Positions 1 to 64,000 of a stretch of 64,000 bases of DNA are shown in pieces. The stretch lies in the sequence record OZ346212.1; one strand, written 5' to 3'. A program made the translations under genes and the position numbers. Within the stretch, counting starts at the first letter, position 1; the number at the start of each line of letters is the position of its first letter. Source of the stretch: a phage. The notes under the pieces are model-generated. The model had not been told where the DNA came from. It did no database searches and was given only the letters and a program-made list of their open reading frames with translations.

Positions 1-351
1 ACATCTGACGGTCAAACTGAAAGAATTTATTACTCCAAGGCAAACACCTACCGCCTAGATGTAAGAATTACCTACTCCGGTGCTGCGCTTTCTACAACCG
101 AAAAAGATGCCATTATAGAGGCTCTTTTGCAGGTTGTTAACGGACTGGATGTTGCAGATACGTTGTATAATATCCAATTGGTAGGTGCTGCATCTGCTGC
201 TGTGTCAATAGGCAGATTTAATAGGCTGGTAATTCAAGTTAAATCCGTAGGAGCTTCTGATGAAGCTTACACTACAAACGATATTGTTGCGAACATGACC
301 GAGGTGTTTGACCTCGACGAAAGTAATATAACTTTCCAACAAACTATTTAA
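1..351 (+). CDS. structural (baseplate-region) protein, C-terminal fragment; 5' end lies outside window
   Basis: Frame 1 is open from nt 1 with no stop and is in frame with track ORF 127..351; sits directly upstream of baseplate/tail fiber genes. Confidence 0.5.
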   Translation, partial: TSDGQTERIYYSKANTYRLDVRITYSGAALSTTEKDAIIEALLQVVNGLDVADTLYNIQLVGAASAAVSIGRFNRLVIQVKSVGASDEAYTTNDIVANMTEVFDLDESNITFQQTI

Positions 352-362
352 GGCGGCGAGAT

Positions 363-1049
363 ATGGCAGAGATTAAGTCGGATGTTAACCACATCCACAC
401 TCTGCCAGATTTTGTTCAGGGAGGTCTTGACTACCTGCCTGGAGATTTTCTGGCTGAGAAGGTTAATTTAGTCACATTCTTAACCGTATACCTTAAAAGG
501 TTGGAGGATGTTGATAAGATGCTGGTAGGTTTGGCTGAAGGAAGATTGCTTAACAATGCCAGCGGAAGATACCTTGACGAAGTTGGTAATCAACTTGGTA
601 TTCTTAGGAATGGACTTTCAGATGCTGATTTTCGTGCCACACTAATTATTCAGCAGGCCGCAGCATCAAGGGGCGGGACTCGCGAAGATGTCATCTCCAC
701 CTTGCGACAATTGTTCGGAAGAGACAATTTCGATACGTGGAAAGGAGACAACTTCAGGTTTGACATAAATATTAGAAAAACTTGCTTTGACATATTGCAG
801 TCTATCGATCAGATCTTAGATATGCTACCATTGCCTTGTCATTTGCGTCTTACAGAATCGCAAGGGCAAGCTTTTGGTTTTGAAGGGGACTCTACAGCTC
901 TTGGCTTCGGATCAGTATGGGAAGAAAACCAGTTTGGAGTTGGTGGACTGGCTACTTTGCTGTATGTTCCTGACGTAAGACCTGATTGGGACACCACAAC
1001 CATTTATTGTGAAAGTATTACAGTAAACGCAACTAGACAGGAGGGTTAA
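363..1049 (+). CDS. putative baseplate/tail structural protein (228 aa)
   Basis: ORF in structural operon, start 11 nt after previous stop, stop overlaps next start (TAATG). Confidence 0.6.
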   Translation: MAEIKSDVNHIHTLPDFVQGGLDYLPGDFLAEKVNLVTFLTVYLKRLEDVDKMLVGLAEGRLLNNASGRYLDEVGNQLGILRNGLSDADFRATLIIQQAAASRGGTREDVISTLRQLFGRDNFDTWKGDNFRFDINIRKTCFDILQSIDQILDMLPLPCHLRLTESQGQAFGFEGDSTALGFGSVWEENQFGVGGLATLLYVPDVRPDWDTTTIYCESITVNATRQEG

Positions 1050-2767
1050 TGGCAACAGCTGTTTTTAAACCTTACCGTGATTACTCTACAATGGCTGCAC
1101 GGTTTCATTACCGAACAGTTCAGGATACTGCCGTTCCTGGTAGGGATTATGATCATGTTGAGGGCGATGTAACTATCCCAGTTGGGGCAACCAGTATTGA
1201 GATCCCCGTGGAAATTGTTGACAAATTACCCAACAGGTTGCCAAGAAGCTTCTTTATGGAGTTTTCATCAAAATCTCAAGGGGTGATGATTGGAACACAA
1301 AGGGCGAAATGTACAATAGTTTCAGATGAGAATCTTGACAGGATATCTTGGGATACTGTTGAGGAGAGAATGTTTCACCCAAGATATTGGGTTACAACCA
1401 CTCAGCAGACTGAAAGTACCTGTATTGTTGCAGATAACAACTGTTGTATTAACCGTTTAGTGTCAAGAACATATGGAGGTATGGCTGGGTGCATTTGGGA
1501 AACAGTTGACAAGTATGACCATTTCGGTATTGGGTTTGATGATCACTATGAGATGAGAAACACCAAGCTTTGGTTCAGAATGTCAATAACCAACGCCAGC
1601 AACTTCTCCACTCCTGAAAAGATGATTATGACTGTAGACCTTGTTGATGGCACAATCATCTATGTTCCTTTAGCTCAATATGCTGTCAGCATCTCAGAGG
1701 ATAAGAATGTTGCAGAAATTCATATTGATTTTGAGGACTGCGTCGGGATGGACCAGAACAACAACATGATGGGTGTTGATCCTCGGCAGGTGAGAAGGAT
1801 TTTAATACCGCTTATGCCTAAAGACTGGGTAAGTAATAGCACAGACCCGAGAACGGAAAATGTAAAGTGTGAGTTGCGCCTAGATCTGCTTCAGCCAGAC
1901 ACAGGCTGGAAAATGATGCAACTTAACAATATCCAGGTGAGAGAGCACGATGTTGGGATCTGCACCGCATATGACGATATGTGGAACGTGTCTCCTTTAA
2001 GGGTGTTGAACAATATCAAGCGTCTGGGCTATACCGGAACCATAAACCATTATGTTGGTATGAGTCATTATTATGACTACACATGGTCAGGAACCCAATG
2101 GTCTATAAACAGAACAGGAGCGCTAAACGCTGCAGCTTATAAATGGCATGATGATTTTATGTACAATGCCAAACGACATAACTTCGACGTTATGCAATCT
2201 GTAAGTTTTGAGCTTTTCAGCGATGCCTGCCCGTTGGAATGGACCCAAAGAGACTGGAACGATAACTACGCTAAAACAGGGTATACACCTTGTAGCTACC
2301 TCCTGTCTCCAACCATTGAAGAGGGTATGAATTTCCTTACTGCAGTATTTAAGAATTTTGCATCAGCCGCTATGAGAAACAACCTGCCAGTGATTATGCA
2401 GGTTGGTGAACCGTGGTGGTGGTACAATACCGATACTCGTAGACCTTGTATTTATGATTACCCTACAAAACAGGCGTTTTATGATGAGACAGGCGAGTAT
2501 GCATTAGATATTGGGACTATTGACGATCCTAAAACTGGCGGTGTTTACGATAAGTATGTAGCATTTTGTCGTGGTAAGCTTGGCGCTCGTATTGCGGCTA
2601 TTTCAAAGGCAATAAAGGCACACGCTGCATCAGCTCAGATGACAGCTCTGCTGTTTTCCCAACCATTATGGAAACCGAGCTTACGCAAAAGCTTAACCTT
2701 GCTGACCAATATAAAAAGGAAGCAGGTGCTCTTGATTTCTTCTGCACCGAGTGCTACGATTGGGTGA
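1049..2767 (+). CDS. putative tail fiber / baseplate-attached protein (572 aa)
   Basis: Large ORF translationally coupled to upstream gene; N-terminal stretch DYDHVEGDVTIPVGATSIEIPVEIVD resembles a Calx-beta-like beta-sandwich motif; position equivalent to fiber gene after baseplate genes. Confidence 0.65.
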   Translation: MATAVFKPYRDYSTMAARFHYRTVQDTAVPGRDYDHVEGDVTIPVGATSIEIPVEIVDKLPNRLPRSFFMEFSSKSQGVMIGTQRAKCTIVSDENLDRISWDTVEERMFHPRYWVTTTQQTESTCIVADNNCCINRLVSRTYGGMAGCIWETVDKYDHFGIGFDDHYEMRNTKLWFRMSITNASNFSTPEKMIMTVDLVDGTIIYVPLAQYAVSISEDKNVAEIHIDFEDCVGMDQNNNMMGVDPRQVRRILIPLMPKDWVSNSTDPRTENVKCELRLDLLQPDTGWKMMQLNNIQVREHDVGICTAYDDMWNVSPLRVLNNIKRLGYTGTINHYVGMSHYYDYTWSGTQWSINRTGALNAAAYKWHDDFMYNAKRHNFDVMQSVSFELFSDACPLEWTQRDWNDNYAKTGYTPCSYLLSPTIEEGMNFLTAVFKNFASAAMRNNLPVIMQVGEPWWWYNTDTRRPCIYDYPTKQAFYDETGEYALDIGTIDDPKTGGVYDKYVAFCRGKLGARIAAISKAIKAHAASAQMTALLFSQPLWKPSLRKSLTLLTNIKRKQVLLISSAPSATIG

Positions 2768-3120
2768 TGCAGGGAGGTATTGAAAAGGCAAAAGAGTCTG
2801 TAAACATACCTATCGTTAAGTTAGGTTGGCAACCGTCTGAAATACAATACCTTGCAGGGTTCGTTCCTAGTAAAGAGCTTGCTCCGGTATATGGCTACGA
2901 CCCAACCAGGAATTACCAAGAATTTTTATGGAGATGTATCTGCGGAAACATGGCAACCATAGAGTATAGATACCCTGAGGTAAAACAGTATGTGTGGGCA
3001 TACCCGCAAGTAATGTCTGACAGCATCACTGTTACAGCCAGAGATTCTACCGTGCTTCATATGGGGCAGGTTGCTCTGAAAGGGTATGTAGAAGATGTTG
3101 TCCCTCCAGACTTCTCATAA
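2767..3120 (+). CDS. hypothetical structural-module protein (118 aa; alternative start 2668 gives 150 aa)
   Basis: ATG at 2767 overlaps the TGA of upstream gene (TGATG); track ORF 2668..3120 would overlap upstream gene by 100 nt. Confidence 0.5.
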   Translation: MQGGIEKAKESVNIPIVKLGWQPSEIQYLAGFVPSKELAPVYGYDPTRNYQEFLWRCICGNMATIEYRYPEVKQYVWAYPQVMSDSITVTARDSTVLHMGQVALKGYVEDVVPPDFS

Positions 3121-3132
3121 TCAGGAGATAAA

Positions 3133-4173
3133 ATGTCAAAACCTAGTTTTCCATTAGAGATTTGGGCAGAGGAGGATCAGGTTCTGCCTAACACCCACAG
3201 ACAGAACAGGCTACGCCCGATCGATGATTTGTGGAGAAAAGGTTGGGATCTTGGTCAAAAGCCATCCTGTGAAGAACTTAACTATATTTTCAATATGCTC
3301 GGAACTTGGGCAAAATACATTGCTGACGAGCAGATCCCCGCTCAAGAAGGCCGTTATCTGGTACGTGATAATAACTTGAGCGATCTTTTGAACATCCCTG
3401 TTGCCCGTAGAAACCTTGGGATTATCACTAAGGAAGAGGCAGACGCCAGGTATGTAAAAGTTACAGGTGATACAATGACAGGCCCCTTGGGGTTGCAACG
3501 TATCAACTTTAAAGCTGCCGAGACAGATAAGGCTTGGATAGAGACAACTATTGGCCCAGATAAGACAACTCTCGACTTTGGGTTAAGTGATAATACCGGG
3601 TCGTTTGATGATGGTGGTACATCTACAGTGGATGCGTTTCGTTGGAGATTCCAGCCAACTCAGCCGGATATTAATCCAGAGTTCACTTTGATGTACCTTA
3701 ACGCGATCACGGCTAATCGTGCGCTGTTGAAAGTGGTAGGCAATGTTGAAGTTGTCGATAACATGAGGTGCAATAACCTTACTATCAGCAATACAGCAAC
3801 ATTCACCAACTGTAATGTGGCTAGTCAGTTGACGGCTGGGTCAGTATATGTTAATGGTGGTGCAAGTTGTGACAGTATGGTTGTAAGAAGCCAGCACTGT
3901 GTTGTCGGTAACAGAAATGTGGTGCGCTCCGTGAATGGAGTGACGGCTAACGGTAACGGTGATGTAACGATCACTATCCCGCAGACAGGTGTGCAAGACA
4001 TCAGAATCGGTGCAAGACTTGTGGACGGCGTTTCTGAATCTCCAATCCGCAACGGCTACGTTGTCACAGGCTGGCATTTCGGTGACAAAAAAGAGATGCG
4101 TGGTTCAACCTACTGGGCAGGACCCTTACAAAAACTTGTAAATGGTCAATGGATCACTGTTAATTATGCATAG
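3133..4173 (+). CDS. tail fiber / receptor-binding protein, paralog A (346 aa)
   Basis: SD AGGAGA upstream; N-terminus PLEIWAEEDQVL and C-terminus YWAGPLQKLVNGQWITVNYA shared with ORF 5186..6229, central region divergent; GDTMTGPL fiber-like motif. Confidence 0.8.
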   Translation: MSKPSFPLEIWAEEDQVLPNTHRQNRLRPIDDLWRKGWDLGQKPSCEELNYIFNMLGTWAKYIADEQIPAQEGRYLVRDNNLSDLLNIPVARRNLGIITKEEADARYVKVTGDTMTGPLGLQRINFKAAETDKAWIETTIGPDKTTLDFGLSDNTGSFDDGGTSTVDAFRWRFQPTQPDINPEFTLMYLNAITANRALLKVVGNVEVVDNMRCNNLTISNTATFTNCNVASQLTAGSVYVNGGASCDSMVVRSQHCVVGNRNVVRSVNGVTANGNGDVTITIPQTGVQDIRIGARLVDGVSESPIRNGYVVTGWHFGDKKEMRGSTYWAGPLQKLVNGQWITVNYA

Positions 4174-4187
4174 ATCGGAGGGCTAGC

Positions 4188-4772
4188 ATGAAAATACTTC
4201 AAGAGTTTAAACTTTACCAACCAGGATCTGGCGAATACCACTCCAACAAGGAAACCAAGGAGCTGACCCCTCAAGAGGTAGAGGATTACACCGCATACAC
4301 TGGGTATTTTTTACGTAATGATGATGGTGATTGGTATGTGCAGTCACGAACATTACGACAAGAAAATCCAGGGTGTATCTTCCTACTTGTTGACGAGAAG
4401 GGAATTCTTAAGACATCTACAGAAGAACCTGATGCCTTATGGCCTGCTCCAGGTCTTCGTGTGGTTATCGCCAAAAAAGAAGAGGTACCAGAAAACATTA
4501 TGCTTCACCACGACGCTTTGCGTTTAGTTGGTGATGAATTTGTCACAGACAATGAATTCTTTGTTCAACAGGCAGAGGGTGTCATAGAGACAGAACTTGC
4601 TTGGGCTACTGCTAGAATTGGTGCCTATCAAGACATGATTGACCTTGAATATGATCTTACTGATGACCAGAAACGTAACATCAGAGATTTGAAAATGTAC
4701 AGGGTAAAACTTCTTGAAATAGATACATCTAAAGCCCCTGACATTTTCTTCCCAGAGCGACCTACCCTCTAA
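4188..4772 (+). CDS. tail fiber assembly chaperone (Tfa-like, 194 aa)
   Basis: C-terminal segment ...DLTDDQKRNIRDLKMYRVKLLEIDTSKAPDIFFPERP matches the conserved C-terminus of caudoviral tail fiber assembly proteins; lies immediately downstream of a fiber gene. Confidence 0.75.
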   Translation: MKILQEFKLYQPGSGEYHSNKETKELTPQEVEDYTAYTGYFLRNDDGDWYVQSRTLRQENPGCIFLLVDEKGILKTSTEEPDALWPAPGLRVVIAKKEEVPENIMLHHDALRLVGDEFVTDNEFFVQQAEGVIETELAWATARIGAYQDMIDLEYDLTDDQKRNIRDLKMYRVKLLEIDTSKAPDIFFPERPTL

Positions 4773-4783
4773 GAGGAGGTGTT

Positions 4784-5098
4784 GTGGAGTTGGATTTGGC
4801 GGCATTGTACGGTATCTGCATGGGTACCGTTGTCCCGATCTGTGTATGGGCTTTCAACCAGTGGCACACCAAATGGAAAGACATTTCCAAGAGGTTGGAT
4901 GAGCTGGAGAAAGACCTCATCTTAGTGAAAAACAGTATGGTTACAAAAGATAAACTTGATTCCGTTATAGAGACCCGGTTAAGCAAGCTAGAGGCCGATA
5001 TTAACGACCTTAAGCAGGATGTCAGGACAGATGTCTCCGGCATCAGAGCCGATGTACAAAAGATTTTGCACATGCTCGTAGAGCATAGTAAAAGGTAA
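4784..5098 (+). CDS. hypothetical protein with N-terminal hydrophobic segment and coiled-coil (104 aa, GTG start)
   Basis: ORF preceded by GAGGAGG; start codon uncertain (GTG 4784 or TTG 4790). Confidence 0.5.
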   Translation: MELDLAALYGICMGTVVPICVWAFNQWHTKWKDISKRLDELEKDLILVKNSMVTKDKLDSVIETRLSKLEADINDLKQDVRTDVSGIRADVQKILHMLVEHSKR

Positions 5099-5125
5099 AC
5101 AAAGGTCAGAACGGAAAGGACTCCT

Positions 5126-5154
5126 CTTGCATTTTGTTCCCTAAAGTGTTAAAA
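5126..5154 (+). promoter_or_regulatory. sigma70-like promoter (TTGCAT-N17-TAAAAT)
   Basis: -35 TTGCAT at 5126, 17-nt spacer, -10 TAAAAT at 5149, followed by SD and ATG 5186. Confidence 0.5.
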
Positions 5155-5185
5155 TAGTCCTAAGGAATTTTCTCAGGAGAACGTG

Positions 5186-6229
5186 ATGACTAAACCAGTT
5201 ATCCCTCTTGATATTTGGGCCAATCAGGATGTTGTGCTTGAAAATACGGGAGAGTTGAATAAGTCTCAACCAAAAAAAGAAGAGAGATTGAAAGGTTGGG
5301 ATATGACACAAAGAGTGGCATGTGAAGTTGTTAACTTTGAACTTCACATGCTTTCTGCGTGGTTAAAGCATTTAACAGAAGATGTTGTCCCAGGATGGGA
5401 TAATAGATTCTTAAGGGTCACTAATAATCTAGCAGACGTTCCAGACAAAGCTGCTGCACGTCAAGTTCTCAATGTATACTCGCCTGAAGAAATGGACGAT
5501 CTGTATGTTGACAAGTCTGGAGACATAATGACTCAGACTCAAACTTTAGGCCTTCAAAGAATCGAGTTTGCATCTGCGTCAACAGACAATGCGGCAATAT
5601 ATACCACCATAACTCCAGACAAGACGACGATGGACTTCTGGATTATGGACAACATCGGTGGTGCTGACGGCACAGACCTTGATGATCCTTCTCACCAAAT
5701 AGACGGGTTCCGTTGGAGATTTCAACCTTCTGGTGGGCAGCCTGTGTTTTCGGCTATGAAGCTCAATGCTATAACTGCCAACCGTGCAAGACTGGCTATC
5801 CAAGGAAATCTTGAATGCAACGATGCAAAAAGTTCCTCTGCAAATGCCAATGCGGTCACGATACCAAGAGCCACTGTTAACGGACAACAATCCTGCGGAA
5901 GCGCTCAAATAGGTGGAAGAGTTGATTGTAACGATGAAACCGTTAGAGGCCAATATGCAACCGTTGGTGGAAGAAACGTGGTCCGCAGGGTAAACGGTAA
6001 CAGCGCAGACGGTAGTGGTAACCTTACTGTCCCTATGCCCAGTAGAGGGGTTGACGATGTAAGGATAGCGAACCGTTTCAAAACCACCTACAGAGAGTCA
6101 AGGGTCTACCCTGGACATGTGATGTGCTCTGGTAACTACGCTTATAAACACCCTTATCAAGGTGATTACTGGACAGGTGCTATCCAAAAACTTGTAAACG
6201 GTCAATGGATCACTATATCTTATGCTTAA
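5186..6229 (+). CDS. tail fiber / receptor-binding protein, paralog B (347 aa)
   Basis: ATG 5186 preferred over GTG 5183 by alignment with paralog A (MTKPVIPLDIW vs MSKPSFPLEIW); conserved C-terminus YWTGAIQKLVNGQWITISYA. Confidence 0.8.
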   Translation: MTKPVIPLDIWANQDVVLENTGELNKSQPKKEERLKGWDMTQRVACEVVNFELHMLSAWLKHLTEDVVPGWDNRFLRVTNNLADVPDKAAARQVLNVYSPEEMDDLYVDKSGDIMTQTQTLGLQRIEFASASTDNAAIYTTITPDKTTMDFWIMDNIGGADGTDLDDPSHQIDGFRWRFQPSGGQPVFSAMKLNAITANRARLAIQGNLECNDAKSSSANANAVTIPRATVNGQQSCGSAQIGGRVDCNDETVRGQYATVGGRNVVRRVNGNSADGSGNLTVPMPSRGVDDVRIANRFKTTYRESRVYPGHVMCSGNYAYKHPYQGDYWTGAIQKLVNGQWITISYA

Positions 6230-6240
6230 AAAGAGGGTAA

Positions 6241-6507
6241 ATGAAACTAACTCAGTTTTTATGGGGACTGGTTGCGGAATCTGATGACCCTACGAAAGTA
6301 TCCCAATCTAAGCTATGGTCGAACATAGGCATGGTGGTGATGACTGGGGTGTTTATTCATATGGGGTATAATGATACGCTTCCTGAATGGTATGCGTGGA
6401 TATATGCACCTTCAGTAGCCTGCCCCCAGCTTATTAGCAAATTCATCTCGCTCCGGTGGGGTTGCCAGCACCCTGACCACGTTAAAAACGAAGAGCAAAA
6501 AGCTTAA
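6241..6507 (+). CDS. hypothetical small protein with hydrophobic segments (88 aa), accessory gene downstream of fiber paralog B
   Basis: ORF with SD AAGAGGG upstream, 11 nt after fiber gene stop. Confidence 0.55.
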   Translation: MKLTQFLWGLVAESDDPTKVSQSKLWSNIGMVVMTGVFIHMGYNDTLPEWYAWIYAPSVACPQLISKFISLRWGCQHPDHVKNEEQKA

Positions 6508-6516
6508 GGAGAAATC

Positions 6517-8262
6517 ATGGCGCAAGACATGACAAGCTTCGAGCAGGCGGTAGATCAAGTAATTGTTGATTCTGAACGTTTGCACTTGATTGTCAACGGT
6601 AACGCTGTGGATGAAGTTGTCGTAGAGGATGGGACCACTATCCCTACGGTACGAAAAGCCATGCTTGACACCCTTTATTTTAAAACGCCACCAATCCCTT
6701 GGGCGTATGGTGCATCCACAACAGTTTTTAACCAGTTGTATGAGTTTAAAGGGGATACAGGCACTCAGTGGTGGTACGCCCCAGCAGCATCAAAATCTAA
6801 CCCGGTTAGAATGCCAGCAGATCCTTCACAATCTCCAAACTGGAGATTATACACCGACTCTGCAGTAATGGCAAAATACTACGCAAAACTTAACAGCCCA
6901 AGGTTCGAAGGTGACCCGCGAGTACCTACACCTCCAATGGACGATAAGTCAGAGTCCATAGCAAACACAGAGTTTGTTGTTGACTATGTTGATAGCATAT
7001 TTAAAGCCATGGAGGGGATGAAAGTTACTGTAGGATCTTTGGTGGTAAAAGGTCTTACAGAACTCGCTAACACTATAGTTGGTGGCACCCTTACCTTACA
7101 TGGACCTGTTAATGGGGCAGATTCTACTGCACGCTTTAGGAATCTAATCCTCACGGCAAATACTTCTACACTTACTTTTGCGTGGAGCGATCCTAAGCAT
7201 GCAGACTGGAGAAGTACAGAGCTGCAACCTCATGAAGTGTCCACCCACAGGGTTATAGCTGACACTATAACTTCTGGGAAACCAGTGGCTAATAATAACG
7301 ATGTGCATTTTGATGGTCTGGGTAATAACTTTTTTGACTACGTGTACATTCGTGGTAATGCCATGAAGGCAGCAACCGAACCGACATTGCAGGTAGATGG
7401 GACCACCAGGGTTAAGAACCTTGAGGTGACAGGTACCGTTACAGGGATAACATACTCTGTCGATGGCACCATGATCTACCCTAGCTATATTGAAAGCACT
7501 GGTGATGCATTGATAAATGGCGATTTGGAGGTTGGCGGGTCTGTAGTTATTCGAGGTACGGCCTCTATCCAAAACATAGCTCTGAATACCTTAAGAGTCA
7601 ATGAGCGTGCAACTTTTGAAGGAGAAGGGCTTACAGCCAACAAAGGTGTAATTACCGAGCTGACAACAACCACTTTAACTGCAACAGCTGCAAACTCTGA
7701 AAACTGCAACGTTACCCGCAACTTGCAGGTAAATGGAGATGTCAGTTTAAACGCAGCAGGGCCTGGCACCACCTCTGTTCACAACCTTGAAATATCCGGC
7801 ACGGTGACTGGGTGGTTGCCTGACTTCTCTAATGTCACCTTTGTCTGTAATGGCATTAACTCCAGTGGCAAGATAACCACCTCTCAAGAAATTGAGGCGG
7901 GTAAAACCATTACTGCCCCTACTTTCCACGCAGGAAAGGTAGATTTTGATTTAGAGGAGGTTGACGCGTCCAGTGGGACATGGACACCTAACGGGCAGGC
8001 CAGTATGTATGTTGTTCACGCGAAAGGGGATTTTACAATAGGACAGTGGCCTGGGACATCAGCGGAAGATAAACCTTATCCATTCACTGCGGTTATCTAT
8101 GTAATTCAGGATGCTGTAGGTCACAACGTGACTTTGCACGATAAGTATGCTATCCTGTCGGCAACACCTGTTATTAACAACAAGGCTAACAGTGTTACCT
8201 TGCTGCAATTAACGTATTGTGGTGTTGGTGATATCGTAGACGTAGTAATTGCACAACGTTAA
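6517..8262 (+). CDS. putative tail fiber protein (581 aa)
   Basis: SD AAGGAGA upstream; large ORF in structural operon, Thr/Gly/Asn/Val-rich composition typical of fiber shafts. Confidence 0.7.
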   Translation: MAQDMTSFEQAVDQVIVDSERLHLIVNGNAVDEVVVEDGTTIPTVRKAMLDTLYFKTPPIPWAYGASTTVFNQLYEFKGDTGTQWWYAPAASKSNPVRMPADPSQSPNWRLYTDSAVMAKYYAKLNSPRFEGDPRVPTPPMDDKSESIANTEFVVDYVDSIFKAMEGMKVTVGSLVVKGLTELANTIVGGTLTLHGPVNGADSTARFRNLILTANTSTLTFAWSDPKHADWRSTELQPHEVSTHRVIADTITSGKPVANNNDVHFDGLGNNFFDYVYIRGNAMKAATEPTLQVDGTTRVKNLEVTGTVTGITYSVDGTMIYPSYIESTGDALINGDLEVGGSVVIRGTASIQNIALNTLRVNERATFEGEGLTANKGVITELTTTTLTATAANSENCNVTRNLQVNGDVSLNAAGPGTTSVHNLEISGTVTGWLPDFSNVTFVCNGINSSGKITTSQEIEAGKTITAPTFHAGKVDFDLEEVDASSGTWTPNGQASMYVVHAKGDFTIGQWPGTSAEDKPYPFTAVIYVIQDAVGHNVTLHDKYAILSATPVINNKANSVTLLQLTYCGVGDIVDVVIAQR

Positions 8263-8271
8263 TATATCTAA

Positions 8272-8298
8272 CCGCTCCTGACGGGGCGGTTTTCTTAT
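8272..8298 (+). terminator. rho-independent terminator
   Basis: Hairpin CCGCTCC-tgac-GGGGCGG followed by TTTTCTTAT. Confidence 0.6.
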
Positions 8299-8310
8299 CT
8301 GGAGAACACA

Positions 8311-11300
8311 ATGCTTCCAATCCCTTTGCTAAAACTTGGTCGTCATTTCCTCGATAAGAGGGGTGGAATTAAGGAACTTGCTGTTCTGTCATACCCAATA
8401 GACAACAGTGATGGTACAAGCAACACAGTATCCTATGTAAATAGCTTAGCTATACTTTTTGATGATGGTCAGCTTAATATTACTGGCTATAACAAGTTCG
8501 GAGAGTGCCGCACTGGGGATCGTAGCCCTATAAACTATCCGAGCGAAACAGCCTGGAATGTTGATCATGTGTGGAGAGCAGACCGCGCGTTTGTGATCCG
8601 GACTTTTGATAACCAGTTTTTCTACATCGGCTGCACTGCAGGTCTTATCGGATCCACTGCGGCAGGCGGTAATGATGTTTGCGTAAACGAGTGGACACCA
8701 CTCCCAGAGCAGATTGTTAAAGGATTGCACCTTGACACCCACCCAGAACGCCTTATTGAGGTGATGGGCGGTATTAACAACACTGTCTGGGTTATTGCAG
8801 AGGCAGAAGGTACTGGCATACTTAACCTGTATGGATCTGGTAACAACACCTACGGATCTTTGCATGTAGATAAAAATCAGCATGCAACCCCTGTAAAGAT
8901 TGGTGAGACATCGGAAAATCCTGAAACAGGCCCTTGGAAAAACCCAAGCATCAACTGTGAGGTGCATGACAACTCTGTTATTTTCGGTGGTCCTAGGGGT
9001 TTCTGGATTGCTGGATACGACTTTCTGAGAAATAACAGTAGAAACGACCTTGTTTGGCCTCCTGTGCAGATTACTCGTAACGATTTGAGGGGCATTCCTG
9101 CAGATGAGGAGTGGAAAGGGTTTATGTGTGGTCCTAACGGGGCAGTAATTGCTACACAGAGGATGCATAGACCCGATGACCAGCAGCTTGTTAACGTATT
9201 TTATGGTCAAAACATTTGGGGAGATGATACATGGCGGGAACTGAATATCACCTACACCCATGAGGTAATGATGGCTCGTGGGTACGGCACAAGTGGCATT
9301 TTCTTCAATAATGGCACTAAGCAGTATCGTGGGTTCTCTCGCAACTTATGTAATGATATTGGTGCACAATCTGCAAACAATAGTCCTAGGGCCGATTTTA
9401 TCCACTATCAAGCTCTTGCTACAGCTAAATATGTTGAGCAACGCCTGCCAGTCAGCTGGACAGAGAGTGTTTATTTCCAAGGCATCCACAGAGAAGGTTT
9501 CTTAGGGACCTTTACTGTTGTTAATGGTAAACTTTGGTGGTCAGGTATCCCAAGGGGAAGTTTTACAGGCTCTAATAACCTGTTTGGCGGCAGACTTAAT
9601 AGTCAGGGGTTCACAGAGGTTCCTGAGAATTGGTATAAAAATGTCCCAGTAGACAGTTGGGGCGTTGATGATATTTTCGACGTTAATGGTGTTAGCAGTG
9701 TTAGCAATATCTACATTGGTGACACGGTCAAGATGAAATTGAAGCCTCAGCCAGAGGGAGCTACGTTCATCATTGACAAGATTGAACTGGTGAATGCTGC
9801 AGGTACGGTTGTTACAGATGCAAATTACCAATTCTCCACCAACTGGAACCACGGCGGGGCCAACGAAGTTGTTGTTACCCAGTATAACAGAAATGTTAAC
9901 AGACGTGGCCTGTACTCTGTAAAAATAACCTATCATGACAAGCATGGCACAGGCAGAACTCACACGACAAGGACTTTGAACTGGAACACCATAGTTCCTG
10001 CGTATCCGTCCAACGGCAAGTGGCATACCGTTGGTAGAAACAAGCAGTTCCATGTTAACGATACTGTATACTTTGGGCTGAATGGGACCCAGCCTGCAGT
10101 AGAAGGGGATACATCGTATATGGTCAGACTCCACAGAATGGATGCTGGATCAGTCACTTATGATGTGACCCAAGAGATCTACGATCAAAGACGCGCCACG
10201 TATGACAATATTGTGAAAACACAAGCCTTGTGGGAGTTCAATCCTAATGGCAAGGGTGGTAAAATGTTGCAGGTTAATGAGCAGAACGGAACGTCGTTGA
10301 CTGTTCACGAACACCCAGACCCTTGGCCTGATCCTGGAAAACCTCACCCGGGAGCTCGTACACTGAAAATTGTCAGCCATGATGCAGGATATTTCGGAAT
10401 ACGCTGGGAAGCTACAGTAAGATATGTCGACGGGACAACAAACAACATAGGGATTACACTTGGCGGCACTAGTGAAGATAGCTCGCTGAAAATTGCCTAC
10501 ACGCCCAGAGGTATCTCTATTGATAATATGGATGTTGTTCGCAATGGTTACGGCGATGTGAATGTCAAAGTTACTCTTGGCGAACATCTTGGTGGGGAAA
10601 GGATCATCATGTATGCCTTTGATCATGATCCACGCACCAATGGAACTTATGCAAATCAGGCATGGAGTTACCTGATAAATGCACCTGAGCCGAATACTAA
10701 AGAGTTCTACTATGGCATGAAGCGAGATGTGTGCAAGAAAACAGGAACACATGACTGGATTGCTATCTGCGTTAAAGATGAGCGCACAGCTTGGGATGAG
10801 CCTGTTAACAGATGGTTCATAGGTATTCCTACCAGAAGTGATAAGTATGTCGCAGAATATATTGTATGCATGGGCGGTACCAACCTAAACATGTGTTGGA
10901 ACGAAGATGTAAACAAATACTCTGATTATGACTATATGAGGGATTACTCTTGTAATTTGTGGTTTAACCAAACTACAGGTTACCCTCCAAGACAGGCGAG
11001 AGTAAACCCTGCAATCTTCACAGACACGCAGGTTTTCTTGACAAAACAGGCCAACGAGGTTCAGACCTTCAAGAATAAATACGATCCTAACAAGTGGTTC
11101 TACAACTGTTACGGCGCATTTTTCTGGGGACCTGGTGAGTTACCTGGTGGTGGATCTTGCTTGAATGAGGCAACTTACGCAAGTGACTACATCATGGGGC
11201 AGGTCAAGAAGTATAAGATAATCCCCGGTCCTGAGACTTTGGGCAATGCCGTTGACCCTTATATCATCATGACTGCACTGAGATCAAACATGGATGGGAC

Positions 11301-13947
11301 ATCCATGTCCATGCAAATTCCGGTAACAAACGGATACAAACGTGTTGTGATGATCATTAAGTGCGACCTGATAGGTAAACAAGTTCTTGCAGAAAACGGG
11401 ACATCCACACATCCTTTTGAGATCGCTCTGCACTATCAGTTTGCTGACTCACCTTTTGCAGGGGATAAGAGAATATCTGATACAGACGCACAGCGTTGTA
11501 AGAAAGTATTGTTGGGTGCAGGTTGGTGGTGGTATGAGTTTGATTTAACAGACAAATTCACCGACACGTCTAAAGTTGTAACAGGACTTCGTCTAGACCT
11601 TGGCGAGAACATGCACAAAGCTGTTTGTGATGGCACCTATGGTGACCCTACAATATACCTAAAATATGTTTCTTTTGAGCATCCGGAAGATGTTGTCTAC
11701 GGTCCAAAACTGAGATTGTTTGGCAGCTGGATTGCAAAAGATAGGGTAGGCATGGGTAAGAAGGTAAGAGGGTTCTTGGTTGATGCAGGAACAGAAGACA
11801 TGCTGGTTAATGCAGTATGGCCTGAATTACCTGGGACTCAGTGGGACAACTCAGCCAAATCTATAAACTGGTTTAACATTCATAGGGCCATGTGGACCAC
11901 TAACTGCTACTTGTGGAGAGAGCTTAACGATCAGGCCTTTGGATTCAGCGAGGGTAGAAGGATGGCGATCATTTGCTGGACAACACTGCAAAGATGTTAT
12001 GACCATGACTATGAGATTGGAGGCAGGGCATGGAAAAATATCAGGGATAGAATCATAACCAATTTTGCAGACGACAACGGTGGTGGAGCACATAACTTTG
12101 GCACAAGCCGACTCATCCATTTGAACGGATCCTCAGCCTACAAGAAAGAAGGTTACTCTGGGTCTATGATCGAGCGGGGTCTGGTGAAAGATGCTCGCGT
12201 ATTGATGGGCCAGCAACTTGCTGCCGCAGTAGGTCCCAGCGCAGTGCAGTCGGTTAAACCAGCGTGGTTCGATATTCCATTGTGGTCACCCGGAACACCG
12301 GGAACTGCTGCAATCAACCCTACCACTGGGGATCTGGAAATCTCCTGGGAAGACCTGAAGCAGGTCGGTGGTTGGGACAAAACAGGGTATCAGGTTCAAT
12401 GGTGGAGGGCTGACGGATCTTTAGCCGCTGATGAGTTTGTTAAGGACAATTTCTACACTATGTCCTCTGCAAAAGCACAGCAATTATTTGGTCAGGCAAC
12501 TCCGTCAACGATCACCATGTCTATGTGCTGTAAAGACAACAGGACTGGAGCTTTGGGGCCAAGGGTTGCTAAAGTTTTCTCAGGTATTAAATGGAATCTA
12601 CCTGTCCAAAGTATTTCATGGAAGCAAATAGGTGATAACAAGCTGCTGGTTACCCCTGCCTGTCAGTTCAACGCAACTCTTAACGTTGATCCTGCTGTTG
12701 CGGCAAACTCAGCTAAAGCTTCTGACTTCTCTGTGTCTAACACTGCTATGGCAGATGTGAGGAAGATTGACACGCTGAACGCCAGAATTACCTGTAAAAA
12801 CACTTATGGCACATTCCAAATCATCAACAACTTCACAGATGCTGATTCTAAGGTAGTGAGGACAGCAAGCCAGACTCTGAGTTTAGGAACTCTGGCCTAT
12901 GCGGCCCTGATCACCGAACAGTCGGCAACACTCCAAGGAGGTGGTGTAGGCAAGTCCATTACAACACCTGTGTGGAAGCCAAATGAGTGGGTTGTGTTTG
13001 ATTTGACTGTGGACTTCTCCAGCGATAATAACTGGACATGGGTAAGGAATTGTTTGTCACAGTTGATGGGCGGTCCAAGCTCCGTTAGTGATAGTCACGA
13101 CTCTACTGACCCGAGTGTGTTCCAGGTAGGTAAAACTCACCCAGAGACTGGAGAAACGTTGCCTGACAGGAAGTATGCTTTGGTTTGCATCTCTTACGGG
13201 AAGGCAGATGTCGCCTTCTCAGGGACACACACTTATAACGGAACCTACAACTTCTCAAGGAAGTATAGTCTCAAAGCAGGGAACATTATAGACGAGGTTG
13301 GTGCGCTGTATAATCCGGGCAACGGCATAGGGATTGTTGGTGGTAAACTGCAGATGCAGGAACCTTCTATTACCCCTTCCAACGTATCCGGGATTAGAAA
13401 GACTTGGGAAAGTAGTAATACCAACATTGCAACAGTGGATGCCACCACAGGACTGGTAACATTTAAAGCTACTGGGAATGTCACCATAAAGTTTGTAGTT
13501 ACTGATGATGTAGGGCGCAAAACGTCTTCAACATCTTTTACTGTCAAACAGATGGCACCACAGTGGAGAATGTGGATAGGTACAGCAACAAACGGGGCAT
13601 ACCCTAATCCGTCAGGTACTTCTGGTATGAAGACTTTCTCTACAAGCAAACCGATGGAGTACGGCAGCGGTCCTAAGGTAGGGCAGATGGTGTACTTTGG
13701 TGCGTATATTCCTGAAATTATAGGGCTTCCTAGAAGTCAGCTTCAGTTGCTGTTTGGGGCTGGTGTTGACGATCTTGCCACTTTCGGGTATAGCGACAAC
13801 ATCGAGGCTGCAAGGAGTTCAGGATGGGTAGGGTTCAGAATGGAGTCTGGAAAGGAAGGCAGGATTCTAGGGACAGCCTCTATAGGTGTTATGTTCCCTG
13901 GTGACCAGCAGTATCGTCTAGAAGCCTACGCAACCTTTTCTCGTTAA
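8311..13947 (+). CDS. giant multi-domain structural protein (1878 aa), putative tail fiber/adhesin with RCC1-like, FN3-like and Big_2-like segments
   Basis: Single uninterrupted ORF; N-terminal repeats (GYNKFGECRTGD, YGSGNNTYGSLHVD) resemble RCC1 propeller blades; near C-terminus ...IRKTWESSNTNIATVDATTGLVTFKATGNVTIKFVVTD matches the bacterial Ig-like group 2 pattern. Confidence 0.8.
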   Translation: MLPIPLLKLGRHFLDKRGGIKELAVLSYPIDNSDGTSNTVSYVNSLAILFDDGQLNITGYNKFGECRTGDRSPINYPSETAWNVDHVWRADRAFVIRTFDNQFFYIGCTAGLIGSTAAGGNDVCVNEWTPLPEQIVKGLHLDTHPERLIEVMGGINNTVWVIAEAEGTGILNLYGSGNNTYGSLHVDKNQHATPVKIGETSENPETGPWKNPSINCEVHDNSVIFGGPRGFWIAGYDFLRNNSRNDLVWPPVQITRNDLRGIPADEEWKGFMCGPNGAVIATQRMHRPDDQQLVNVFYGQNIWGDDTWRELNITYTHEVMMARGYGTSGIFFNNGTKQYRGFSRNLCNDIGAQSANNSPRADFIHYQALATAKYVEQRLPVSWTESVYFQGIHREGFLGTFTVVNGKLWWSGIPRGSFTGSNNLFGGRLNSQGFTEVPENWYKNVPVDSWGVDDIFDVNGVSSVSNIYIGDTVKMKLKPQPEGATFIIDKIELVNAAGTVVTDANYQFSTNWNHGGANEVVVTQYNRNVNRRGLYSVKITYHDKHGTGRTHTTRTLNWNTIVPAYPSNGKWHTVGRNKQFHVNDTVYFGLNGTQPAVEGDTSYMVRLHRMDAGSVTYDVTQEIYDQRRATYDNIVKTQALWEFNPNGKGGKMLQVNEQNGTSLTVHEHPDPWPDPGKPHPGARTLKIVSHDAGYFGIRWEATVRYVDGTTNNIGITLGGTSEDSSLKIAYTPRGISIDNMDVVRNGYGDVNVKVTLGEHLGGERIIMYAFDHDPRTNGTYANQAWSYLINAPEPNTKEFYYGMKRDVCKKTGTHDWIAICVKDERTAWDEPVNRWFIGIPTRSDKYVAEYIVCMGGTNLNMCWNEDVNKYSDYDYMRDYSCNLWFNQTTGYPPRQARVNPAIFTDTQVFLTKQANEVQTFKNKYDPNKWFYNCYGAFFWGPGELPGGGSCLNEATYASDYIMGQVKKYKIIPGPETLGNAVDPYIIMTALRSNMDGTSMSMQIPVTNGYKRVVMIIKCDLIGKQVLAENGTSTHPFEIALHYQFADSPFAGDKRISDTDAQRCKKVLLGAGWWWYEFDLTDKFTDTSKVVTGLRLDLGENMHKAVCDGTYGDPTIYLKYVSFEHPEDVVYGPKLRLFGSWIAKDRVGMGKKVRGFLVDAGTEDMLVNAVWPELPGTQWDNSAKSINWFNIHRAMWTTNCYLWRELNDQAFGFSEGRRMAIICWTTLQRCYDHDYEIGGRAWKNIRDRIITNFADDNGGGAHNFGTSRLIHLNGSSAYKKEGYSGSMIERGLVKDARVLMGQQLAAAVGPSAVQSVKPAWFDIPLWSPGTPGTAAINPTTGDLEISWEDLKQVGGWDKTGYQVQWWRADGSLAADEFVKDNFYTMSSAKAQQLFGQATPSTITMSMCCKDNRTGALGPRVAKVFSGIKWNLPVQSISWKQIGDNKLLVTPACQFNATLNVDPAVAANSAKASDFSVSNTAMADVRKIDTLNARITCKNTYGTFQIINNFTDADSKVVRTASQTLSLGTLAYAALITEQSATLQGGGVGKSITTPVWKPNEWVVFDLTVDFSSDNNWTWVRNCLSQLMGGPSSVSDSHDSTDPSVFQVGKTHPETGETLPDRKYALVCISYGKADVAFSGTHTYNGTYNFSRKYSLKAGNIIDEVGALYNPGNGIGIVGGKLQMQEPSITPSNVSGIRKTWESSNTNIATVDATTGLVTFKATGNVTIKFVVTDDVGRKTSSTSFTVKQMAPQWRMWIGTATNGAYPNPSGTSGMKTFSTSKPMEYGSGPKVGQMVYFGAYIPEIIGLPRSQLQLLFGAGVDDLATFGYSDNIEAARSSGWVGFRMESGKEGRILGTASIGVMFPGDQQYRLEAYATFSR

Positions 13948-13960
13948 CAAGGGGATAAAT

Positions 13961-13990
13961 AAAAAGGGGCCAAACGGCCCCTTTCTTTTT
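13961..13990. terminator. bidirectional rho-independent terminator between convergent operons
   Basis: AAAAA-GGGGCC-aaac-GGCCCC-TTTCTTTTT; A-tract upstream and T-tract downstream. Confidence 0.75.
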
Positions 13991-13994
13991 ATAG

Positions 13995-14195
13995 TTAGTA
14001 ATACTCCCAACATGCCCCATCTTCAGACGGCTTGACGCGCTTACCTTTATGGTCAACATAGGTATAGCCACAACCTTCACAAATAACAGGTGCTGCATAG
14101 CCTTCCTTCCACTGATCCTCAGTGATCAGACCTTCCAAATCTTTGCAGTCAAAGCCAAACAACTCTTCAGAGCAATCTTTACAAAAATCAGCCAT
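13995..14195 (-). CDS. small Cys-rich zinc-ribbon-like protein (66 aa)
   Basis: ORF with two CxxC pairs (CKDC...CEGC), SD GAGGA upstream. Confidence 0.55.
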   Translation of the reverse strand: MADFCKDCSEELFGFDCKDLEGLITEDQWKEGYAAPVICEGCGYTYVDHKGKRVKPSEDGACWEYY

Positions 14196-14198
14196 TTC

Positions 14199-14606
14199 TC
14201 AGTCCTCGCATTTAACAAATTTTTCTATAGATCCACCAAGCACAGCTTGTTGTTTGATGGCACTTTCTTCATCATAGTGGATAGACTTATGTTCCGTACC
14301 TCCAAACTTACCTGTGTGGAAGGTGTGCACCCAAATCTCTTTAGGAAGGGATTTATTCTCTTCCTCCACCAACTCCCACATACCCCACAAGTGATCTGTG
14401 ATATCTCTGATGAAATATCCCTCGCCGAGGTTTGTATTCACACTGTAAGCTGATTCGTGATCTCCGCAAATATAACGGAAGGCAGTGTACTCTTTACCTG
14501 GTGTGAAGTGAGTATCCATTAGTATGGCTGTTAAAGAATAAGGGTCTCGAAAGCCCAAGAACTTTAGTTTAACAATTTCGACATTTACATCTGCAAGATT
14601 ATCCAT
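14199..14606 (-). CDS. hypothetical protein (135 aa)
   Basis: Start moved to ATG 14606 (MDNLADV...) because SD GAGGAG and a - strand promoter lie inside the longer track ORF 14199..14663. Confidence 0.6.
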   Translation of the reverse strand: MDNLADVNVEIVKLKFLGFRDPYSLTAILMDTHFTPGKEYTAFRYICGDHESAYSVNTNLGEGYFIRDITDHLWGMWELVEEENKSLPKEIWVHTFHTGKFGGTEHKSIHYDEESAIKQQAVLGGSIEKFVKCED

Positions 14607-14634
14607 GACGATCTCCTCTGTTTGGTTGGTGAGA

Positions 14635-14664
14635 ATTATATATAGATCTGGTGGTGGCGTCAAG
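14635..14664 (-). promoter_or_regulatory. sigma70-like promoter on - strand (TTGACG-N18-TATAAT)
   Basis: Reverse complement of 14659..14664 is TTGACG and of 14635..14640 is TATAAT. Confidence 0.55.
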
Positions 14665-14767
14665 CTTAATTTTAAGAGATCTGAGAGGGTATTTTATTCA
14701 GGAAGGCAATCGCACAGGGTGGAGAAATTTATGAAGGCACAGGCCTCGTTTGAGGCCTTAAATTCTA

Positions 14768-15148
14768 TTATGACACTTTGACATAGCGCTCTGACAAAGC
14801 TGGGAAGCCAAAAGTAGTGCCTATACTACCATAGGCTATCCACCATTGGAGTTCATCGTGACACCATTTTCCGATCAGGAAGGTGCTGGGATAGCGGGTC
14901 AGTATTTTGGCATAAGCTTTAGGATCTGCATCTTCTGGGATAATGATGCTTGGAATATCTTTGTTATGACCACAGCAGCAGTTTAGCGTTTTCAAACCTG
15001 CTGCCCACAAACTCATGATAGGCTTAGCCATACACTTATCAAGGCACACACGTTTTTTGCCGTCACGAAGATTTTTAGGCACATCAACGATAACATTTGG
15101 ATGCTTGGCACCTTTTACTTTCCAATTATAGGATTTACACTTGCACAT
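14768..15148 (-). CDS. hypothetical Cys-rich protein (126 aa)
   Basis: ORF with SD GGAGAC upstream; multiple Cys clusters (CKCK, CLDKC, CCCGH) suggest metal binding. Confidence 0.6.
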   Translation of the reverse strand: MCKCKSYNWKVKGAKHPNVIVDVPKNLRDGKKRVCLDKCMAKPIMSLWAAGLKTLNCCCGHNKDIPSIIIPEDADPKAYAKILTRYPSTFLIGKWCHDELQWWIAYGSIGTTFGFPALSERYVKVS

Positions 15149-15198
15149 TTAATCAGTCTCCGTCTAGAAAGCCGCACTATACGTTTTTGAGGTATACT

Positions 15199-15369
15199 TT
15201 ACTTAAAGTCTTTATCACCTGCCACGATTGCATGAATCCACTCATTGTGATGCTCAATAGCGGTGAGATGTAACATGATGTAGTGATCGTCATTGCCAAA
15301 CATGATATGATAGGCTTTGGCAGCATTTTGATATAACTTCCACATCAGGTAATGATATCTTCGCCTCAT
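15199..15369 (-). CDS. hypothetical small protein (56 aa), not in ORF track
   Basis: ATG preceded by GGAGTAAGAG; fills the gap between flanking - strand genes. Confidence 0.4.
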   Translation of the reverse strand: MRRRYHYLMWKLYQNAAKAYHIMFGNDDHYIMLHLTAIEHHNEWIHAIVAGDKDFK

Positions 15370-15374
15370 GGCTC

Positions 15375-15845
15375 TTACTCCGGTTCAGGATCTGGGTAAT
15401 CTTCAATAATAAAGGGCCATCCGTTCCGCTTAGCCTCAGACTTATACTCAATCTCCTTCATTGCAAACTCTAACTGATTCTTAGCCGGAATACATGCCGG
15501 AGAATCATCAATCCAGATATCTGGGTAGATATCAAACTGCGCCAGGTAGGCTGCCTTCTGAACACCACCTGTGTAGAACACACCAACATCGAGCTCCTTG
15601 CGCCAATACTCAATGTCTACATTGTCTTGAGTAATGAATCGGAAAGTCACAAGGTAGACTGTCCACCCCTCCTTCTTCAGATCCCTGATCAGGCGGGAGA
15701 AGATGAAAGGGCTCGCATTAAACGTTCCATCAAAGTCGATGGCAATGATGTGCGTGCCGTGGCGAGTCTCATATGGATTGCTCGTGGTAAGATTGCTGTA
15801 ATTAAAAGGGACTTCTTCCCCGCAGTAGCTGTAGTCCATATTCAC
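15375..15845 (-). CDS. HAD-superfamily hydrolase, putative nucleotidase/phosphatase (156 aa)
   Basis: Motif I IIAIDFDGT (DxDxT) of HAD-like phosphatases; SD AAGGTG upstream. Confidence 0.65.
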   Translation of the reverse strand: MNMDYSYCGEEVPFNYSNLTTSNPYETRHGTHIIAIDFDGTFNASPFIFSRLIRDLKKEGWTVYLVTFRFITQDNVDIEYWRKELDVGVFYTGGVQKAAYLAQFDIYPDIWIDDSPACIPAKNQLEFAMKEIEYKSEAKRNGWPFIIEDYPDPEPE

Positions 15846-16117
15846 ACCTTCTCGTTGATAAATTTACGGGCGGTTTGGTGAGTTGTTTCTGCTGTCTTCA
15901 GAATGATATTAATTTTATCGTCAAGATCATTCATCTCGGCAGTTAATTCAGGAATCTCTCCGGCATGCATGGTGAAATCATACATAGACATGCCCAAGAT
16001 CTCATTGATGCGGCGGTTGCATTCTGCAGCACGCTGGTTCATTTTCCAAGCTAACACCAAAGCCTCCTGCGTAGCCTCTAGTGCAAAATCTAATACGTCG
16101 GCCTCTTCTTTCGTCAT
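15842..16117 (-). CDS. hypothetical protein (91 aa)
   Basis: ORF with SD GGAGAG, start overlaps downstream gene. Confidence 0.6.
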   Translation of the reverse strand: MTKEEADVLDFALEATQEALVLAWKMNQRAAECNRRINEILGMSMYDFTMHAGEIPELTAEMNDLDDKINIILKTAETTHQTARKFINEKV

Positions 16118-16174
16118 CTTAGTCTCTCCTGTTGTATTGTTGGTAGGTGTATGAATACCTTATAACTCACCTTT

Positions 16175-16741
16175 TTATTCAAACTGCAATAGTAAGTCCA
16201 CCACCGCGCTAGGTCTGTCAACAAATTCCCCAGGTCCACATGCCCACAGAGGGTATCCGTCTACATACCGCCAAATCCAACCTGCAGTGTGGAGTTCGAG
16301 CAGGGCAGTACCGTCCTTACTGTCAACCACTCTTTCCCACAGTGTCGGGCAGCGAAGCTTGAGGATCGGATCCCCTCCCTTATACCCATCCATGTAGATA
16401 CCCATTGCAAAGTTCAGCATCATCTTTTTGTGCACTGATCTTTTACTGAGGGTACTCATCACTTCCTCTTTGTGAATGTTTGTAAGCTTCTCCTTGGCTA
16501 CCCGCAGATCGTTGCAACCATTGTTCAGCAGATCTTCCAGACACTTGATCCGAAGGTCGTGAATGTCTTTGTCGTGTACCGTTGGCACAGGGTCGTAGCG
16601 GTATAGCACTGTTGATACAAGGTTGCTCGGGTGTGGGTCTGACAGCAACCCATAACCCCAATACTCTTCTGTATCTGAAAGGACAAGACACCCAATGTCT
16701 CTGTCAAGCTTTCCTGTGTTGTAAGCCACATTGACCGCCAT
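16175..16741 (-). CDS. hypothetical protein (188 aa)
   Basis: ORF in - strand operon with SD-like GGAGC upstream. Confidence 0.6.
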   Translation of the reverse strand: MAVNVAYNTGKLDRDIGCLVLSDTEEYWGYGLLSDPHPSNLVSTVLYRYDPVPTVHDKDIHDLRIKCLEDLLNNGCNDLRVAKEKLTNIHKEEVMSTLSKRSVHKKMMLNFAMGIYMDGYKGGDPILKLRCPTLWERVVDSKDGTALLELHTAGWIWRYVDGYPLWACGPGEFVDRPSAVVDLLLQFE

Positions 16742-16743
16742 GA

Positions 16744-16989
16744 CTATAGCTCCACTAGCAAAGTGCTTTCAAAGTGACGTTCATGCAGACCGTTGTAAGG
16801 GACCACTTCCACAACGCCATCACGGACATATGGGGCCATCATGGTGGTATAATCTCCAAACGGGTTGGTATTGTCACTAACCACAACCACCTTCTGCCCT
16901 TCCTTGGCAGAGTGCCAAATAGATCTGCACTTCATCAGGTGTTCGAGAGCCCCAGGTAAAATTTTGTTACGTTCTTTACGGGTCTTCAT
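16744..16989 (-). CDS. hypothetical protein (81 aa)
   Basis: ORF with SD AAGGAG upstream. Confidence 0.6.
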   Translation of the reverse strand: MKTRKERNKILPGALEHLMKCRSIWHSAKEGQKVVVVSDNTNPFGDYTTMMAPYVRDGVVEVVPYNGLHERHFESTLLVEL

Positions 16990-17435
16990 AACAGGTATAG
17001 CTCCTTATGAAAGTGATCTTTTAATTTCTCACTGAGAAACTTCTTGATACCTTCCTCTAAAGTGTTTTCGATGTAGTCCAGCTTAACTGCTTCGATGGAC
17101 ATATCATAGATCGCCAGCTCTAAGCTGTCAAGTCCCATCATAGCATGAACCATAAGATTTTCATCTTCAGATACATTCAGGGGACTTCCTATAACATCTG
17201 GAGGCAGAATAGTTTCCCAATTATTCTGGGTGGTAGTTCTCCCTCCCTCTACTTTACGGCGCAGTTCGAATGTGTTCTTAGTGTAGAACACTTCATAAGA
17301 AACGATACGACTGTCGCTCTCGTAATAAACGAAGTTCAGGTAGGAGCCTAGCCGCAGTCGGCAAACTTCTACCCCAAACCATTGTTTCTTATAAGAATTC
17401 AGGCTAATGCTGTCGCATTCACGTTTGCTCAACAC
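16986..17435 (-). CDS. hypothetical protein (149 aa; start GTG 17435 or TTG 17432)
   Basis: ORF preceded by AAGGAGAGAG; non-ATG start. Confidence 0.55.
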   Translation of the reverse strand: MLSKRECDSISLNSYKKQWFGVEVCRLRLGSYLNFVYYESDSRIVSYEVFYTKNTFELRRKVEGGRTTTQNNWETILPPDVIGSPLNVSEDENLMVHAMMGLDSLELAIYDMSIEAVKLDYIENTLEEGIKKFLSEKLKDHFHKELYLL

Positions 17436-17451
17436 GGCTCTCTCCTTTTTG

Positions 17452-17688
17452 TTAATCTTCGTAAATCAGGATTTCTGCTTTAGGTTTTCGTGCTTTCATG
17501 TCCAGCTCTATCCAGTGCACCATAGCTGTTTCAAGAAAAACAGCCTGGATGCATCCGTCCTCAGCAGCGTGTCCTAGCAGCATAACAAGATCTTCTCCTT
17601 CGTCATCTGCACCACGAACATACAGAATCTCCCCGGGTTCAAAATCTTTAACAACCTGATTGTTGGATAATTTACGAATTTTCGCCAT
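17452..17688 (-). CDS. small protein, member 4 of tandem paralog array (78 aa)
   Basis: Shares the PGE..V....DDEG...V..L...WIELDMK pattern with the three upstream 87-aa genes. Confidence 0.6.
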   Translation of the reverse strand: MAKIRKLSNNQVVKDFEPGEILYVRGADDEGEDLVMLLGHAAEDGCIQAVFLETAMVHWIELDMKARKPKAEILIYED

Positions 17689-17689
17689 A

Positions 17690-17953
17690 TTAGAAACCCT
17701 CTAAAAAGCTCTTGTAGAAAATAATTTCAGTATCTACACCAGTCACGATCTTATCGTTCCTGATTTCATCTGTAAGGTAGGTGTCAAAACGCAGAACCTG
17801 TGTGGTGTTGTCACACATCCACTCAGCTGTGACCATTGCGAAAATCTTAGCATCTTCATTATCTGGTGTGAATGTTACCACCTCACCGCACTTAAACTTT
17901 TCGATAGGCTGAGTGTTAGCTTTCGGTTCTGCGATAGTGATTTTTGTGGTCAT
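17690..17953 (-). CDS. small protein, member 3 of tandem paralog array (87 aa)
   Basis: SD GGAGGAG; motif F.CGEVV...IVTGVDTEIIFY parallels the neighbours. Confidence 0.65.
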   Translation of the reverse strand: MTTKITIAEPKANTQPIEKFKCGEVVTFTPDNEDAKIFAMVTAEWMCDNTTQVLRFDTYLTDEIRNDKIVTGVDTEIIFYKSFLEGF

Positions 17954-18216
17954 TATTCTCCTCCTTCTTTTGAATAGCTTGTCTCTCCAAGGATGGTAAT
18001 TTTGGTGTCAAGCTCTGTAACTTTCATGTTTGGCGGCAGATCGTACAACTCATTATTTTCTAAATCGAACCCCCACACACAATGTTCTCCTGTTTTGACA
18101 ATCATAACTATGTTTTGAATGCCGTCTCCGTCGCAACTTACCACAGTCCCACACGGAAAGCTGTCTGCACGCTTTTTGTTCTTCACCTTAGAATTGAATA
18201 CAATGCTGGTAGCCAT
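17953..18216 (-). CDS. small protein, member 2 of tandem paralog array (87 aa)
   Basis: SD GGAGGA; CGTVVSCDGDG...VTELDTKITILGE aligns with 18216..18479 product. Confidence 0.65.
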   Translation of the reverse strand: MATSIVFNSKVKNKKRADSFPCGTVVSCDGDGIQNIVMIVKTGEHCVWGFDLENNELYDLPPNMKVTELDTKITILGETSYSKEGGE

Positions 18217-18479
18217 TATTGTTCCTCCACCATAACTTCGCCAATAATTTCTATGCAGGCATCCATTTCTGTAACAACCAAACTGTGAGGTAGTTCTACA
18301 AACACCTTTCTGAACAGGTCAAATACCCCAACATATATGTTTGCAGGATGTGATTTTACAACAAGTGCTGTATTCACATCCCCAAGTTCATCAACAAACA
18401 TCACCACAGTGCCTGGAGCTACTGAGGACAGATACTTCTTAGTTTTACGGTTTGATGCAAATTTTAACTCTGTTGCCAT
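18216..18479 (-). CDS. small protein, member 1 of tandem paralog array (87 aa)
   Basis: SD GAGGAGG; PGTVVMFVDELGD...VTEMDACIEIIGE. Confidence 0.65.
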   Translation of the reverse strand: MATELKFASNRKTKKYLSSVAPGTVVMFVDELGDVNTALVVKSHPANIYVGVFDLFRKVFVELPHSLVVTEMDACIEIIGEVMVEEQ

Positions 18480-18494
18480 AAATAACCTCCTCTC

Positions 18495-19955
18495 TTACTT
18501 AGCGTACTCGATTAATTCCACAGTTTTACCAAAGCTCGGGATATAATTTTTATTATACCCCTCAGTGAGGACCCATAGAGTATCGTACTTTTTCCACTTG
18601 TTGTCAACAACCTTTTGTTCAAAGTTATGCTCAAAGTATAGGTCGGTCAGGACGATGACATCTTTTGCATTAGGTATGTTGGCATCCAGATACTCGAACA
18701 CGCAAGCAGCTGTTGTGCCCCATGTTGAGTGGACCTCATAGTTGATCATCTCGTCTATGTTGCCGCGAGTGTATACTTTAACCTCTCCAACCTCAGTTGA
18801 CCAACAGAACATTGTAACCTTAAACTCTTTATACAGATTGCACAATCCGGTGATTTCATTGAACATTTTCTTTAAAGTTCTTTGAGAGATCGAGCCAGAA
18901 ACGTCTAAAGCCACCACAATATCTATAGTGTTTTCCGGATTACGACCAGGAACAATAACGTGCTGGTTCTTGTTTATAGCCCCAACTTTTCGCATTGTGC
19001 TGGTCAAAGACCCAGATCGGCGACCAGGTTTTCTGTAGGTCAGTTCGGCCTTTCTTTTAGACAACATACGTTGCTTAATGATGTCTATATAGTTGATTAC
19101 AGGCTTACCTCTGTTCTTGACAAACTCACGCACCGCCTCAGGGCAACGGCCTCCGGACGCTTGCATTGCTGCCTCCAGCATATCACCAGAGTCCTGCATG
19201 GCCTGATCTTTATCAGATTGGCTGATTACAGGTTGTGGCTGATCATACCCCATAGCCTTTCCAAGATTATCACTGGTGCCACCGTTCCCACTCATGTGAT
19301 CATCGGTTTGTCGCTTATCACTTTGAGAGTTCTCACCTTTACCGTTCTTACTTTTACCGTTATTCTGATCTCTTTGCTTATCAAGAACTGCATAAACGTT
19401 CTCAGCAATCCATCCATGAAACTTCATGTCGCAGTAGCAGCTGGCTAAGAAGCCAAAAGGCTTACCTTTCATGAACGTAGTGCTTTTCCCCTTCGGGAAG
19501 AAAACACAAGGGGGTTTGCTAAAGTCAACCACAAGGCCTGTGTTGATAACGTGATCACAAGCAATATTGAACAGTTCCGGCTCAAAGCTTTTACCACGGA
19601 CTAGGTGATCACAGATAATATGCCCCACCTCATGTGACAGAAGGAAGGCCACCTCTTTCACAGATTTTGGGGAATAGAAAACTTCAGCCATCTCAAACTG
19701 CTCGTCAGTTAGAGAAGCCTTAAGAATAGCCTTGCGCTCATCAGCCAATCCCATAATGAACTCAGGACTGTAATAGATGCGTTTATGGTCGGTTGCCATG
19801 GTGGAGCACCATGTGTGGTTTTCTACGAACTGCAACCCTGACAGTAGTGTGCCATAAAACGGCAGCTTTTCAAGGAGATACATACGTGCAGCCTGCAACA
19901 TTCTCAGGGCATCATCTTTCTGCGAGGCAATGATTTCTGAACTTCTGCTATCCAT
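18495..19955 (-). CDS. metallopeptidase-like / von Willebrand factor A domain protein (about 486 aa)
   Basis: HExxH zinc-metallopeptidase-like motif (HEVGHIICDH) in N-terminal half; MIDAS-type VWA motif (VVALDVSGS) in C-terminal half; start set to ATG 19955 (SD GGAG) because ATG 19976 lies in the loop of a hairpin. Confidence 0.7.
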   Translation of the reverse strand: MDSRSSEIIASQKDDALRMLQAARMYLLEKLPFYGTLLSGLQFVENHTWCSTMATDHKRIYYSPEFIMGLADERKAILKASLTDEQFEMAEVFYSPKSVKEVAFLLSHEVGHIICDHLVRGKSFEPELFNIACDHVINTGLVVDFSKPPCVFFPKGKSTTFMKGKPFGFLASCYCDMKFHGWIAENVYAVLDKQRDQNNGKSKNGKGENSQSDKRQTDDHMSGNGGTSDNLGKAMGYDQPQPVISQSDKDQAMQDSGDMLEAAMQASGGRCPEAVREFVKNRGKPVINYIDIIKQRMLSKRKAELTYRKPGRRSGSLTSTMRKVGAINKNQHVIVPGRNPENTIDIVVALDVSGSISQRTLKKMFNEITGLCNLYKEFKVTMFCWSTEVGEVKVYTRGNIDEMINYEVHSTWGTTAACVFEYLDANIPNAKDVIVLTDLYFEHNFEQKVVDNKWKKYDTLWVLTEGYNKNYIPSFGKTVELIEYAK

Positions 19956-19968
19956 TAAAACTCCAGAA

Positions 19969-19983
19969 GGGGCCATCGGCCCC
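19969..19983 (-). terminator. hairpin between - strand genes, possible terminator/attenuator
   Basis: GGGGCC-atc-GGCCCC, followed on the - strand by U-rich ttctggagtttta. Confidence 0.35.
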
Positions 19984-19988
19984 TGTCA

Positions 19989-21029
19989 TTATTTAACGTG
20001 TTTGAAAATACCTGCCAACTCGGTCATTGTCATGCGGGTGGTCTTCATAAGATCTGTCATAGCTTTCTCCATAATTGGAGATACTACCATAAAGTTTCCT
20101 TTAGTGAAACCTTTATTCCAGTCGGTCACCAACAGGGGTTTAAGTCCAGCTCCAAGACGTTCACCAGTTAAAGCACAGCATTTGCGAATATACGAACTCT
20201 TAAATTGGCTGAACGACAGATCAACTTTCATACCTACATCGTAGAACGTTTGACAATAGAAAGTGTAAGCTTTGGCAATCTCAACATCATCAGGTAGTGC
20301 AGGAACCTCTTCTGTAAGCTCCTCTTCGACCTCCTGAGTCTCTTTTTCCTCTTCATGCACCTGTTGCGTCATTTCTTCAATCTCTTCTGTGATAGGCTCG
20401 TTTACAATGTCGGAAATGTGCTTCTTGGGTGCACGATAAGTAACTTTAGACATCGGTAGCATATCTTCCTCCTCTTCTTCGTCAAAGAGTGCTAGTTTAT
20501 CCTCTTCCGTTCCATATTGCAAGATGAAATCTTCAAAAGTATAATCACCTTTCAATTTCTCCATACGCTCTTCGCTCAGGTGGAGCATCATCTGCTGGAC
20601 AATTTTTCGATCAGTTTCGTCTTTAATCAAGACTGCAGTCTTTTTATCTACCAGACAGTCCTTTAGAGAGTTGCATCTCAATCCCACCACACAACAGTTA
20701 TCAACCGCATAAGGACCTTCATCATCTATCCGCTCCAGAGATGGGTAGAAAGGATTCCCCAGCCCGTTTTCATCTGTGTGCATGTCAAAAGGTATAAGGG
20801 TATAGTCGCATACTCCATCTCCTAAAAGTTTTTTACCAAATAGGAGGTATTCTTCCCATGACAGGTCGAACTCTATATCTCGTTTCCGTGCGTTATTCTG
20901 TTTGCGTCTATATTTTTTGAGCAAGCGCTCTAACTCTTCTGGTGTATAATATTTTTCAAGATTCATGAGTCGTCTCTCGTGCTCTGTAAGTGAAGAAATC
21001 GTATCAATTGTCTCAACAGATGTCAACAT
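19989..21029 (-). CDS. hypothetical protein with two related Cys-containing domains and an acidic linker (346 aa)
   Basis: ATG 21029 preferred over TTG 21032; internal duplication (...PSLERIDDEGPYAVDNCCVVGLRCN... and ...CCALTGERL...NFMVVSP...); internal ATG sits in a 29-bp repeat shared with 22292..22320. Confidence 0.6.
   Translation of the reverse strand: MLTSVETIDTISSLTEHERRLMNLEKYYTPEELERLLKKYRRKQNNARKRDIEFDLSWEEYLLFGKKLLGDGVCDYTLIPFDMHTDENGLGNPFYPSLERIDDEGPYAVDNCCVVGLRCNSLKDCLVDKKTAVLIKDETDRKIVQQMMLHLSEERMEKLKGDYTFEDFILQYGTEEDKLALFDEEEEEDMLPMSKVTYRAPKKHISDIVNEPITEEIEEMTQQVHEEEKETQEVEEELTEEVPALPDDVEIAKAYTFYCQTFYDVGMKVDLSFSQFKSSYIRKCCALTGERLGAGLKPLLVTDWNKGFTKGNFMVVSPIMEKAMTDLMKTTRMTMTELAGIFKHVK
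20431..20459. repeat. 29-bp sequence identical (inverted) to 22292..22320, includes an ATG
   Basis: Reverse complement of 20431..20459 = TACCGATGTCTAAAGTTACTTATCGTGCA = 22292..22320. Confidence 0.8.
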
Positions 21030-21039
21030 CAAAAACGTG

Positions 21040-21068
21040 TTGACTTTACTCTAACTCCACAATATAGT
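21040..21068 (+). promoter_or_regulatory. sigma70-like promoter (TTGACT-N17-TATAGT)
   Basis: Hexamers at 21040 and 21063 in the divergent intergenic region upstream of 21109. Confidence 0.55.
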
Positions 21069-21108
21069 GCACCCATTCGAAAGAAAACTAACATAGGAGC
21101 ACTTACTT

Positions 21109-22008
21109 ATGGCAAATCTTAACAGTTTTAGTACGCGGTGGAAACAGGACATAACAACCAATCTTTCAGCTGGGGACATCCTTTCTGCAATTTACGAGGC
21201 TTTAGATGATAAAGCTACTTCAAAAGCGGTTTGTACCAACCCATTAATTCCTATAGTGATGAAGGTTATTGAGCGTAGATTGGTATCTGGGTCTGATAAG
21301 TGGACATATTTAGATAATGAAGGACACACCTATTCCAATGGGTATGTCGATATAAAAGTAGAATACGCGGTATCATACCGCCGGAGCGGTTCTGTAACTT
21401 TCAACTTCTCTGGAGGTTTTCGATCTCTGGCTACCTCACCTTTTGTTTCCTCAGAGGAGAAGTATGAGCTGCCATTTCTTTGGATGATGGCTAACGCGAC
21501 AGGAAAAACCCCCGTTAGCATCCGAGTAAAATACAACTACAACGGATCTAGTAAGATCTATGCCGAAAGTGTCTCAGCAAGTTTTTATTTTGTGATGGGG
21601 GATGGAATCCTCAAACATATAAAGATGTGCGATATGCATGATGTTATAAATGAAGTGACTGATAAGAATGTTCTAGTGAAAGACCTCAACAATTTTTATA
21701 CACCTGGAGACTATTACGTCAGCCGTCCACTGTGCATCTTTAATGCCGCACACCCTCTAGGTGAGTATTTGATCGCCAATAGCGATATTGCCAATAACCG
21801 CTTCGAGGTAGCAAGAGTTCAGAATGAGGTATTGACATCTTGCAAGAGCGGTGATAAGTTTACCGAAGAAGAGATGGGTGTTTTAGAAATGATGGGATAT
21901 AAGTGTAGCCTTTGGGTAGATGAGGTGTTTAATGATTGCATCTATGGACAGGATATTTACCCATTAAAGAAGTATACTGATACAAGTTTAATTTATGCGA
22001 GGGTTTGA
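21109..22008 (+). CDS. hypothetical protein (299 aa)
   Basis: ORF with SD AGGAG 9 nt upstream. Confidence 0.65.
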   Translation: MANLNSFSTRWKQDITTNLSAGDILSAIYEALDDKATSKAVCTNPLIPIVMKVIERRLVSGSDKWTYLDNEGHTYSNGYVDIKVEYAVSYRRSGSVTFNFSGGFRSLATSPFVSSEEKYELPFLWMMANATGKTPVSIRVKYNYNGSSKIYAESVSASFYFVMGDGILKHIKMCDMHDVINEVTDKNVLVKDLNNFYTPGDYYVSRPLCIFNAAHPLGEYLIANSDIANNRFEVARVQNEVLTSCKSGDKFTEEEMGVLEMMGYKCSLWVDEVFNDCIYGQDIYPLKKYTDTSLIYARV

Positions 22009-22283
22009 CTATGATGAAGGCATGTGGTAATGTATATTACGTCGGTGAACATGTTCAGGCAGACAGTGTGTGGAAATCTATTAAGTCCACCACTGACGAT
22101 GCCCTTCTGAGTGGACTATGTTTCCCCAATCCGGGAGACATCCTCCCTCATCCTGGAGATTTTGTTGTCAACAAGATGGACGGTTATACCGTGTGCCTGA
22201 TGGTTGAAAAAATCTTTTTAGACACTAGACACAATCACCGTCTTGTGTTAAAATTTCAAGAATGTAAAATGACAATTGCCTAA
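22005..22283 (+). CDS. hypothetical protein (92 aa)
   Basis: ORF overlapping upstream stop (ATGA), SD GAGGG. Confidence 0.6.
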   Translation: MTMMKACGNVYYVGEHVQADSVWKSIKSTTDDALLSGLCFPNPGDILPHPGDFVVNKMDGYTVCLMVEKIFLDTRHNHRLVLKFQECKMTIA

Positions 22284-22291
22284 GGAGACCT

Positions 22292-22320
22292 TACCGATGT
22301 CTAAAGTTACTTATCGTGCA
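22292..22320. repeat. 29-bp repeat copy spanning the start codon of gene 22297..22653
   Basis: Identical to the reverse complement of 20431..20459. Confidence 0.8.
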
Positions 22321-22653
22321 GCTATTTACTGCAATGAACACCCAATCAATAATGATGGTCACTGCCTTTTTAAAGAAAATCAATTGGGCTGTATTGTCCT
22401 CCCTGATGAAGGGGAAGGTTATCTGATTGCATTGACAGGGTTTGAACCTGAGGCTCTGGAAGCCAATCTGGACTACCTGGTAGAAGAGGGTGCTGCAGAC
22501 CTGGTTGCCAATGGCCTCTCCATAAGCCTTGACGAAGTAGAGCGCTTCATGGGCAATTACCGTGTAGTGCGTGAGTTTACTATCGAGGTGGAAACTCCCG
22601 AGTGGAGTAGCCATGAAACTAATGCCGAAGAAAAAGAAGAGGAGGTAGAATAA
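22297..22653 (+). CDS. hypothetical acidic protein (118 aa)
   Basis: ATG 22297 with SD AAGGAG at 22282 preferred over track start 22276; N-terminus MSKVTYRA. Confidence 0.6.
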   Translation: MSKVTYRAAIYCNEHPINNDGHCLFKENQLGCIVLPDEGEGYLIALTGFEPEALEANLDYLVEEGAADLVANGLSISLDEVERFMGNYRVVREFTIEVETPEWSSHETNAEEKEEEVE

Positions 22654-22910
22654 TGAAAGTGCAGATCTTGACTAATGCCGAGAAGATGTTTATTGAAGAT
22701 ACACCTTTTGAAGCTGGTGAGCTACAGTTCGTTTATTTTGTTGACTTAGATAAGGTGTTTCCTGCACTGAATCTAGGTTTGGATGAAGTTCCTCATAAGG
22801 TTTTGTGCCAAGTTGTTCGTGCCTTAGCGGCAGAGGGGGAGTTCCACACCCTTCAAGATGTCCAGACCTACGGGTATCTTGAACTACAACGAGAAGAAGA
22901 GGTGGACTGA
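22653..22910 (+). CDS. hypothetical protein (85 aa)
   Basis: SD GAGGAGG upstream, start overlaps previous stop. Confidence 0.6.
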   Translation: MKVQILTNAEKMFIEDTPFEAGELQFVYFVDLDKVFPALNLGLDEVPHKVLCQVVRALAAEGEFHTLQDVQTYGYLELQREEEVD

Positions 22911-22912
22911 TA

Positions 22913-23293
22913 ATGGCTCAGTGGAAGACGACAGTTGACCTTCATGATCAGTGGTTAGGACGCATCACTGAAGACGGGAAGCTAGTGGAGTGGGACAATA
23001 AGCATGTTAGCGAGTTGGCAAGTATTGTGGCTGGCAAGTTACGCTCCAAGTTCCCTGAACAACTGGATCCTGATAGTTCAAAGTTCGATCCTGAGTTGGA
23101 GGATGTTGTATACTACTTCGATACCGTGGATGACTACGATGCGTGGTTTGCAGCACGGGAGCTTTACCCACAAGGCTCTGCTATGCGCCAGATGGAAGAA
23201 GATTATCCTCCGTGTGAGCAATTCAATAGTGCAATGACTTGCCTCTATGATTGGGCAGATAAGAACCTTGTCTGGATTCGGACTGCATTTTAG
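22913..23293 (+). CDS. hypothetical protein (126 aa)
   Basis: ORF with SD GAGGTGG upstream. Confidence 0.6.
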   Translation: MAQWKTTVDLHDQWLGRITEDGKLVEWDNKHVSELASIVAGKLRSKFPEQLDPDSSKFDPELEDVVYYFDTVDDYDAWFAARELYPQGSAMRQMEEDYPPCEQFNSAMTCLYDWADKNLVWIRTAF

Positions 23294-23337
23294 TGGGCAG
23301 GAATGGCGGCAAGGATGCCGCTTAAGGAGTAGTAGAG

Positions 23338-23607
23338 ATGTTATACCAGCAATATGAACTTCGTGCAGAAAAAGAGTTAAATTTTGACAAAGATATTCAC
23401 AGATATTATTATGGGAAAGTTAGAGGGCAAGCAAGAAAGTGTACTCCAACACTCTTTTATGCCAGCAGACGACTAGCGCCAGAAGAGGCAACAGCAGAAA
23501 GGGTTGCGTACAACTGGAGAGTCACGTATGATATTGACAGATTCGATGTGATATCTGTTTTGGAAAACTTTGAAAACACTTACACACAAGTAGAGGACTT
23601 TTACTAA
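23338..23607 (+). CDS. hypothetical protein (89 aa)
   Basis: ORF with SD AAGGAG upstream. Confidence 0.6.
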   Translation: MLYQQYELRAEKELNFDKDIHRYYYGKVRGQARKCTPTLFYASRRLAPEEATAERVAYNWRVTYDIDRFDVISVLENFENTYTQVEDFY

Positions 23608-24791
23608 TGTCAAGAAACGTATTCGAAAGTGGTCAAATCACTGTCCGTGAGTTGCCAGCTATTATTCAGTTTGCCCAACGTCATAGCCGATCTGTCCTAA
23701 TTTTGGGACCAATGGGTGTGGGTAAAAGCCAGGTGATGAAGCAGATCGCTGATAATATGTTCGGTGAGCGAGATGACAACCTTGTTGACGTGCGACTGTC
23801 AGATAAAGATCCTGCCGACTTATCTGGGCTACCTATCCCTGTAGAAGCGGATGGAACTACACGTACAGTGTTTGCAATTCCAGAATTTTGGCCTGCGGAT
23901 CCTGACTGGAGCGGAATTATCTTTCTGGATGAGCTCACTCATGCAGATAACTACCTGCAAAAGGTTGCAATGCAAATTATGCTTGACCACAAGTGCGGCA
24001 CCTATGCATTCCCTAAGGGTTCTGTTTTTGTGGCTGCGGGTAACCGTTCTACAGATGGTGCGGTTCTTTCGGCGCTCGAAGCCCCTCTGGCTAACCGTTT
24101 TATCATTGTAGAGGTTACAAGCAATGCAGAGGTGTTTATTGAGGACTACGCATTCCTCAACGGGGTTCACTCCTCTGTAATTGGGTATCTGAAAAGAGTT
24201 CCATCAGCTATTGATAATTATGAGGCTATGGCTGAGATTAATTGTCCATCTTTTGCCACACCACGATCTTGGGTTGCTGCATCTGACATCTTGCACGATT
24301 TTGACAGCGGTATTATTTCTGACGCTATGGCCCGTGTTCTTCTGCAAGGTGCTATTGGTCACACTGCAGCGGTAGAGATCTGGACATACCACACCAAGAA
24401 ACGCAATTTACCGGAAATCGGTCGGATTATGGCAGGTGGCTGCAAAGAATACGTAGGCCCTAAGCAGCCAGACATTTTGTGGATTCTTGGATCTGAAGGT
24501 TGTATCGCTATTCGTAATATGATGGAAAATGCAAGTATCTCAGACGAAGATCTTGTCAGCTGTGTGGCAAACTTCCTCGATTTCCTTTGGGAAAACTTCA
24601 AGGACGAGAACCGAGATTTTGTATTCTCAGTCTTTATGGCGATGATGAAACCTAATGCCTTAGGAAATGCCTTGCTTATCGGTAAAGGGCGTGACAAGAT
24701 TGTTGCTCAGCTGATCAAAGCATACCCAAACCTGATGAAGATTGTAAAAGAGTTTGGTGAAGAGTTTAGCGCCATTTTGGCTAAAGCTTAA
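23607..24791 (+). CDS. MoxR-like AAA+ ATPase (394 aa)
   Basis: Walker A GPMGVGKS and Walker B IIFLDELTHA; size and layout typical of MoxR/AAA_5 ATPases. Confidence 0.75.
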   Translation: MSRNVFESGQITVRELPAIIQFAQRHSRSVLILGPMGVGKSQVMKQIADNMFGERDDNLVDVRLSDKDPADLSGLPIPVEADGTTRTVFAIPEFWPADPDWSGIIFLDELTHADNYLQKVAMQIMLDHKCGTYAFPKGSVFVAAGNRSTDGAVLSALEAPLANRFIIVEVTSNAEVFIEDYAFLNGVHSSVIGYLKRVPSAIDNYEAMAEINCPSFATPRSWVAASDILHDFDSGIISDAMARVLLQGAIGHTAAVEIWTYHTKKRNLPEIGRIMAGGCKEYVGPKQPDILWILGSEGCIAIRNMMENASISDEDLVSCVANFLDFLWENFKDENRDFVFSVFMAMMKPNALGNALLIGKGRDKIVAQLIKAYPNLMKIVKEFGEEFSAILAKA

Positions 24792-24801
24792 GGGGGGTTG
24801 T

Positions 24802-25182
24802 ATGGCTAAAGTAGGTAAGCGGGGAAACTACCTGGTGGTATTGACCGAGGAGCCGGAGAAGGAGTACGAATGCAGCTCCACTTGCGTGATCGATATCCGA
24901 GAAAAAGATGTAGATGAAATCTGGTTTAAAATATTGGACGCTTGCGATAGCAGTGATTATTTCTTCATTTATGTCAACGATAAGGCTGGATTCTTCCATG
25001 ACGACGGAGAGTTGCCGTATGAAATCTATGAACTTGTAGAGGCTTGCCATCGTGGAGATGCGGAGTTGTTTGGCCTACGGCTGAAAAGCGGTAAATTCTT
25101 CTATCAAGATGAGTGCATGAATCTTCATAACTTTGTAGAGGGAACTTGCAACGATGGAGAGATTTTGGCACACTACGATTAA
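24802..25182 (+). CDS. hypothetical protein (126 aa)
   Basis: ATG 24802 with SD GGGGGG preferred over track start 24754, which overlaps the upstream gene. Confidence 0.6.
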   Translation: MAKVGKRGNYLVVLTEEPEKEYECSSTCVIDIREKDVDEIWFKILDACDSSDYFFIYVNDKAGFFHDDGELPYEIYELVEACHRGDAELFGLRLKSGKFFYQDECMNLHNFVEGTCNDGEILAHYD

Positions 25183-25194
25183 TTTCTAAGACCT

Positions 25195-25222
25195 CCCCCG
25201 CTTCGGCGGGGATTTTCTATTT
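25195..25222 (+). terminator. rho-independent terminator
   Basis: CCCCGC-ttcg-GCGGGG followed by ATTTTCTATTT. Confidence 0.65.
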
Positions 25223-25231
25223 GGAGTCATT

Positions 25232-25732
25232 GTGAAAATTAAGATCTTTGCTATTATTTTGAGCGCACTTTTATCGCTGCCTGTTGTTGCAGCACCAAAA
25301 CAAAAAGTATATCATACTTGCAAGCCCTCAGATACTAAGGAAAACATTCTGGCATGCAATATCTACAGGGAGGCTAGAGGGGATGGCACGATGGGTATGC
25401 TGGCATCAGGGTTTGCCACACTAAACAGGAAATCTCACCCCAAATACCCAGACACTATAAGAAAGATTGTCTACCAACCTAACCAGTTTTCGTGGACAAA
25501 CCACGGCAAAACTTTTAAGGTGACAGAAAAAGATTCATGGGATCACGCTAAAAGTCTTGCAAAGATGCTTCTAAAGGTCTATAATAACAACCATGTTGCA
25601 TACATGGCTATGGACATAACAGGTGGAGCAACACACTACCATACAACCAAAGTACGACCGAAATGGGCAAAAAAGATGCAGAGGACAGCTCAATTCGGGA
25701 GTCATATCTACTACAAGGAGCGCAATAAATGA
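25232..25732 (+). CDS. secreted SleB-like cell wall hydrolase (166 aa, GTG start)
   Basis: N-terminal signal-peptide-like segment (KIFAIILSALLSLPVVAAP); core NIYREARGDG...LNR...YPDTIRKIVYQPNQFSW matches the SleB-type lytic hydrolase pattern. Confidence 0.7.
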   Translation: MKIKIFAIILSALLSLPVVAAPKQKVYHTCKPSDTKENILACNIYREARGDGTMGMLASGFATLNRKSHPKYPDTIRKIVYQPNQFSWTNHGKTFKVTEKDSWDHAKSLAKMLLKVYNNNHVAYMAMDITGGATHYHTTKVRPKWAKKMQRTAQFGSHIYYKERNK

Positions 25733-26274
25733 TTGTAAACAGTAATGAAACTAAAGCAGTACTAACCGGAAATATGGAGGTCACCAGGGGCTCAATTTCT
25801 CTGAACAAAGAGACTTTTGGGCTAATCATTAAAGGGATTTACGAAGATAAGGTGCTGGCAAGCTGCCGTGAACCAATCTTCAATGCTGTGGACTCCCATG
25901 TTGAGTCTGGACGGGGTGATGTACCGATCATCATTCACTCTCCTACAGACCTTGAACCATACTTCTTTGTGCAGGACGTTGGATTGGGCATGTCGGAAGA
26001 GATGGTCCGCAACACTTTCATGAACCTCGGGGAGTCAACCAAGCGCAACAGCAACGCTCTGGTAGGTAATAAAGGTGTAGGTTCAAAGGCCCCGTTCAGC
26101 ATGGTGGACACTTTCGATGTGATCAGTGTGCCATACCAACACAACAGTGCTAAGTGCCGTGCATGCCGCTACGAAATAGTAGCAGCACCGGAATCACGCA
26201 AAGATGGCGATCCGATTGAATACGTAGTTGACCGTGATGGTAACATCATCGACATTATCTACGAGGAGGCGTAA
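25729..26274 (+). CDS. small GHKL-fold (HATPase_c-like) ATP-binding protein (181 aa)
   Basis: Bergerat-fold motifs in canonical order: N-box EPIFNAVDSH, G1 VQDVGLGM, G2 GNKGVGSKA; SD AAGGAG. Confidence 0.55.
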   Translation: MIVNSNETKAVLTGNMEVTRGSISLNKETFGLIIKGIYEDKVLASCREPIFNAVDSHVESGRGDVPIIIHSPTDLEPYFFVQDVGLGMSEEMVRNTFMNLGESTKRNSNALVGNKGVGSKAPFSMVDTFDVISVPYQHNSAKCRACRYEIVAAPESRKDGDPIEYVVDRDGNIIDIIYEEA

Positions 26275-27644
26275 TGGAAAAAGGGCAGTATGACGTAGGC
26301 ACAGATGCTGCCCTCATTGCAATCATGAGTGGTGAGAATGTCTTCGTTTCAGGACCTGCAGGTTGTGGGAAGACGTATCTCATCAACATGATCCAGTCAA
26401 TGTATGGAGACTCTTGCATAACGGTTGCCCCGACAGGGGTAGCCGCTTTAAACGTTAATGGAGCAACAGCACACCGAACATTCGATCTTGCAGCAGGTGT
26501 GAGCATGGAGTCGGACTGGACCGCAATAAGGGCAAAAACAGCAAAGCCTTTGAAAAGCAAGGCATTTACCATCCTAATTATCGATGAAATCTCTATGATC
26601 CGTGCTGATAAGTTTATAGAGATGGATAGGAAACTCCGCTTCCTTCGAAAAAATGACAAACCTTTCGGAGGCATACAGGTCATATTGTTTGGCGATTTTT
26701 ACCAGGCACCTCCTGTTGTCTCTTCTATGGAGAAGGAAGCCTACTTCAACTTCTACCATACGGACCTGTGTTGCTACACCGAATCTTGGAAAGAGCTTGA
26801 CCTCCACAACATAGCCCTAATAGATCAGTTCCGACAGGAGTCTATTCGATTTGCCACAATGCTTAACTGTGTTCGTGAGGGTCGTCGCATAAAAGAGGTT
26901 GTAGCAGAACTTAATGCTCGCTGTTACAAAGGTGGTGTACCAACAGATGCTCTCACAATTTGCGCCACCAACAAACAAGCAGAGGAAGTAAACAGAAGGT
27001 TCTATGATGCCATCAACGCCCCAGAGAAGGTATACACTGGTGAAATGAAGGGTAAGTTTCCCTCCACCCTGCCAGTTGAGCAGGAGATGAAGTTGAAAAT
27101 TGGCATGAAAGTTATGATAACCGCCAACGATGTTGACCCGACGCACAAAGTACCTTATTATGTTAACGGAACACGTGCCACAATTGTTAAATTTAAGAAC
27201 AAGGCGGTGGTGGTAGAGCTTGAAGATGGAACACAGGTTGACATAGAGCAGAGGTTGTGGGAGAATAACGAGTATAAGCCCTCTCAGAGATACAACATTG
27301 CAGAAAGGAAGATGGAGAAGTTTATAGAGAGGGTAGTGATTGGGTCATACAAGCAACTTCCTCTGAAATCTGGGTACGCCGTAACATCTCATAAAAGTCA
27401 AGGACTTACGCTAGATTGTTACAACCTAGACCTTGGAAAGAACGGAGCTTTCTCTCCTGGGATGACGTATGTCGCTTTGAGTAGAGTTAAGACAATACAA
27501 GGAATAAACTTGTTGCGTCCCCTAAGAGAAGTTGACATTATTGTTGACCCGCGAGTAGTAGAGTTTTACAATACAACATTCCCTGACTTAGACAAAATTG
27601 TCAGGAAAGATTTTGAAACCAGAGCAGAAGAGGGGGACGTATGA
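26274..27644 (+). CDS. Dda/Pif1/RecD-like SF1 DNA helicase (456 aa)
   Basis: Walker A GPAGCGKT, motif II IIDEISM, ...ILFGDFYQAPPV..., C-terminal ...SHKSQGLT... Confidence 0.85.
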   Translation: MEKGQYDVGTDAALIAIMSGENVFVSGPAGCGKTYLINMIQSMYGDSCITVAPTGVAALNVNGATAHRTFDLAAGVSMESDWTAIRAKTAKPLKSKAFTILIIDEISMIRADKFIEMDRKLRFLRKNDKPFGGIQVILFGDFYQAPPVVSSMEKEAYFNFYHTDLCCYTESWKELDLHNIALIDQFRQESIRFATMLNCVREGRRIKEVVAELNARCYKGGVPTDALTICATNKQAEEVNRRFYDAINAPEKVYTGEMKGKFPSTLPVEQEMKLKIGMKVMITANDVDPTHKVPYYVNGTRATIVKFKNKAVVVELEDGTQVDIEQRLWENNEYKPSQRYNIAERKMEKFIERVVIGSYKQLPLKSGYAVTSHKSQGLTLDCYNLDLGKNGAFSPGMTYVALSRVKTIQGINLLRPLREVDIIVDPRVVEFYNTTFPDLDKIVRKDFETRAEEGDV

Positions 27645-27982
27645 GTTTGTGGAGAAATATCGTTAACTACGTGTGTGGCAATCCGACTCCTGAAGAGAAG
27701 GATGTTGTGATTCACGATTTTACTAAAAGATCTCGTGAAAAAGATCTACTGCTAACAAAGGTGACTGATAAAGATCCTGCAGTAGGGGACTGGGCAGGTT
27801 TTGCGTTTACATCGGACAAATACACCTTTAACAAAGGTGACTACCTTGTTGTGGATTTTAACGAAGACATTGAGGGTGCTGAACCTTACTATCAAACCCT
27901 TATTGTTGCAGGGTGTGTTAATCTCTCTGCAGGTATGCACAGTTTGATTCTTTTTGAGCTTGACTCTGAAGACCTTGAGTAG
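27641..27982 (+). CDS. hypothetical protein (113 aa)
   Basis: ORF overlapping upstream stop, SD GAGGGGG. Confidence 0.6.
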   Translation: MSLWRNIVNYVCGNPTPEEKDVVIHDFTKRSREKDLLLTKVTDKDPAVGDWAGFAFTSDKYTFNKGDYLVVDFNEDIEGAEPYYQTLIVAGCVNLSAGMHSLILFELDSEDLE

Positions 27983-28043
27983 TAAGATGTGAGTATAAAG
28001 GGGAGGCACTCCTCCCCACAAAAACTAAGGAGAGCACCAAACG

Positions 28044-29369
28044 ATGAGTAAAACCAAATTAGAACTAACCTGGATAGGTAAAAACGAGCGCAAAAAGTTA
28101 GAGCCGCACATTTTGTTAGAAGATTCTAGCAAGTCTTACCACAGCCAGAAAGTGACCGAAAACGATATTTTTGATAATAAACTGATTTTTGGAGATAACT
28201 TATTAGCATTGAAGGCGCTAGAGCAAGAGTATGCAGGCAAAGTGAAGTGTGTTTACATAGACCCGCCATTCAATACCGGGAGGGCTTTTGAGCACTACGA
28301 TGATAGCCTGGAGCATTCCATTTGGCTGGGCTTAATGAGGGATAGGTTAGAAATAATTCGTAATCTTCTAAGTGATGATGGGGTAATATTCGTTCACTTA
28401 GATGATTGCGAAATGGCGTATTTAAAAGTTTTGATGGACGAGATTTTTGGTCGTGCAAATCAGTTAAATACCATATCGATGACCACAAATTCCCCTTCGG
28501 GATTTAAGGCAACAGGAGCCACAGTTTTCTCCACAGCAAACTTTTTGCTTGTATATGCAAAAGATCGCACCCAGAAACCGCTTAATAAAATCTATATACC
28601 TAAAGGGTACGATACAGGATATAACAAATACCTATTAAACCCGGATGACCATTATAAAAATTGGACGTGGTGCAGTATTGCCGATGCGTTTGCAAAGGCC
28701 AATGGCTATAAGGATGCAAAAGAAGCCAAGAAAAAACTGCCTGACACATTCGATGATGAATTAGCACAATTCGCAATTGATAATGCAGAACGTGTATTTC
28801 AATCTGTTGCAATTGGTGGTGGTGCTAAAATAAAGAGAAAAGAAACTATCGAGAAGTCAAAGAAAGATAGGGATAAGGTTTATGTACATCCAAATGAGGA
28901 TGTTGAAGGATTTTATATCGCAAATGGTAGGCAAATGGTCTTTTACTCCAATAGGCTTTTGGAAATTGACGGTGAGATGCAACCTGCGGAACTAATAACT
29001 GATGTTTGGACAGACATTAGTTGGAATGGAATAGCAAATGAAGGCGGCGTTAGTTTCAAAAATGGGAAAAAACCAGAAGCGCTTTTGAAGCGGATTTTCG
29101 AAATGTGTACGCGAGAAGGCGATTTGGTATTGGATTCATTCGGTGGTTCGGGAACTACTGCTGCTGTAGCTCACAAGATGAAAAGACGTTGGATCTCAAT
29201 CGAGCTAGGTGATCATTGTCATACCCATATTATTCCGCGCTTAGAAAAAGTGATCGATGGCGAAGATCAAGGTGGTATTTCTAAGTCTGTAAGCTGGCAA
29301 GGTGGTGGTGGCTTCCGTTATTACAAACTCACCCCGGCCTTAGTTGCGAAAGATAAGTCTGATCAATAA
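28044..29369 (+). CDS. DNA methyltransferase, N6-adenine/N4-cytosine class, beta-type motif order (441 aa)
   Basis: Catalytic motif IV IDPPFNTG precedes AdoMet motif I LDSFGGSGTT; SD AAGGAGAG. Confidence 0.8.
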   Translation: MSKTKLELTWIGKNERKKLEPHILLEDSSKSYHSQKVTENDIFDNKLIFGDNLLALKALEQEYAGKVKCVYIDPPFNTGRAFEHYDDSLEHSIWLGLMRDRLEIIRNLLSDDGVIFVHLDDCEMAYLKVLMDEIFGRANQLNTISMTTNSPSGFKATGATVFSTANFLLVYAKDRTQKPLNKIYIPKGYDTGYNKYLLNPDDHYKNWTWCSIADAFAKANGYKDAKEAKKKLPDTFDDELAQFAIDNAERVFQSVAIGGGAKIKRKETIEKSKKDRDKVYVHPNEDVEGFYIANGRQMVFYSNRLLEIDGEMQPAELITDVWTDISWNGIANEGGVSFKNGKKPEALLKRIFEMCTREGDLVLDSFGGSGTTAAVAHKMKRRWISIELGDHCHTHIIPRLEKVIDGEDQGGISKSVSWQGGGGFRYYKLTPALVAKDKSDQ

Positions 29370-29382
29370 AGAGTACAATCAA

Positions 29383-29688
29383 ATGATGAAACGTTATAAA
29401 CCATACACTTTTGAAATCGATTTCGAACTTGACGATATGTTCACTGTGGAAGCTCAGGCAGTTGTCCAGTTGCCAGACCCAGAGTGTCGTGATTCTGATG
29501 TTGACTATTATGGATTTAGACAGATCACTGATGTGCATGTTTACCACAACGGTGAAGAGGTGGACTTCCACCAATTGCCAAACGATATGCGCCACTCAAT
29601 TTACAAACGTGCAGCCCGTGAACTAGAGTCCTATCTGGATGCAGCGACGACAGCAGCTGCATTTGCTGAAGAAGTGGGAGGTTTCTGA
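29383..29688 (+). CDS. hypothetical protein (101 aa; track start 29344 is TTG overlapping MTase gene)
   Basis: First in-frame ATG after the MTase stop. Confidence 0.5.
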   Translation: MMKRYKPYTFEIDFELDDMFTVEAQAVVQLPDPECRDSDVDYYGFRQITDVHVYHNGEEVDFHQLPNDMRHSIYKRAARELESYLDAATTAAAFAEEVGGF

Positions 29689-30083
29689 TGATTACAGGTG
29701 TGAAGATTATCCAATACCACTTAACCAAATTGGAAGATGCTGAAAAAGAGCTTGCAGAAGTTCTAAATAGTGGATATACTTTGCTATCATGCGCCTGCTC
29801 AGACACCTACGCTGTGTGGACACTTATCCGGAAGGAGGAGCCTGCAGGGATCTTGGTGCCAAACCCTAAGATTATCAGTGAAGTGGATGACTGCTCTCAG
29901 GACGGCCTGTCAGAAGACTGGGAAGCATGGGAAGGTGGTGAAAACCCTGCACCAGGTAAGTGGGTAAAATACAAACTACGTAGCGGTGCACAGCACGCTG
30001 GATACTCTGATAACCTGGACTGGAGTCATTCTTCACCGGAATCATTGGTAAGTGCATATGATATCGTTGCTTTTCAGGAATAA
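29688..30083 (+). CDS. hypothetical protein (131 aa)
   Basis: SD GGGAGG, start overlaps upstream stop. Confidence 0.6.
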   Translation: MITGVKIIQYHLTKLEDAEKELAEVLNSGYTLLSCACSDTYAVWTLIRKEEPAGILVPNPKIISEVDDCSQDGLSEDWEAWEGGENPAPGKWVKYKLRSGAQHAGYSDNLDWSHSSPESLVSAYDIVAFQE

Positions 30084-30095
30084 GGAGAGAGTGTT

Positions 30096-30578
30096 ATGTC
30101 AGATTTTATGTGGAAAGTAGGTTATGCCTCTCCTGAAATGTGCGAGGCTTGCTTTGTAAAAATAGGCCGCGAGGATATTGACAAAGTGATCTTTAAGTTT
30201 CGTGATGTATCTGTGATCGGCAACCGAGTGCTTAAGCACTTAAAGAATCTGAAGCTCACCAAAAAGAAGTTCTTCGGACTTTTCGAAGAGAAAGTTGATG
30301 CTTGGACCCATTGCATTCAGGAAGCTAAATCTCACTACAGTGCTATCGTTACCCCAGAACGGGTAGCCAAGATGGAAGGATTCATCAACAGCACAGAGTT
30401 TGAGTGCCTAAAGGCTGCCCTTAATAGTTATCCAAAGTGCCTCAAACACCTTGACAAGTATGTAGAAAAGGATGGGGAAATGTATCTCACCCTGGACGCA
30501 TATTATGAGATGCAAGAAATTTTAAATTTAGATTTGACATTGGTATCCACCGAGTATACAATAGGTATCCGGGTTTAA
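30096..30578 (+). CDS. hypothetical protein (160 aa)
   Basis: SD AAGGAGAGAG upstream. Confidence 0.65.
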   Translation: MSDFMWKVGYASPEMCEACFVKIGREDIDKVIFKFRDVSVIGNRVLKHLKNLKLTKKKFFGLFEEKVDAWTHCIQEAKSHYSAIVTPERVAKMEGFINSTEFECLKAALNSYPKCLKHLDKYVEKDGEMYLTLDAYYEMQEILNLDLTLVSTEYTIGIRV

Positions 30579-30584
30579 CACTAG

Positions 30585-30611
30585 GCCCTGCCCGAAAGGG
30601 TGGGGCTTTTT
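30585..30611 (+). terminator. rho-independent terminator with GAAA tetraloop
   Basis: GCCCTGCCC-gaaa-GGGTGGGGC followed by TTTTT; near-identical hairpin recurs at 41573. Confidence 0.7.
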
Positions 30612-30629
30612 GCATTAGGAGACAGCAAA

Positions 30630-31394
30630 TTGAAATTTATCTACAAAGAACACTACCACAAAGGTGTTGTGTGGAGTCTATTTGACGGGTCTGGTGGTGC
30701 AGTCATTGACTGGGCAAAAGCTGGGTACCTGTGCCTGTGCTTTAATGCAGAAGGCGCTGATCACGGCAGTTATGCAGAGGTTATAACCGATCATCCCAAC
30801 ATTCACTATGTGGATTATTGGATTGACCCATGGTTCCCTCAGGAAACTTTTTGCATGTACCCAGCTCCAGACTTTATTCTTGCATTTCCTCCGTGCACGC
30901 ATTTAGCGGTATCAGGTGCTGCACATTTTAAGAAAAAGCTGGCTAAGGACCCTCTGATCCAAATTAATGCCGTAAAGGATGCTCGGGTTGCGGAAGAGCT
31001 GGGAGAGATTTACGATTGCCCGTGGCATGTAGAGAATCCTGTGGGTGTTATGTCCACACTGTGGCGCAAACCTGATTACCGTTTTCATCCTTCTGACTAT
31101 GGTGGGTATTTACCGGAGGATGATGTAAACCCTTGGTTTCCTGAATTTATAGCTCCACGTGATGCCTATCCAAAAATAACTTGCGGCTGGATAGGTAATG
31201 GATTTATAATCCCGCCCACAAAACCTGTCCCGCAAATAGTTGACGCGGTTAGCGGGTATTCTATGCAACACGCCAAGCTGGGTGGAAAGAGTGCAAGAAC
31301 GAAGATGATTCGAAGTCTCACACCACGTGGCTGGGCAAAAGCCGTATTCTTAGCAAACGAGCCTGTAGTAAGGAGCAGAATTAATGGGAAGTAA
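30630..31394 (+). CDS. DNA (cytosine-5)-methyltransferase-like protein (254 aa, TTG start)
   Basis: Motif I LFDGSGG, motif IV FPPCTH (PC dipeptide, Q replaced by T), motif VI VENPVG; TTG start at 30630 with SD AGGAGA because track ATG 30600 lies in the terminator hairpin. Confidence 0.5.
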   Translation: MKFIYKEHYHKGVVWSLFDGSGGAVIDWAKAGYLCLCFNAEGADHGSYAEVITDHPNIHYVDYWIDPWFPQETFCMYPAPDFILAFPPCTHLAVSGAAHFKKKLAKDPLIQINAVKDARVAEELGEIYDCPWHVENPVGVMSTLWRKPDYRFHPSDYGGYLPEDDVNPWFPEFIAPRDAYPKITCGWIGNGFIIPPTKPVPQIVDAVSGYSMQHAKLGGKSARTKMIRSLTPRGWAKAVFLANEPVVRSRINGK

Positions 31395-33462
31395 ATTTAT
31401 GGCATCTGCATACAACCGTTTCGGTGAGCCAAACCCGAAAGCAACTAAGTATAAAAGTGGGGGGAGTGTGAAACGAGACTATCGTGATGAAAAAGAAGTT
31501 GAAACTGTAGAGACTGTTTTAGAAAATACTAAAATTGTCCCTGTCCCACAACAAAATATCGGTCTGATGGCTGCACAATATTTTGGTGTGCGATCAGCAT
31601 TGTCCCAAGAAGACGGTGTGACAGTCACTGCAACATATTTCCCATATTACGACCGCTACGGAAATCTGTCTGGTTTCAAAAAGCGTGACTGGACTATTCC
31701 TAAAGAGCAAAGGGGCCATTTCTCCGTTGTTGGCATCGTAAAGGCCAACTCCCAGATGTTTGGTCAAAAGCTGTGTGCATCTTCCAACAACCGTAAGCAG
31801 ATTAATGTTTGTGAGGGAGAAGGTGATGTTATTGCAGCATGGCAGGCTGCATATCAAATACAAGTAAAAGGGATTCTCACCAACGCTAAAGCCCCGGCAA
31901 AGGTGAAACAGTGGGCTAAAGAGGTCCAGGACGGGATCGATGCAGTTATCAACGGGGGTGATTTGGCAGGAAAACCCTGCCTGCCTTTTGTTGGAATTAA
32001 CTGTGGATGTGCAAACGCAGTAGATACTTTTGCAAACAATGAGAAATTTATCCGTAGCTACGGAACAGTGGTCCTTGCAATGGACAACGATGCGGCTAAC
32101 GAGGTAGAGAAGCAAAAACACGTTATCAAAGGTGTTGAAGCCACACATAATATTGCAGCATTTTTGATGGCTGACAACGTTTACCACGTGGAATATCCTG
32201 GCGAGGTAAACGACCCTGATGGTGTAAAAGATATCCGTGACATGCTGAAGGCTAAAAAGCTGGAAGATATTGTAAACATGTTCCGGCATCCTGTTAAGTA
32301 TGTGCCTGATGCTGTGTCGGATTTAGAAGACTTCTCTATCGAATCTTTGCGGAAAAAGACTTCCAACGGGGTAGATATCAGCGCAGAGTTTCCAAAACTG
32401 CAAAAAATGCTAAAAGGCTTGCACAAAGGGACACTCGTAATGCTTACAGGTCCATCAGGAGGTGGTAAAACAACTGTAGCCAAAAAACTGGAACACTGTA
32501 TTGCAAGATACCTAATGGACCCGACATGTCCAAAGGCCGATGACTACGAAGAGGATGATCGTCTATGCATGATTCATCTTGAGGAGGACCCAGAGGAAGC
32601 AATTAACTCCTTGTATGCAAACCAGTTAGGGTTTGATGTTAAAGAGTTTGTTGAAGATCCTAGCCAGTTTTTAACTGATCAAGAACATGCAGAGATTCAC
32701 CAATCATGGGCAAAAGCTGGAAAAATCAAAGTGTTCAAACATTTCGGGTCTATTCCAGTGGACGAGTTGATTACCAAGCTTAAGCAAATGGTCTGCCTGT
32801 ACCATTGTCGCTATATTGTGCTGGATCACCTGTCTATGGTAATTTCAGGGCTTAATGTTAAAGATGAGCGAAAAGAACTGGACATGGCTATGACTCAGCT
32901 GGCTGCGTTTTGTAAGCAGTTTAACGTGTTTATCTTGGTGATCGCTCACCTCAAACGTACAGAGATTGTGCCTCCTAAGGACAAGGATGGTAACCCATTA
33001 CCTTTCTGGTATCCTGTGCGAAAAGAGAATTTGCGAGGATCGGCTGGGCTTGAACAGTTGAGTTGGGTAGTCATAGGTGTCGAGGCCGAAGAAATGGTGG
33101 ATCGTTCTCGTGGGCGTGTCCGTCTGGTAGGTCTTAAAAACCGTCCAGCAAAAACTTTAGGTATTGCTGACACTTTAGTTATGGACCCACATACAGGTAA
33201 GTTCCATGATGCCAGTAATTGGTACTGGGACAAAGAAATGCAGATGTTTACAGACGGAGAAGGTGGGGAGGTTGTTTGGAGACCTCAGGCCATGTTTGAG
33301 GACCAAGAGCATGCAGTTGTAGAAACACCTATGGGCAAGGTTGTAGCCGATAAGGTTGTAACTCCTACTATTAAGCCTGTTGACACGCAGGAAGACCTTC
33401 AGTACGATGATCCATCCTCTGATCCGGTCCCCGGTTTTGAGGATGATGAAACACCTTTTTAA
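31384..33462 (+). CDS. T7 gp4-type primase-helicase (692 aa)
   Basis: N-terminal TOPRIM-like acidic motifs (CEGEGD, AMDNDAAN); C-terminal DnaB-like helicase Walker A GPSGGGKT and Walker B IVLDHL. Confidence 0.8.
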   Translation: MGSKFMASAYNRFGEPNPKATKYKSGGSVKRDYRDEKEVETVETVLENTKIVPVPQQNIGLMAAQYFGVRSALSQEDGVTVTATYFPYYDRYGNLSGFKKRDWTIPKEQRGHFSVVGIVKANSQMFGQKLCASSNNRKQINVCEGEGDVIAAWQAAYQIQVKGILTNAKAPAKVKQWAKEVQDGIDAVINGGDLAGKPCLPFVGINCGCANAVDTFANNEKFIRSYGTVVLAMDNDAANEVEKQKHVIKGVEATHNIAAFLMADNVYHVEYPGEVNDPDGVKDIRDMLKAKKLEDIVNMFRHPVKYVPDAVSDLEDFSIESLRKKTSNGVDISAEFPKLQKMLKGLHKGTLVMLTGPSGGGKTTVAKKLEHCIARYLMDPTCPKADDYEEDDRLCMIHLEEDPEEAINSLYANQLGFDVKEFVEDPSQFLTDQEHAEIHQSWAKAGKIKVFKHFGSIPVDELITKLKQMVCLYHCRYIVLDHLSMVISGLNVKDERKELDMAMTQLAAFCKQFNVFILVIAHLKRTEIVPPKDKDGNPLPFWYPVRKENLRGSAGLEQLSWVVIGVEAEEMVDRSRGRVRLVGLKNRPAKTLGIADTLVMDPHTGKFHDASNWYWDKEMQMFTDGEGGEVVWRPQAMFEDQEHAVVETPMGKVVADKVVTPTIKPVDTQEDLQYDDPSSDPVPGFEDDETPF

Positions 33463-33520
33463 TGTTTAACAAAGAGTGGGAGGGGTAGTACAACCGCCTC
33501 CCCTTTAAGGAGAACTGTAT

Positions 33521-35944
33521 ATGAGCATGTGGTCGTTCGACTTTGAGTCATCCGGTTTGCTGGAAGACCCAGATCTTTATTATCACTGCGGCCTGTTTAA
33601 AGAGCTGAATAAGAACCGTTTTATGCTGTTCCTTCCTCTAAATGACCGCACACACTACTCCGAGGAGGATATAGAAAAGGCTAAGAACTTCATTCTGGCA
33701 AAGAAAACTCTTTATAAAGATTTTGAAGTTCGCATAGCAGATTTTTCAGAGTTGGAAGGTTGGCTTACAGGAAATTCTGACTGGTCACCAACAGCTTTGA
33801 ACTGCCATAACTGCTACAGTTATGACTTTATGCTGATGGAAAGATTATCTGGTATTCATTTTGATATGTTCCGTGATCCTAAGTGTATGGGGACTATCAA
33901 CGATCACCAGGTTAACCTGTTTGATACGTTGGCGATGAGCCGAATCTTGTGGCCTGATCGCCCTTTACCAAAAGGTTGTCCGGACTCTGTATTCAACCCG
34001 GTTACTAAGAAAATGCAGCCTGTTGGTCCTCACGGCCTTATGGCATGGGGCTACGCCCTTGGTAACCAGAAAGTTCAAATTGATGACTGGCGCGATCTTC
34101 CGTTATGGAAGTATGTGGATCGTGTATTTGAGGACGTTATCATCCAGGAGCTGCTCTGGAAAGAGCTGGTAGCGGAATCAAAAGGTGTATTCTACGGCAA
34201 ATCTGACATGCAGAACTTTATGTACGATCCTGCCAAAGAGAAGCCGAAAGGGTTCAAGAAGATCACCTGGAAGAACGCATTACGTCGAGGCATGTTGCAG
34301 CACTTCCTGATGGAGCTGCAGGCCCGTCAGGGTGTATACTTCGACATAGATGGGGCTATTGCTTTACGTGACCGCTGCGATGCGTGGATGAAAGAGATCG
34401 CTGATCGTGTTGAACCACAACTGCCTTTAAAAGAGCTGTCAATGTCTCAGCGGCCCAAGTTCCCTGAAAAGCCGTTTAACCAAGATGGGACAATCTCTAA
34501 TAATGGTTGGAAATGGTTAAAAGATAAGCTTGGCTATCCTGTGGACATGAGTGCTTTAGAGTTCAAAGCCCCACCTAAGCGAGCATTTACCTCTACAGGA
34601 GATGTCAGTAAGATGGGGATAAAATGGTGTGAAGAGATGGGCTGCAAAGACCACGATAAGATGGCTGATTTCTTGAGAGGTTATATTAAGGGCACCTCCA
34701 CACCACAACCTTTACCTAAAGAGCTGATGGATCAGGCAATAAGCGATCTGCAACAGAAGCGAATGCCTGACTGCAAGATACCTATGAAAATCAGCAATCA
34801 GGACGACATTAAGCGATACCTGATCAGTGCTGGTTGGCTTCCGACAATGTGGAGAACTAAGGATGTAACTAAGGACAGCAAGAAGAAAGCTCTACCTGAT
34901 GCAGATGTTGATGCACGAGTATATGCATACATGGACGAGCTTTTAGAGTCAGAGTATTGTGACCTAATTATCAACTTCTGGAACAAAACTGATGCTAAGT
35001 TTCAGACAACAGTGCACAAGTTCCGAAGCTTTCCTAACTCCGAAAGGATTAAAAAGGAAGTGTTCGGGAAAATACGCAGAAAAGCCAGGGCACTTATTAC
35101 TTCTCCGCAACTGAAAGATACGTTTGGACACCTATGTCCGAATCTTGAAAAATTGAACGGAGAGATGGCTAAAGATATCGTCTTGTGGTTATCATTGCGA
35201 AACCGCAGATCGGTCCTTGATCCAATCAAGGAGGATAAGGTTGATACTGGTCTTCTTAATCACCCACGTTTGAAGATTGACCATAAGCTTCCTGCTAAAA
35301 GCTCTGGATTAACAAACACTTCCCGACAGAAACACAGTATTTGTGCAAACATGCCTAAACCATCTCCTAAAGTGGTTATGGGTAAAGAGATGCGTAGCTT
35401 GTGGGGTGTTCCTCCTGGATACTTTGAGATCGGTATTGACGGGTCCAACTTAGAGCAGCTTATCGGGGCTTGGGGTGCCTTTGAGTTCGACAACGGCTTG
35501 TACTATGATGTTGTAAGTAACGGGGACGCACACCAAAACAATGCTGAGGCATATACAAAAGTAGCAGGCAGAGAGGTGTCTCGTAACGACGGTAAACCTA
35601 TCACGTATGGGGTTATGTACGGGGCACAAAAAGATAAAGTTGCAGATATGCTGGATATCTCCCCAGAGTTGGGGCAAAGGGTGATCGATGCACTTTGGGA
35701 TGCCAACCCAGGTCTTAAGGGGCGCAAAGAGGATCTGGAGAAATTCTGGGAAGCAACAGGTAAGAAGTTTATCTACTCTTTTGATGGTCATGCTATCTGG
35801 ACCCGATCTAAACACTCTTTACTTAATGCATACCAACAAAATGGCGGCGCATCGTTGTGTGACTTAGTTGGGATACTCATGCACCATCAAATGGTGAAGC
35901 GTGGGTGGTACGATGAAGGTGTTCGTCGTATTATCTATTACCAT
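33521..35944 (+). CDS. DNA polymerase, family A, exon 1 (exo domain through motif B)
   Basis: Exo I SFDFES; motif A ...EIGIDGSNLEQL...; motif B ...RNDGKPITYGVMYGA...; the ORF reaches a stop 2 codons after the proposed 5' splice site and lacks motif C. Confidence 0.8.
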
Positions 35945-36786
35945 AAATAACATTGTGGCTTCGTGCAGTGATGCACGTCGAAAACCTCTTTAATTGACGG
36001 GAAGGCTAAGTTGACTTTTACACCTAAACATGGTAAAAGCTCAATATGCTAATCCGCAGCGAAGACTAAAGGGGTGTAGTTAAAATGGCTAGATCAGTTG
36101 AGTATCACGGATATACCGTGTTTGATGATGGAACAATACCTTTATCGAAACGTGATCATACAACAATGTTTTGTTTTGATAATGGTCGAGGTTACCTTTG
36201 CGTAACCATGTTCATCGAGGGGAAGCAGTGCACAAAAGGTGTCCACCACTTGGTTGCTGAATGCTTTGTATCAAACCCTGATCCTGAAAGGCTCACATGG
36301 GTGAACCATAAGGACGGAAACAAATACAACAATGCATACTGGAACCTTGAATGGACCACCCCTGGTGGAAATATCAAACACGCTTATGATAATGACCTCA
36401 GAGTAAGGCCAGTCGGTGAGTATAATGCCAACGCTGTACTGACCGAGGATGAGGTAACGGAGATTTGCGAACTGTTACAAAGTGGTTTACGACAATGCGA
36501 GATTAGGGATCTTGGGTATCCTTATGAGACGGTCAGAGCCATAAAGCAAAGAAGACAGTGGAAACATATCTCTAAAAACTACACCTGGTAGTAACGTTCA
36601 GAGACTATCGAAAGCATAGCGCCAACATAAATTGGTGCGAAGAAGCGAGTAGAGTAGACCAGCAAGTGCGGTCGAAATGGGAGGTGCCTTGGTAACAAGG
36701 TAGTGAGATAGTCCGATCCATACAGGAAACTGTATGGCTGTGCACGTAATGGTGCGGGGTAGCTTAACGACCTACCTGAACTATTG
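35945..36786 (+). ncRNA. group I self-splicing intron (842 nt) interrupting the DNA polymerase gene
   Basis: Core elements P aattgacgggaagg (35992), Q aatccgcagcgaag (36051), R gttcagagactatcg (36596), S gagatagtccgatcc (36705); exon ends in U pairing with intron GUGG; intron ends in G; removal restores RIIYYH-DEYQLQV (motif C). Confidence 0.75.
36085..36591 (+). CDS. HNH homing endonuclease encoded within the intron (168 aa)
   Basis: HNH_3-like motif VHHLVAECF...VNHKDGNKYNNAYWNLEWTT; lies between Q and R elements (P6-loop position). Confidence 0.8.
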   Translation: MARSVEYHGYTVFDDGTIPLSKRDHTTMFCFDNGRGYLCVTMFIEGKQCTKGVHHLVAECFVSNPDPERLTWVNHKDGNKYNNAYWNLEWTTPGGNIKHAYDNDLRVRPVGEYNANAVLTEDEVTEICELLQSGLRQCEIRDLGYPYETVRAIKQRRQWKHISKNYTW

Positions 36787-37140
36787 GATGAGTACCAACT
36801 TCAAGTCCCTGACACACCGAAGTATAAGACTGTGTACACCTTCGACACAATCGAAGAACTGGAAGCATTTAAGGCAGAGCAGGAGGCCAAACTTCATGTG
36901 TTCGACGGTCATAAGTACAAAAAGGCACGCAAGGATGAGGACGGAAACGAAGTGGTTGACAGAGACGGAAACACGGTGTACGATCCTATCCTGAACGATG
37001 ACGGAAAGCTTGAACTTATCTGGAGCCCTGTGGGTGAAATGGTGGTGCATTGCTTCTGGCAAGCTTCTAAAATGATGGGCGTCCCGTTCCAGATCACGGG
37101 TGAATACCTGTGTGGTCGTAATTGGGGTGATTGTCACTAA
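36787..37140 (+). CDS. DNA polymerase, family A, exon 2 (motif C to C-terminus)
   Basis: Begins DEYQLQV in frame with exon 1; no plausible independent start or RBS. Confidence 0.7.
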   Translation, partial: DEYQLQVPDTPKYKTVYTFDTIEELEAFKAEQEAKLHVFDGHKYKKARKDEDGNEVVDRDGNTVYDPILNDDGKLELIWSPVGEMVVHCFWQASKMMGVPFQITGEYLCGRNWGDCH

Positions 37141-37189
37141 TGTAAACTATCAACACATGGAAGTGTTGTTGAGCAAAGAGGAGACTTTT

Positions 37190-37474
37190 ATGGTAGTAGA
37201 ACCAACAAAAACATTTACATCCATGACTATCCCTGTTATTATGCAGGTGGAGTGTGTTCAGGTATCTCAAGTGTGGCCTGGCACCAAAATCCCGACAGGG
37301 CCTGATTTCTTTCAGGTTGGCAAAGTGTACAATGTCTGGAAGGCACCAGATTGTTACCCTTTCATCAAAGATGACCGTGGGATGCTGTGGTATCTTGGAA
37401 ATGATTTGACACTGCACCTTGGGAATGCTATTATTGCAGTATTCAGACTTAACAAGAAGGAGACTGATCAATGA
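37190..37474 (+). CDS. small protein of the KDDxGxxW family (94 aa)
   Basis: ATG 37190 with SD AAAGAGGAGA; motif FIKDDRGMLWYL shared with the next two genes. Confidence 0.55.
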   Translation: MVVEPTKTFTSMTIPVIMQVECVQVSQVWPGTKIPTGPDFFQVGKVYNVWKAPDCYPFIKDDRGMLWYLGNDLTLHLGNAIIAVFRLNKKETDQ

Positions 37475-37698
37475 CGACTTTGGTTAAAGCTACCTTTGTA
37501 GAAGAAAAGATGACAGACCTGTCATTCTTTAAAGAAGGAAAGACCTACGAGGTTTATTACGATAAAGCTCGTGCAAATAAAATGATTAAAGACGAGGAAG
37601 GGGTTGCCTGGTTTATCTCCCATCTGGCAAACGGTGAGTATCATATCTACGGAACCACCCTGCTTGCCAAGTTTGTAGCTGTTGAAGAGGACCTATGA
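37471..37698 (+). CDS. small protein of the KDDxGxxW family (75 aa)
   Basis: SD AAGGAGA; motif MIKDEEGVAWFI. Confidence 0.6.
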   Translation: MTTLVKATFVEEKMTDLSFFKEGKTYEVYYDKARANKMIKDEEGVAWFISHLANGEYHIYGTTLLAKFVAVEEDL

Positions 37699-37889
37699 AA
37701 GTAAAGTATCTGGCTGAGGGTATGAGTAGGTATTTCACCCTTGGTGAAGAATATTGGCCATTTACAAGCAACGGCGATGTCTACGTGAAAGATAATTTCG
37801 GCACGCCATGGTTTTTGCACCCTAACGGGTTAGGGTATTCTATTTATCGCAGTGCAATGAGCGACACAACCCTTGCAGAGTTTGTATAG
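37695..37889 (+). CDS. small protein of the KDDxGxxW family (64 aa)
   Basis: SD-like GAAGAGG; motif YVKDNFGTPWFL. Confidence 0.6.
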   Translation: MKVKYLAEGMSRYFTLGEEYWPFTSNGDVYVKDNFGTPWFLHPNGLGYSIYRSAMSDTTLAEFV

Positions 37890-37899
37890 AGGAGGTAGA

Positions 37900-38271
37900 A
37901 TGTTAGTAAAAGGTACTCACACAGTCAAACAACGTATCGAAGTTGAGATCGATGACTGCGAGCTGAAGCATATTTTACGGTCATGTTCCAACGTTTTGCT
38001 CCTTAGTATTCTCCAGGAGCGAGCGGAGAACGAGTTCTTAAATGCACTGGCAGGCCGCCCTGGTGATTTCTGTGTGCGTAAGCGTGGTGACAACAAGTCA
38101 TGGCTGTGGGAGATAGACGCAGAATGGGATTACCATAAAAATGAGGGTATAGATGAACCTATTCGTGAATTGACGGACAACGAGGTTCAGATGTACAATG
38201 AAGTTTGTCAGTGGGCAAAAAGTCAACAAACTTATCTTGATCCTTGGTGGATGATCGAAAATAGTCGTTGA
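37900..38271 (+). CDS. hypothetical protein (123 aa)
   Basis: ATG 37900 with SD GAGGAGG preferred over upstream track start 37873. Confidence 0.6.
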   Translation: MLVKGTHTVKQRIEVEIDDCELKHILRSCSNVLLLSILQERAENEFLNALAGRPGDFCVRKRGDNKSWLWEIDAEWDYHKNEGIDEPIRELTDNEVQMYNEVCQWAKSQQTYLDPWWMIENSR

Positions 38272-38347
38272 CAGGAAGTAAGATTAGATATAAGATGCTT
38301 CACACAAACAGAGCGTTGATTGTTTAACACTTAAGGAGACCGCTAAG

Positions 38348-38602
38348 ATGAAAATTACTCTGAAGCCAGAATGCGTTGAAAATGACCGAGCTTTTAAAGA
38401 TTGCACAATCGGTGCAATTTATGAAGCAGAGTTTTGTGAGAACCCTTTGGTAAAAGCCCTTCTGGAAGAAGGAGCTCCTCTATCACAGGAAGAGCTTGAT
38501 GAGTTGGAAAACTCAGCACAGTGCCTTACCTTTAAAGATGATGAAGGAGACTCTGTCTGGTGCACTGTTAATGAAGTAGTTTTTGTAAAACCTGAACATT
38601 AA
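38348..38602 (+). CDS. small protein, paralog pair member (84 aa)
   Basis: SD AAGGAGA; KPECVENDRAFKDCT...TFKDDEGDSVWCT aligns with 38666..38938. Confidence 0.6.
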   Translation: MKITLKPECVENDRAFKDCTIGAIYEAEFCENPLVKALLEEGAPLSQEELDELENSAQCLTFKDDEGDSVWCTVNEVVFVKPEH

Positions 38603-38605
38603 TGC

Positions 38606-38634
38606 TTGACAACAGTCATAGGGCCTACTATAAT
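38606..38634 (+). promoter_or_regulatory. consensus sigma70 promoter (TTGACA-N17-TATAAT) with inverted repeat AGGGCC/GGCCCT flanking the -10
   Basis: Perfect hexamers at 38606 and 38629. Confidence 0.7.
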
Positions 38635-38665
38635 GGCCCTATCAAAACGAAAGGGGACCACAGCA

Positions 38666-38938
38666 ATGACCAAACAATATCAACGAATTAAAGCCAAGGT
38701 TAAGCCAGACTATCTGGAGAAGGACTCTGCTTTTCGGGACTGCACAGCTGACAAAGTTTACACAGGGGCCGTCCTGTTGAACGATGAACTTGAAGTAGAT
38801 ATTCTGGGTAAAGAGGCCACTATTAAGGACGACCAAGGCGATTATGTTTGCTGCACCACACGTGAGCTAGAAATCTTAGAATACTTCGGTGAAATCTTCA
38901 CCTCTCTTGATGATTACTTAGATGATGAGGAAGCGTGA
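38666..38938 (+). CDS. small protein, paralog pair member (90 aa)
   Basis: Start moved to ATG 38666 because track start 38606 lies inside the promoter; KPDYLEKDSAFRDCT...TIKDDQGDYVCCT. Confidence 0.6.
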   Translation: MTKQYQRIKAKVKPDYLEKDSAFRDCTADKVYTGAVLLNDELEVDILGKEATIKDDQGDYVCCTTRELEILEYFGEIFTSLDDYLDDEEA

Positions 38939-39327
38939 TGAAAAATATTTGGGATATCGATATCTTTGAAGCCTCTAAGCTTGATGGTGCTGATGGAGTG
39001 ATTATGGTGTCTGATGGCAAAGCAACACTAACTTCCGGAGATATCATCTATGCCTTGGACGAGCTGGCGCTTCTGAAATCTACCGGTAACACTTTAGAGG
39101 AGCGTCTTCAAGGCTTCGCCTTCAAAGAAGGCACAAATACCGCCATGATGTGCACCACACGGACAGTTCAAGTTGGTAACGGTGTCTATATGATCATTGC
39201 TGTGTGTCCTAAATTCAGCAACGTCAACAAAGATGATGCTGACGCTGTCAACGATGTGGTTGTTCTCTTCGTGGGTGACGCTATGGCAGATCTGATGAAT
39301 GCAGGAGAAGCAGCAAATGAAGACTGA
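38935..39327 (+). CDS. hypothetical protein (130 aa)
   Basis: SD GAGGAAG, start overlaps upstream stop. Confidence 0.6.
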   Translation: MMKNIWDIDIFEASKLDGADGVIMVSDGKATLTSGDIIYALDELALLKSTGNTLEERLQGFAFKEGTNTAMMCTTRTVQVGNGVYMIIAVCPKFSNVNKDDADAVNDVVVLFVGDAMADLMNAGEAANED

Positions 39328-39619
39328 AAACATCACCCCCGCAGGGTTCTTAAAAGTATACCGTGAACTGCTATATACTACAGAGGACAGTGTTCTAGAG
39401 TATCCAGAATATCTTTTGCTGTATAAGTATCTGCAGGAGGCTGGTGAAAATCTGCCAGTTAGTGCAGAAGGTGGTCCGAACTGGATATACAGCGCATGGA
39501 GAAAGGTTGACATTCTCCCAGATCCGGGTAAAGATATGGTAGTTTGGCAGCTTATCAACAACATCGGGATTCCAATCTTTGATGAAGCTGTTAAAATCTA
39601 TTTTGAACTTGACGATTAA
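39317..39619 (+). CDS. hypothetical protein (100 aa)
   Basis: ATG 39317 with SD AGGAGAAG; overlaps end of upstream gene. Confidence 0.5.
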   Translation: MKTENITPAGFLKVYRELLYTTEDSVLEYPEYLLLYKYLQEAGENLPVSAEGGPNWIYSAWRKVDILPDPGKDMVVWQLINNIGIPIFDEAVKIYFELDD

Positions 39620-39636
39620 TATCAGGAGACCTTAAG

Positions 39637-39882
39637 ATGGCTGAAGTAGTTGCTCGCGCAGGACAGAAAGTACGTTGTGTGGAAGTAGGTTTTGGTGGCA
39701 AAGGGTGTCAAAACTTGACTCAAGGTAAGGAATACGCTGTTATTTCTGGTGGTGGCGACGAGAGTATTGTGTTCGAGGGCCACATCCTGGATGCTGAAAA
39801 CTTTGAAATCTTTGACGACGATGGAGATCCGATCACCTGCCTGCTGGACGGGAATTGGGGAACTTTCGAAGTGATTGGCTAA
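39637..39882 (+). CDS. hypothetical Gly-rich small protein (81 aa)
   Basis: SD AGGAGAC upstream. Confidence 0.6.
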   Translation: MAEVVARAGQKVRCVEVGFGGKGCQNLTQGKEYAVISGGGDESIVFEGHILDAENFEIFDDDGDPITCLLDGNWGTFEVIG

Positions 39883-39965
39883 CAAATACCTATTGTAATT
39901 TACAGAAGGGGATGCTAAAATAGTGTCTCCTTCTATGTTGTTCAAATAAAATCGGAGATTCCATA

Positions 39966-40331
39966 ATGGAACAAATGAACGATCAAGCGTCGGTTGCGAT
40001 GAACGAGCAAGAACAACCTCAAGAATTTTTCTTAGGGTTAAGTAAAGATCAAGTGTCTCTTCTGCTAGTGCTTTCTTCTTTCATGGGAAGACTTCAGGAG
40101 CTCACACAACAGCCAGAGGCTGAACAATTATTCCAAGCTTTGCGTGAAGAAGAAAAATATCGTCGTTTGGACTATGCCTTAGGTTGGGTAGCTCAACAAC
40201 GAGATATGCTGATGGCCCTCTCTGGGACCACAAGTTTTGCAATGGGGCTGTTGGCTCAAGTTCAGGACAAATTAATTCAAGCAGGGTTTGCACACACGGC
40301 AAACACTAACGAAGAACAAGGAGACAAATAA
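39966..40331 (+). CDS. hypothetical protein (121 aa)
   Basis: SD GGAGA upstream; start of next gene overlaps stop. Confidence 0.6.
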   Translation: MEQMNDQASVAMNEQEQPQEFFLGLSKDQVSLLLVLSSFMGRLQELTQQPEAEQLFQALREEEKYRRLDYALGWVAQQRDMLMALSGTTSFAMGLLAQVQDKLIQAGFAHTANTNEEQGDK

Positions 40332-41557
40332 TGAGCGTTATTCAACAATTCGCTAACCCGATGAATCCGCGTGAAACTGTTTTACTGGCTCACGGCATGA
40401 TTAAACGTGTCAGCATCAAGCCTATCAAAGGTGCTGATCCTACAACAGGTATTAAAACCACTGTGTGGCAAGGTAAGAAAATTGAATCCAGCCACACCAT
40501 CTCTTTACTGATTTCTGAACTGGATTCCTCTGATAACCTGCTTCAAGGTGGTGAAGAAGTTTGGATCAGCATGGGTGATAAGCTGCTTAAACCTGGTCAT
40601 CAAGACTCTGTCTCTGTTAAAATTGATGACAAGTGGGAAACCGTAACGCCGGGATGGATCGTAAATATTCCTTTGAAGGCAAACGAGCATAACGGTAAGA
40701 CCTATTACAAAGGCTCACTGGCTAAGATGGTCAAGCTGGGTGCAGGAGAGGCTCCAGCAGCGACTCAGCAGCAAAAACAGCAACAAGGTGCACAATCACA
40801 AGGCCAGAAGCAGAAACCTCAGCAGAATGCCAATCAGGACGTTTTACGCATCTATGGTGATGTGACTCAGATTGTTGGCAACGTGGTTACTGTTAATGAC
40901 CACAAGATTGGCGAAGGTGCTATGGTTGTAACTGATGAGCAGCTTAAAGACCTGGTGGTAGGTGGTCGTGTTGCAGCCATTGTTGACAAAGACACCGGAA
41001 ACATTATCAGTGGTTTCAAGGCCTATCCTCCTAAGGCAGAGAACGGCACTCAAGGCTCTGGTGGCAAGCGTAAATCCTCTTACGACCCTATCGGTGTGGA
41101 AACGGGGCATAGCATCAATGCGTTGCAGATCATCCTGGATCGCGGGTTTAAGGTAGACGACCCACTGGGCGTGGCTAAAACACTGCACGTAGTCACCATT
41201 GAGCTTAAGAAAGAGTATGCTCAAGCCACCAACCGAGCTGAAGATGAAGTAGGTGCCAGTGTCGGTAATGCGGTGTTGAACGCTTGTCGCCGTATTGACA
41301 AGAAAACGAAAGTTGATGATTTTGCAGTGGCAATTACTGCAGAAGCAAAAGATGTCTTGACTAATCTAGCTGAGCCGTTGTACGATTGGATCAAGAACGG
41401 TGCTGAGTCCACTGACCATCAAGAACCTCAGGCTGCCAAACAGGAAGCAGCTCCACAGCAAAACACTGTAGACGCTCCTCCTGTAAATGATGCGGAAGAT
41501 GACCCAATGGATCAGAATCCAGCACAGTACGTCTTTGATGATGACATCCCATTTTAA
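40331..41557 (+). CDS. ssb: single-stranded DNA-binding protein with host-like acidic C-terminal tip (408 aa)
   Basis: C-terminus ...VFDDDIPF ends in the hexapeptide DDDIPF of E. coli SSB; Gln/Gly-rich linker precedes it; located in replication module. Confidence 0.65.
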   Translation: MSVIQQFANPMNPRETVLLAHGMIKRVSIKPIKGADPTTGIKTTVWQGKKIESSHTISLLISELDSSDNLLQGGEEVWISMGDKLLKPGHQDSVSVKIDDKWETVTPGWIVNIPLKANEHNGKTYYKGSLAKMVKLGAGEAPAATQQQKQQQGAQSQGQKQKPQQNANQDVLRIYGDVTQIVGNVVTVNDHKIGEGAMVVTDEQLKDLVVGGRVAAIVDKDTGNIISGFKAYPPKAENGTQGSGGKRKSSYDPIGVETGHSINALQIILDRGFKVDDPLGVAKTLHVVTIELKKEYAQATNRAEDEVGASVGNAVLNACRRIDKKTKVDDFAVAITAEAKDVLTNLAEPLYDWIKNGAESTDHQEPQAAKQEAAPQQNTVDAPPVNDAEDDPMDQNPAQYVFDDDIPF

Positions 41558-41572
41558 CATTTAGTTAACATA

Positions 41573-41600
41573 GCCCTGCCAGAAAGGGTGGGGTATTTTT
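41573..41600 (+). terminator. rho-independent terminator
   Basis: GCCCTGCC-agaaa-GGGTGGGG followed by TATTTTTGT. Confidence 0.65.
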
Positions 41601-41619
41601 GTATAAGGAGATCTAAAAA

Positions 41620-42036
41620 ATGACATTAGAAGATATCATTGTTAAACCTGAGAACTATGACCAATACAACCTGTCAACTCAATCTGTAGACCTTGGATGC
41701 GCCACGGTCAGTGCGTGGCTGGTTAACGGAAAAGAGCTGGATAAATGCTTAGAAGCTCACATGTCTATTAACAAGTTTCTGGATGAAAATACTCACTGGC
41801 TTGAGGGTGCAGGAGTATATGCTTCATGGTTGGAAAGTATGGGATTCGACTACCAATCTGAAGAAGGGTGGTGGAGCTATTTAGCTATCTGCCCAGAGAC
41901 GCTGCAATGCTTCATGAAATATTCTGAAGATTTGGAGTACCGGGCGGTGGTTGATAGTGCTATTGCCCGTTATAGCCGTAAACCTTTTTCCCACGACATT
42001 AAAACTGTGGAAGAGTTTGTTGAAGTTTTCTGTTGA
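41620..42036 (+). CDS. hypothetical protein (138 aa)
   Basis: SD AAGGAGA upstream. Confidence 0.6.
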   Translation: MTLEDIIVKPENYDQYNLSTQSVDLGCATVSAWLVNGKELDKCLEAHMSINKFLDENTHWLEGAGVYASWLESMGFDYQSEEGWWSYLAICPETLQCFMKYSEDLEYRAVVDSAIARYSRKPFSHDIKTVEEFVEVFC

Positions 42037-42132
42037 CACAGGTGGAAAGGTGTGCAATTATAACTTCATAGAACGGGAGGACGTGATGAACGAAGAAAAC
42101 TGGGATGTATAACTAACAGGAGGCCACTGCCC

Positions 42133-42330
42133 ATGATTTATCGAATCCGTGTAAGAGAAGATGCACCAGGCTGTTACTTTGACTGGCGTGGGTGGTGGTT
42201 TCTCCACCCAATGGATGGACTCACAGATAGAATGCTGGATGCTGCCCTTTATACAGATACCGACATAGAATATAATCTCTATCTGAAGGACGGTATAGAT
42301 AACGGCCTGTTTGAAGCAATTCCTGTGTAA
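42133..42330 (+). CDS. hypothetical small protein (65 aa)
   Basis: SD AGGAGG upstream. Confidence 0.55.
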   Translation: MIYRIRVREDAPGCYFDWRGWWFLHPMDGLTDRMLDAALYTDTDIEYNLYLKDGIDNGLFEAIPV

Positions 42331-42398
42331 GAGACTGTAATAGCTATGTTTTATGATCTTCCTGTAGCACCACCACCTGTTGAACCCGGAGAACTAAG

Positions 42399-42824
42399 AT
42401 GATCTATGAAATGCCAAAACTGATTCGTGACGATGCCCAAAACGCCCACACCTTTATCATGGGCAAGCGCATGGATATTATTTGTCATAAAGATTTCTGG
42501 GAAGGTAGTTACTTCACAGAATATTTTGGTAAACTGGATAATGGTCTGCTGATCCAGTTCTACACCGATGCGGAAAACAATATCTGCTGGGAGTTCGAAA
42601 CTGAAGATATCCATAAACTTTTCACCTTCCTAGGTATTAAGGTTGAGGCCAAGTTTGAAGAAGGCGAGTGCGACGATTGTGGATTCTACGAGGTAACAGA
42701 TTTCTATCTCCCAAGTGGTGAGAACCTTTACTATGAAAGCCACTTCGGCAACTCAAATATGCCACAAGGTTGGGATGAGTTTTTTGAAATTGCGGAAGAG
42801 GAGCTGACATACCGTGATTATTGA
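42399..42824 (+). CDS. hypothetical protein (141 aa)
   Basis: SD GGAGAA upstream. Confidence 0.6.
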   Translation: MIYEMPKLIRDDAQNAHTFIMGKRMDIICHKDFWEGSYFTEYFGKLDNGLLIQFYTDAENNICWEFETEDIHKLFTFLGIKVEAKFEEGECDDCGFYEVTDFYLPSGENLYYESHFGNSNMPQGWDEFFEIAEEELTYRDY

Positions 42825-43272
42825 TACTGTAGCGGGAGATTTAATCTCCCTTTTTAAGAGCGGTGCTGGTCACCTGATCCACGGTTGTAACTGCTTTCAT
42901 ACAATGGGTGCAGGCATAGCGAAAGATATTGCCCGTGAGTTCCCTCAAGCACTGGCAGCCGACAAAGAGACTGCCTATGGTAATCTGGACAAGCTGGGTA
43001 TGTTTTCTTGTTGGGAGCATTTTGCCAAGAACAGGGTCGTATATGGAATCAACCTGTATACCCAGTTCTACCCAGGGCCCAATGCTGAATACTTCTCAAT
43101 AATGAAAGGTTTTGAGCGAGTCAACGAGGTATTCAAAGGTGTGTCATTGCCGTTCTACATTCCTAAAATTGGATGCGGTATTGGCGGTCTAAAGTGGGAA
43201 CATGTAGAAGATGTAATTAATCTTGCAACCACAGATATTGATGTGGTTGTAGTAGAGTACAAAAAGTGTTGA
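42814..43272 (+). CDS. macro-domain (ADP-ribose-binding/processing) protein (152 aa, GTG start)
   Basis: Macro-domain pattern: ...GDLISLF...AGHLIHGCNCFHTMGAGIAKDI (matches VNAAN...GGGV..AI region) and ...LPFYIPKIGCGIGGL (matches the FP.I.TG..G region). Confidence 0.65.
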   Translation: MIIDTVAGDLISLFKSGAGHLIHGCNCFHTMGAGIAKDIAREFPQALAADKETAYGNLDKLGMFSCWEHFAKNRVVYGINLYTQFYPGPNAEYFSIMKGFERVNEVFKGVSLPFYIPKIGCGIGGLKWEHVEDVINLATTDIDVVVVEYKKC

Positions 43273-43297
43273 CGACCATCTTCTGAGGTGATATAGT
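43269..43297 (+). promoter_or_regulatory. sigma70-like promoter (TTGACG-N17-TATAGT)
   Basis: Hexamers at 43269 and 43292. Confidence 0.6.
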
Positions 43298-43523
43298 TTC
43301 CACAACAACTAAGAGAGGAGAGCACTGTGGAGACTAAAATCTTAATTCTTGCTGTGGTAGATACAACCGAAGGAGCTATATTCGAATCTGCAGGGGGGTA
43401 TTTCTACCTACCATACGGAAAAAGAACTTCCGAGCCAAGTAAAGATTCAATCCTCAAGGTGTTCCCGTGTGCTTTCTGGCTGGAGATTTTGGTATAAGAT
43501 TGCAGAGGATTTGGGAGAGAATT

Positions 43524-43718
43524 ATGAGAAACAAGAAAGAGCTTTACTCTGGTGAGTGGATCAACGATCAACAGGTGGGAGAGGTAACCTGCTTCCGATG
43601 TTTTACCAGGTACAATCTTAAAACTGCACCAAAAAGTGTTCCAAAGACTGACGGTTATTACATAAAAGAACCTCATTGCCCAAAATGTAAATGCCGATTA
43701 TACTGGAGTAACCTGTAA
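43524..43718 (+). CDS. small zinc-ribbon protein (64 aa)
   Basis: ATG 43524 with SD GGGAGAGA; CFRCF...CPKCKC cysteine pairs. Confidence 0.55.
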   Translation: MRNKKELYSGEWINDQQVGEVTCFRCFTRYNLKTAPKSVPKTDGYYIKEPHCPKCKCRLYWSNL

Positions 43719-43722
43719 AAGA

Positions 43723-43750
43723 TTGACATCTGAAAACTGCAGTGTATAAT
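43723..43750 (+). promoter_or_regulatory. consensus sigma70 promoter (TTGACA-N16-TATAAT)
   Basis: Hexamers at 43723 and 43745. Confidence 0.7.
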
Positions 43751-43781
43751 ATATGCATAAACTAACAGAGAGTGATGTATT

Positions 43782-43973
43782 ATGGTAATTTTTAACCGGG
43801 ATGGTATCATAGTTAGACAGCACCCGTTCCTTGAATACTATCAAATTGAGCAATGGTGCTACGGGGATTGCAGTCACTCCTATGGGCAAAGTTGGGGATA
43901 TCGTACAGTTTTTGAATCCACAGACCTTGACAAAGTAAAACAGAAAGTTTTAGAACTTCTTAACAACAAGTGA
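43782..43973 (+). CDS. hypothetical small protein (63 aa)
   Basis: ORF downstream of promoter 43723. Confidence 0.55.
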   Translation: MVIFNRDGIIVRQHPFLEYYQIEQWCYGDCSHSYGQSWGYRTVFESTDLDKVKQKVLELLNNK

Positions 43974-43983
43974 GTATCGTGCC

Positions 43984-44316
43984 ATGGTAACATTGGAAAG
44001 ACGTAAAGCTATTGCCGCCACACTGGCAGACATCTTTTGGGATTGTAATTTAAAATCTACCCGAAATTGTGGTGCATCTGTAGATGTATTATTCCCACGG
44101 CCTACTATTGTTGCAATGGGCAACCTGCTCGATGTGGTATATGGAGCATGGGACAAGGAAGGTGGATTCTATATCTGGCAACCTGACTACGGGACTTGGA
44201 AAGAGGTTAGTGGTTCTTCGGACTTCACTCCTGCAGTGGCTAAAATGGATGGCTGGAAAATCTATGTCGGTAACGACATGGAACTGAAAGGCGAAATTGT
44301 TTACTGGTTACCTTAA
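43984..44316 (+). CDS. hypothetical protein (110 aa)
   Basis: ORF in + strand early operon. Confidence 0.55.
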   Translation: MVTLERRKAIAATLADIFWDCNLKSTRNCGASVDVLFPRPTIVAMGNLLDVVYGAWDKEGGFYIWQPDYGTWKEVSGSSDFTPAVAKMDGWKIYVGNDMELKGEIVYWLP

Positions 44317-44337
44317 GAAAGTCCAGGAGATAAAGTT

Positions 44338-44583
44338 ATGAACAAAGGGTGGACATTTGTAGACGGCGTTAAAAACATGCCTCTAGGAAAGTATATTGTA
44401 GCCATGGCAGATGAGAATGGCAAGGTTGATTTCGGAGTTTGCGAGGTTGTTCTTGCAGGATCTGGTGACTATGCTCACAAAACTGGGATAATTAACGGTC
44501 ATTTCTACTTTGATTACAACCCTGTTGTGGCGTATATGGCTATGCCAGAGTTCGAGCTCCCAAAGGAAGGTGCAGATGTTTAA
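44338..44583 (+). CDS. hypothetical protein (81 aa)
   Basis: SD AGGAGA upstream. Confidence 0.6.
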   Translation: MNKGWTFVDGVKNMPLGKYIVAMADENGKVDFGVCEVVLAGSGDYAHKTGIINGHFYFDYNPVVAYMAMPEFELPKEGADV

Positions 44584-44773
44584 GCTTAAATCTGCATGGA
44601 ACATCGCTGTGGGGGACGAGATCCGTATCCCAGGTGGAAAGACCATTATGAAAATATCTCGTATCGAGTACGAAGGTGATCGTGTATTTCATATCTTTGC
44701 AGAAGATGGTCGAGAGATTTATATACAGGTAGGATCTCACATCTATATTCGTAAGAAAGGGGAGGACAAATGA
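44576..44773 (+). CDS. hypothetical small protein (65 aa)
   Basis: ATG 44576 with SD AAGGAAGG; track start 44510 lies deep inside upstream gene. Confidence 0.5.
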   Translation: MFKLKSAWNIAVGDEIRIPGGKTIMKISRIEYEGDRVFHIFAEDGREIYIQVGSHIYIRKKGEDK

Positions 44774-45099
44774 CAGAGATCATCATTTCAACTGCAGGGT
44801 ATGTATTCCTGACAATCATTGCACTGGCTATTTTGGTGACAGTGTATGGGTTTGTTATCCTTCCTATCCTTGAGACATTTAGTTTGTGTCGGTGTTGGAG
44901 AAAAGCTTACGGTCCACAACCATGGAAGGACTGGCCCCACCTGGTGCGCTTAGCGTTCTCTTATGCTTACGATCACTCCAGTAGTGCATGCATAACCGGA
45001 TACCACGCCCACAACTGGAGCTGGGAAGGGTTGAGGAAATGGAATGTTACAAAGACCATACCTCTGCGCATGTACAAACCTAAAAACAAAGACAACTGA
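44770..45099 (+). CDS. hypothetical membrane protein (109 aa)
   Basis: SD GGGGAGG; N-terminal hydrophobic helix IISTAGYVFLTIIALAILVTVYGFVILPIL. Confidence 0.6.
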   Translation: MTEIIISTAGYVFLTIIALAILVTVYGFVILPILETFSLCRCWRKAYGPQPWKDWPHLVRLAFSYAYDHSSSACITGYHAHNWSWEGLRKWNVTKTIPLRMYKPKNKDN

Positions 45100-45129
45100 T
45101 ACTTGAAAATTCCTGGCATATCAAGTATA

Positions 45130-45600
45130 AGGGGGATTTCTAAAATGGATTTCCTCCTTTTGATATTTCACCGGGCTGGATATTTTAAAATTCTTAGAAA
45201 ATCAGAAAATGGATCGAAAACTAAAATGGATTTTTCAGAGTAGGCGCGACAAGCTGAATAACTCATCCTATCGTTTGCACCATATTCCAGGCCACCATTA
45301 TAGATTTCCCACACATGCTAACCTCTCCCTACTAGAACTTCCTCCACTTACCCTTGACCTTCTATGGTAACAATCTAACCGCTATCTTGAAGTTGCGGTG
45401 CAGCTTTCCAGGTACTCGATCTACTTTTCATTTCAGGGCTTGGATTTTCTGAAAATTTTTCTCGATAAATTTCTCAGTACTCGATCTGTTTTTCGTTTTC
45501 TGAATCGGATTTTCTGGAAATCGTTCCGGCTCTCAACCTGAAATTTTTGGGGACGAAATCGATTTTTCGTTTTCAGAAATGGATTTTTAAAATTTCTATA
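45130..45600. repeat. AT-rich noncoding region with iteron-like short direct repeats
   Basis: AAATGGAT(T/C) x4, GTACTCGATCT x2, GGATTTTCTG x2, TTTCGTTTTC x2; no credible ORF. Confidence 0.6.
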
Positions 45601-45648
45601 TGGGAATATTTTAGTGGATACTGTTTTATAGGAAATTGTTACGGAGGG

Positions 45649-45666
45649 TAATTAGCATGCTAATTA
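45649..45666. promoter_or_regulatory. 18-bp perfect palindrome TAATTAGCATGCTAATTA (candidate protein-binding site)
   Basis: Perfectly self-complementary 18-mer in noncoding DNA. Confidence 0.5.
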
Positions 45667-45689
45667 AATTTATTAAATGCGAGGAGTTC

Positions 45690-45960
45690 TCATTTAGAAT
45701 TTTGAATGATAATCATTCTCGTTTGCAGAATAACGGGCAGGCCCGGTGATTGTCTCCCGGCCCCTGTTGCCCCGGCTTGTTATTATAGTATCACACAGGA
45801 CAAAGAAAGCAAGGACTTTTTGCATAAATTTTTAAATGATAATGATAACCGTTCTCATTTTATGCAGCGCCCATCCCCGGTGGTTGTCTCCCCCGTCACC
45901 GGTGCCTGCCGTCCTTTCGATATGTATATTGTGCCACCTGGCGGGGCCGCTGTCAACACT
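45690..45960. repeat. two tandem structured noncoding repeats with Fur-box-like head (ATGATAAT...) and conserved core CCCGGTG(A/G)TTGTCTCCC
   Basis: Copy 1 about 45692..45790, copy 2 about 45838..45960; track ORF 45706..46062 spans them but looks noncoding. Confidence 0.5.
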
Positions 45961-46120
45961 TTTCAAAAAATTTTTCTAACCTGGTGCGCTAACCGTTGCA
46001 ACCTGGCGGGGCCAGCCTGGCAGGACCTAACTGACCAGGTAGGGGAGAATGAAGGCTTGTAAACCTGGTGGGCCTATGCTACAGGATAGGTAACAATTGA
46101 AGAGGAGGTACAAAAATGAT

Positions 46121-46231
46121 ATGATCCCCCTGGAAAATGTAGCTATTAATGACTCTGAGGCTATCGCCCTGGTTGAAAAGGCTATGGCGGGAGCGTTGGA
46201 ACATAAAGAAGAGTACGAAAATGGTGGTTAA
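46121..46231 (+). CDS. hypothetical small protein (36 aa), not in ORF track
   Basis: ATG preceded by strong SD GAGGAGG at 46102; ends in TAA inside motif GGTTAACCTGGCGGGG. Confidence 0.4.
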   Translation: MIPLENVAINDSEAIALVEKAMAGALEHKEEYENGG

Positions 46232-46283
46232 CCTGGCGGGGGCGGCAGGTGGATTCTATCATAAAAATAATTTAAAATAGTAG

Positions 46284-46311
46284 TTGACAACAAGGTTAAT
46301 CATGGTATTAT
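46284..46311 (+). promoter_or_regulatory. sigma70-like promoter (TTGACA-N16-TATTAT)
   Basis: Hexamers at 46284 and 46306. Confidence 0.6.
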
Positions 46312-46361
46312 TACCCTACAAGGTGAACAACACCGCACTAACCAGTAAAGAGGATAAATTT

Positions 46362-46559
46362 ATGAACGCATACGGGATCAAAGTACGTCGCAACACTCGC
46401 CAGGTGGTCACCAATCAAGTGATTTGCCGGGTGGATGTAACCATCAACAACGGGCAAGGCCTTTATAAATTTCGTCGCGGTCATAGCTATACCCTGCAAC
46501 AGCTTAATCGTTGCGCCCTGACAAAAGGTCAGATCAACCACTGGTTTAATAAAAAATAA
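46362..46559 (+). CDS. hypothetical small basic protein (65 aa)
   Basis: ATG 46362 with SD AAAGAGGA; track start 46284 lies in the promoter. Confidence 0.55.
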   Translation: MNAYGIKVRRNTRQVVTNQVICRVDVTINNGQGLYKFRRGHSYTLQQLNRCALTKGQINHWFNKK

Positions 46560-46562
46560 GTA

Positions 46563-46591
46563 TTGACATACAGTCAGACACCAAATACACT
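46563..46591 (+). promoter_or_regulatory. sigma70-like promoter (TTGACA-N17-TACACT)
   Basis: Consensus -35 with weaker -10. Confidence 0.5.
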
Positions 46592-46623
46592 AAAAGCACA
46601 AAAGACACTAAGAGGATAAAATC

Positions 46624-46809
46624 ATGAAAACCACTACCTTTAATTTTGATAATGCAGACTTTTCTTTTTCTGATGTCAAGAACTGCCGCCGTGATCGTGG
46701 ATTTTACAAGGCTTATAATCTGGTGGGCCTGGACGATGACAATAATTTGCACGAAGTAGCTGAGATCCAGCTTGACAGATTGGACGGGAAAGTACTAAAA
46801 ACTTATTGA
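46624..46809 (+). CDS. hypothetical small protein (61 aa)
   Basis: SD AAGAGGA upstream. Confidence 0.6.
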   Translation: MKTTTFNFDNADFSFSDVKNCRRDRGFYKAYNLVGLDDDNNLHEVAEIQLDRLDGKVLKTY

Positions 46810-46810
46810 G

Positions 46811-46857
46811 TTTATTTTTAGATGGCCTTGACACCAGGGCCATCAATAAAGTAAACT
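46811..46857 (+). promoter_or_regulatory. promoter-stem-loop cassette, copy 1
   Basis: TTTATTTTTAG-ATGGCC-ttgacaccag-GGCCAT-CAATAAAGTAAAC; -35 TTGACA sits in the hairpin loop, -10-like TAAACT 18 nt downstream. Confidence 0.6.
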
Positions 46858-46889
46858 AACCACAGTTGAGCGGAAAAGGAGGCTTAAAG

Positions 46890-47009
46890 ATGAGCACTAC
46901 ACGCCAGCACACAAAGGTAACCATCATCGTTTGCATCATTGGGTACATCCTGGCGCAAATGTTGATGGGTAGCGCCAACGGTGTCGCAAAATTTTTCTTA
47001 AACTTTTAA
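46890..47009 (+). CDS. hypothetical small hydrophobic peptide (39 aa), not in ORF track
   Basis: ATG with SD AAAGGAGG directly downstream of cassette copy 1. Confidence 0.4.
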   Translation: MSTTRQHTKVTIIVCIIGYILAQMLMGSANGVAKFFLNF

Positions 47010-47037
47010 TTGACAAGCTAACTTAAATCGATATAAT
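47010..47037 (+). promoter_or_regulatory. consensus sigma70 promoter (TTGACA-N16-TATAAT)
   Basis: Hexamers at 47010 and 47032. Confidence 0.7.
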
Positions 47038-47088
47038 AAGCACATAAACGGGAAAACTTCCCAGAACACACAAAAGGAGAAAAACACC

Positions 47089-47430
47089 ATGACTACTATG
47101 ACCGCCTCAGAAAAAGCTATGCAGATCGCTGAACTGAAAAAACAGATCGCAGACCTTGAGAATAAGATCGATAACTTTGAAATCGACGAGGACAAGTACG
47201 ACGAAAACTATGATGAATGGTTAGACGAGATCTACGGCGAAATTATGATCGGAAACATTTCTTTTCTTCCGTCGCGTATCCTCAAGGAGCTAGATCCTAT
47301 CGCTTACCGCTGCGGATTTAGCGACTACATCGACAGCCTGGATATTGAGGACGATGAAGAATACCAGGAATTACAGACAGAGTTAGAAGAAGCAAAAGAA
47401 GAGCTTGCGGAGCTGGAAGAAAACGAGTAA
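47089..47430 (+). CDS. hypothetical acidic coiled-coil protein (113 aa)
   Basis: SD AAAGGAGA; leader hairpin GGGAA-aac-TTCCC at 47050. Confidence 0.65.
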   Translation: MTTMTASEKAMQIAELKKQIADLENKIDNFEIDEDKYDENYDEWLDEIYGEIMIGNISFLPSRILKELDPIAYRCGFSDYIDSLDIEDDEEYQELQTELEEAKEELAELEENE

Positions 47431-47433
47431 GCT

Positions 47434-47478
47434 TATTTTTAGATGGCCTTGACACCAGGGCCATCAATAAAGTAAACT
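47434..47478 (+). promoter_or_regulatory. promoter-stem-loop cassette, copy 2 (identical to copy 1 over 45 nt)
   Basis: TTATTTTTAGATGGCCTTGACACCAGGGCCATCAATAAAGTAAAC. Confidence 0.6.
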
Positions 47479-47519
47479 TTATACTGTTAACACTGAACTA
47501 ATGCATAGGAGTTAAAACC

Positions 47520-47765
47520 ATGGCAGCACTAATCACCAAATATTATGCCCCTACCAACACCAAAAGCGCCCGTATCATGGTAAAAGGCTTCGGACGTAAA
47601 AAGGTGTACACCTGGGATTATGCCTTAGACACGGAAGACAACTACACCAACGCAATGACCGATTTTATTAATGAACTAAATAAGCAGATCTTGACAAGTT
47701 ATAAAGTGACCGATATTGCTTATATAGGTGAAGGCGGGATCTGTTTTGTAGGCATTGTGAAATAG
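47520..47765 (+). CDS. hypothetical small protein (81 aa)
   Basis: RBS context ATAGGAGTTAAAACCATGGC shared with gene 51771. Confidence 0.6.
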   Translation: MAALITKYYAPTNTKSARIMVKGFGRKKVYTWDYALDTEDNYTNAMTDFINELNKQILTSYKVTDIAYIGEGGICFVGIVK

Positions 47766-47815
47766 TTATTTTTTCGGTGGTCCTGGTTGCAGGGCCATCT
47801 ATAAAGATAATTTAT
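47766..47815 (+). promoter_or_regulatory. degenerate copy of the promoter-stem-loop cassette
   Basis: TTATTTTTTCGGTGGTCCTGGTTGCAGGGCCATCTATAAAGATAA aligns with the cassette but -35 and stem are degraded. Confidence 0.35.
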
Positions 47816-47839
47816 TAACACCATGAAAGGAGAAAGTAC

Positions 47840-48193
47840 ATGATCAGCGGGGCAAGTTTTATTATTGGCGCTATTGCTACGGCTTTAATTGTAAATAAGA
47901 TCCAGGATAAAAAGGAAAGAGGAAGTACCGCCCTTGCAGAATATCCATTTTGGGCATTCAACGATAACGAAGATTATATTATAAAGTATAAAAATAAAGA
48001 AGGTGACCAAGTAACACCGCGACCGATCCCGGCTTACAAAATGCAGGAAACACTATACCGCCTGGAGGCGGGTGGCGCAAAAATTGTAGACTTTTGGGGA
48101 TACGACCACACAGATCAGGAAGTTATAAAGCGCCGTATCCGGGCTATTCAGGCCAATATTGAAGTTAGCAAGGGGGGAATATATGAAAATTAA
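47840..48193 (+). CDS. hypothetical protein with N-terminal transmembrane helix (117 aa)
   Basis: SD AAAGGAGA; N-terminus ISGASFIIGAIATALIV. Confidence 0.6.
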   Translation: MISGASFIIGAIATALIVNKIQDKKERGSTALAEYPFWAFNDNEDYIIKYKNKEGDQVTPRPIPAYKMQETLYRLEAGGAKIVDFWGYDHTDQEVIKRRIRAIQANIEVSKGGIYEN

Positions 48194-48380
48194 TTTCGAG
48201 AAAATTGTAAAGCGCCCTCATGATTCCGAAGAGCTGCCAGAACGCCGCCAGCGTAACAATAAACTGAATAAGCCAAAAAGGTTTGGGAAGATCTGGCGTA
48301 ATCATTATGATCGTAAATTGCCCGGCCTACTTTTGGAACGTGAACGACAGGCAGAACGATACCGCCATAAAGACAAATAA
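48183..48380 (+). CDS. hypothetical small basic protein (65 aa)
   Basis: ATG 48183 with SD AAGGGGGG; overlaps end of upstream gene. Confidence 0.5.
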   Translation: MKINFEKIVKRPHDSEELPERRQRNNKLNKPKRFGKIWRNHYDRKLPGLLLERERQAERYRHKDK

Positions 48381-48388
48381 CAACCAAC

Positions 48389-48417
48389 GCCCCGCCATTG
48401 TGCGGGGCTTTTTATTT
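48389..48417 (+). terminator. rho-independent terminator
   Basis: GCCCCGC-cattgt-GCGGGGC followed by TTTTTATTT. Confidence 0.75.
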
Positions 48418-48537
48418 CTATCCTACGAATAGCGCCCCTGGTTGGCCCTGTAAGCGCCAAAAAGGCCCCCACCTATGCAATCGCCCCTTTAACCTGAAAA
48501 CATCGCCCAGGGCCGTTTCATGGCGTTAAAAATATCA

Positions 48538-48565
48538 TTGACATCGTCAACAGGTTAGCTATACT
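48538..48565 (+). promoter_or_regulatory. sigma70-like promoter (TTGACA-N16-TATACT)
   Basis: Hexamers at 48538 and 48560. Confidence 0.6.
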
Positions 48566-48597
48566 AACCACATCAAAGAGAGAAAGGAGTAAACGCC

Positions 48598-48858
48598 ATG
48601 CGTAAATTAAAAAATTTTGATAAAGTTGATGTTATCCTGAATAATTTTTACTACTGCAACAACAAGGCTATTTGGTGGCGTGATAGTTCCACCGATAAAG
48701 TCAGGGCGCGCTTTCTTCAGGGGCACTGGCAAGGCCGCCCAGTGATTAAAATCATGGGGCAATCGGTAGCGTTTAAAAATTGCCGCCGTGTTGATGACGT
48801 TGAGGAGATTTTAAACATTTTGCGCCACAATAATTTAAAAAATAGTGTTGACAAGTAA
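48598..48858 (+). CDS. hypothetical basic protein (86 aa)
   Basis: SD AAAGGAG upstream. Confidence 0.6.
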   Translation: MRKLKNFDKVDVILNNFYYCNNKAIWWRDSSTDKVRARFLQGHWQGRPVIKIMGQSVAFKNCRRVDDVEEILNILRHNNLKNSVDK

Positions 48859-48875
48859 GCCTCAATAAGTATACT
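48848..48875 (+). promoter_or_regulatory. sigma70-like promoter (TTGACA-N16-TATACT) overlapping the 3' end of the upstream gene
   Basis: Hexamers at 48848 and 48870. Confidence 0.55.
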
Positions 48876-48932
48876 TAAACACACAGGCGGGAAAACTTCC
48901 CGCCACTAACAAAGAAAATAGGAGAAAATATC

Positions 48933-49556
48933 ATGACCACCGTTAACATTACCGCAGGTTACAATTTATCTTTCGACGTGCTGACCGACGAACAAAAAGA
49001 AAAAGCCGTTGAAATGGTCCGCGAAAGAGAAGAACACAGCGGGGATAACTTTTTTGCAGAAAGTGTAATTGAATACTATAAAGAATATGTTTTTCCAGAG
49101 TATGGCCTTGAAGATACCGAAGTACATTGGTCAGGCTTTTGGTGCCAGGGTGACGGCGCGTCAATCAGTGCTGAAAACGTGGATTTAGAAAAATTTTTAC
49201 GTAAAGTAAAGGCCCTGACCAAGTTCCGATCAATTCGTCACTTGTTCGGCACAATGCACGATGGCGAGTTATCAGCCAGTGTTGAACGCGACAAGTACAG
49301 CCATTACAGCCATGAAAACACTGTAAGCGGGTACATTGATACCACTTGGCTAGATCTGACCGCCAAACAAGAAAACAAAGTGGAAGACCTGGAAGAACTG
49401 ATCACCGAGACGGTACGGGAGCTATCCCGCAAGGTTTACGTAGACCTGGAGGAGGCCTATCTAGAACAGTTCACCGCAGAAAACCTGATCGGCCTTATCG
49501 AGGCCAATGATTGGCGGTTTGATGTCGATGAATATGGTGAGATGACTTTTTCATAA
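48933..49556 (+). CDS. hypothetical acidic protein (207 aa)
   Basis: SD AGGAGAA; leader hairpin GGCGGGAA-aac-TTCCCGCC at 48886. Confidence 0.65.
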   Translation: MTTVNITAGYNLSFDVLTDEQKEKAVEMVREREEHSGDNFFAESVIEYYKEYVFPEYGLEDTEVHWSGFWCQGDGASISAENVDLEKFLRKVKALTKFRSIRHLFGTMHDGELSASVERDKYSHYSHENTVSGYIDTTWLDLTAKQENKVEDLEELITETVRELSRKVYVDLEEAYLEQFTAENLIGLIEANDWRFDVDEYGEMTFS

Positions 49557-49564
49557 ATAAAGTG

Positions 49565-49592
49565 TTGCAATAACCTAAAAACCTGCTATATT
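49565..49592 (+). promoter_or_regulatory. sigma70-like promoter (TTGCAA-N16-TATATT)
   Basis: Hexamers at 49565 and 49587. Confidence 0.5.
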
Positions 49593-49646
49593 AAAACTCA
49601 AGGGGGCAAGACGTTTGCCCCAACACAAAACAAAGAGGATAACATC

Positions 49647-50027
49647 ATGAAAAACACTACCAAGGCTATTGACACCGTTATGTTTAACCTGGTTACATTC
49701 CGTGAAGATATGAAAGATCTTCCTCGTGAAACAGTGTGCGACCATATCGAAAACTATCGCAAACTAATCAAAGAGTTGCCTTTAAAACGTGATCAATATG
49801 CGGCTAACGCCATGCTTAATGCCATGATCAAAAAGATGATCCAGTGTGATTTAACCCTGGCCTATGATTATGCAGGCGGTCGTTTTGCAGTATACAATCA
49901 GCCCGTGCCCGGTATGAGCACCACCGAAGAATTGCACGCGCTCAATCTAAAACAAGACGTGTGGGATAGTATGCCTCGCGTGGTGGTATGGGTAGAAAGC
50001 GGAAAGATTTACGGCGATAATTTTTAA
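49647..50027 (+). CDS. hypothetical protein (126 aa)
   Basis: SD AAAGAGGA; leader hairpin GGGGCAA-gacgt-TTGCCCC at 49603. Confidence 0.6.
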   Translation: MKNTTKAIDTVMFNLVTFREDMKDLPRETVCDHIENYRKLIKELPLKRDQYAANAMLNAMIKKMIQCDLTLAYDYAGGRFAVYNQPVPGMSTTEELHALNLKQDVWDSMPRVVVWVESGKIYGDNF

Positions 50028-50036
50028 TCAGGTAGC

Positions 50037-50063
50037 AGGCGGCATATTTGCCGCCTTATTGTT
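50037..50063 (+). terminator. terminator-like hairpin with weak U-tract
   Basis: AGGCGGCA-tatt-TGCCGCCT followed by TATTGTT. Confidence 0.5.
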
Positions 50064-50091
50064 AATCAGAACTGTAAAAGAGGTACATAGA

Positions 50092-50463
50092 ATGGAATTT
50101 ATTATTTTGGCTGTATTGGTTGCCTTGTTTAACGCCTGGATCGCTGGCAAGATGGGAAGATCCGCCTTTTTATGGTTTATTATATCTATTTTCCTGGGGG
50201 TGGTTGCAACTATTGTATTGGTTATCCTTGCAATTGTTGACAAGGGGAATAATAGAAAGGGTAAAGTATTTTCAGACCTGTACGACGCTCAAACGTTTGT
50301 CAACGCCTATTATAGTGATCTTCCAGTCTCCCTACGTTGCAGCCTTGCACAACAGGTTTTCGATGAAGCTAAAACCAGAGATCACGCCCATGAGATTTGT
50401 TTAACTGAGGCGGATCGCCTATTTGAGAGGAATAGAAAATATGTGGACCAGCCGTTTAAATAA
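50092..50463 (+). CDS. hypothetical membrane protein (123 aa)
   Basis: ATG 50092 with SD AAAGAGG; two hydrophobic helices near N-terminus. Confidence 0.55.
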   Translation: MEFIILAVLVALFNAWIAGKMGRSAFLWFIISIFLGVVATIVLVILAIVDKGNNRKGKVFSDLYDAQTFVNAYYSDLPVSLRCSLAQQVFDEAKTRDHAHEICLTEADRLFERNRKYVDQPFK

Positions 50464-50573
50464 TGCCACGTTAATTAACCCCTTTAGTAAAGATTTGAAG
50501 CCAGCCGCCTGGCGGGATGGATTCAATAACGAACGCTTTATTTTCAGGCCTGATCTTGAGGAATTTTATAACA

Positions 50574-50699
50574 ATGGATCGAACAACAGCGGAGATAATT
50601 TTTCTTGTGGTGTGTGTCGTGATAGGACTCCTGGGGGCCATTGTAGATCGCGTCACTACTACCAGAAGGAAAGGGGGAGACGATGACAACCAAGGATAA
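50574..50699 (+). CDS. hypothetical small membrane peptide (41 aa)
   Basis: Internal ATG of track ORF 50517..50699; hydrophobic helix IIFLVVCVVIGLLGAIV; start uncertain. Confidence 0.35.
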   Translation: MDRTTAEIIFLVVCVVIGLLGAIVDRVTTTRRKGGDDDNQG

Positions 50700-50802
50700 G
50701 CCCCGCACCGATAAGGTGCGCCGTGTTATGGTATGGCTTGAGATCATCGCCCTTGAAATATTGTTAGGCGTAGGGATGTATTTTATCTCTGTAAGTAACT
50801 GA
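50683..50802 (+). CDS. hypothetical small membrane peptide (39 aa), not in ORF track
   Basis: ATG preceded by AAGGGGGAGA; hydrophobic helix; followed by terminator. Confidence 0.4.
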   Translation: MTTKDKPRTDKVRRVMVWLEIIALEILLGVGMYFISVSN

Positions 50803-50806
50803 TAAC

Positions 50807-50838
50807 GGCCCCCGATCCCTGGGGGGCCTAACTTTTTT
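50807..50838 (+). terminator. rho-independent terminator
   Basis: GGCCCCC-gatccct-GGGGGCC followed by TAACTTTTTT. Confidence 0.7.
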
Positions 50839-50861
50839 CAAAAAATTTTTCTTCCGGGGTG

Positions 50862-50890
50862 TTGCAATCCGGTCCTGAATATGGATAATA
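50862..50890 (+). promoter_or_regulatory. sigma70-like promoter (TTGCAA-N17-ATAATA)
   Basis: Shares AATATGGATAATA with promoter 51679. Confidence 0.5.
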
Positions 50891-50945
50891 ACAATCAACG
50901 GGGAAACATCCCCACCAACACAAAAACCAGAAAGGAGAAACAAAA

Positions 50946-51146
50946 ATGAGCAACAATATCCGCGTTATTAACTTCAAAAAAGAAGAAAAAATTGCCGTGC
51001 TGATTGACGGTCAAGAAATCTTCAAGGGCGACTATGAAGATCATCAAACGGCGATTAGTATCACTCGCGTGATTGGTTACCATAATTTTTACCCCCAAGG
51101 CGCTGAGGCGGCGGTTAAACGAATCAAAGAGATTGTAGGCCTGTAA
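50946..51146 (+). CDS. hypothetical small protein (66 aa)
   Basis: SD AAAGGAGA; leader hairpin GGGGA-aaca-TCCCC at 50900. Confidence 0.6.
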   Translation: MSNNIRVINFKKEEKIAVLIDGQEIFKGDYEDHQTAISITRVIGYHNFYPQGAEAAVKRIKEIVGL

Positions 51147-51148
51147 AA

Positions 51149-51194
51149 TTTATTTTTAGATGGCCTTGACTCTAGGGCCATCAATAAAGTAAAT
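51149..51194 (+). promoter_or_regulatory. promoter-stem-loop cassette, copy 3
   Basis: TTTATTTTTAGATGGCCTTGACTCTAGGGCCATCAATAAAGTAAAT; differs from copies 1-2 at 3 positions. Confidence 0.6.
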
Positions 51195-51239
51195 TTAAAC
51201 CCTGTTAAAATACCACGCAGTTAACAAGGAGTAATGATC

Positions 51240-51539
51240 ATGTTTATCCAGGCTAATAATCTTTATTTCTTTGATGGTCAGATCGTAGATGGTGTGGAAG
51301 TGGAGATCACTGGGTGCCCTGGTGGTCAGGCTATGACTTTTCGGAATAATGCCTTTGATGATTCTCATATCGTTATGAGAATGGAAGTTACAAAGCTGGA
51401 CGACAAGAAAACGCTCATTGACTATTCCGTGAAAGATCATCCAGACTACCACATGATCTATGGTGATTTGTGCATTGTTGACCGTGACAAGGTGGGCGGC
51501 ATTGTGATCGCTATTGTGAACGATGTTTTCTCTGTATAG
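51240..51539 (+). CDS. hypothetical protein (99 aa)
   Basis: ATG 51240 with SD AAGGAG. Confidence 0.55.
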   Translation: MFIQANNLYFFDGQIVDGVEVEITGCPGGQAMTFRNNAFDDSHIVMRMEVTKLDDKKTLIDYSVKDHPDYHMIYGDLCIVDRDKVGGIVIAIVNDVFSV

Positions 51540-51597
51540 TTCCGGCAAATGATGCAAAATAAGGCCCCTAGCAGGGCCTACAGCGATATAATCACAT

Positions 51598-51632
51598 AAA
51601 GGCCATGCAACCGCATGGCCTTTATTATTTTG
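51598..51632 (+). terminator. rho-independent terminator
   Basis: AAAGGCCATGC-aacc-GCATGGCCTTT followed by ATTATTTTGG. Confidence 0.8.
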
Positions 51633-51678
51633 GCGTTACAGCGGCCCCAAGGCGCTTAAAAATTTTTTAAAGAAGTAC

Positions 51679-51707
51679 TTGCATCAAGCCCTACAATATG
51701 GATAATA
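51679..51707 (+). promoter_or_regulatory. sigma70-like promoter (TTGCAT-N17-ATAATA)
   Basis: Hexamers at 51679 and 51702. Confidence 0.5.
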
Positions 51708-51717
51708 GGACGTGTCA

Positions 51718-51731
51718 GGGGGGGGGGGGGG
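51718..51731 (+). repeat. homopolymeric G14 tract between promoter and RBS of gene 51771
   Basis: 14 consecutive G, then a, gg, cccc. Confidence 0.9.
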
Positions 51732-51770
51732 AGGCCCCAATCATTAACCGGATAGATAGGAGTTAAAACC

Positions 51771-52055
51771 ATGGCTATTGTTACCGCTGGCGATGTAGTA
51801 GAAATGGAAGCAAAATACTTAAAAGCGGGTATGCATATCCTACGCAACGATCTTGAACTGGTCCTGACAATGGTTGACTATAACCCAGGGCAAGATTATC
51901 CAAGTGTTGACTACTTTTTTGAGTATGTTGATGAAGAGTTGAAAGAGGATGAGGCCTATTGCGGTGAGTTCTGCAACTTCTTTTGTCCTGATGAGGTTGT
52001 AAAGGTTATCTATCAACCTGGCGTAGCTTTCCCGCTGCACGCTATCAATAAATAA
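51771..52055 (+). CDS. hypothetical acidic protein (94 aa)
   Basis: RBS context ATAGGAGTTAAAACCATGGC. Confidence 0.6.
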   Translation: MAIVTAGDVVEMEAKYLKAGMHILRNDLELVLTMVDYNPGQDYPSVDYFFEYVDEELKEDEAYCGEFCNFFCPDEVVKVIYQPGVAFPLHAINK

Positions 52056-52060
52056 ACCTG

Positions 52061-52084
52061 GCGGGGCCGAAAAGGCCCCCGCCT
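52061..52084 (+). terminator. GC-rich hairpin (terminator-like, weak U-tract)
   Basis: GGCGGGGCC-gaaaa-GGCCCCCGCC directly after the stop codon. Confidence 0.45.
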
Positions 52085-52117
52085 GAAATTATGAAAAATA
52101 AAAAGAGGCAAACTATC

Positions 52118-52351
52118 ATGATGGAACAAATTAAACGCGCTGAGGCTATTAATGGCAATGTAATCTATTTTGTCAGCAAAAACGAAAAAGGCGTACCCTA
52201 TGCGGCGGTAATAGTACAGCCTGACGGCGATTATTGGTGCACTGTGTACGGCGCTTATTCTTTTGGGCGTCCAGTGCATGATAAAATTTTGAAAGTAGCG
52301 AACCCTACCGGGAAAAATATTACAGCAGAAAAATTTTTTGAAAAAAGTTGA
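52118..52351 (+). CDS. hypothetical small protein (77 aa)
   Basis: ATG 52118 with SD AAAGAGG. Confidence 0.55.
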   Translation: MMEQIKRAEAINGNVIYFVSKNEKGVPYAAVIVQPDGDYWCTVYGAYSFGRPVHDKILKVANPTGKNITAEKFFEKS

Positions 52352-52378
52352 CATGACCATATAAAACTGTAGTATATA
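52348..52378 (+). promoter_or_regulatory. sigma70-like promoter (TTGACA then AGTATA/TATATA)
   Basis: Consensus -35 at 52348; -10 register ambiguous (17 or 19 nt spacer). Confidence 0.45.
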
Positions 52379-52427
52379 AATCAAAGGGGGCAACAAGCCC
52401 CACCAACCACAAAGAGGATAAAAAATC

Positions 52428-52607
52428 ATGGCTATTATTGCAAAGACCGAGATCGTAGGCTTAGATTCTATTCTCCTCGCATATGAGGAAGCTATAGAAA
52501 TGTATGTGGTTTCCTATGGTGAGTATATCCGTGAATATGAATCTATTGATCTAGCTTTTGAATGTTATATTCGCCAGGTTAATAAAGCGTACGATGATTA
52601 TCGTTAA
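52428..52607 (+). CDS. hypothetical small protein (59 aa), not in ORF track
   Basis: ATG with SD AAAGAGGA downstream of leader hairpin GGGGC-aacaa-GCCCC at 52386. Confidence 0.5.
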   Translation: MAIIAKTEIVGLDSILLAYEEAIEMYVVSYGEYIREYESIDLAFECYIRQVNKAYDDYR

Positions 52608-52698
52608 AATAGTTTGACAACAAACAACCATCTAACAAAGCATAATACATAAGGTGGTAGAATGATCCGCCACCCGGAACAAAGAAGAGGTAAACACC

Positions 52699-52944
52699 AT
52701 GAAAAGCAATAAAGGTTATAACGGTTACAAAAACAAAACTCATTGGAATGTAAGCCTTTGGATTAATAACGATGAGTCATTGTACCGGTTGGCCCAAGGA
52801 TTTATTAACGCTAATGCTAATCGTAATGATGCGGCGCGGGATATGATGCTTTTTCTGGAGCTAACCGGACAAGATAAGACCCCGGACGGCTTCAAGTACA
52901 GCACTACGGCGATCCGTGCCGCGATGGTTGGAATGAAACACTAA
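52699..52944 (+). CDS. hypothetical small protein (81 aa)
   Basis: SD AAGAAGAGG upstream; last + strand gene before convergent intergenic region. Confidence 0.6.
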   Translation: MKSNKGYNGYKNKTHWNVSLWINNDESLYRLAQGFINANANRNDAARDMMLFLELTGQDKTPDGFKYSTTAIRAAMVGMKH

Positions 52945-53259
52945 AAGCACATAGCCGCCAGATCTCAGAATTTACGTACGCTCACCAGTCTATAGCCTGC
53001 TAAGTATTTATTCCAACCATAGAATAACGGAATAGTCAATACCTGCATAAAATAATTATTCGTGTAAACTGCATAACATAAATCGGCTAGGATGTCAACA
53101 TTTTTCGTAAACAGCTCGAAATTATAACGGTGAGTTATAATAAACAGAGAAATCTTTAGTCGTCTAATGTTTACTGTACATTACTATACTGACTGGAATC
53201 ATTAGATGACTAAGAGAAAGATAAGAAATCATTAACAATGCAATTGTTTTATTCGTAAC

Positions 53260-53560
53260 AATAAGGCAACTATGCAAACGGATGGCATGGCGCGACGGAG
53301 TCGCGACATAATATAAAAGCAGTAACCATCACCCCCGTGATAGTTTGTCTGCAAACTATTAATCAGATCATAGTTGCCTTGTATTTAGTTAATCATGACA
53401 TAACAAGCAAGGCAACTATAGATCTGCTAATAGTTGCCCTGCTTTTATATTATGTCATAGATTATTAGCCTGTTAATTGTTAGTCAGTCAAATCAACAAC
53501 GTTATCATTTCAGTCTTTATTGTTGTTGATCGTTATTGTTATCATGCAAACGAATGGCAT
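53260..53560. repeat. repeat cluster in convergent intergenic region
   Basis: AAGGCAACTAT in forward (53262, 53411) and inverted (53372, 53432) orientation; hairpin TAGTTTG-tctg-CAAACTA; direct repeat TGCAAACG(G/A)ATGGCATGGC at 53273 and 53541. Confidence 0.6.
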
Positions 53561-53936
53561 GGCTTATCATTTTTGAGTAAACAATCTATACGTGAACAGT
53601 GAGGCAAGTTAGCAGCCGATAGATTAGATATTAACCTGCAGACTTCTGACCGTCTAGACGTCTAAACGCCCACACAACAAGGATTATACATACAATACTG
53701 AATGTAAACAGGGCCGCAAAAATGCTACCATACCACAGATTGTAAATTTTTCATGCAGCACTTGACAAAGAGGAGAACTTAATTTTATCAGGATAGGCAA
53801 GAATGTCAAGGCATGACTGCTCACTAAACAAGCAAACAGTCATGTGTGGGAGGTAAGTGATTGTGGTGGTAGGAAATTTAGTTGAAAGATGTGTTATAGG
53901 TGCTTCCAGCACTTTAGCCGGGCAGCTAATTGTGTG

Positions 53937-54152
53937 TCAGTCCAGCGGTTCATCCTCTACTTCACTGAAATCAATGTTCATGGTCTCTTCCCAACCATCG
54001 ATCTCAGCACAAGAGTGGAGTTCTTTAGGGTTTACTCCTAAAGCCTCAGCAACAGAGTCTATATTTAACACCTCTGGCAGGTATGATTCATCAAATTCAA
54101 GGTAAATCAGGCCACGAGTGTTGTCAGCTCCACCAAATATTTCTATCTTCAT
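53937..54152 (-). CDS. hypothetical acidic small protein (71 aa)
   Basis: SD GAGGAG upstream on - strand. Confidence 0.6.
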   Translation of the reverse strand: MKIEIFGGADNTRGLIYLEFDESYLPEVLNIDSVAEALGVNPKELHSCAEIDGWEETMNIDFSEVEDEPLD

Positions 54153-54273
54153 AAAATCTCCTCTGGAAATGAGAGTGTGAACAGGGTTTTATACGTCCCA
54201 ATGCACAGGAATTATGCACGTTTTCCTCTTCAGGCCATGCTTTAGCATGAGGAACCTGTGTGGGCTCGGTGCT

Positions 54274-54486
54274 TCATAGTCTACCACCTCTGAACTCTTC
54301 GTGCTCAGGCATAATAGAGAACCAGATATCTACGATGTCCTCCCACGTCAGGTCATCAGCCTCAGGATCTGTCTGGGACGAAGATGAAGAGTCCTCAGAA
54401 TCTAAGTTTTCCTCTTTAACTGGCTCATCCAAGGGACATATGGTCACTCCTTCGGATGTCTCTTCAGATGCATGTGTGTTGATCAT
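54274..54486 (-). CDS. hypothetical highly acidic small protein (70 aa)
   Basis: ORF in - strand block; weak SD. Confidence 0.5.
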   Translation of the reverse strand: MINTHASEETSEGVTICPLDEPVKEENLDSEDSSSSSQTDPEADDLTWEDIVDIWFSIMPEHEEFRGGRL

Positions 54487-54791
54487 GTTCCACCCGTGAG
54501 TATTCCGGCAACAGCTGCTATGGACGTAATGATCATCAGGATCACCACTAAAACTTCGGACAATGTTCTCATTGTGTACTCCATATTCTACAAACTATGT
54601 GTGGATACTATCACTGGATCGGTAATGTGTCAACAGAAACGCCGCGAGGGTTTGGTTAAAATCCGAGCGTATGGTGATTTGGGTCAAAACGGACGTGCGT
54701 TCTCGCTACGCTCGAAAGAGAGATTTGTTTGTAGGAAGCTCTTAAACGCTCTGTAATGAGATTATCTGTCCAAGGTATGCAATCGTGCACC

Positions 54792-54821
54792 AGATAAAGA
54801 AAAGGACGCCACAGAGCGTCC
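54792..54821 (-). terminator. rho-independent terminator on - strand
   Basis: GGACGC-cacaga-GCGTCC with U-tract on the - strand side. Confidence 0.6.
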
Positions 54822-54846
54822 TAGGTGTCTTAAATTTGATATTTTG

Positions 54847-55146
54847 CTATACCCATGAGGGCTTATCAAGGTTGGAGTAGCTGAAAGGTGTCAAAAGGTG
54901 ACTGTCAAAATCTCTCAAACTATCTAAATCTTTTTCCTCGTCCTGACACCATCTGTGCCTACATTTATTGTTGTAGTGCATAGAATGCATAGCGTTCTGC
55001 AACTTAACAGGTACAAGTGATTCAGGAGTAGATAGTATTGTTGGGTATGCCAGAATCACCTCAAACAGTGGAAACACATCGAAACTAAAGTCTACCTCTG
55101 CAGAGGTTGATGGCATATAGGAGTATTTAGCCGCCTTTGTAGACAT
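54847..55146 (-). CDS. hypothetical protein (99 aa)
   Basis: ATG 55146 with SD GAGGTGG preferred over the first Met of the track ORF. Confidence 0.55.
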   Translation of the reverse strand: MSTKAAKYSYMPSTSAEVDFSFDVFPLFEVILAYPTILSTPESLVPVKLQNAMHSMHYNNKCRHRWCQDEEKDLDSLRDFDSHLLTPFSYSNLDKPSWV

Positions 55147-55154
55147 AATCCACC

Positions 55155-55481
55155 TCACACAGGTTTGATAATACCTTTACCGAATAATTCTTCGTATCTA
55201 ATCTTATCCGGATCCCACTCTTGGATAATTTCGAAGACAATATCCAACCCAGGGATAATCACTTCTCCAGTGTCAAGTTTGGCAAGAACAAAACCAGAAG
55301 GCTGAATGGTTTCCCAGTTGCGCCGATTGGAATAGAAGACCTCGAAAATATCGCCGACCTTTATCTGTTGATCAAGATGTTCAAGATTCTCTTTCATATA
55401 GACGCAGCGGATTTTTCGTGCAGGCCATAGACCACCTGCATCACGTTCATTTAGCTCTTTTACAGTAATCGGTATACCCAT
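55155..55481 (-). CDS. hypothetical protein (108 aa)
   Basis: SD AAGGAG upstream. Confidence 0.65.
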   Translation of the reverse strand: MGIPITVKELNERDAGGLWPARKIRCVYMKENLEHLDQQIKVGDIFEVFYSNRRNWETIQPSGFVLAKLDTGEVIIPGLDIVFEIIQEWDPDKIRYEELFGKGIIKPV

Positions 55482-55504
55482 CTCAAATCTCCTTCATAGA
55501 TAGT

Positions 55505-55530
55505 AAAGAGGGGCCCAAGCCCCCCTCTTT
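55505..55530 (-). terminator. GC-rich terminator hairpin after gene 55535..55840
   Basis: AGAGGGGC-ccaa-GCCCCCCTCT, U-rich on the - strand side. Confidence 0.55.
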
Positions 55531-55534
55531 GTCA

Positions 55535-55840
55535 TCATTCTACAGAGCGTTTGAACAGAATGTCTGCCTCAGACATGTGCTCAACCTCTTCTTCGATTTT
55601 AGCGCGACGTTTTTCAGCCTCATAGCGAATATCGAACTCGGTAGCCACCAGAGATTTGATGAATTTAGGAGAATACAGGTGATCCTGCTTCTCAACGAGA
55701 ATGATATCCTTAATGGCATCTTTCAGATCTTTAATCTGAAGTTGGAGTTCTACCAGTTCTTCGATTGTTTTGCGAAGGCGATCACGCTCTGCAGTGTCAG
55801 AAGGAAGAGAGGTGAACAGTTCAACTTTAGATTTAGCCAT
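55535..55840 (-). CDS. hypothetical coiled-coil protein (101 aa)
   Basis: SD AAGGAGAC upstream. Confidence 0.65.
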   Translation of the reverse strand: MAKSKVELFTSLPSDTAERDRLRKTIEELVELQLQIKDLKDAIKDIILVEKQDHLYSPKFIKSLVATEFDIRYEAEKRRAKIEEEVEHMSEADILFKRSVE

Positions 55841-55868
55841 AGTAAGAGTCTCCTTATGTTGTTTTAAA

Positions 55869-56120
55869 TTAACGTTCTACAAAAATACCGTTCAGTTCAA
55901 TAACCAGGAATTTCTGGTCTTCACTATCGTCTCGTGCCAGCACCTCACAGACGTATCGGTCATCCCCATCATCATCGCAGTCAAATACAAGACTGAGGAC
56001 TTTATCATGGTAAACCTTCGCCACTACCGCCTCGTAAGTATTGCCGATTGTGAATCCAAGATAATCTCCGATGCATTTGACAACAACATGGTCTCCAGCA
56101 TTTAAGTCAATCTTCGTCAT
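55869..56120 (-). CDS. hypothetical acidic small protein (83 aa)
   Basis: ATG 56120 with SD AAGGAG preferred over track start 56186. Confidence 0.55.
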   Translation of the reverse strand: MTKIDLNAGDHVVVKCIGDYLGFTIGNTYEAVVAKVYHDKVLSLVFDCDDDGDDRYVCEVLARDDSEDQKFLVIELNGIFVER

Positions 56121-56275
56121 TACTGCGCTCCTTGGGTAATAATACTGTATGTAAAACTTTAACCAGAGATGTGAATAACGCCCCAAAACACACCGATAGC
56201 GCTAAAACAGACAAGGCCATCATTAAAGCTTCAGTAAAATCAGTCATTCCTCACCTCTTGTTAGCCACTATACTA

Positions 56276-56539
56276 TCATTTATCCTTTTCGTCAAGAACT
56301 TTTTTAAATCTTTCAGGGATATCTCCCGTTCTTAGATAGTTCATGACCTCGCAAGGTTCCCACTTGAATTTCTTACAGAGCAGGGCGGCTGAGATTGTTT
56401 CATTGCGAAAAGAAAGGATATTAATATCCCACTCTGAGAACCCCAACTTCCGAAGGGTAGCTACAGAAATCCTCACCGCAACCCAGCAGCAAAAACATGC
56501 AACAAACGCCACTGCTACAACCCACATCAGGATGTTCAT
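56276..56539 (-). CDS. hypothetical membrane-anchored small protein (87 aa)
   Basis: SD AAGGTG; N-terminal hydrophobic helix ILMWVVAVAFVACFCCWVAV. Confidence 0.6.
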   Translation of the reverse strand: MNILMWVVAVAFVACFCCWVAVRISVATLRKLGFSEWDINILSFRNETISAALLCKKFKWEPCEVMNYLRTGDIPERFKKVLDEKDK

Positions 56540-56628
56540 ATAAGCACCTTACTGAAATACAAGACACAGTGTTAAGGTTACTGACCAGCAAATAATTAGC
56601 AGGACCATTGCAACCTTGGCAAGATTTA

Positions 56629-56916
56629 TCATAGTGCCTCTAAGATTTCATATCCTTCAGGTCGAAATACAAGCCACTCCGTGGCTCCGTTTGGTCGATA
56701 CGCTTTATACAGAACAACCTGATCTCGGCACATGCACATGGCTACATAGTTTTCATCCACACCTGCAGCCTGCATTGCATCTTCTTCTCCGGCAACTGCT
56801 TTGCTTACAACTTCCTTGGTAGGTAGGTGTGCGATCAGCTCGTCACCATCATTAATTCCAAAATGACTGAGTTCTCCATTGGTATCTTTAATCTTAATCT
56901 TAACCAGATCTTTCAT
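56629..56916 (-). CDS. hypothetical small protein (95 aa)
   Basis: SD GGAGAAAG; start overlaps the stop of gene 56916..57245. Confidence 0.6.
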   Translation of the reverse strand: MKDLVKIKIKDTNGELSHFGINDGDELIAHLPTKEVVSKAVAGEEDAMQAAGVDENYVAMCMCRDQVVLYKAYRPNGATEWLVFRPEGYEILEAL

Positions 56917-57245
56917 TAGTCTTTCTCCAGGTTCAAAGGTCCTAAGATTTCATATGCCAGATTAGAAGTTACCAGAGGGTCTTCTGCATCTTTAGTATTG
57001 TACCACCCGTGAATAACCAGAGTCCCACTTTGTTTCATATCCAACTGGAACTGTTCTGCAGTTTCCTCATCCAGCTCCAAGATTTCCATAAGGTATTTGA
57101 TGTTAGGAAGGTATGCAGCTGTTACAGTTCCCTCCACCAAACCTTCGGGCCAACCTACATCCGGATGACAAGTAGGAACCAGGTTGGTCAACTTAATGGT
57201 GTACGCTTTTTCTGCACGAGCCTTCAGTAACGGGTCAATCTTCAT
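56916..57245 (-). CDS. hypothetical protein (109 aa)
   Basis: SD GAGGAGG; translationally coupled. Confidence 0.6.
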   Translation of the reverse strand: MKIDPLLKARAEKAYTIKLTNLVPTCHPDVGWPEGLVEGTVTAAYLPNIKYLMEILELDEETAEQFQLDMKQSGTLVIHGWYNTKDAEDPLVTSNLAYEILGPLNLEKD

Positions 57246-57595
57246 TATTCGTCCTCCTCTTCGGTGCCTGCTTCCAGTAATAAGTTAAGAATATCTTCTG
57301 CACAAGGCTCATAGAACTCTTGGCCTTCATTATCGATGATTTTGTAGTCATCTCCACGAATAATCAGGGGATCACTCTCAAAATTATCGAGACCTTTAAC
57401 AACGACAACACGATCGATTGCCATCATTGTAAGAACTTTATCGACATCTTCCTCTGCTACACCATACTGCAGCAGAATGTCTTTGGTAGGAGGAACAGCA
57501 TCCACCACAACGCCGTTACCAAAACCTTCTGGAAGTTTAGCTAAAATATCTTCCGGAACCACATTCACATCAAAACCGGTAATTTCTACTTTCAT
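57245..57595 (-). CDS. small acidic protein, MK(I/V)K family A (116 aa)
   Basis: MKVEITGFDV...LPEGFGNGVV resembles products of 57596..57856 and 59020..59289. Confidence 0.6.
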   Translation of the reverse strand: MKVEITGFDVNVVPEDILAKLPEGFGNGVVVDAVPPTKDILLQYGVAEEDVDKVLTMMAIDRVVVVKGLDNFESDPLIIRGDDYKIIDNEGQEFYEPCAEDILNLLLEAGTEEEDE

Positions 57596-57856
57596 TTACA
57601 GCACCTCTTCGTCAACTACTTCATAAAAATGGCCTGGGATTGCAATAGCGTTCTCACCTTCACCTGCAAACACAGTTCCGTCAAGAATCAACATCATAAG
57701 AATTTCTGTAATATCCTCTTCCGGAACGTTGCCAAAACCTTTAATCAGCTCGTAGGTTGGAATATTTACATCTAAGATGTCACCATCTTTAGAACGGAAA
57801 TCAACACCGTCCTGAATCTCTGCCGTTTCAAGGTTTTTCAATTTAATCTTCATCAA
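57596..57856 (-). CDS. small acidic protein, family A paralog (86 aa)
   Basis: SD AGGAGAC; MMKIKLKNLE...IKGFGNVPEED. Confidence 0.6.
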   Translation of the reverse strand: MMKIKLKNLETAEIQDGVDFRSKDGDILDVNIPTYELIKGFGNVPEEDITEILMMLILDGTVFAGEGENAIAIPGHFYEVVDEEVL

Positions 57857-57932
57857 TCGGTCTCCTGTCTTGTTAAGATGAAGGTATTATTTCACACAGG
57901 GTTGGCGTTGTCAACACCTGTGTGCAAGAAAA

Positions 57933-58328
57933 TTACTGAAACAGTGCGGATAAATTACCTTCTGGTGGGAACTTATCTGCCAAAAACGGTGTTAGCACAG
58001 TAGCCTTCTGAAGATCTGGGGTCCACTCGTTGTTCAGAACATCCCAGTAGTACGCAATGTTGCTGTGTGGGTGCCGCATTACGAACTTTTTCCCTTCGTA
58101 GTCGTCTGAAACCTCTACAGAAGAAATAACAACAGAATCTTCAAGGGTTTCTTCATAGAAAGATCCCCCTTCAAATTTCCAACGAGATGCAAGAGCCCCT
58201 GCCTTGAACGCTGCAGATAACGGACTGTCGGCAAGAACATACATTTCTTGCACTCTGTCGCTGCGATCTTTGCTTCTTACGTTGTATACAGTATCTGAGC
58301 TATACTCAACACGGTATAGGCTTACCAT
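57933..58328 (-). CDS. small protein, family B paralog (131 aa)
   Basis: SD GAGGAGG; ...RHPHSNIAYYWDVLNNEWTP... aligns with ...HPDSRVKHYWNSRTKTWTP... of 60140..60538. Confidence 0.65.
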   Translation of the reverse strand: MVSLYRVEYSSDTVYNVRSKDRSDRVQEMYVLADSPLSAAFKAGALASRWKFEGGSFYEETLEDSVVISSVEVSDDYEGKKFVMRHPHSNIAYYWDVLNNEWTPDLQKATVLTPFLADKFPPEGNLSALFQ

Positions 58329-58660
58329 TACCGCACCTCCTCAATAACTTCCACATCTGAACCTACCACAAATGCAAAAGGACAGGTTTCATGAAAGACA
58401 TCTGGATCGCCGCCAAGCTTGCTAACAATCTCTCCACCACTAATAAACACAAGCTCACCGATATTCATCAGATTGCTGAAATAGTAACCATAATGATTAA
58501 AGAATGCAGCAGGGTCAGGTAGACTGGTAGCCTCAAGCACTACATCGGTTGAGGTTACTTTCTTATCATAACCTCTCGCCTTTTGAGATGCAAGATCTGC
58601 AGAATCCTCAGGAGACCGGAGATGCACAGGAATTGTTTCACCAATAAAGCGTACTTTCAT
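58328..58660 (-). CDS. small protein, family C-like (110 aa)
   Basis: ATG 58660 preferred; C-terminus ...VGSDVEVIEEVR resembles family C endings. Confidence 0.55.
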   Translation of the reverse strand: MKVRFIGETIPVHLRSPEDSADLASQKARGYDKKVTSTDVVLEATSLPDPAAFFNHYGYYFSNLMNIGELVFISGGEIVSKLGGDPDVFHETCPFAFVVGSDVEVIEEVR

Positions 58661-58664
58661 ATTA

Positions 58665-58928
58665 TCACCCAACAACCATAGCTTCAAAAGGAGTCATGAA
58701 CGAATAAACGGCATCATCATCTGCTTCAGGGAATGCTCCCAAAGACTTCATATCTGAACCCTTGACAAATACAAGGTTTTGATCAAAGGCTTCTTGGGGG
58801 TCAATCCGATACATATTTCGTAGAATATCGCTTACCTCCTCATCAAGAGGTGAGTATGCTGTGCACGTTTTTCCGATCAAGCTTTGAGAATCAGGGTATC
58901 CACCTGAAGTTTTAAAATAAACAATCAT
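58665..58928 (-). CDS. hypothetical small protein (87 aa)
   Basis: SD GAGGTGA upstream. Confidence 0.6.
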   Translation of the reverse strand: MIVYFKTSGGYPDSQSLIGKTCTAYSPLDEEVSDILRNMYRIDPQEAFDQNLVFVKGSDMKSLGAFPEADDDAVYSFMTPFEAMVVG

Positions 58929-59019
58929 ATAGTATCACCTCTGGTAAGAGATTGGGATTCCTTTCCCACAAATAATTACAAATCTTCCTTATCGAGGAAG
59001 TATGCTAATCCAAGCAGGA

Positions 59020-59289
59020 TTATTCCTCTACAATCTCATACACATCAGGAGTTACAATCAACTCTTCTCCGTTACCCGGTGCAACAAACACCACCAAACC
59101 TTCAGGTGTGTGCTTTTTAGCCATCTCGATAACATCTTCTCGCAGAGCTGGCTCCATCAGATCAAAACCTTCACCCAGGGCATCACGAACCACCTTCATA
59201 TAGTCAACTGGTTGTGCTTCAACAATCATGCCTTCAACCAGTCCACAGTTTTTGTCTGCCAGCTCAGTTTTGAATAATTTAATTTTCAT
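59020..59289 (-). CDS. small acidic protein, family A paralog (89 aa)
   Basis: SD GAGGAGAC; MKIKLFKTELA...ALGEGFDL. Confidence 0.6.
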   Translation of the reverse strand: MKIKLFKTELADKNCGLVEGMIVEAQPVDYMKVVRDALGEGFDLMEPALREDVIEMAKKHTPEGLVVFVAPGNGEELIVTPDVYEIVEE

Positions 59290-59426
59290 TTAGAGGTCTC
59301 CTCAATTATTTGATATTAATAGCCGTAACCTAACACATTAACTACAACTGCGATTGCAAACATAATTTCAAAGCATGCAATCTCTACATTTGGGACTAAT
59401 TTCTTAATCACACCCATTGTAGCACC

Positions 59427-59747
59427 TCATTCTCCAAAGTCAATCTTTACTTTGCCTTTCCCCTTACCTTTCTTTCCACCGCATTTAGCCAGCTGACGTG
59501 CTGCAACATCTACCATACGGTCAGTTGCCTCGTAAGCATCACTGCCTTTAGCCTTGGCAATAACTTCTTTTCCAGAATTGTCAAAAATGAACGCCATAAC
59601 TTCCTGGTGATCATTTTCAACTTTTACACTTACACGTGCATAGTTAACAGAGGGATGTAAACGCTCCAGCTTGGACATTTTGCGGGAAATAAAAGATACC
59701 ATACCTTCTGTGATTTCTACATTGTTGCCAGTGATTTCAATTTGCAT
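59427..59747 (-). CDS. ribosome hibernation promoting factor / RaiA (S30AE family) homolog (106 aa)
   Basis: MQIEITGNNVEITEGMVSFISRKMSKLERL...VKVEND...GSDAYEATDRMVDVAARQLAK parallels bacterial HPF/YfiA along the whole length; Lys/Gly-rich C-terminal tail. Confidence 0.75.
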   Translation of the reverse strand: MQIEITGNNVEITEGMVSFISRKMSKLERLHPSVNYARVSVKVENDHQEVMAFIFDNSGKEVIAKAKGSDAYEATDRMVDVAARQLAKCGGKKGKGKGKVKIDFGE

Positions 59748-59830
59748 AACGTGTTCCTTTTAAGGAAGAGGGAATAACTATCTCTCTTTGAAAACAATGA
59801 TACTAAATCTGAAGCGTTGTGTCAACAGTT

Positions 59831-60122
59831 TTTACAGCTTGTTGTCGATAGTTTTTAAAATATCCACAGCAAGATCTGCCATTTTTCGAACATACTCTGC
59901 AAACTCAACAGGATCCTTGATCAAAGAATTCACAGGGTCGTACCCTAGAGCGTTTAAAATGGCTGCAGCATCTACAACCTTCTCATCATTTGCGAAGATC
60001 TCTCCGTCAAACTTGTAGGTCTATTTTGAGTCAACCTTAGCAGAGCAGGGTTTGTCCATGCTTGTTACACCATCGTCTTTAAACTCTCCTGCGTTATCAA
60101 TATTTAGAATTAAATCCATCAT
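59831..60122 (-). pseudogene. disrupted small gene: in-frame TAG then a second stop and a frame change
   Basis: ATGATG at 60122 with SD GTGAGGTG; 33 codons to TAG (60021..60023); 26 more codons to TAA; protein-like sequence continues in the +1 frame to the stop at 59831. Confidence 0.4.
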
Positions 60123-60139
60123 GGTGACACCTCACTGTT

Positions 60140-60538
60140 TCAGTTTAGCTTTTCTTCAACAACCCCATAACTTGGGGCAGAGTCAAGAGCTTTCTGGTTT
60201 AAAAGTGGCGTAGCAGAATCTGCAAACGGTGTCCAAGTTTTTGTTCTGGAATTCCAGTAATGCTTCACTCTGGAATCTGGATGCACTATAACAAAAACTT
60301 TTTCACTTGTCAACACATTAATTTCTTCTACACCCTTGCTGATAATTTCTCCGTCATAGCCCCCAGTCTGGTATCCTTCGTACCAGGTTCTTGCATAGGC
60401 ATAGCCAGCCTGCCAGCATGCAGCCTCCTCCGAGGTGGAGACTACGTAGAAGTCTTTCTCAAATTCCGGAATACGCCCTTGCTTTACGCTCCAAGCTCCG
60501 CGAATTTTCATTGTTACTTTGAAAAGCTTGTTCTTCAT
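60140..60538 (-). CDS. small protein, family B paralog (132 aa)
   Basis: Coupled to upstream gene; aligns with 57933..58328 product. Confidence 0.65.
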   Translation of the reverse strand: MKNKLFKVTMKIRGAWSVKQGRIPEFEKDFYVVSTSEEAACWQAGYAYARTWYEGYQTGGYDGEIISKGVEEINVLTSEKVFVIVHPDSRVKHYWNSRTKTWTPFADSATPLLNQKALDSAPSYGVVEEKLN

Positions 60539-60539
60539 A

Positions 60540-60794
60540 CTACCGCTCTACAATCTCTACGTCTGTTCCTACACCGAAGGCATAGTAATGTTCTTCCCCA
60601 AAGTAATACTTGGGGACACCCGCTTTGATCAGATCTAACCCGCGAATAAATACCACACCGTGTGATACAGTGGAATGCTTCTGACGCACAGGATCGTTGT
60701 CAGGCAACCATTCAAAGTACACCGCAGGTACAACCTTTCCCTTCAGGAAGGATTGTCCCAAGTAGACGTTAGAATCAAGAATTTTAACCTTCAT
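60540..60794 (-). CDS. small protein, family C paralog (84 aa)
   Basis: SD GGAGGAC; MKVKILDSNVYLGQSFLKGKVV aligns with MMKVKVLDSSFYIGQEPLVGKVF of 60784..61011. Confidence 0.65.
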   Translation of the reverse strand: MKVKILDSNVYLGQSFLKGKVVPAVYFEWLPDNDPVRQKHSTVSHGVVFIRGLDLIKAGVPKYYFGEEHYYAFGVGTDVEIVER

Positions 60795-61011
60795 TCTCGT
60801 CCTCCACTATCTCTGCATCCTCACCAAGGGCAAAGTTGTAGGTCCACTGGCTGTCAAAGCAGTCCTGAGATGCACCAGCGGCAATAAGATCTGCACCTTT
60901 TATTTTTAAAAGGTCAGGATAATCTTCGTTAGGGATAGCGGTAAACACTTTCCCCACTAAGGGCTCCTGACCAATATAGAAGCTTGAATCTAAAACTTTA
61001 ACTTTCATCAA
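60784..61011 (-). CDS. small protein, family C paralog (75 aa)
   Basis: SD GAGGGAG; overlaps downstream gene start by 11 nt. Confidence 0.65.
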   Translation of the reverse strand: MMKVKVLDSSFYIGQEPLVGKVFTAIPNEDYPDLLKIKGADLIAAGASQDCFDSQWTYNFALGEDAEIVEDENEG

Positions 61012-61295
61012 CGGTCTCCCTCAGGCGGTTGTGGGACGTAAACACTGTTACGAATATCGTCAGCAGTGTAGTAATAAGTGGTTCCAACCCTATCTCGGGC
61101 TGCAATGTACTCTGCTATACCAACAAGTGCCATTGATTTGGTGGCGTATCTTCCCCACTCGTTAGCTCCCCAGTAGAATTTAGACCAGTAGGGAATAAGA
61201 CCGAACAAATATACCTTTTGACGAACTTCCCAGTAAGTGCCTTTTCCGACAAGTTTAAACTCTACTTCACTACTGTTAATCTTTTTCATTATCAA
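61008..61295 (-). CDS. hypothetical Trp/Tyr-rich small protein (95 aa)
   Basis: SD GAGGGAG; start overlaps stop of upstream gene. Confidence 0.6.
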   Translation of the reverse strand: MIMKKINSSEVEFKLVGKGTYWEVRQKVYLFGLIPYWSKFYWGANEWGRYATKSMALVGIAEYIAARDRVGTTYYYTADDIRNSVYVPQPPEGDR

Positions 61296-61588
61296 TCTCC
61301 CTCTACCGTGGTCGGATTGTCAGTAAGAAATTGAGCATTGGCTGGAGGCACGCCTGACATTTTCCACACAACCATAAGTTTATAACCAGGCACTCTATTA
61401 AGTGCAGATCGAGTAGAGTTTGTGCACGTATACTTTCGCTTTCCAAACCCGTTCTCCATCATAATCCAGTACCCAGTATCTTTGTCACCAGGTATCGGTA
61501 GACCACCTTCATCAACCCACTGAATTGACCACGGCACGATGGCTACAGCTTTATATTTAAACTTTTTAAACCACTCAAAAAGTTTCAT
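61292..61588 (-). CDS. hypothetical small protein (98 aa)
   Basis: ORF coupled to downstream gene. Confidence 0.6.
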   Translation of the reverse strand: MKLFEWFKKFKYKAVAIVPWSIQWVDEGGLPIPGDKDTGYWIMMENGFGKRKYTCTNSTRSALNRVPGYKLMVVWKMSGVPPANAQFLTDNPTTVEGD

Positions 61589-61888
61589 AATTCAGCCCCG
61601 CATAGACATAATCACTATAAATAGGCAAACAATGAATCCGAATGCCACGCCACCCATAAACGTTAATATTGATGCAATCATAGTCAATCAGCCTCGCCTG
61701 GCAACTCTTCTACCTTAACATGCCGAAAAGTGTTACCGTAATGGTTGATCCATGACATCAGCTCACTTTCTTGCTCTTCCTCTGGGATGAACTCTCGAAT
61801 ACTGACAAGTTTTAAGAAAACCTAATCACAATCTGCACCCATTCTACCAGACAGACAATAGTGCTTCATAAAAACCCTCCCGCCCGGT

Positions 61889-62083
61889 TTAGAATATTGC
61901 TTCTTCCATTGCGCCTGAGAGCAACAAAGAGGTGATCTGGCTAACATTCATCTCAGACTCTACTTCCTCCCCTTTGAAAGGTTCGCGGCAGAATAGGACT
62001 GTTTCAGGACTTTTACTTCGAACAATATAATACAAATCATTCAATGTGTTGTAGTAATAAGTGTTAAAACGTAAGTTTTTCAT
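61889..62083 (-). CDS. hypothetical small protein (64 aa)
   Basis: SD AAGAGGA; followed by a weak hairpin and about 200 nt with no credible ORF. Confidence 0.55.
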   Translation of the reverse strand: MKNLRFNTYYYNTLNDLYYIVRSKSPETVLFCREPFKGEEVESEMNVSQITSLLLSGAMEEAIF

Positions 62084-62367
62084 TTTCTAGTCCTCTTCTT
62101 AGATTTTTGGGGAGAAACGCTTTCTGCAATACGAGACAGACGTTCTTCTGAAGCCTTACCTACTCCAGGTTTTTTGAGTGGATTATCTTTATGACCACAA
62201 TCCAACTGGATATTGGATACCTCTCCAACTTTGTAAGTCAATTCTAGCAAAAGGTTGTCGTCCTTGTCAAATGTTTTTACGATAAATTTTTTATCGTTCT
62301 CCTGAACTTCATATCTGGTACCTGCAGTATACAGCATGGTGCCATCAGCATAGGATATCCAGATCAT
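62080..62367 (-). CDS. hypothetical basic small protein (95 aa)
   Basis: SD AAGGAGG; coupled. Confidence 0.6.
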   Translation of the reverse strand: MIWISYADGTMLYTAGTRYEVQENDKKFIVKTFDKDDNLLLELTYKVGEVSNIQLDCGHKDNPLKKPGVGKASEERLSRIAESVSPQKSKKRTRK

Positions 62368-62711
62368 TGAGCCTCCTTTTGCTGCAACAGCATTAACTCT
62401 TTGTTAGAGATCTTTACTGCTGTTTTTATTGTTCCATCTTCACGAAACCACGACCAGAACTCTACAGTGTCACCACTATCAAGTAAAGCATGCCCATGGT
62501 AAAAATCTTTGTCCTTAGACAGTTTCTCATCTATATCTGCATCAACACATTCGTGATCCAGAGCATTTTGCCTGAACGCATCGGTTATGCCAATGCACGC
62601 CTTGCTCTCAAGACTGGTATATCCGATATCTTTTAATTCAGTTTCCCAAGTCCAGTACCCTATAAAAGCTAAAACAGCTACCCACAGTAATAACGTTTTA
62701 ATCTTTGGCAT
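62364..62711 (-). CDS. hypothetical exported/membrane-anchored protein (115 aa)
   Basis: SD AAGAGG; N-terminal hydrophobic segment TLLLWVAVLAFIGYWTW. Confidence 0.6.
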   Translation of the reverse strand: MPKIKTLLLWVAVLAFIGYWTWETELKDIGYTSLESKACIGITDAFRQNALDHECVDADIDEKLSKDKDFYHGHALLDSGDTVEFWSWFREDGTIKTAVKISNKELMLLQQKEAQ

Positions 62712-62773
62712 TCTCTCTACCTCTTTCTTAGTTTATTTCACTATGGCACATCCTTTGTGCCATATCTCAACTA

Positions 62774-63238
62774 CTACTTAAATAGTAGTTCAAAATAGTG
62801 CAAAATTAACAGAAGTTGAACTACACCTAGTGCAACGGCGAGTATGTTAATCTTAGAATCGAAAAACTTCTTAACTTTTACTCTAAAAGGTTCCTTAATG
62901 TCCTTTACGATCCTATCTATAGATGACCTCATATCTCTGATTACCATCCTGAACATTAAAGACGGATGCTCCCCCATCTCCGTAACGGAATCGAAAACAT
63001 ACTCTCTTCGGTCATAAGGGCCGCCAGCTCTGCGTATTAACCTCTCCACAGAGACCTCGAACGTCACACCTGTAACGTAATCATCTATAACAAGTCGTGA
63101 CGGGTCTTTACCTTTACTATCAAGAGGTATCAAAGTTATCTTTCCAGATTTTGTTAAAATTTCCCCTTTTTCAAGCAAGGTGTACCAATGCTCTCTGCCA
63201 AGACTGTTGAGGCACGTTTTTACATATTTAACAAACAT
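62774..63238 (-). CDS. hypothetical protein with C-terminal transmembrane helix (154 aa)
   Basis: ATG 63238 with SD GAGGGGTGA preferred over GTG 63244; C-terminus ILAVALGVVQLLLILHYF. Confidence 0.55.
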   Translation of the reverse strand: MFVKYVKTCLNSLGREHWYTLLEKGEILTKSGKITLIPLDSKGKDPSRLVIDDYVTGVTFEVSVERLIRRAGGPYDRREYVFDSVTEMGEHPSLMFRMVIRDMRSSIDRIVKDIKEPFRVKVKKFFDSKINILAVALGVVQLLLILHYFELLFK

Positions 63239-63240
63239 CG

Positions 63241-63426
63241 TCACCCCTCATCGCACGTCTGATATAACCACTCTATAAAATCTTGATACCATTCGCCCTC
63301 TGAGCGCTCCGTAGGCCAATAATCTTCACCCTCTCGTGCATTAAAATCTGAGTATTCAACTTTCCACTCCTTTACCAGCTCGTGGAGAAGGTTTTCAGCC
63401 TGCTCTAAAGATTTATTTTTTACCAT
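63241..63426 (-). CDS. hypothetical acidic small protein (61 aa)
   Basis: ATG 63426 with SD AAGGAG preferred over TTG 63444. Confidence 0.55.
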   Translation of the reverse strand: MVKNKSLEQAENLLHELVKEWKVEYSDFNAREGEDYWPTERSEGEWYQDFIEWLYQTCDEG

Positions 63427-63509
63427 TGCTGTCTCCTTTTTCAAGATAGTTATACATCAGAACTGCACCACCTAAGATGGCTACCAGTAACAATATCCCA
63501 GATAGCATC

Positions 63510-63662
63510 TCAATAAACATGGCTTGAAACACTGGAAGGTCTCCCTAAATTAACGCACCATTTTAAATACATGCTCTTTTCCCATAAAGGTGCCTGGCTA
63601 AGATCTGCGTAGAACGCAATCTCTTTAAGAACAGTATAGATAGTTTTAGGTGCGGTCTCCAT
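63510..63662 (-). CDS. hypothetical small protein (50 aa; start uncertain)
   Basis: Internal ATG of track ORF 63510..63698 with SD AAGGAG; a competing 35-aa hydrophobic ORF overlaps in another frame. Confidence 0.35.
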   Translation of the reverse strand: METAPKTIYTVLKEIAFYADLSQAPLWEKSMYLKWCVNLGRPSSVSSHVY

Positions 63663-63873
63663 CCCTACTCTCCTTCCTGATATTCTTGTAGTAATCAACT
63701 AGGCACATTATTACGATGAAGATAACAACAGGCCAAAAAGGTGCAGCAGTGATGATGGTGATAAAATCATCAAACTTCACCCTTCGTCTGGACACGATGC
63801 ATACACCTGTCAAGAATACCGCTGTTATAACGGACATTACCAGGTAACCTATTAGCACAACATTTATACTCAT
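63646..63873 (-). CDS. hypothetical small membrane protein with two transmembrane helices (75 aa)
   Basis: SD GGGAGG; hydrophobic helices VVLIGYLVMSVITAVFLTGVCIV and PVVIFIVIMCLV. Confidence 0.6.
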   Translation of the reverse strand: MSINVVLIGYLVMSVITAVFLTGVCIVSRRRVKFDDFITIITAAPFWPVVIFIVIMCLVDYYKNIRKESRDGDRT

Positions 63874-63903
63874 TGGTCCTCCCTTTGTAGGTTAAATTGT
63901 ATA

Positions 63904-64000
63904 CTACAAATGGTCGCTGAGGGTGTCAAGAAAATTATCCCGTTCTTTCTCAGAGTTTTCATGTGTGTAGCTGAAAAACATATCGAGAATAACCTTATTG
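63904..64000 (-). CDS. 3' end of a - strand gene whose start lies beyond the window end
   Basis: Frame open from the window edge to TAG at 63904..63906; no RBS before the internal ATG at 63981. Confidence 0.3.
   Translation of the reverse strand, partial: NKVILDMFFSYTHENSEKERDNFLDTLSDHL

Follow-up and report, generated by a model that had tools for sequence, protein, structure and literature searches.

A repeated element between small early genes

What is the role of a short sequence that recurs, nearly unchanged, directly after the stop codons of small early genes: is it a promoter, a terminator, a joint for gene shuffling or a structured RNA? The question was raised by a 64 000-nucleotide stretch of phage DNA (OZ346212.1; the window), which is that of a Vequintavirus (rV5-like coliphage) and carries four copies of a 49-base element, termed here the cassette, between small early genes of this E. 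coli phage. A pattern search of the window located a 45-mer at two places without mismatch (46812-46856 and 47433-47477) and at 51150-51194 with three mismatches, and a repeat search identified a degenerate copy (copy 4; 71% identity) at 47764-47812. The repeat described in an earlier sequence-only reading was thus real, with its exact pair, its three-mismatch copy and its degenerate copy, although the positions 47434 and 51149 were each off by one. The 45-mer pattern had no match in 100 shuffles, and no copy is expected by chance. A covariance model of the cassette detected the four copies inside 4.4 kb and none elsewhere in the 64 kb, and a search of Rfam with both strands of 44-56 kb gave no match at E<=1. 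BLAST analysis showed the element to be restricted to Vequintavirus, where it was found in 2-3 places in each of 121 genomes, the cassette copy number being 3-4 per genome. As had been claimed, the copies directly follow stop codons, that of the upstream ORF lying 0-3 nt before the start of each copy. All four lie between ORFs of the same strand, with no terminator back to the upstream promoter. The copies and their neighbours, all on the + strand, are as follows.

46624..46809, +: 61-aa ORF upstream of copy 1; its stop codon (46807-46809) is at the base of hairpin 1
46809..46857, +: cassette copy 1 (dG -25.1, z -6.8; 80.9 bits); lower stem 46809-46818/46848-46857; internal loop 46819-46820 (UA) and 46845-46847 (AAU); upper stem 46821-46830/46835-46844; tetraloop 46831-46834; embedded sigma-70-like boxes, -35 at 46828-46833 and -10 at 46852-46857
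46858..47429, +: two-gene module between copies 1 and 2
46890-47009, +: 39-aa ORF of the module, rV5 ORF193-like
47010-47037, +: consensus promoter of the module, with a 5'-UTR hairpin
47089-47430, +: 113-aa ORF of the module, ORF192-like
47430..47478, +: cassette copy 2, 45-nt core as in copy 1 (dG -21.1, z -4.5; 80.0 bits); -35 at 47449-47454, -10 at 47473-47478
47520..47765, +: 81-aa ORF, rV5 ORF191-like, with copy 2 upstream and copy 4 downstream
47764..47812, +: copy 4, degenerate paralogue (dG -22.4, z -5.7; 70.1 bits)
47840..48193, +: 117-aa ORF, ORF190-like, downstream of copy 4
50946..51146, +: 66-aa ORF, ORF179-like; its stop codon adjoins copy 3
51147..51195, +: cassette copy 3 (dG -21.5, z -5.7; 78.7 bits); -35 TTGACT at 51166-51171, -10 TAAATT at 51190-51195
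51234..51539, +: 101-aa ORF downstream of copy 3

The 61-aa ORF was found in this window only and is a fusion of an ORF195-like N-terminus with an ORF194-like C-terminus, produced by a deletion of ~685 bp at 46762-46768.

Pairing of the sense-strand RNA is under selection

The sequence-only reading had described a hairpin of 6-7 bp with the -35 hexamer in a 10-nt loop. The minimum-energy RNA fold of the 49 nt on the + strand is instead a bipartite hairpin of 20 bp, composed of a 10-bp lower stem in which the upstream T-tract is paired with the '-10' hexamer (3' strand), a UA/AAU (2x3) internal loop, and a 10-bp upper stem which includes the TTG of the '-35' and leaves an apical loop of just 4 nt. 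Folding energies on this strand ranged from -21 to -25 kcal/mol over the four copies (z -4.5 to -6.8), and the minus strand of copy 4 was unstructured (dG -8.1, z -0.9). Copies 1, 3 and 4 kept the bipartite fold in a 141-nt context. The lower stem of copy 2, frayed at its base by a C6/A50 mismatch, meets competition from coding sequence in the longer context.

Alignment of 39 distinct sequences gave 98.8% of cells paired, compared with 35-56% in slid controls. Changes on both sides were seen at four pairs, namely 5-51 (GC/AU/GU; A-U in copy 3 versus G-C in copies 1 and 2), 6-50 (UA/CG), 8-48 (UA/AU/GU/GC) and 9-47 (AU/UA), and four pairs of the upper stem varied by G-U toggling alone. The covariation score was 0.194 versus 0.105 for shuffles (0/500), and in copy 4 the bipartite fold is retained through compensatory and G-U changes. 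Such substitutions, occurring among copies as well as among genomes, show that pairing of the sense-strand RNA is under selection. Furthermore, 45 of the 49 columns of copy 2 were invariant in 17 genomes, whereas the invariant share among third codon positions was 54% (P=7e-9).

These data bear on two alternatives. Firstly, GATGGCC-N10-GGCCATC might act as DNA, either as the operator of a dimeric phage regulator over the -35 or as a recombinase or nuclease target or cruciform that makes the indels described below. The upper-stem arms of copies 1-3 are indeed invariant in about 120 genomes, and a crossover was located inside the cassette. We nevertheless consider this very unlikely, since the stem substitutions are G-U-compatible on the + strand alone, copy 4 is unfolded on the minus strand, the full A-U/U-A and U-A/C-G swaps in the lower stem would be intolerable for a sequence-specific operator, the half-site centres are 17 bp apart and hence off helical phase, and plain homologous recombination between 46-nt repeats suffices as an explanation of the indel. 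Secondly, the cassette might be a functionless leftover of recent local duplications, its similarity being due to gene conversion alone. Copies 1-3 hardly differ from one another and, within a genome, have polymorphisms in common, and phage C7 tolerates the loss of 11 nt from copy 3, which removes the lower stem's 3' strand, so that the copy 3 site is dispensable. Against this stand the old paralogue copy 4, which differs at 14 of 49 positions and has its fold kept by compensatory changes, the compensatory changes also found between orthologues (8-48 as A-U, G-U and G-C), a conservation far exceeding that of synonymous sites, and a probable relative in Avunavirus Av-05, which differs in its upper-stem sequence and likewise follows a stop codon; a mere leftover is thus extremely improbable.

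Promoter-like boxes without a terminator tail

In the promoter scan, TTGACA-18-TAAACT at 46828-46857 and 47449-47478 matched the sigma-70 hexamers at 10 of 12 positions, in agreement with the boxes and spacing noted earlier for copies 1 and 2, and TTGACT-18-TAAATT at 51166-51195 matched at 9 of 12; as copies 1-3 are near-identical paralogues, their promoter-likeness counts as one observation. Judging from these hexamers, copies 1-3 are probably active as promoters. In copy 4 the -35 is lost (CTGGTT) and GATAAT occupies the -10 position, which drifts (GATAAT, GATAGT, GACAGT) while the opposite strand changes to match. Since copy 4 has kept the hairpin and lost the -35, the conserved core of the cassette is the hairpin and not the promoter. 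Within the loop, positions 26-27 (the AC of TTGAC) are nearly invariant and positions 28-29 vary freely. Every intergenic gap of at least 60 nt in the region has a consensus promoter or a cassette, and the gap before the 117-aa ORF has no promoter-like site apart from copy 4. The proposal that each small ORF has its own promoter held only in part, as about 11 promoter-like sites were counted for about 19 ORFs.

The terminator scan listed no cassette copy, while canonical T-tailed terminators were present elsewhere in the same region (48389, 50807 and 51596). The upper stem is followed by CAAUAAAG and the lower stem by AACCACAG, UUAUACUG or UAAACCC; a U-tract is thus missing behind both stems, on both strands, and the T-tract is located upstream of the hairpin instead. 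The cassette shares with intrinsic terminators a stable GC-containing hairpin right after a gene, but these need a trailing U-tract, and therefore the cassette is not an intrinsic terminator.

Copies 1 and 2 bound a recurrent indel

Copies 1 and 2 are direct repeats, identical over 46 nt and 621 bp apart, and exactly bound the rV5 ORF193+ORF192 module of 621 bp. This module, together with one cassette, was missing in ECP32, ECP26, ime, phiWec189 and one IMG/VR contig. In the single-cassette genomes the left flank derives from copy 1 and the right flank from copy 2, so that the crossover fell within the cassette. Such 621-bp indels arose independently at least three times: ime is closest to the three-copy genome C12 (flank identity 100%/99.8%), phiWec189 to the three-copy genome C2 (flanks 99.5/99.7) and ECP32 to the three-copy genome ECO111 (left flank 99.0). 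Thus, a two-gene block has repeatedly been lost or gained by crossovers at the cassette, presumably owing to the 46-nt identity of the directly repeated copies 1 and 2. Rare loop variants were common to the paralogous copies of one genome.

The expectation that gene-content breakpoints of related phages would fall at the cassettes was therefore borne out for the 621-bp module, but at least eight other indels in 40-60 kb are not at cassettes and are flanked by microhomologies of 6-12 nt alone. Shuffling of small genes, as also envisaged, was not seen: no different genes were exchanged, and the same single cargo was present or absent in all genomes. These results weigh on the reading of the cassette as a PeSL-type unit, that is, an early sigma-70 promoter with a stem-loop which terminates or attenuates upstream transcription and insulates genes, and whose main evolutionary role is modular shuffling. 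The anatomy fits, including a stem-loop that overlaps the -35, a described subclass of PeSLs (PMC2839356), as do the 10/12 promoter match, the AT-rich tract, the upstream stop codon and the recurrent cassette-bounded 621-bp indel. This reading is nonetheless unlikely in view of the missing U-tract after either stem, the absence of the copies from the terminator scan, the compensatory changes by which copy 4 keeps its hairpin with the -35 lost and the -10 drifting, and the occurrence of only 3-4 copies per genome with one cargo and at least eight indels off the cassettes.

The cassette resembles RNase III processing sites

The RNase III site R1 of phage T3 folds as a lower stem, a UA x AAU internal loop, a 9-bp upper stem and a tetraloop, and the internal-loop sequences (UA x AAU) of the cassette, T3 R1 and T7 R1 are identical. 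When 8 kb of T3 was searched with the cassette covariance model, the single match (2906-2964; 18.9 bits, E 0.026) coincided with the annotated R1 at 2908-2956. Similarly, four of the six matches in T7 (ranks 1, 2, 3 and 6) fell on the R1, R0.3, R1.1 and R1.3 intergenic hairpins, at E 0.3-9. The matches to T7 and T3, at E 0.026-0.8, are marginal and sequence identity between the cassette and T3 R1 is only about 48%, so that the likeness may be convergent. The annotated 'RNase III recognition site' features of T3 are stem-loops of 40-54 nt which begin at a stop codon or immediately behind it; promoters adjoin or overlap them.

The E. coli enzyme takes in about 22 bp (PMC3867540), and the 10 + 10 bp of the cassette with its internal loop fit the two-turn criterion of ~20-22 bp (PMC3867540, PMC1540722), the internal loop being placed, as this criterion has it, about 10-11 bp from the apical end. 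Below its closing pair, the upper stem has a U-A and a U-G pair which resemble the canonical distal box (PMC1540722). E. coli RNase III is inhibited by certain G-C pairs of the proximal box (PMC1540722), and in one possible register of this box the cassette would have G-C at an inhibitory position. Where a substrate has an internal loop, the enzyme cuts a single strand and a stabilising hairpin is left at the 3' end (PMC3867540), and its E. coli sites are overrepresented in the intergenic parts of transcripts (PMC6212723).

The structural and covariation evidence would apply equally to a hairpin independent of RNase III, either a barrier to 3'-5' exonucleases (a REP-like or intercistronic stabiliser) or the binding site of an RNA-binding protein, from phage or host, by which neighbouring cistrons are tuned in their relative stability or translation. 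A position directly after stop codons fits such a role, 3' ends could be protected by a stable hairpin even if RNase III made no cut, and the possible proximal-box G-C pairs may disfavour the enzyme (PMC1540722). However, the two-turn bipartite geometry, the UA/AAU loop and the UA/UG distal box exceed the needs of a simple barrier, and the geometry matches that of an annotated RNase III site, which makes an RNase III-independent hairpin quite improbable.

Taken together, the cassette is most likely a PeSL-like composite with an RNase III-type processing hairpin, and the whole reading, an RNase III-type intercistronic hairpin with an embedded promoter that doubles as recombination substrate, is given a probability of roughly 55%. 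Host RNA polymerase would read through from an upstream early promoter, and the 49 nt from the stop codon would fold. Host RNase III would cut, most likely, at the 3' side of the internal loop, the predicted cuts lying around 46845-46847, 47466-47468, 47800-47802 and 51183-51185. As a result the upstream cistron would keep a protective 3' hairpin, with a presumed benefit to mRNA stability, and the downstream cistron would be freed. The three young copies would double as sigma-70-type promoters (UP-like T-tract, TTGAC(A/T), 18-nt spacer, TAAA(C/T)T) with transcripts beginning just past the hairpin. Homologous recombination between copies 1 and 2 would repeatedly delete or insert the module, and gene conversion would keep the copies alike.

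Comparison with known systems

The system named for comparison in the sequence-only reading, the PeSLs of T4-like phages (Arbiol 2010, PMC2839356; Comeau 2014, PMC4122927), shares with the cassette the stop codon, the AT-rich tract, the sigma-70-like promoter and a stem-loop that contains G-U pairs and overlaps this promoter. Each recurs within a plastic region whose small early ORFs have no known function, and in both recombination of neighbouring copies takes out or adds the intervening ORFs. The analogy is therefore apt for the descriptive anatomy and the plastic early region, but the missing U-tract makes a terminator role unlikely and the copies are few. PeSLs occur in large numbers beside many different ORFans, against 3-4 copies and one cargo for the cassette; PeSL conservation takes in the SD and ATG and extends over about 100 bp, that of the cassette over 49 nt; and PeSL stem-loops were shown to terminate, whereas the cassette has no terminator tail and the geometry of an RNase III site. 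Unlike in PeSLs, the -10 itself is paired with the upstream T-tract, and the phage lineage differs too.

The intercistronic stabiliser hairpins and REP sequences of E. coli are repeated palindromes after stop codons that can guard the upstream mRNA from 3' exonucleases and can serve as recombination substrates. They have no sequence relation to the cassette, whose bipartite geometry is specific to the RNase III type.

The closest structural match is provided by the RNase III sites of T7 and T3, especially R1, even though these phages (Autographiviridae) and that of the cassette (Vequintavirinae) belong to unrelated families. In each case the sites lie between cistrons of an early operon that host polymerase transcribes, with the upstream stop codon at or just before their start, and the hairpins are bipartite, of about 20 bp in all, with an internal loop ~10 bp below a small apical loop. 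They lack a U-tract, occur as several sequence-related copies per genome and have promoters that abut or overlap them. The promoter lies ahead of the hairpin in T3 and T7 but inside it in the cassette; RNA initiated at the putative cassette promoter would consequently lack the hairpin, which would be carried by transcripts reading through from upstream.

Occurrence and distribution of the repeated element

The window shares 93–95% identity with coliphages of the rV5-like genus Vequintavirus and carries four copies of a 49 nt element, hereafter the cassette.

46809–46857, + strand, copy 1
47430–47478, + strand, copy 2
47764–47812, + strand, copy 4 (degenerate)
51147–51195, + strand, copy 3

All four are located between small ORFs of the same strand and begin 0–3 nt past the upstream stop codon. 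Pattern searching found a 45 nt string exactly at 46812–46856 and 47433–47477 and with three substitutions at 51150–51194, and 100 dinucleotide-preserving shuffles gave no match to it; the degenerate copy (71% identity) was located by repeat search. The sequence-only reading had thus placed the repeats correctly to within one base, and its observation that each directly follows a stop codon holds for all four copies. A covariance model of the cassette detected only these four copies in the 64 kb window, and an Rfam search of 44–56 kb on both strands matched no family at E ≤ 1.

Sensitive BLAST analysis of 50 697 phage records using a 52 nt form of the element revealed 350 places in 121 records, all from Vequintavirus, with usually three and occasionally two places per genome. 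Although 33 promoters and 20 terminators are tabulated for rV5 in its genome paper, the cassette is unmarked in the text and supplement of that paper and in the rV5 GenBank record. The ‘repeat_region’ annotated in phage isim is not the cassette and is located within ORF192. A pattern scan of IMG/VR with the cassette flanks fixed and the stems left free returned 118 stretches, nearly all of them chance AT-rich matches, and only two real contigs emerged from the flank-anchored scan, both with unchanged stems. Seventeen GenBank ‘Campylobacter phage’ records (MG0656xx), which carry an UNVERIFIED flag and give C. jejuni as host, are ordinary Vequintavirus genomes with the same taxonomy and 93–100% identity to coliphages in the cassette region, and their host label is doubtful.

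All copies form a common bipartite hairpin

RNA folding of 61 nt windows gave one common fold in all four copies, composed of a 10 bp lower stem in which a T-rich tract is paired with AAAGUAAACU (the supposed −10), an internal loop in which 5′ UA faces 3′ AAU, a 10 bp upper stem (GAUGGCCUUG/CAGGGCCAUC) with a U-G pair, into which the TTG of the −35 is incorporated, and a tetraloop. Fold energies of copies 1, 2, 4 and 3 were −25.1, −21.1, −22.4 and −21.5 kcal/mol, respectively, with z-scores of −4.5 to −6.8. As this bipartite fold spans 49 nt, the hairpin of 6–7 bp with the −35 in its loop noticed by the sequence-only reading covers just the core of a much larger structure. The minus strand folded more weakly than the plus strand, and that of copy 4 gave no fold (−8.1 kcal/mol, z −0.9) because several of its pairs are G-U on the plus strand. 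When folded in a 141 nt context, copies 1, 3 and 4 retained the bipartite hairpin and copy 2 the upper stem only.

The four sites gathered from 17 genomes yielded 39 distinct 61-mers, whose aligned columns are used below to number the pairs. Standard pairs occupied 98.8% of cells on this structure, compared with 35–56% when the partners were slid by one to three columns. Two-sided changes were present in four lower-stem pairs (5–51, G-C/A-U/G-U; 6–50, U-A/C-G; 8–48, U-A/A-U/G-U/G-C; 9–47, A-U/U-A), and four pairs of the upper stem varied via G-U intermediates only. The covariation score was 0.194 versus 0.105 in shuffles, none of 500 shuffles scoring as high. Some of the compensatory changes separate orthologues of copy 4: at pair 8–48 the window has A-U, rV5 has G-U and phiWec189 has G-C, at pair 6–50 the window has U-A where rV5 has C-G, and the ‘−10’ position has drifted from GATAAT through GATAGT to GACAGT with the opposite strand changing to match. 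Copy 4 has no −35, and what is maintained in it is the structure, not a promoter. In copy 2, 45 of 49 columns are invariant over the 17 genomes, whereas in the flanking genes the figure for third codon positions is 54% (P = 7e-9). Variation in copy 2 is found at the last two loop bases and at the foot of the lower stem.

The pairing, the covariation and the conservation oppose the reading of the cassette as a neutral repeat and argue for a sense-strand RNA element. A sequence-specific DNA operator, which the palindromic form might suggest, is considered unlikely in view of the strand-specific G-U changes and the swaps in the lower stem. Separately, the record of Campylobacter phage C7 (L125 13370–13400, equivalent to window 51184–51195) has an 11 nt deletion in copy 3, by which the lower stem loses its 3′ strand and, with it, the putative −10; either the phage can do without this site or there is an error in the UNVERIFIED record.

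The hairpin resembles RNase III sites of the T7 group

An intrinsic terminator was rejected on both strands, as neither stem is followed by a U-tract and the T-tract lies upstream of the hairpin. A terminator scan of the region gave 22 terminator-like sites, among them ordinary terminators at 48389, 50807 and 51596 and none of the cassette copies.

Like the RNase III signals of the T7 group, the cassette comprises two helical turns with a break ∼10 bp below a small apical loop and is sited between cistrons of an early operon. The RNase III sites annotated in the T3 record, used as reference, are stem-loops of 40–54 nt starting at or just past stop codons, and promoters (E. coli B and C, phi1.1, phi1.3) adjoin or overlap them. 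T3 R1, one of these early sites, folds into a lower stem, a UA × AAU internal loop, a 9 bp upper stem and a tetraloop; its dot-bracket pattern and internal-loop sequences are the same as those of the cassette, although overall identity is only ∼48%, and the T7 R1 fold is like both. Run against both strands of 8 kb of T3 sequence, the cassette model gave a single match at 2906–2964 (18.9 bits, E 0.026), which is the annotated R1 at 2908–2956 and scores above every non-cassette match in the 64 kb window. In 6.6 kb of T7, four of six matches (ranks 1, 2, 3 and 6), with marginal E-values, fell on intergenic hairpins. These are known as R1, R0.3, R1.1 and R1.3; the T7 site positions, including that of R0.5, follow Dunn and Studier (1983).

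The uppermost pairs of the hairpin (the closing pair, then U-A and U-G) are the same as the canonical distal box of Pertzev and Nicholson, and by the same criteria one possible register would put an inhibitory G-C pair in the proximal box (PMC1540722). The E. coli enzyme accommodates ∼22 bp, and at internal loops it is limited to one cut, so that a protective 3′ hairpin remains (PMC3867540); in vivo RNase III sites are enriched in intergenic regions inside transcripts (PMC6212723). Literature searches for Vequintavirus transcriptomes, for T7 deletions between RNase III sites and for a tabulation of the T7 sites returned nothing usable. Because the proximal-box register is ambiguous and identity to T3 R1 is ∼48%, RNase III processing at the cassettes is put forward as a well-supported inference and not as a demonstration.

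Beyond the genus, homologues of the flanking proteins (81 aa ORF191-like and 207 aa ORF185-like) were found in unrelated phages and gave no orthologous intergenic region for comparison; Avunavirus Av-05, with a probable distant relative of the hairpin, was the exception. In this phage of another genus of the same subfamily, the best match to the cassette model (17.2 bits, E 0.15; L137 10341–10395) is a 22 bp hairpin (dG −24.6, z −6.1) that directly follows the ORF184 homologue at its stop codon. In the lower stem the sequences AGUUGUCUUUUAG / AUAAAAGAAACU are similar to those of the cassette, and the upper stem (AUGCCGUG/CACGGCAU) is related but altered, a compensated variant; neither convincing promoter hexamers nor a U-tract were found there. 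This hairpin may be a distant member of the cassette RNA family, and, as a single marginal match, hints that the hairpin and not the promoter is the ancestral feature.

The promoter component

A promoter scan detected TTGACA-18-TAAACT in copies 1 and 2 (10/12) and TTGACT-18-TAAATT in copy 3 (9/12), each preceded by a UP-like T-tract. In the tetraloop, the two bases belonging to TTGAC are almost invariant, which structure alone does not explain, and the next two vary (A/G/T and C/T). Between 46.2 and 51.3 kb, each intergenic gap of at least 60 nt contains a near-consensus promoter or a cassette, and in Av-05 an ordinary promoter, TTGACA-17, has TAAACT as its −10. The hexamers, the loop constraint and the gap occupancy favour a real promoter in copies 1–3; against it stand TTGACT instead of TTGACA in most genomes, the 18 nt spacer and the missing −35 of copy 4. 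As copies 1–3 are recent paralogues, their promoter match counts as one observation, and on these sequence features we give a functional promoter about even odds.

A second class of intergenic elements (47010–47063, 48848–48904, 49565–49621 and 50862–50915) consists of a near-consensus sigma-70 promoter followed, a few bases past the −10, by a short GC-rich 5′-UTR hairpin (for example CGGGAAAACTTCCCG and GGCGGGAAAACTTCCCGCC, repeat family D13). Av-05 shows this layout too (L137 9620–9690), and these hairpins are probably 5′-terminal mRNA stabilisers. Two short intergenic repeat families were also seen, AAC(A/T)TTTTCAAAAAATTTTTCT upstream of TTGCAA-type promoters (45955–45986 and 50830–50861) and CCTG..GCC.AAAAGGCCCCC.CCT downstream of terminators (48447–48474 and 52057–52084).

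Recombination at the cassettes

Alignment of the window with 16 relatives over 40–60 kb revealed at least nine indel loci, only one of which is bounded by the cassette. Here exactly the segment between copies 1 and 2 (rV5 ORF193, promoter P192 and ORF192) is missing from ECP32, ECP26, ime, phiWec189 and one IMG/VR contig, which retain one cassette, flanked on its left as copy 1 is and on its right as copy 2 is. The longest sequence shared by the boundaries is 46 nt at this indel versus 6–12 nt at the others. Compared on both flanks, the single-cassette genomes each have a different three-copy genome as nearest relative.

Three-copy genomes nearest to single-cassette genomes
ime: C12, flanks 100% and 99.8%
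phiWec189: C2, flanks 99.5% and 99.7%
ECP32: ECO111, left flank 99.0%

Since the single-cassette genomes are only 87–97% identical to one another, the module indel must have occurred at least three times. Paralogous copies within one genome share rare loop variants (ACC in copies 1 and 2 both in the window and in C12, and in an IMG/VR contig in copies 2 and 3; CG in copies 1 and 3 of PDX), and the single copy of ime differs from either copy of its near-twin C12, which indicates gene conversion among cassette copies. No genome compared carries different cargo between the copies. The history of the locus is recurrent loss or gain of one module; the expected cassette-bounded gene-content differences among relatives exist at this one locus (the 621 bp module), the other indels lying away from cassettes, and the proposed shuffling of small genes is not borne out.

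Other rearrangements were observed in the same part of the genome. A deletion of ∼685 bp in the window (junction 46762–46768, microhomology of 7–8 nt), absent from all 16 relatives, joins an ORF195-like N-terminus (phrog_7028) to an ORF194-like C-terminus (phrog_13245) in an in-frame 61 aa ORF (46624–46809). The motif AACCTGG(C/T)GGGGCC occurs at least five times in non-coding 45930–46260, and two indels of 161–181 bp (versus A135 and phiWec189) break within its copies with 12 nt and 9 nt shared. At 52651–52951, most relatives have an extra 2.5–3.1 kb that is missing from the window, with at least one breakpoint showing 9 nt of microhomology (ATAGCCGCC); this is another gene-content hot spot, without cassette association. 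A 364 bp segment with a 116 aa ORF (isim_12), present in most relatives and missing from the window, rV5, D1, A142, Aya and PDX, is sited at 51532–51552 between a 101 aa ORF and the terminator cluster 51562–51625. At 41552, rV5, D1, A135, A142 and EI-SP-GF have an insertion of 581–638 bp that the window lacks; it is annotated as endonuclease VII (ORF213) in rV5, and this pattern is typical of a mobile nuclease gene. Finally, 45402–45587 contains three tandem copies of a 47–57 nt unit spaced by 65–74 nt, with no convincing ORFs and, beside them, a long AT-rich hairpin of 16 pairs (45543–45580); it may be the ‘non-coding’ box of the rV5 map and is possibly an origin or other regulatory region.

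Discussion

Our preferred reading, to which we assign a probability of roughly 0.55, is that the cassette serves between cistrons as a processing and stability hairpin of the RNase III type, that a sigma-70-like promoter overlaps it in three copies, and that its repeats drive recurrent recombination. A bolder proposal, which we hold only tentatively and judge rather improbable in its full form, is that the 49 nt are dual-coded, acting as a sigma-70 promoter in DNA and as a T7/T3 R1-type RNase III site in read-through RNA. The UP-like T-tract and the −10 hexamer of the promoter DNA are complementary to each other, and the promoter and processing routes would yield similar monocistronic mRNAs of the downstream gene. 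Each small early gene would possess a self-contained joint that unites a 3′ stabiliser with a processing site, a promoter and homology for recombination. That the UA/AAU loop is identical would mean either that an RNA-processing signal has passed between unrelated phage families or that both have converged tightly on the specificity of host RNase III, and the family would span the Vequintavirinae, as the Av-05 hairpin hints.

Phage-therapy and biocontrol collections make wide use of rV5-like phages. Should the hairpins prove to be RNase III sites, as our preferred reading holds, T7-style processing of early polycistronic mRNA would reach a large myovirus lineage, and the cassette would be a concrete, testable case of one sequence constrained at once as promoter DNA and as structured RNA. 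The cassette-bounded module could also serve as a natural, scar-free engineering site in these phages. Its recurrent, precisely bounded loss shows that recombination at regulatory repeats like that of the promoter-early stem-loops (PeSLs) is not confined to T4-like phages.

PeSLs are defined descriptively by a stop codon, an AT-rich tract, a sigma-70 promoter, a stem-loop, a SD and an ATG, the stem-loop occupying any of five positions, including one over the −35; they abound in hyperplastic regions, have a stem-loop that terminates transcription, flank indels and form mini-circles (PMC2839356, PMC4122927). The analogy drawn in the sequence-only reading is sound for the anatomy and for the indel at one locus, and breaks down for copy number, cargo diversity and the terminator tail, which the cassette lacks; the phage lineage is also different. 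What is new here is a variant of two kinds of element already known, PeSLs and the RNase III sites of the T7 group, and the cassette is best described as a PeSL-like composite with a hairpin of the RNase III-site type.

Follow-up and report, generated by a model that had tools for sequence, protein, structure and literature searches.

The window analysed here is a stretch of 64,000 nucleotides (OZ346212.1) from a Vequintavirus, an rV5-like coliphage. Five of its promoters are each followed by a short GC hairpin and a gene, which raises the question of whether these hairpins belong to a modular 5' untranslated region and what such a region would do. An earlier note had offered three functions: mRNA stabilisation, a processing site or a common translational regulator.

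A promoter-hairpin-leader unit ahead of small genes

All five hairpins were found where they had been described, and each starts 10-12 nt past a sigma70-like -10 hexamer (Table 1). As the earlier note also stated, an A/C-rich spacer and a ribosome-binding sequence follow. The spacer is A-rich, U-poor and unstructured, and after it come a strong Shine-Dalgarno sequence (SD; AAGGAG, TAGGAG or AGAGGA) and an ATG. The 3' end of the hairpin lies 10-16 nt ahead of the SD. Two of the promoters correspond to P185 (cassette 2) and P174 (cassette 5) in rV5 Table S4. The leader hairpins carry no annotation in public records.

Table 1. Hairpin cassettes of the window. Energies are in kcal/mol; z is relative to dinucleotide shuffles; the initial stretch separates the -10 hexamer from the hairpin.
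Feature	Extent	Strand	Promoter	Consensus match	Initial stretch	Hairpin	Hairpin position	Energy	z	Leader or SD	ATG
Cassette 1	47010..47091	+	TTGACA-16-TATAAT (47010-47037)	12/12	12 nt	GGGAA-aac-TTCCC	47050-47062	-5.5 (weakest of cassettes 1-5)	-1.7	AGAACACACAAAAGGAG	47089
Cassette 2	48848..48935	+	TTGACA-16-TATACT (48848-48875)	11/12		GGCGGGAA-aac-TTCCCGCC	48886-48904	-14.6	-4.5	ACTAACAAAGAAAATAGGAG	48933
Cassette 3	49565..49649	+	TTGCAA-16-TATATT (49565-49592)	9/12		GGGGCAA-gacgt-TTGCCCC	49603-49621	-12.5	-3.3	AACACAAAACAAAGAGGA	49647
Cassette 4	50862..50948	+	TTGCAA-16-GATAAT (50862-50889)	9/12		GGGGA-aaca-TCCCC	50900-50913		-2.7	ACCAACACAAAAACCAGAAAGGAG (U-free)	50946
Cassette 5	52348..52430	+	TTGACA-16-TAGTAT (52348-52375)	10/12		GGGGC-aacaa-GCCCC	52387-52401	-10.5	-2.75	ACCAACCACAAAGAGGA	52428
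Cassette 6 (newly found)	51679..51773	+	TTGCAT-17-GATAAT			G14 run + AGG + CCCC	51718-51738			TAGGAG	51771
Cassette 7 (newly found)	27960..28046	+	TTGACT-17-TAAGAT		11 nt	GGGGAGG-cact-CCTCCCC	28000-28017			ACAAAAACTAAGGAG	28044
Weak cassette	46284..46364	+	TTGACA-16-TATTAT		10 nt	GGTG-aacaa-CACC	46322-46334	-4.4	-0.85	AAGAGGA	46362
Leader hairpin, weaker	52653..52674	+	uncertain in the window			GGTGG..CCGCCACC	52653-52674				52699

According to RNAfold, the 5' hairpin is the sole structure in each of these five leaders (-5.5 to -14.6 kcal/mol), with the SD and AUG unpaired. The hairpin at 47050 is not beyond its shuffles, 12 of 200 folding as well.

The observation is wider than first reported. 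Up to four further cassettes were found in the window, two of them weaker, and up to nine of its small genes are preceded by such a unit. The gene of cassette 7 is a homologue of a putative adenine methyltransferase. The weak cassette at 46284 is a doubtful member because of its low z. At the 52653 hairpin, TTGACA and CATAAT are 21 nt apart in the window and 17 nt apart in phage inoa. The cassettes are grouped in a mosaic block of small ORFs with function unknown. In or beside the same block, promoters 46563 and 48538, whose leaders were folded, and 43723 have no hairpin; the hairpin is therefore not needed for expression. The description of these genes as early and independently transcribed derives wholly from the sigma70 consensus and stands as a prediction. 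An intrinsic terminator (50807-50828) precedes cassette 4. Several cassettes have none upstream and are therefore probably also transcribed by read-through from the preceding gene.

The position of the hairpin is fixed. Random placement predicts 1.1 stable hairpins that begin 8-15 nt past a promoter on the + strand of the window, and 7 are present; for the - strand 0.8 are predicted and 1 is present. Among 66 distinct cassettes drawn from 6 phage genera or lineages, the distance from the -10 hexamer is 10 nt in 25 and 11 nt in 14. If transcription starts at the usual seventh base, the hairpin would begin at about +3 to +5, and the 10-12 nt distance predicts an unpaired 5' tail of 2-6 nt. We found no mapped transcription start site for any of these phages in the literature consulted. 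Gene-proximal promoter leaders whose hairpin reaches -7 kcal/mol or better were counted and compared with dinucleotide shuffles. The counts were 3 versus 0.13 in rV5, 10 versus 0.44 in alia, 10 versus 0.54 in phi92, 13 versus 0.83 in ESCO13, 6 versus 0.36 in EJP2 and 4 versus 1.1 in the window, that is, 10- to 25-fold enrichment in the five genomes other than the window, although copies linked by descent and concerted evolution make these counts overstate the independent events.

This enrichment and the fixed position leave next to no probability that the hairpins are chance inverted repeats or misread terminators, even though the one at 47050 is unexceptional and a consensus scan calls the reverse complements of several hairpins terminator-like on the - strand. 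No T-run is present on either strand in Stephanstirmvirinae, and the window locus has no opposite-strand genes. An intrinsic terminator was rejected: instead of a U-tract, the hairpin is followed by the A/C-rich spacer, which is 56% A and 7% U at a background of 26-27% T. This U-depletion is restricted to Vequintavirus, the other two lineages having 21-24% U. A UUCG or GAAA loop occurs in 0 of 49 distinct leader hairpins and in 7 of 20 rV5 terminators, and the leader hairpins are distinct from the region's true terminators (rV5 Table S4).

Conservation of pairing and spread among phages

In 12 Vequintavirus loci, variable columns make up 61% of the loop, 26% of the stem and 0% of the -35. Orthologues keep their stems or compensate changes in them (G-C to G.U to A-U), some stems are rebuilt, and loops vary freely. 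The 47050 hairpin is retained in all 10 orthologue sequences, with the form GGGA-gtaca-TCCC in L002. In the L002 orthologue of the 48886 hairpin, GGTGGGAA-caa-TTCCCGCC, a U.G wobble appears and the loop is altered, and the L018 orthologue of the 49603 hairpin takes the rebuilt form GGGGGCGAG-atga-CTTGCCTCC, which includes two G.U pairs. At 50900, the orthologues read GGGGA-gctaa-TCCCC, GGGGA-gaca-TCCCC or GGGGAG-aca-CTCCCC, with a stem that is preserved or extended around a loop free to change. The orthologues of cassette 6 have a clear hairpin and form a compensatory series (GGGGG-cgg-CCCCC, GGGGG..CCTCC with a G.U pair, GGAGGT-gat-GCCTCC). Stems also differ inside one genome (GGGAA/TTCCC, GGGGC/GCCCC, GGGGCAA/TTGCCCC), and one orthologous gene has a different hairpin in the window, alia and EJP2. 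These patterns suggest that function depends on pairing and not on sequence.

The same architecture, with other stem sequences, occurs far above shuffle expectation in Stephanstirmvirinae (phi92, alia, ESCO13) and in the jumbo Asteriusvirus EJP2. The modular 5' untranslated region postulated earlier is well supported: the promoter, hairpin, open leader and ribosome-binding site (RBS) recur as a unit ahead of unrelated small ORFs, with compensatory changes in orthologues and in three phage lineages.

An inverted repeat at this place could also be a double-stranded operator through which a dimeric phage repressor closes early promoters. The centre of the palindrome, at about +10 to +15, is where operators classically lie, and the palindrome is found at many early promoters. 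However, half-sites and spacing vary within one genome, with 6, 7 or 11 bp from GGG to CCC; stem substitutions are compensatory and G.T pairs are tolerated; and some copies have no recognisable promoter (alia upstream of 10933, possibly the window at 52653). Identical half-sites and spacing were not found across the window cassettes, the operator was rejected on this basis, and we hold this reading to be very improbable. The wobble pairs do not decide between RNA and DNA, since the sense strand is more stable than the antisense by only 0.8 kcal/mol, which is not significant after collapsing identical stems (p 0.19), and the modules had been chosen on the sense strand.

Action on transcription itself is likewise very unlikely. 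Here the purine-rich arm would aid promoter escape, or the nascent hairpin would time a pause for ribosome loading. The G/A-rich 5' arm spans about +4 to +12 in every copy, the promoters are near-consensus and therefore expected to be limited at escape, and the distance between hairpin end and SD would suit such a pause. Escape, however, would need the purine-rich arm alone and not a conserved complementary arm, and inspection of the initial transcribed stretches revealed neither a conserved pause consensus nor a -10-like element.

Another reading makes the hairpin a recognition site for a trans-acting RNA-binding factor that comes from phage or host and is shared by the copies; an early-mRNA translational repressor, a guide of a shut-off nuclease and an N/boxB-like antitermination or pause element are candidates. 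A GGGAA...TTCCC or GCGGGAA-nnn-TTCCCGC core recurs in three lineages, in a house style specific to each genome. The G-rich arm is 5' in all 49 distinct hairpins, compared with 11 of 20 terminators, and the constant position and the intrinsic terminators after some cassettes also agree with a factor. Yet loops are the most variable class, with 27 sequences among the 49 hairpins, and within one genome the stems vary in length (4-10 bp) and sequence and the loops in size. Whole cassettes passing from one lineage to another could account for the common core, Stephanstirm-style cassettes being carried by L020 (position 6906) and L001 (position 5447). Lambda nut boxB and HK022 put are also small promoter-proximal RNA hairpins in phage early transcripts, but boxB needs a conserved GNRA-like pentaloop and boxA. 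The leader hairpins have hypervariable loops, no boxA-like partner and no matching Rfam family even at E up to 5; an antitermination hairpin of this type was rejected. We therefore regard a shared factor as unlikely. The common regulator of the earlier note, if taken as sequence-specific, is less likely than stabilisation, given the variable loops and the differing stems. Nothing speaks for a processing site either: stems of 5-9 bp are too short for RNase III, and processing by this enzyme is for that reason unsupported.

Proposed protection of the 5' end and comparison with known systems

Of the three functions first offered, mRNA stabilisation would fit best, given the fixed short distance to the predicted 5' end, the free stem sequence and a design like that of T7 phi10 and ompA. 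We give an even chance to the proposal that the element is a 5'-proximal RNA stem-loop in a portable early-gene cassette, which shields the 5' end from RppH and RNase E and keeps the RBS open. Host sigma70 RNA polymerase would make the transcript, probably from a start about 7 nt after the -10, and the stem-loop would form 2-6 nt from the 5' end. The portable unit would comprise a near-consensus promoter, a purine-rich start, the GC stem-loop, an unstructured leader of about 20-25 nt (A-rich, and in Vequintavirus U-poor as well), a strong SD and the ATG. Acting as RNA, the stem-loop most likely pairs the 5' end, which would hinder RppH and 5'-end-dependent entry of RNase E and prolong the life of the mRNA. 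With the sole G/C-rich stretch locked in the stem, the RBS would stay open whichever ORF follows. Small accessory genes would thereby obtain early mRNAs that are stable and strongly translated.

The predicted tail of 2-6 nt may still admit RppH and RNase E. RppH requires 2-3 unpaired nucleotides, and ompA-type protection is reportedly lost when several unpaired nucleotides precede the stem, a result ascribed to Emory et al. in 1992. Simple stem-loops also hinder the scanning of RNase E only weakly (PMC11194081). In favour of the leader design, C-rich sequence is disfavoured by this enzyme (PMC11194081).

A close parallel is the T7 gene 10 (phi10) leader. Right after a strong phage promoter comes a GC stem-loop whose 5' arm is G-rich and whose loop is A/C-rich; the leader beyond it is open and its SD is strong. 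We verified that its transcript starts with GGGAGACC-acaac-GGTTTCCC. For both the T7 phi10 and the ompA stem-loop, protection of the mRNA from RNase E and higher expression are reported (PMC2254391; PMC6146998). The T7 hairpin shares no sequence homology with those described here, lies at +1 of a late promoter of T7 RNA polymerase and not at the predicted 2-6 nt past a host sigma70 start, and was described for one highly expressed gene, whereas up to nine small genes carry the cassette in the window and phi92 and ESCO13 have more still. In ompA and papA, stable 5'-end hairpins act independently of sequence and guard against 5'-end-dependent RNase E decay (PMC3997798; PMC2254391); the stability role of the phage hairpins would be analogous. 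Each is a single gene of the host that has a long 5' UTR and, in addition, a further protective element.

The arrangement resembles the T4-type PeSL (promoter-early stem-loop). In this repeated composite, an AT-rich stretch and a sigma70-like early promoter are combined with a stem-loop of the GGGG...CCCC type and an SD; copies are dense in hyperplastic regions by ORFans and follow a genome-specific consensus. The window likewise has, beside small ORFans in a plastic region, a repeated unit in which a stem-loop and an SD accompany a sigma70-like early promoter. In PeSLs, however, the stem-loop is directly upstream of the promoter and terminates incoming transcription (PMC4122927). The leader hairpin lies downstream of the -10, in the transcript and without a U-tract, and PeSL proper was rejected. 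Our best reading is that the element would work like the T7 phi10 and ompA stem-loops, and that its arrangement is that of a T4-type PeSL, except that the stem-loop lies past the promoter and not ahead of it.

PeSLs are documented to work as shuffling patches (PMC2839356), and the cassettes might similarly be DNA homology patches that shuffle small ORFs, with a hairpin that has no role as RNA. Their crowding in the mosaic block and the appearance of one lineage's style in another agree with this. So does the one indel examined, at 46858-47430, by which the window and phage ime differ and which is bounded by two identical copies of another promoter repeat. That repeat has its hairpin around the -35, however, and is not a leader hairpin. 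Adjacent leader hairpins of the window have no more than GGG/CCC in common, which is not enough for homologous exchange, and recombination leaves the fixed 10-11 nt from the -10 and the compensatory pairing unexplained. We find it improbable as the sole role, although it could be compatible with a role as RNA. A second repeat in the window (46821-46856 and copies) is closer to PeSL than the leader hairpins are.

Protection of the 5' end may have a further side in this phage. An Srd-like ORF lies at 19992-20963 on the - strand (PHROG 1400, E 2e-10; PHROG 4592, E 3e-13), and the T4 protein Srd stimulates attack of host mRNA by RNase E (PMC4980113). Such stimulation would give a reason for shielding phage 5' ends. 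It is conceivable, though doubtful, that the hairpin is a 'self' mark which exempts phage early mRNAs from RNase E stimulated in this way, possibly read by a dedicated factor, and that the whole cassette circulates between unrelated large coliphages. If so, the Srd-like protein may direct RNase E to host mRNA while phage early transcripts are spared, and the promoter-hairpin-leader unit would be a plug-and-play expression cassette for accessory genes.

Leader hairpins and their setting in the window

Along its entire length, the region matches many Vequintavirus (rV5-like) E. coli myoviruses at 93-95% identity; it is mosaic relative to phage ime, to which a 900-bp piece shows 99.9% identity. 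The + strand carries a long transcription unit (about 21.0-53.0 kb), which leads from a bidirectional promoter region through replication genes to a block of small ORFs without known function, the majority of them preceded by their own promoter. At the distal end of this unit lie five short GC hairpins that the earlier note had placed just downstream of promoters, each followed by an A/C-rich spacer and a ribosome-binding site (RBS). All five were located exactly in the sequence. They start 10-12 nt past the -10 hexamer of sigma70-type promoters matching 9-12 of the 12 consensus positions, and the A/C-rich stretch of 24-32 nt indeed ends in AAGGAG, TAGGAG or AGAGGA and an ATG. P174, P185 and P192 are among the block promoters listed in the rV5 genome paper, where the structures downstream are unmentioned.

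When each leader was folded from its predicted start to the AUG, the hairpin was the sole structure, and both the Shine-Dalgarno sequence (SD) and the AUG were unpaired. Compared with dinucleotide shuffles, one of the five (47050) is marginal, being weak taken alone. On the + strand, seven stable small hairpins start 8-15 nt past a promoter, against 1.1 expected from random placement; the same test on the - strand gave no excess (1 observed, 0.8 expected), and in the adjacent - strand unit no such GC hairpin follows the strong promoters. Further cassettes, that is, a promoter, leader hairpin, open A-rich leader, SD and ATG in this order, are listed in the table.

Leader hairpins, further cassettes and copies of a second promoter repeat in the window (loops in lower case)
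Feature	Position	Strand	Stem-loop	Fold z-score	Remark
Leader hairpin	47050-47062	+	GGGAA-aac-TTCCC	-1.7
Leader hairpin	48886-48904	+	GGCGGGAA-aac-TTCCCGCC	-4.5
Leader hairpin	49603-49621	+	GGGGCAA-gacgt-TTGCCCC	-3.3
Leader hairpin	50900-50913	+	GGGGA-aaca-TCCCC	-2.7
Leader hairpin	52387-52401	+	GGGGC-aacaa-GCCCC	-2.75
Further cassette	28000-28017	+	GGGGAGG-cact-CCTCCCC		then ACAAAAACTAAGGAG; precedes putative methyltransferase gene
Further cassette	51718-51738	+	G14 run paired with CCCC
Further cassette	46322-46334	+			weaker
Further cassette	52653-52674	+			weaker
Second repeat	46809-46857
Second repeat	47430-47478
Second repeat	51147-51196
Second repeat	about 47766-47812				diverged copy

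Two of these further cassettes show peculiarities. The run of 14 G at 51718-51731, in the leader of gene 51771, corresponds to about 5 to 9 G, some interrupted, at other Vequintavirus loci, and its length alters the distance between hairpin and promoter; the run may be prone to slippage, or an artefact of sequencing. In the promoter before the 52653 hairpin (52614-52646), TTGACA and CATAAT are 21 nt apart, compared to 17 nt in phage inoa through a 4-nt deletion, and because of this spacing the promoter may be weak or inactive in the window phage.

Several known identities were ruled out. Intrinsic terminators are excluded since no U-tract follows the hairpins (the Vequintavirus spacer is 7% U) and the true terminators of the region are separate; UUCG or GAAA loops occur in 7 of 20 rV5 terminators vs none of 49 leader hairpins. 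Rfam gave no relevant match, either for the whole window at the gathering threshold or for 45.5-53.5 kb at E up to 5, which rules out a described RNA family. Hypervariable loops and the lack of a boxA speak against a boxB-like site. The hairpins are not strict promoter-early stem-loops (PeSLs) either: in T4-like phages the stem-loop sits immediately before the promoter, where it acts as a terminator for transcription coming in, whereas here it lies downstream of the -10.

A second repeat, a cassette about 45 bp long, has a layout nearer to the T4-type PeSL than the leader hairpins have. It consists of a T-run, a hairpin GATGGCC-TTGACACC-AGGGCCATC with the -35 TTGACA in its loop, and a -10 TAAACT. 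Two copies are identical (0 expected by chance) and flank a 570-bp segment (46858-47430) that includes the cassette of the 47050 hairpin and is absent at that place in phage ime. In the Murica record, copies of this repeat are annotated as terminators, though no T-run follows them.

Two other stretches were noted. At 45100-45820, 720 bp without a convincing ORF contain direct repeats of 47-57 nt, spaced 65-74 nt, and a recurring TTTCnnAAATGGATTT motif. Phage alia has a repeat_region annotated at the corresponding place, and the stretch may be an origin or other cis-acting site. At 30534-30612, no more than 21 nt separate a strong promoter (TTGACA-17-TACAAT) from a hairpin that resembles a strong terminator (GGCCCTGCCC-gaaa-GGGTGGGGC, then TTTTT). 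A near copy of the hairpin lies at about 41570-41610, before the gene at 41620; this arrangement could give a short RNA or act as an attenuator.

Conservation of pairing among Vequintavirus relatives

For 12 other Vequintavirus loci, the orthologous stretches between genes were retrieved by their flanks, leaving the hairpin itself out of the search. They were drawn from GenBank phage records, as IMG/VR relatives of the 207-aa protein comprise only two Vequintavirus loci. A hairpin is kept in every orthologous variant. In the 51.7-kb cassette, the series runs from GGGGG/CCCCC through GGGGG/CCTCC (G.U) to GGAGG/CCTCC (A-U). In ECP32, the counterpart of the 49603 hairpin has a rebuilt stem, GGGGGCGAG-atga-CTTGCCTCC, which contains two G.U pairs. 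The 50900 stem has an extra G-C pair where the orthologue has an inserted C, and a C-G of the 48886 stem becomes U.G. Loops are the most variable class of columns (61% vary; on average 22% of orthologues differ from the window). Stem columns vary in 26% of cases with a mean difference of 5%, about as low as SD and coding starts, and the -35 hexamers are invariant. This pattern is as expected if the stem matters and the loop does not.

The pairing evidence rests on the shuffle tests and the flank-retrieved orthologues. A loop-anchored pairing table was set aside, being circular for the inner four pairs, for which the hairpins had been selected, and a count of G.U vs A.C pairs outward from the stems is confounded by the A/C-rich flanks. 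On average, sense folds gain 0.8 kcal/mol over antisense folds (70 modules, picked on the sense strand; p about 0.006-0.01); after collapsing identical stems, p is 0.19 (48 distinct stems, with the same selection bias). The comparison is suggestive, yet not significant for the distinct stems, and wobble pairs do not decide between action as RNA and as DNA. The G-rich 5' arm was rejected as a sign of strand-specific action, palindrome polarity being equal on both strands.

Cassettes in other coliphage lineages

The same layout is found, more regularly, in another subfamily, Stephanstirmvirinae (alia, phi92, ESCO13). There, TTGACA-16/17-TAnnnT is followed after about 10 nt (gtatcacata) by GGGCGGCA-atag-TGCCGCTC or GGCGGGAAA-tgg-TTTCCCGCC and a short spacer with a AGAAGAGA-type RBS, and such cassettes stand before at least a dozen small genes in a row. 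In the 350-kb jumbo Asteriusvirus EJP2 the sequence is TATAAT-gttttatatc-gaga-GCGGGAA-tgg-TTCCCGC-ctc, where gag/ctc lengthen the stem and thereby place its base, once more, 10 nt past the -10. We counted, per genome, gene-proximal promoters with a hairpin of -7 kcal/mol or lower in the first 45 nt, against shuffles: 3 were observed in rV5 (0.13 expected), 10 in alia (0.44), 10 in phi92 (0.54), 13 in ESCO13 (0.83) and 6 in EJP2 (0.36). The distance from the -10 to the start of the hairpin is 10 nt in 25 and 11 nt in 14 of 66 distinct cassettes. A scan of IMG/VR for GCGGGAAnnnTTCCCGC gave 242 strand hits, mostly unrelated hairpins (34 terminator-like, 5 cassette-like); thus context, not this sequence alone, is diagnostic.

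One orthologous gene (49647 in the window, gp106 in alia, EJP2_514) has a hairpin that differs from lineage to lineage and follows the house style of the genome concerned. Cassettes in phi92-like or jumbo style occur in some Vequintavirus genomes (L020 at 6906, L001 at 5447 and L011 at 38925, - strand), with the sequences gtatttcgta-GGGCGGCA-atga-TGCCGCTC and gtactacatagc-GCGGGAA-tac-TTCCCGC, and the ime copy is another cassette in the style of a different lineage. House styles together with foreign-style cassettes argue for concerted evolution within a genome plus movement between genomes; the sequence comparison indicates that whole promoter-hairpin-gene units are transferred between phage lineages. 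A role of the repeats in recombination at the DNA level could coexist with an RNA role.

In EJP2 (6000-12300), the -35 of the early promoters is flanked on either side by AGTACT palindromes (aaaGTACTTGCAcAGTACTgaataa..TATAAT). These are a conserved feature of the jumbo-phage promoters themselves and lie upstream of leader hairpins of the kind described here.

A possible mRNA-protecting leader

The T7 gene 10 leader has the same design: a 5' stem-loop (GGGAGACC-acaac-GGTTTCCC at the phi10 transcript start, sequence verified), an unstructured leader and a strong SD. This stem-loop, like that of ompA, is reported to shield mRNA from 5'-end-dependent RNase E attack (PMC2254391; PMC6146998; review PMC3997798) and to raise expression several-fold, also on other promoters (PMC2254391; PMC6146998 citing Mertens et al. 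1996; PMC3997798). From this likeness we propose that the leader hairpin, predicted 2-6 nt from the 5' end and ahead of an unstructured A-rich leader and strong SD, would hinder RppH and RNase E. By locking away the only G/C-rich stretch, it would also leave the RBS open whichever ORF comes next; the two effects together would make a context-independent cassette for accessory genes.

We give this reading an even chance. The U-poor, C-containing Vequintavirus spacer would be a poor RNase E substrate (PMC11194081), which fits the reading without proving it. The same holds for the purine-rich first arm, which may also aid escape from near-consensus promoters, judging from general knowledge of initial transcribed sequences. 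Against the reading, RNase E scanning is little impeded by simple stem-loops (PMC11194081), RppH may be able to act on a 5' tail of the predicted length, one of the five hairpins is marginal, and some promoters do without a hairpin (43723, 46563 and 48538, inside or beside the block). The remaining weight is shared by a specific RNA-binding factor, DNA-level recombination, an operator and effects on transcription. An operator is implausible, since half-site sequence and spacing differ among cassettes of one genome.

The proposed mechanism is already known; what appears undescribed is its repeated, promoter-coupled use on host-polymerase promoters in three lineages of large coliphages. The rV5 record annotates promoters and that of Murica RBSs and terminators; leader hairpins are in neither, and a stabilising role for them would refine annotation. 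A literature search, beyond whose reach lay the phi92 and PVP-SE1 genome papers, found no description of such cassettes. Should the hairpins stabilise mRNA, three therapeutic-type coliphage groups (rV5-like, phi92/phAPEC8-like and PBECO4-like jumbo) would share a natural, genome-wide use of the T7-phi10/ompA device on host-polymerase promoters. Such use would help to explain strong early accessory-gene expression amid host mRNA destruction, supply phage and E. coli engineering with small expression parts insulated from their context, and carry the PeSL idea of mobile regulatory cassettes, in another layout, beyond T4-like phages.

A putative Srd-like protein encoded beside the early unit is compatible with mRNA protection and no proof of it. 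The ORF at 19992-20963 (- strand), adjoining the divergent promoter region, has PHROG hits at E 1e-10 to 1e-13 to the families "Srd anti-sigma factor" and "decoy of host sigma70"; its best match is an HNH-endonuclease family, and Pfam gave no match. In the rV5 genome paper gp11 is likewise called Srd-like, and Srd of T4 stimulates RNase E against host mRNA (PMC4980113).

Follow-up and report, generated by a model that had tools for sequence, protein, structure and literature searches.

Is a run of 14 consecutive G residues in the leader of a small phage gene an evolved switch, an error of sequencing, or a mutational accident? The question is raised by positions 51718 to 51731 (+ strand) of the 64-kb stretch of phage DNA analyzed here (record OZ346212.1; 64,000 nucleotides, hereafter the window). 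The 14 G are followed by A (51732), GG (51733-34), and CCCC (51735-38), exactly as reported in a preliminary description of the sequence, which also placed the tract between a σ70-like promoter (51679) and the ribosome binding site of a gene encoding a 94-aa protein. Reading of the sequence confirmed this location: the tract begins 12 nt 3' of the -10 hexamer, ends 26 nt 5' of the Shine-Dalgarno sequence, and lies outside any ORF. No + strand ORF of at least 40 aa spans it, and the sole overlap is with an unsupported antisense ORF of 63 aa. Elsewhere in the 64 kb, G runs reach at most 6 residues (five cases), C runs also reach at most 6, and the maximum run of any base apart from G14 is 7. Runs of 14 or more G are expected at a frequency of 5 × 10–5 per 64 kb under an independent-base model and of 1.3 × 10–4 under a first-order Markov model.

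The window belongs to a Vequintavirus, i.e. an rV5-like E. coli myophage. It matched 133 phage records, essentially all from Vequintavirus, at 91-96% identity, its closest relatives being Vequintaviruses at ~95% identity; none of the matching sequences was identical to it. About 20 of the records for this group (MG065635-MG065690, e.g. L002, L010, L012, and L022) are entitled 'UNVERIFIED: Campylobacter phage' and give C. jejuni as the host. Their sequences share 91-96% identity with rV5-like phages of E. coli, and the NCBI taxonomy assigns them to Vequintavirus; the host label looks wrong and probably results from coliphage carry-over.

G14 is located within an extended array of small early genes oriented rightward. 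Individual σ70-type promoters and terminators are present for most of these genes, in agreement with the 33 σ70-like promoters and 20 terminators predicted in rV5 (PMC3606486). The features surrounding the tract are listed in Table 1. The terminator of the upstream gene, whose homologue is t177 in Table S4 of the rV5 paper (PMC3606486), sets off the 51771 gene as a separate transcription unit. The -35 and -10 hexamers were unchanged in 35 of the 35 anchored relatives, and the homologous site in phage Gotham carries a PhagePromoter annotation. From the position of the -10 hexamer, transcription is predicted to start at about 51712-51714. In phage Murica, the homologue of the Shine-Dalgarno region carries an annotation as ribosome-binding site. 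The hairpin that follows the stop codon probably corresponds to the 3' end of the transcription unit or to an RNA-stability hairpin.

Table 1. Positions of the G14 tract, of the features surrounding it, and of comparable leaders and tracts (window coordinates unless a record handle is given).
Feature	Position	Strand	Description
Intrinsic terminator of the upstream gene	51596..51625	+	Terminator scan: 13-bp stem, then T run; conserved in the alignment of relatives
A5T6 tract	51658..51668	+	Directly 5' of the -35 hexamer, at the UP-element position; second length-variable homopolymer pair at the promoter
σ70-type promoter	51679..51706	+	-35 TTGCAT 51679-84, 16-nt spacer, -10 GATAAT 51701-06
G14 homopolymer	51718..51731	+	Probable expanded 5' arm of the leader hairpin; apparent allele of the D1-type G6 leader with 8 additional G; pure 8-G gap versus L002 and L013
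Leader hairpin or G-quadruplex element (predicted)	51718..51738	+	G tract, AGG loop, CCCC 3' arm 51735-38; RNAfold
Shine-Dalgarno region tAGGAGt	51757..51763	+	7 nt 5' of ATG 51771, 19 nt 3' of the hairpin
Gene for 94-aa acidic protein, pI 4.2	51771..52055	+	phrog_12610, PHROGs family of unknown function; Vequintavirus-specific
GC-rich hairpin GGCGGGGCC-GAAAA-GGCCCCCGCC	52060..52083	+	Directly 3' of the stop codon of the 94-aa gene; sequence reading; without clear T run
Neighboring leaders with the same layout	28000-28017, 47050-47062, 48889-48901, 49602-49621, 50900-50913, 52386-52401	+	At least 7 including 51718-51738
Variable A/T tracts between terminator and -35 (UP-element position)	51658-51668, 50831-50850; L020:119-128; L011:126-136; L003:1138-1147; L004:3640-3651; L024:20541-20555 (window ~45973)		Vequintaviruses

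Homologues of the 94-aa protein were detected by tblastn in 117 phage records, all from Vequintavirus, with at least 80% identity and, in 114 of them, at least 80% coverage. The gene is intact in these 114, which include both genomes containing a long tract, namely the window and phage V18. Comparison of the protein with Pfam returned sub-threshold noise only, a sequence search of the PDB revealed no relative, and a single-sequence AlphaFold model was unusable (pLDDT of 39). In phage C7 (L022) and in MG065682 (A112b), the homologue aligned over 60 of the 94 residues, which suggests that the gene may be decaying in this sub-lineage. Two further differences between relatives were observed in the vicinity. 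The upstream 101-aa gene (51234-51539) consists of one uninterrupted ORF in the window, as it does in Gotham (99 aa). Its counterpart in the rV5 reference (L003:1539-1840) is split into gp173 and gp172, with ORFs of 32 and 68 aa, suggesting a frameshift or a sequencing error in rV5; no record of the 101-aa protein was found in the collections searched. In addition, many relatives (L006, L007, L016-L020, L029, and L034) harbor a further gene of 351 bp (116 aa, VOG7213), located 3' of the 101-aa gene and 5' of the terminator and promoter of the 94-aa gene, at a site corresponding to about 51540-51560 of the window. This gene is missing in the window, D1, rV5, and Gotham, and thus forms a presence/absence polymorphism near the tract.

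The length of the G run was surveyed in GenBank phage records, in public contigs scanned for the leader pattern, and in assemblies encoding an identical 94-aa protein or an identical neighboring 59-aa protein. Since the pattern scans gave few loci (one in IMG/VR, three in metagenomes, and none in the GTDB genome collection), the survey was built on the GenBank phage records and on exact-protein look-ups. It included 46 independent sequences (genomes or contigs); L029 and L038 correspond to one contig, which was counted once. The longest G run at the site was G3 in one case, G4 in one, G5 in 11, G6 in 21, G7 in six, G8 in two, G9 in two, G14 in one, and G17 in one. Thus, G6 was the mode, 38 of the 46 sequences had G5 to G7, and two (G14 in the window and G17 in phage V18) exceeded G9. 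Two allelic series were present among these sequences. Nine genomes sharing an otherwise identical promoter-plus-leader background of ~100 nt had runs of 5, 5, 6, 7, 7, 8, 8, 9, and 9 G. In seven genomes sharing a second identical background of ~100 nt, the runs comprised 5, 6, 6, 6, 6, 7, and 14 G, the latter in the window. In nine other assemblies encoding the identical 94-aa protein, which have the closest leader haplotypes, the runs were G5 to G7. The G17 run of V18 (KY683736; L005, positions 179-195) is part of a different leader haplotype devoid of the CGGTGAGGC loop segment. The leaders of phage C7 and of A112b displayed the shortest G run (GGGAGG) together with a different RBS context. 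The literature search retrieved neither a description of homopolymer variation at this site nor a Vequintavirus transcriptome.

Alignment of the intergenic regions showed that relatives have a short GC hairpin at the position of the tract, of the form Gn-[A/C]GG-CCCC(C) or Gn-CGGTGAGGCCTCC, and that conservation extends to the promoter, the RBS, and the sequence 3' of the tract. The versions of the hairpin were CA-G6-AGG-CCCC in D1, CA-G6-CGG-CCCCC in rV5, AA-G4-CGG-CCCCC in Gotham, and GTC-Gn-CGGTGAGGCCTCC in the second haplotype. The sole difference between the leader of the window and the D1-type leader consisted of 8 additional G. A 4-bp GGGG/CCCC stem was retained in the window by RNAfold, and stems of 4 to 6 bp were found in all relatives, the C run of the 3' arm varying from 4 to 6. 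The stem persisted despite sequence changes, as GGGG/CCCC, GGGGGC/GCCUCC, GGGGG/CCUCC (navn), or GGAGG/CCUCC (C7), an A-U pair replacing a G-U or G-C pair in C7. Runs of G5 to G7 are just the length that the stem needs. The whole-leader RNA did not fold better than shuffled controls (z-scores of -0.2 to +1.1), and the case for a hairpin is accordingly based on its conserved architecture and not on energetics.

The preliminary description had noted that neighboring genes carry a defined GC hairpin in their leaders and had proposed that the G tract pairs with the downstream CCCC. Both points held. At least six neighboring leaders displayed the same layout, comprising the -10 hexamer, ~8-11 nt, GGGG-loop-CCCC, a CA-rich spacer (ACCAACACAAA-like), the Shine-Dalgarno sequence, and ATG, and the G tract is homologous to the 5' arm of their hairpins. 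The GC-hairpin leader may be a phage-wide design for stabilizing the 5' end of mRNAs or enhancing expression. Several of the neighboring hairpins also scored as terminator-like on the minus strand in the terminator scan, because the AT-rich -10 region comes next on that strand. A role as minus-strand terminator was excluded for the hairpin of the G14 leader, which is not followed by a U-run on that strand.

Changes in the length of the G run outpaced point substitutions, as expected for replication slippage. The site thus appears to be a slippage hot spot, and the window to contain a +8 allele of a D1-type G6 leader. Stepwise slippage of the DNA polymerase would have expanded the run in a non-coding stretch, in which additional G residues would be tolerated, since pairing with CCCC remains possible for any four residues of the run. 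Other homopolymers were also variable. The A5T6 tract of the window corresponds to A6T5 in Gotham and rV5, A10T5 in nomine, A6T11 in navn, and A9 in CYGL01. The tract 5' of the 50862 promoter is extended to A10-A12 in both rV5 and an IMG/VR contig, and WalterGehring has A15 (L024:20541-20555) versus A7-8 in the window (~45973). Over the Vequintavirus sites listed in Table 1, the lengths ranged from A5 to A15 and from T5 to T11, with differences of up to 8-10 nt; at the UP-element position, these tracts could tune promoter strength. Since other intergenic A/T homopolymers vary too, slippage of non-coding runs is general in this phage group, and this favors a neutral or nearly neutral hot spot. 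Together, these results indicate that G14 is probably a real allele, lengthened by slippage from a short G run. The short run corresponds to the 5' arm of a GC hairpin conserved close to the promoter, in the leader of a Vequintavirus-specific early gene. The site is best regarded as an incidental mutational hot spot carrying a rare long allele, rather than as a maintained switch.

The preliminary description had also raised the possibility of a sequencing or assembly problem. The true tract might be about G6 and have been inflated by a homopolymer miscall (long reads or flow chemistry), by poly-G no-signal calls of two-colour Illumina instruments, or by the assembly. Homopolymers are a classic weak point of several sequencing platforms, G14 is the sole run exceeding 7 in the 64 kb, and the nine assemblies with the identical protein and the closest leader haplotypes have G5 to G7. 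However, the usual errors of these platforms in homopolymers are of ±1-2 residues or are compressions, and an error of +8 would be atypical. The insertion of 8 G is clean, both flanks being identical to those of the G6 allele, from which we infer that reads spanned the tract and that it did not originate at the end of a read or contig. The coding blocks also showed no excess of frameshifting homopolymer indels in comparison to WalterGehring, which is 96% identical: indels were almost all intergenic, the few located in coding blocks were mostly in frame or compensating, and one 6.8-kb block contained three indels, all in an intergenic hairpin. This distribution indicates that the assembly is not generally prone to homopolymer errors. 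Finally, graded alleles of G7 to G9 were present at the same site in independent genomes from different laboratories. The clean insertion, the analysis of coding indels, and the graded alleles weaken the initial caveat, and we consider an artefact to be improbable. The G17 allele of V18 is less secure than the G14 of the window since the loop sequence is also absent; it could have arisen by an independent large expansion with loop loss or reflect failed base calling within G-rich sequence.

If the long allele is real, as we favor, the expansion would be expected to modify the 5' end of the mRNA and thereby expression. The predicted hairpin begins at about +5 relative to the predicted transcription start and ends 19 nt before the Shine-Dalgarno sequence. 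At ~5 nt from the 5' end of the mRNA and ~19 nt before the Shine-Dalgarno sequence, the normal hairpin would resemble a 5' stabilizer stem-loop. The expansion would add ~8 unpaired nt on the 5' side, weakening the protection provided by a 5'-terminal stem-loop. Alternatively, the RNA and the non-template DNA strand of the expanded allele might fold into a G-quadruplex (G4). Computation with ViennaRNA including G-quadruplex energies predicted a 2-tetrad G4 for G14 (-26 versus -9 kcal/mol, the 2-tetrad energies being extrapolated and probably too favorable) and a 3-tetrad G4 for G17. Alleles of up to 8 G were predicted to remain hairpins, and G9 to recruit the adjacent GG into a 2-tetrad G4, again with extrapolated energies. 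Either structural change would alter the stability of the mRNA, its transcription, or its translation, with a quantitative effect on production of the 94-aa protein. Both positive and negative effects are known for G4s in 5' UTRs and for G-rich tracts in the non-template strand (PMC13577120), and the expansion could therefore raise or lower expression.

Two types of elements described in bacteria resemble this leader. The first comprises the 5'-terminal stabilizer stem-loops of E. coli mRNAs of the ompA type (Emory et al., 1992, as summarized in PMC13577120). As in these mRNAs, a small GC stem-loop would be located a few nt from the predicted 5' end and ~20-30 nt before the Shine-Dalgarno sequence, and the layout recurs in the phage at many strongly promoted early genes. 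Conservation of the structure through sequence change, which is expected for a stabilizer, was observed for the leader hairpins. In contrast to the ompA-type elements, G14 would add ~8 unpaired or alternatively folded nt on the 5' side, as estimated from a predicted start site. The second type comprises G-quadruplexes formed by RNA or DNA in the 5' UTRs and non-template strands of bacterial genes (Lee et al., 2020 and 2024, as cited in PMC13577120). The likeness resides in the G-rich non-template strand directly 3' of a promoter and in the G4 predicted for the long alleles. In contrast to bacterial G4s, the tract is a pure homopolymer, and not a G3N1-7 motif, and the number of G residues is sufficient in only 2-4 of the 46 genomes.

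The variability of the tract raises the possibility that the poly-G run is a contingency locus or rheostat, kept for frequent, reversible changes in length that would generate heterogeneous expression of an early protein and serve in bet-hedging, e.g. against host defenses that sense this protein or are blocked by it. The gene downstream is an early ORFan, conserved and encoding a small acidic protein, and anti-defense or host-takeover proteins are often encoded by genes of this class. A run of 14 G is of a length at which slippage is frequent, isolates differ in the number of G residues, and the position in the leader is associated with a predicted length-dependent change from hairpin to G4. 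There are also precedents in phages, since SSR contingency loci have been described in T2 agt and T4 rIIA, in addition to many putative loci, mostly in ORFs (PMC12633550), and polyG tracts are present in receptor-binding-protein genes of Fletchervirus (Sorensen et al., 2021, as cited in PMC12633550). In bacteria, graded control by a variable repeat of 6-16 G located in a 5' leader has been described for H. pylori (PMC8295292).

Several observations argue against this explanation. SSR contingency loci are recognized as homopolymers of at least ~8 G or C, whose length varies faster than the flanks among close relatives, which occupy a switch position (in an ORF or in the -35/-10 spacer), and which are maintained as long tracts across the lineage. 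The first two features were found at this site, but not the last two. G14 is neither inside an ORF nor in the -35/-10 spacer, and the runs of 38 of the 46 relatives, at G5 to G7, have lengths associated with low slippage rates, indicating that mutability is not maintained across the lineage. The A/T tracts of other intergenic regions vary likewise, which fits neutral slippage. As in the known phage loci, the G14 site is a slippage-variable homopolymer, polymorphic among close relatives, in a virulent phage. It differs from them in being non-coding, between the -10 hexamer and the RBS, instead of producing frameshifts inside an ORF, and in the short, stable alleles kept by most Vequintavirus relatives. 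The Fletchervirus tracts similarly sit in coding sequence and generate frameshifted protein variants, whereas no + strand ORF of at least 40 aa spans G14. The preprint on T2 and T4 reports few putative intergenic loci, which were outside its study (PMC12633550). Thus, the earlier suggestion of a phase-variation switch stands for the proneness to slippage, lengths of G3 to G17 occurring in the 46 sequences, including in otherwise identical leader backgrounds, but not for the switch itself. On present evidence, G14 behaves as a hypermutable SSR and falls short of an evolved contingency locus; a tract kept for its mutability is an unlikely explanation. A more specific version, in which the G-rich arm of the hairpin acts as a heritable and reversible rheostat that alternates between a hairpin (G5-G8) and a G4 or long 5' tail (about G9 and above), thereby generating subclones with different doses of the acidic protein useful against different host defenses, is in our view distinctly unlikely.

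The G run might also be a dedicated target for a trans-acting C/U-rich RNA similar to RepG or for a G4- or poly(G)-binding protein, tract length setting the strength of the interaction. The precedent is the tlpB-hp0102 5' leader of H. pylori, in which the variable repeat of 6-16 G is the target of the sRNA RepG and mediates graded control (PMC8295292). G14 is likewise a poly-G tract in a predicted 5' leader, with a similar range of lengths among strains, and a G4 is predicted for alleles of about 9 G or more with the flanking GG. However, no intergenic C/U-rich loop candidate was found within the 64-kb window, in which all C/U-rich stretches are located in coding sequence or hairpin stems, without any RepG-like RNA. 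No Rfam family matched the G14 region or the neighboring leaders, and the tracts of most relatives are too short for a G4. In contrast to the tlpB leader, no cognate C/U-rich sRNA was found in the window for the phage leader; the G run of the phage leader is an arm of a conserved hairpin, and this leader belongs to an early gene of a coliphage replicating in a mismatch repair (MMR)-proficient host. Dedicated recognition of the run is for these reasons highly improbable.

There is at present no evidence for a purposeful on/off switch. In the literature searched, every hypermutable phage tract exerts its effect through frameshifts within an ORF. Should the long allele be real and affect expression, it would illustrate how a homopolymer outside coding sequence can tune an early gene of a phage in nature; if the reading as a rheostat were true, the leader would provide the first description, for a virulent phage, of a contingency element that is non-coding and lies in the 5' UTR. 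For assemblies of rV5-like phages, the G-run site and the A/T tracts located 5' of promoters deserve verification at the level of reads. Beyond the tract, the analysis points to a repeated and previously undescribed Vequintavirus leader design, consisting of a strong σ70 promoter, a promoter-proximal GC hairpin, a CA-rich spacer, and an RBS, which may be useful for understanding the stability of early mRNAs and for engineering these therapeutic-candidate phages.
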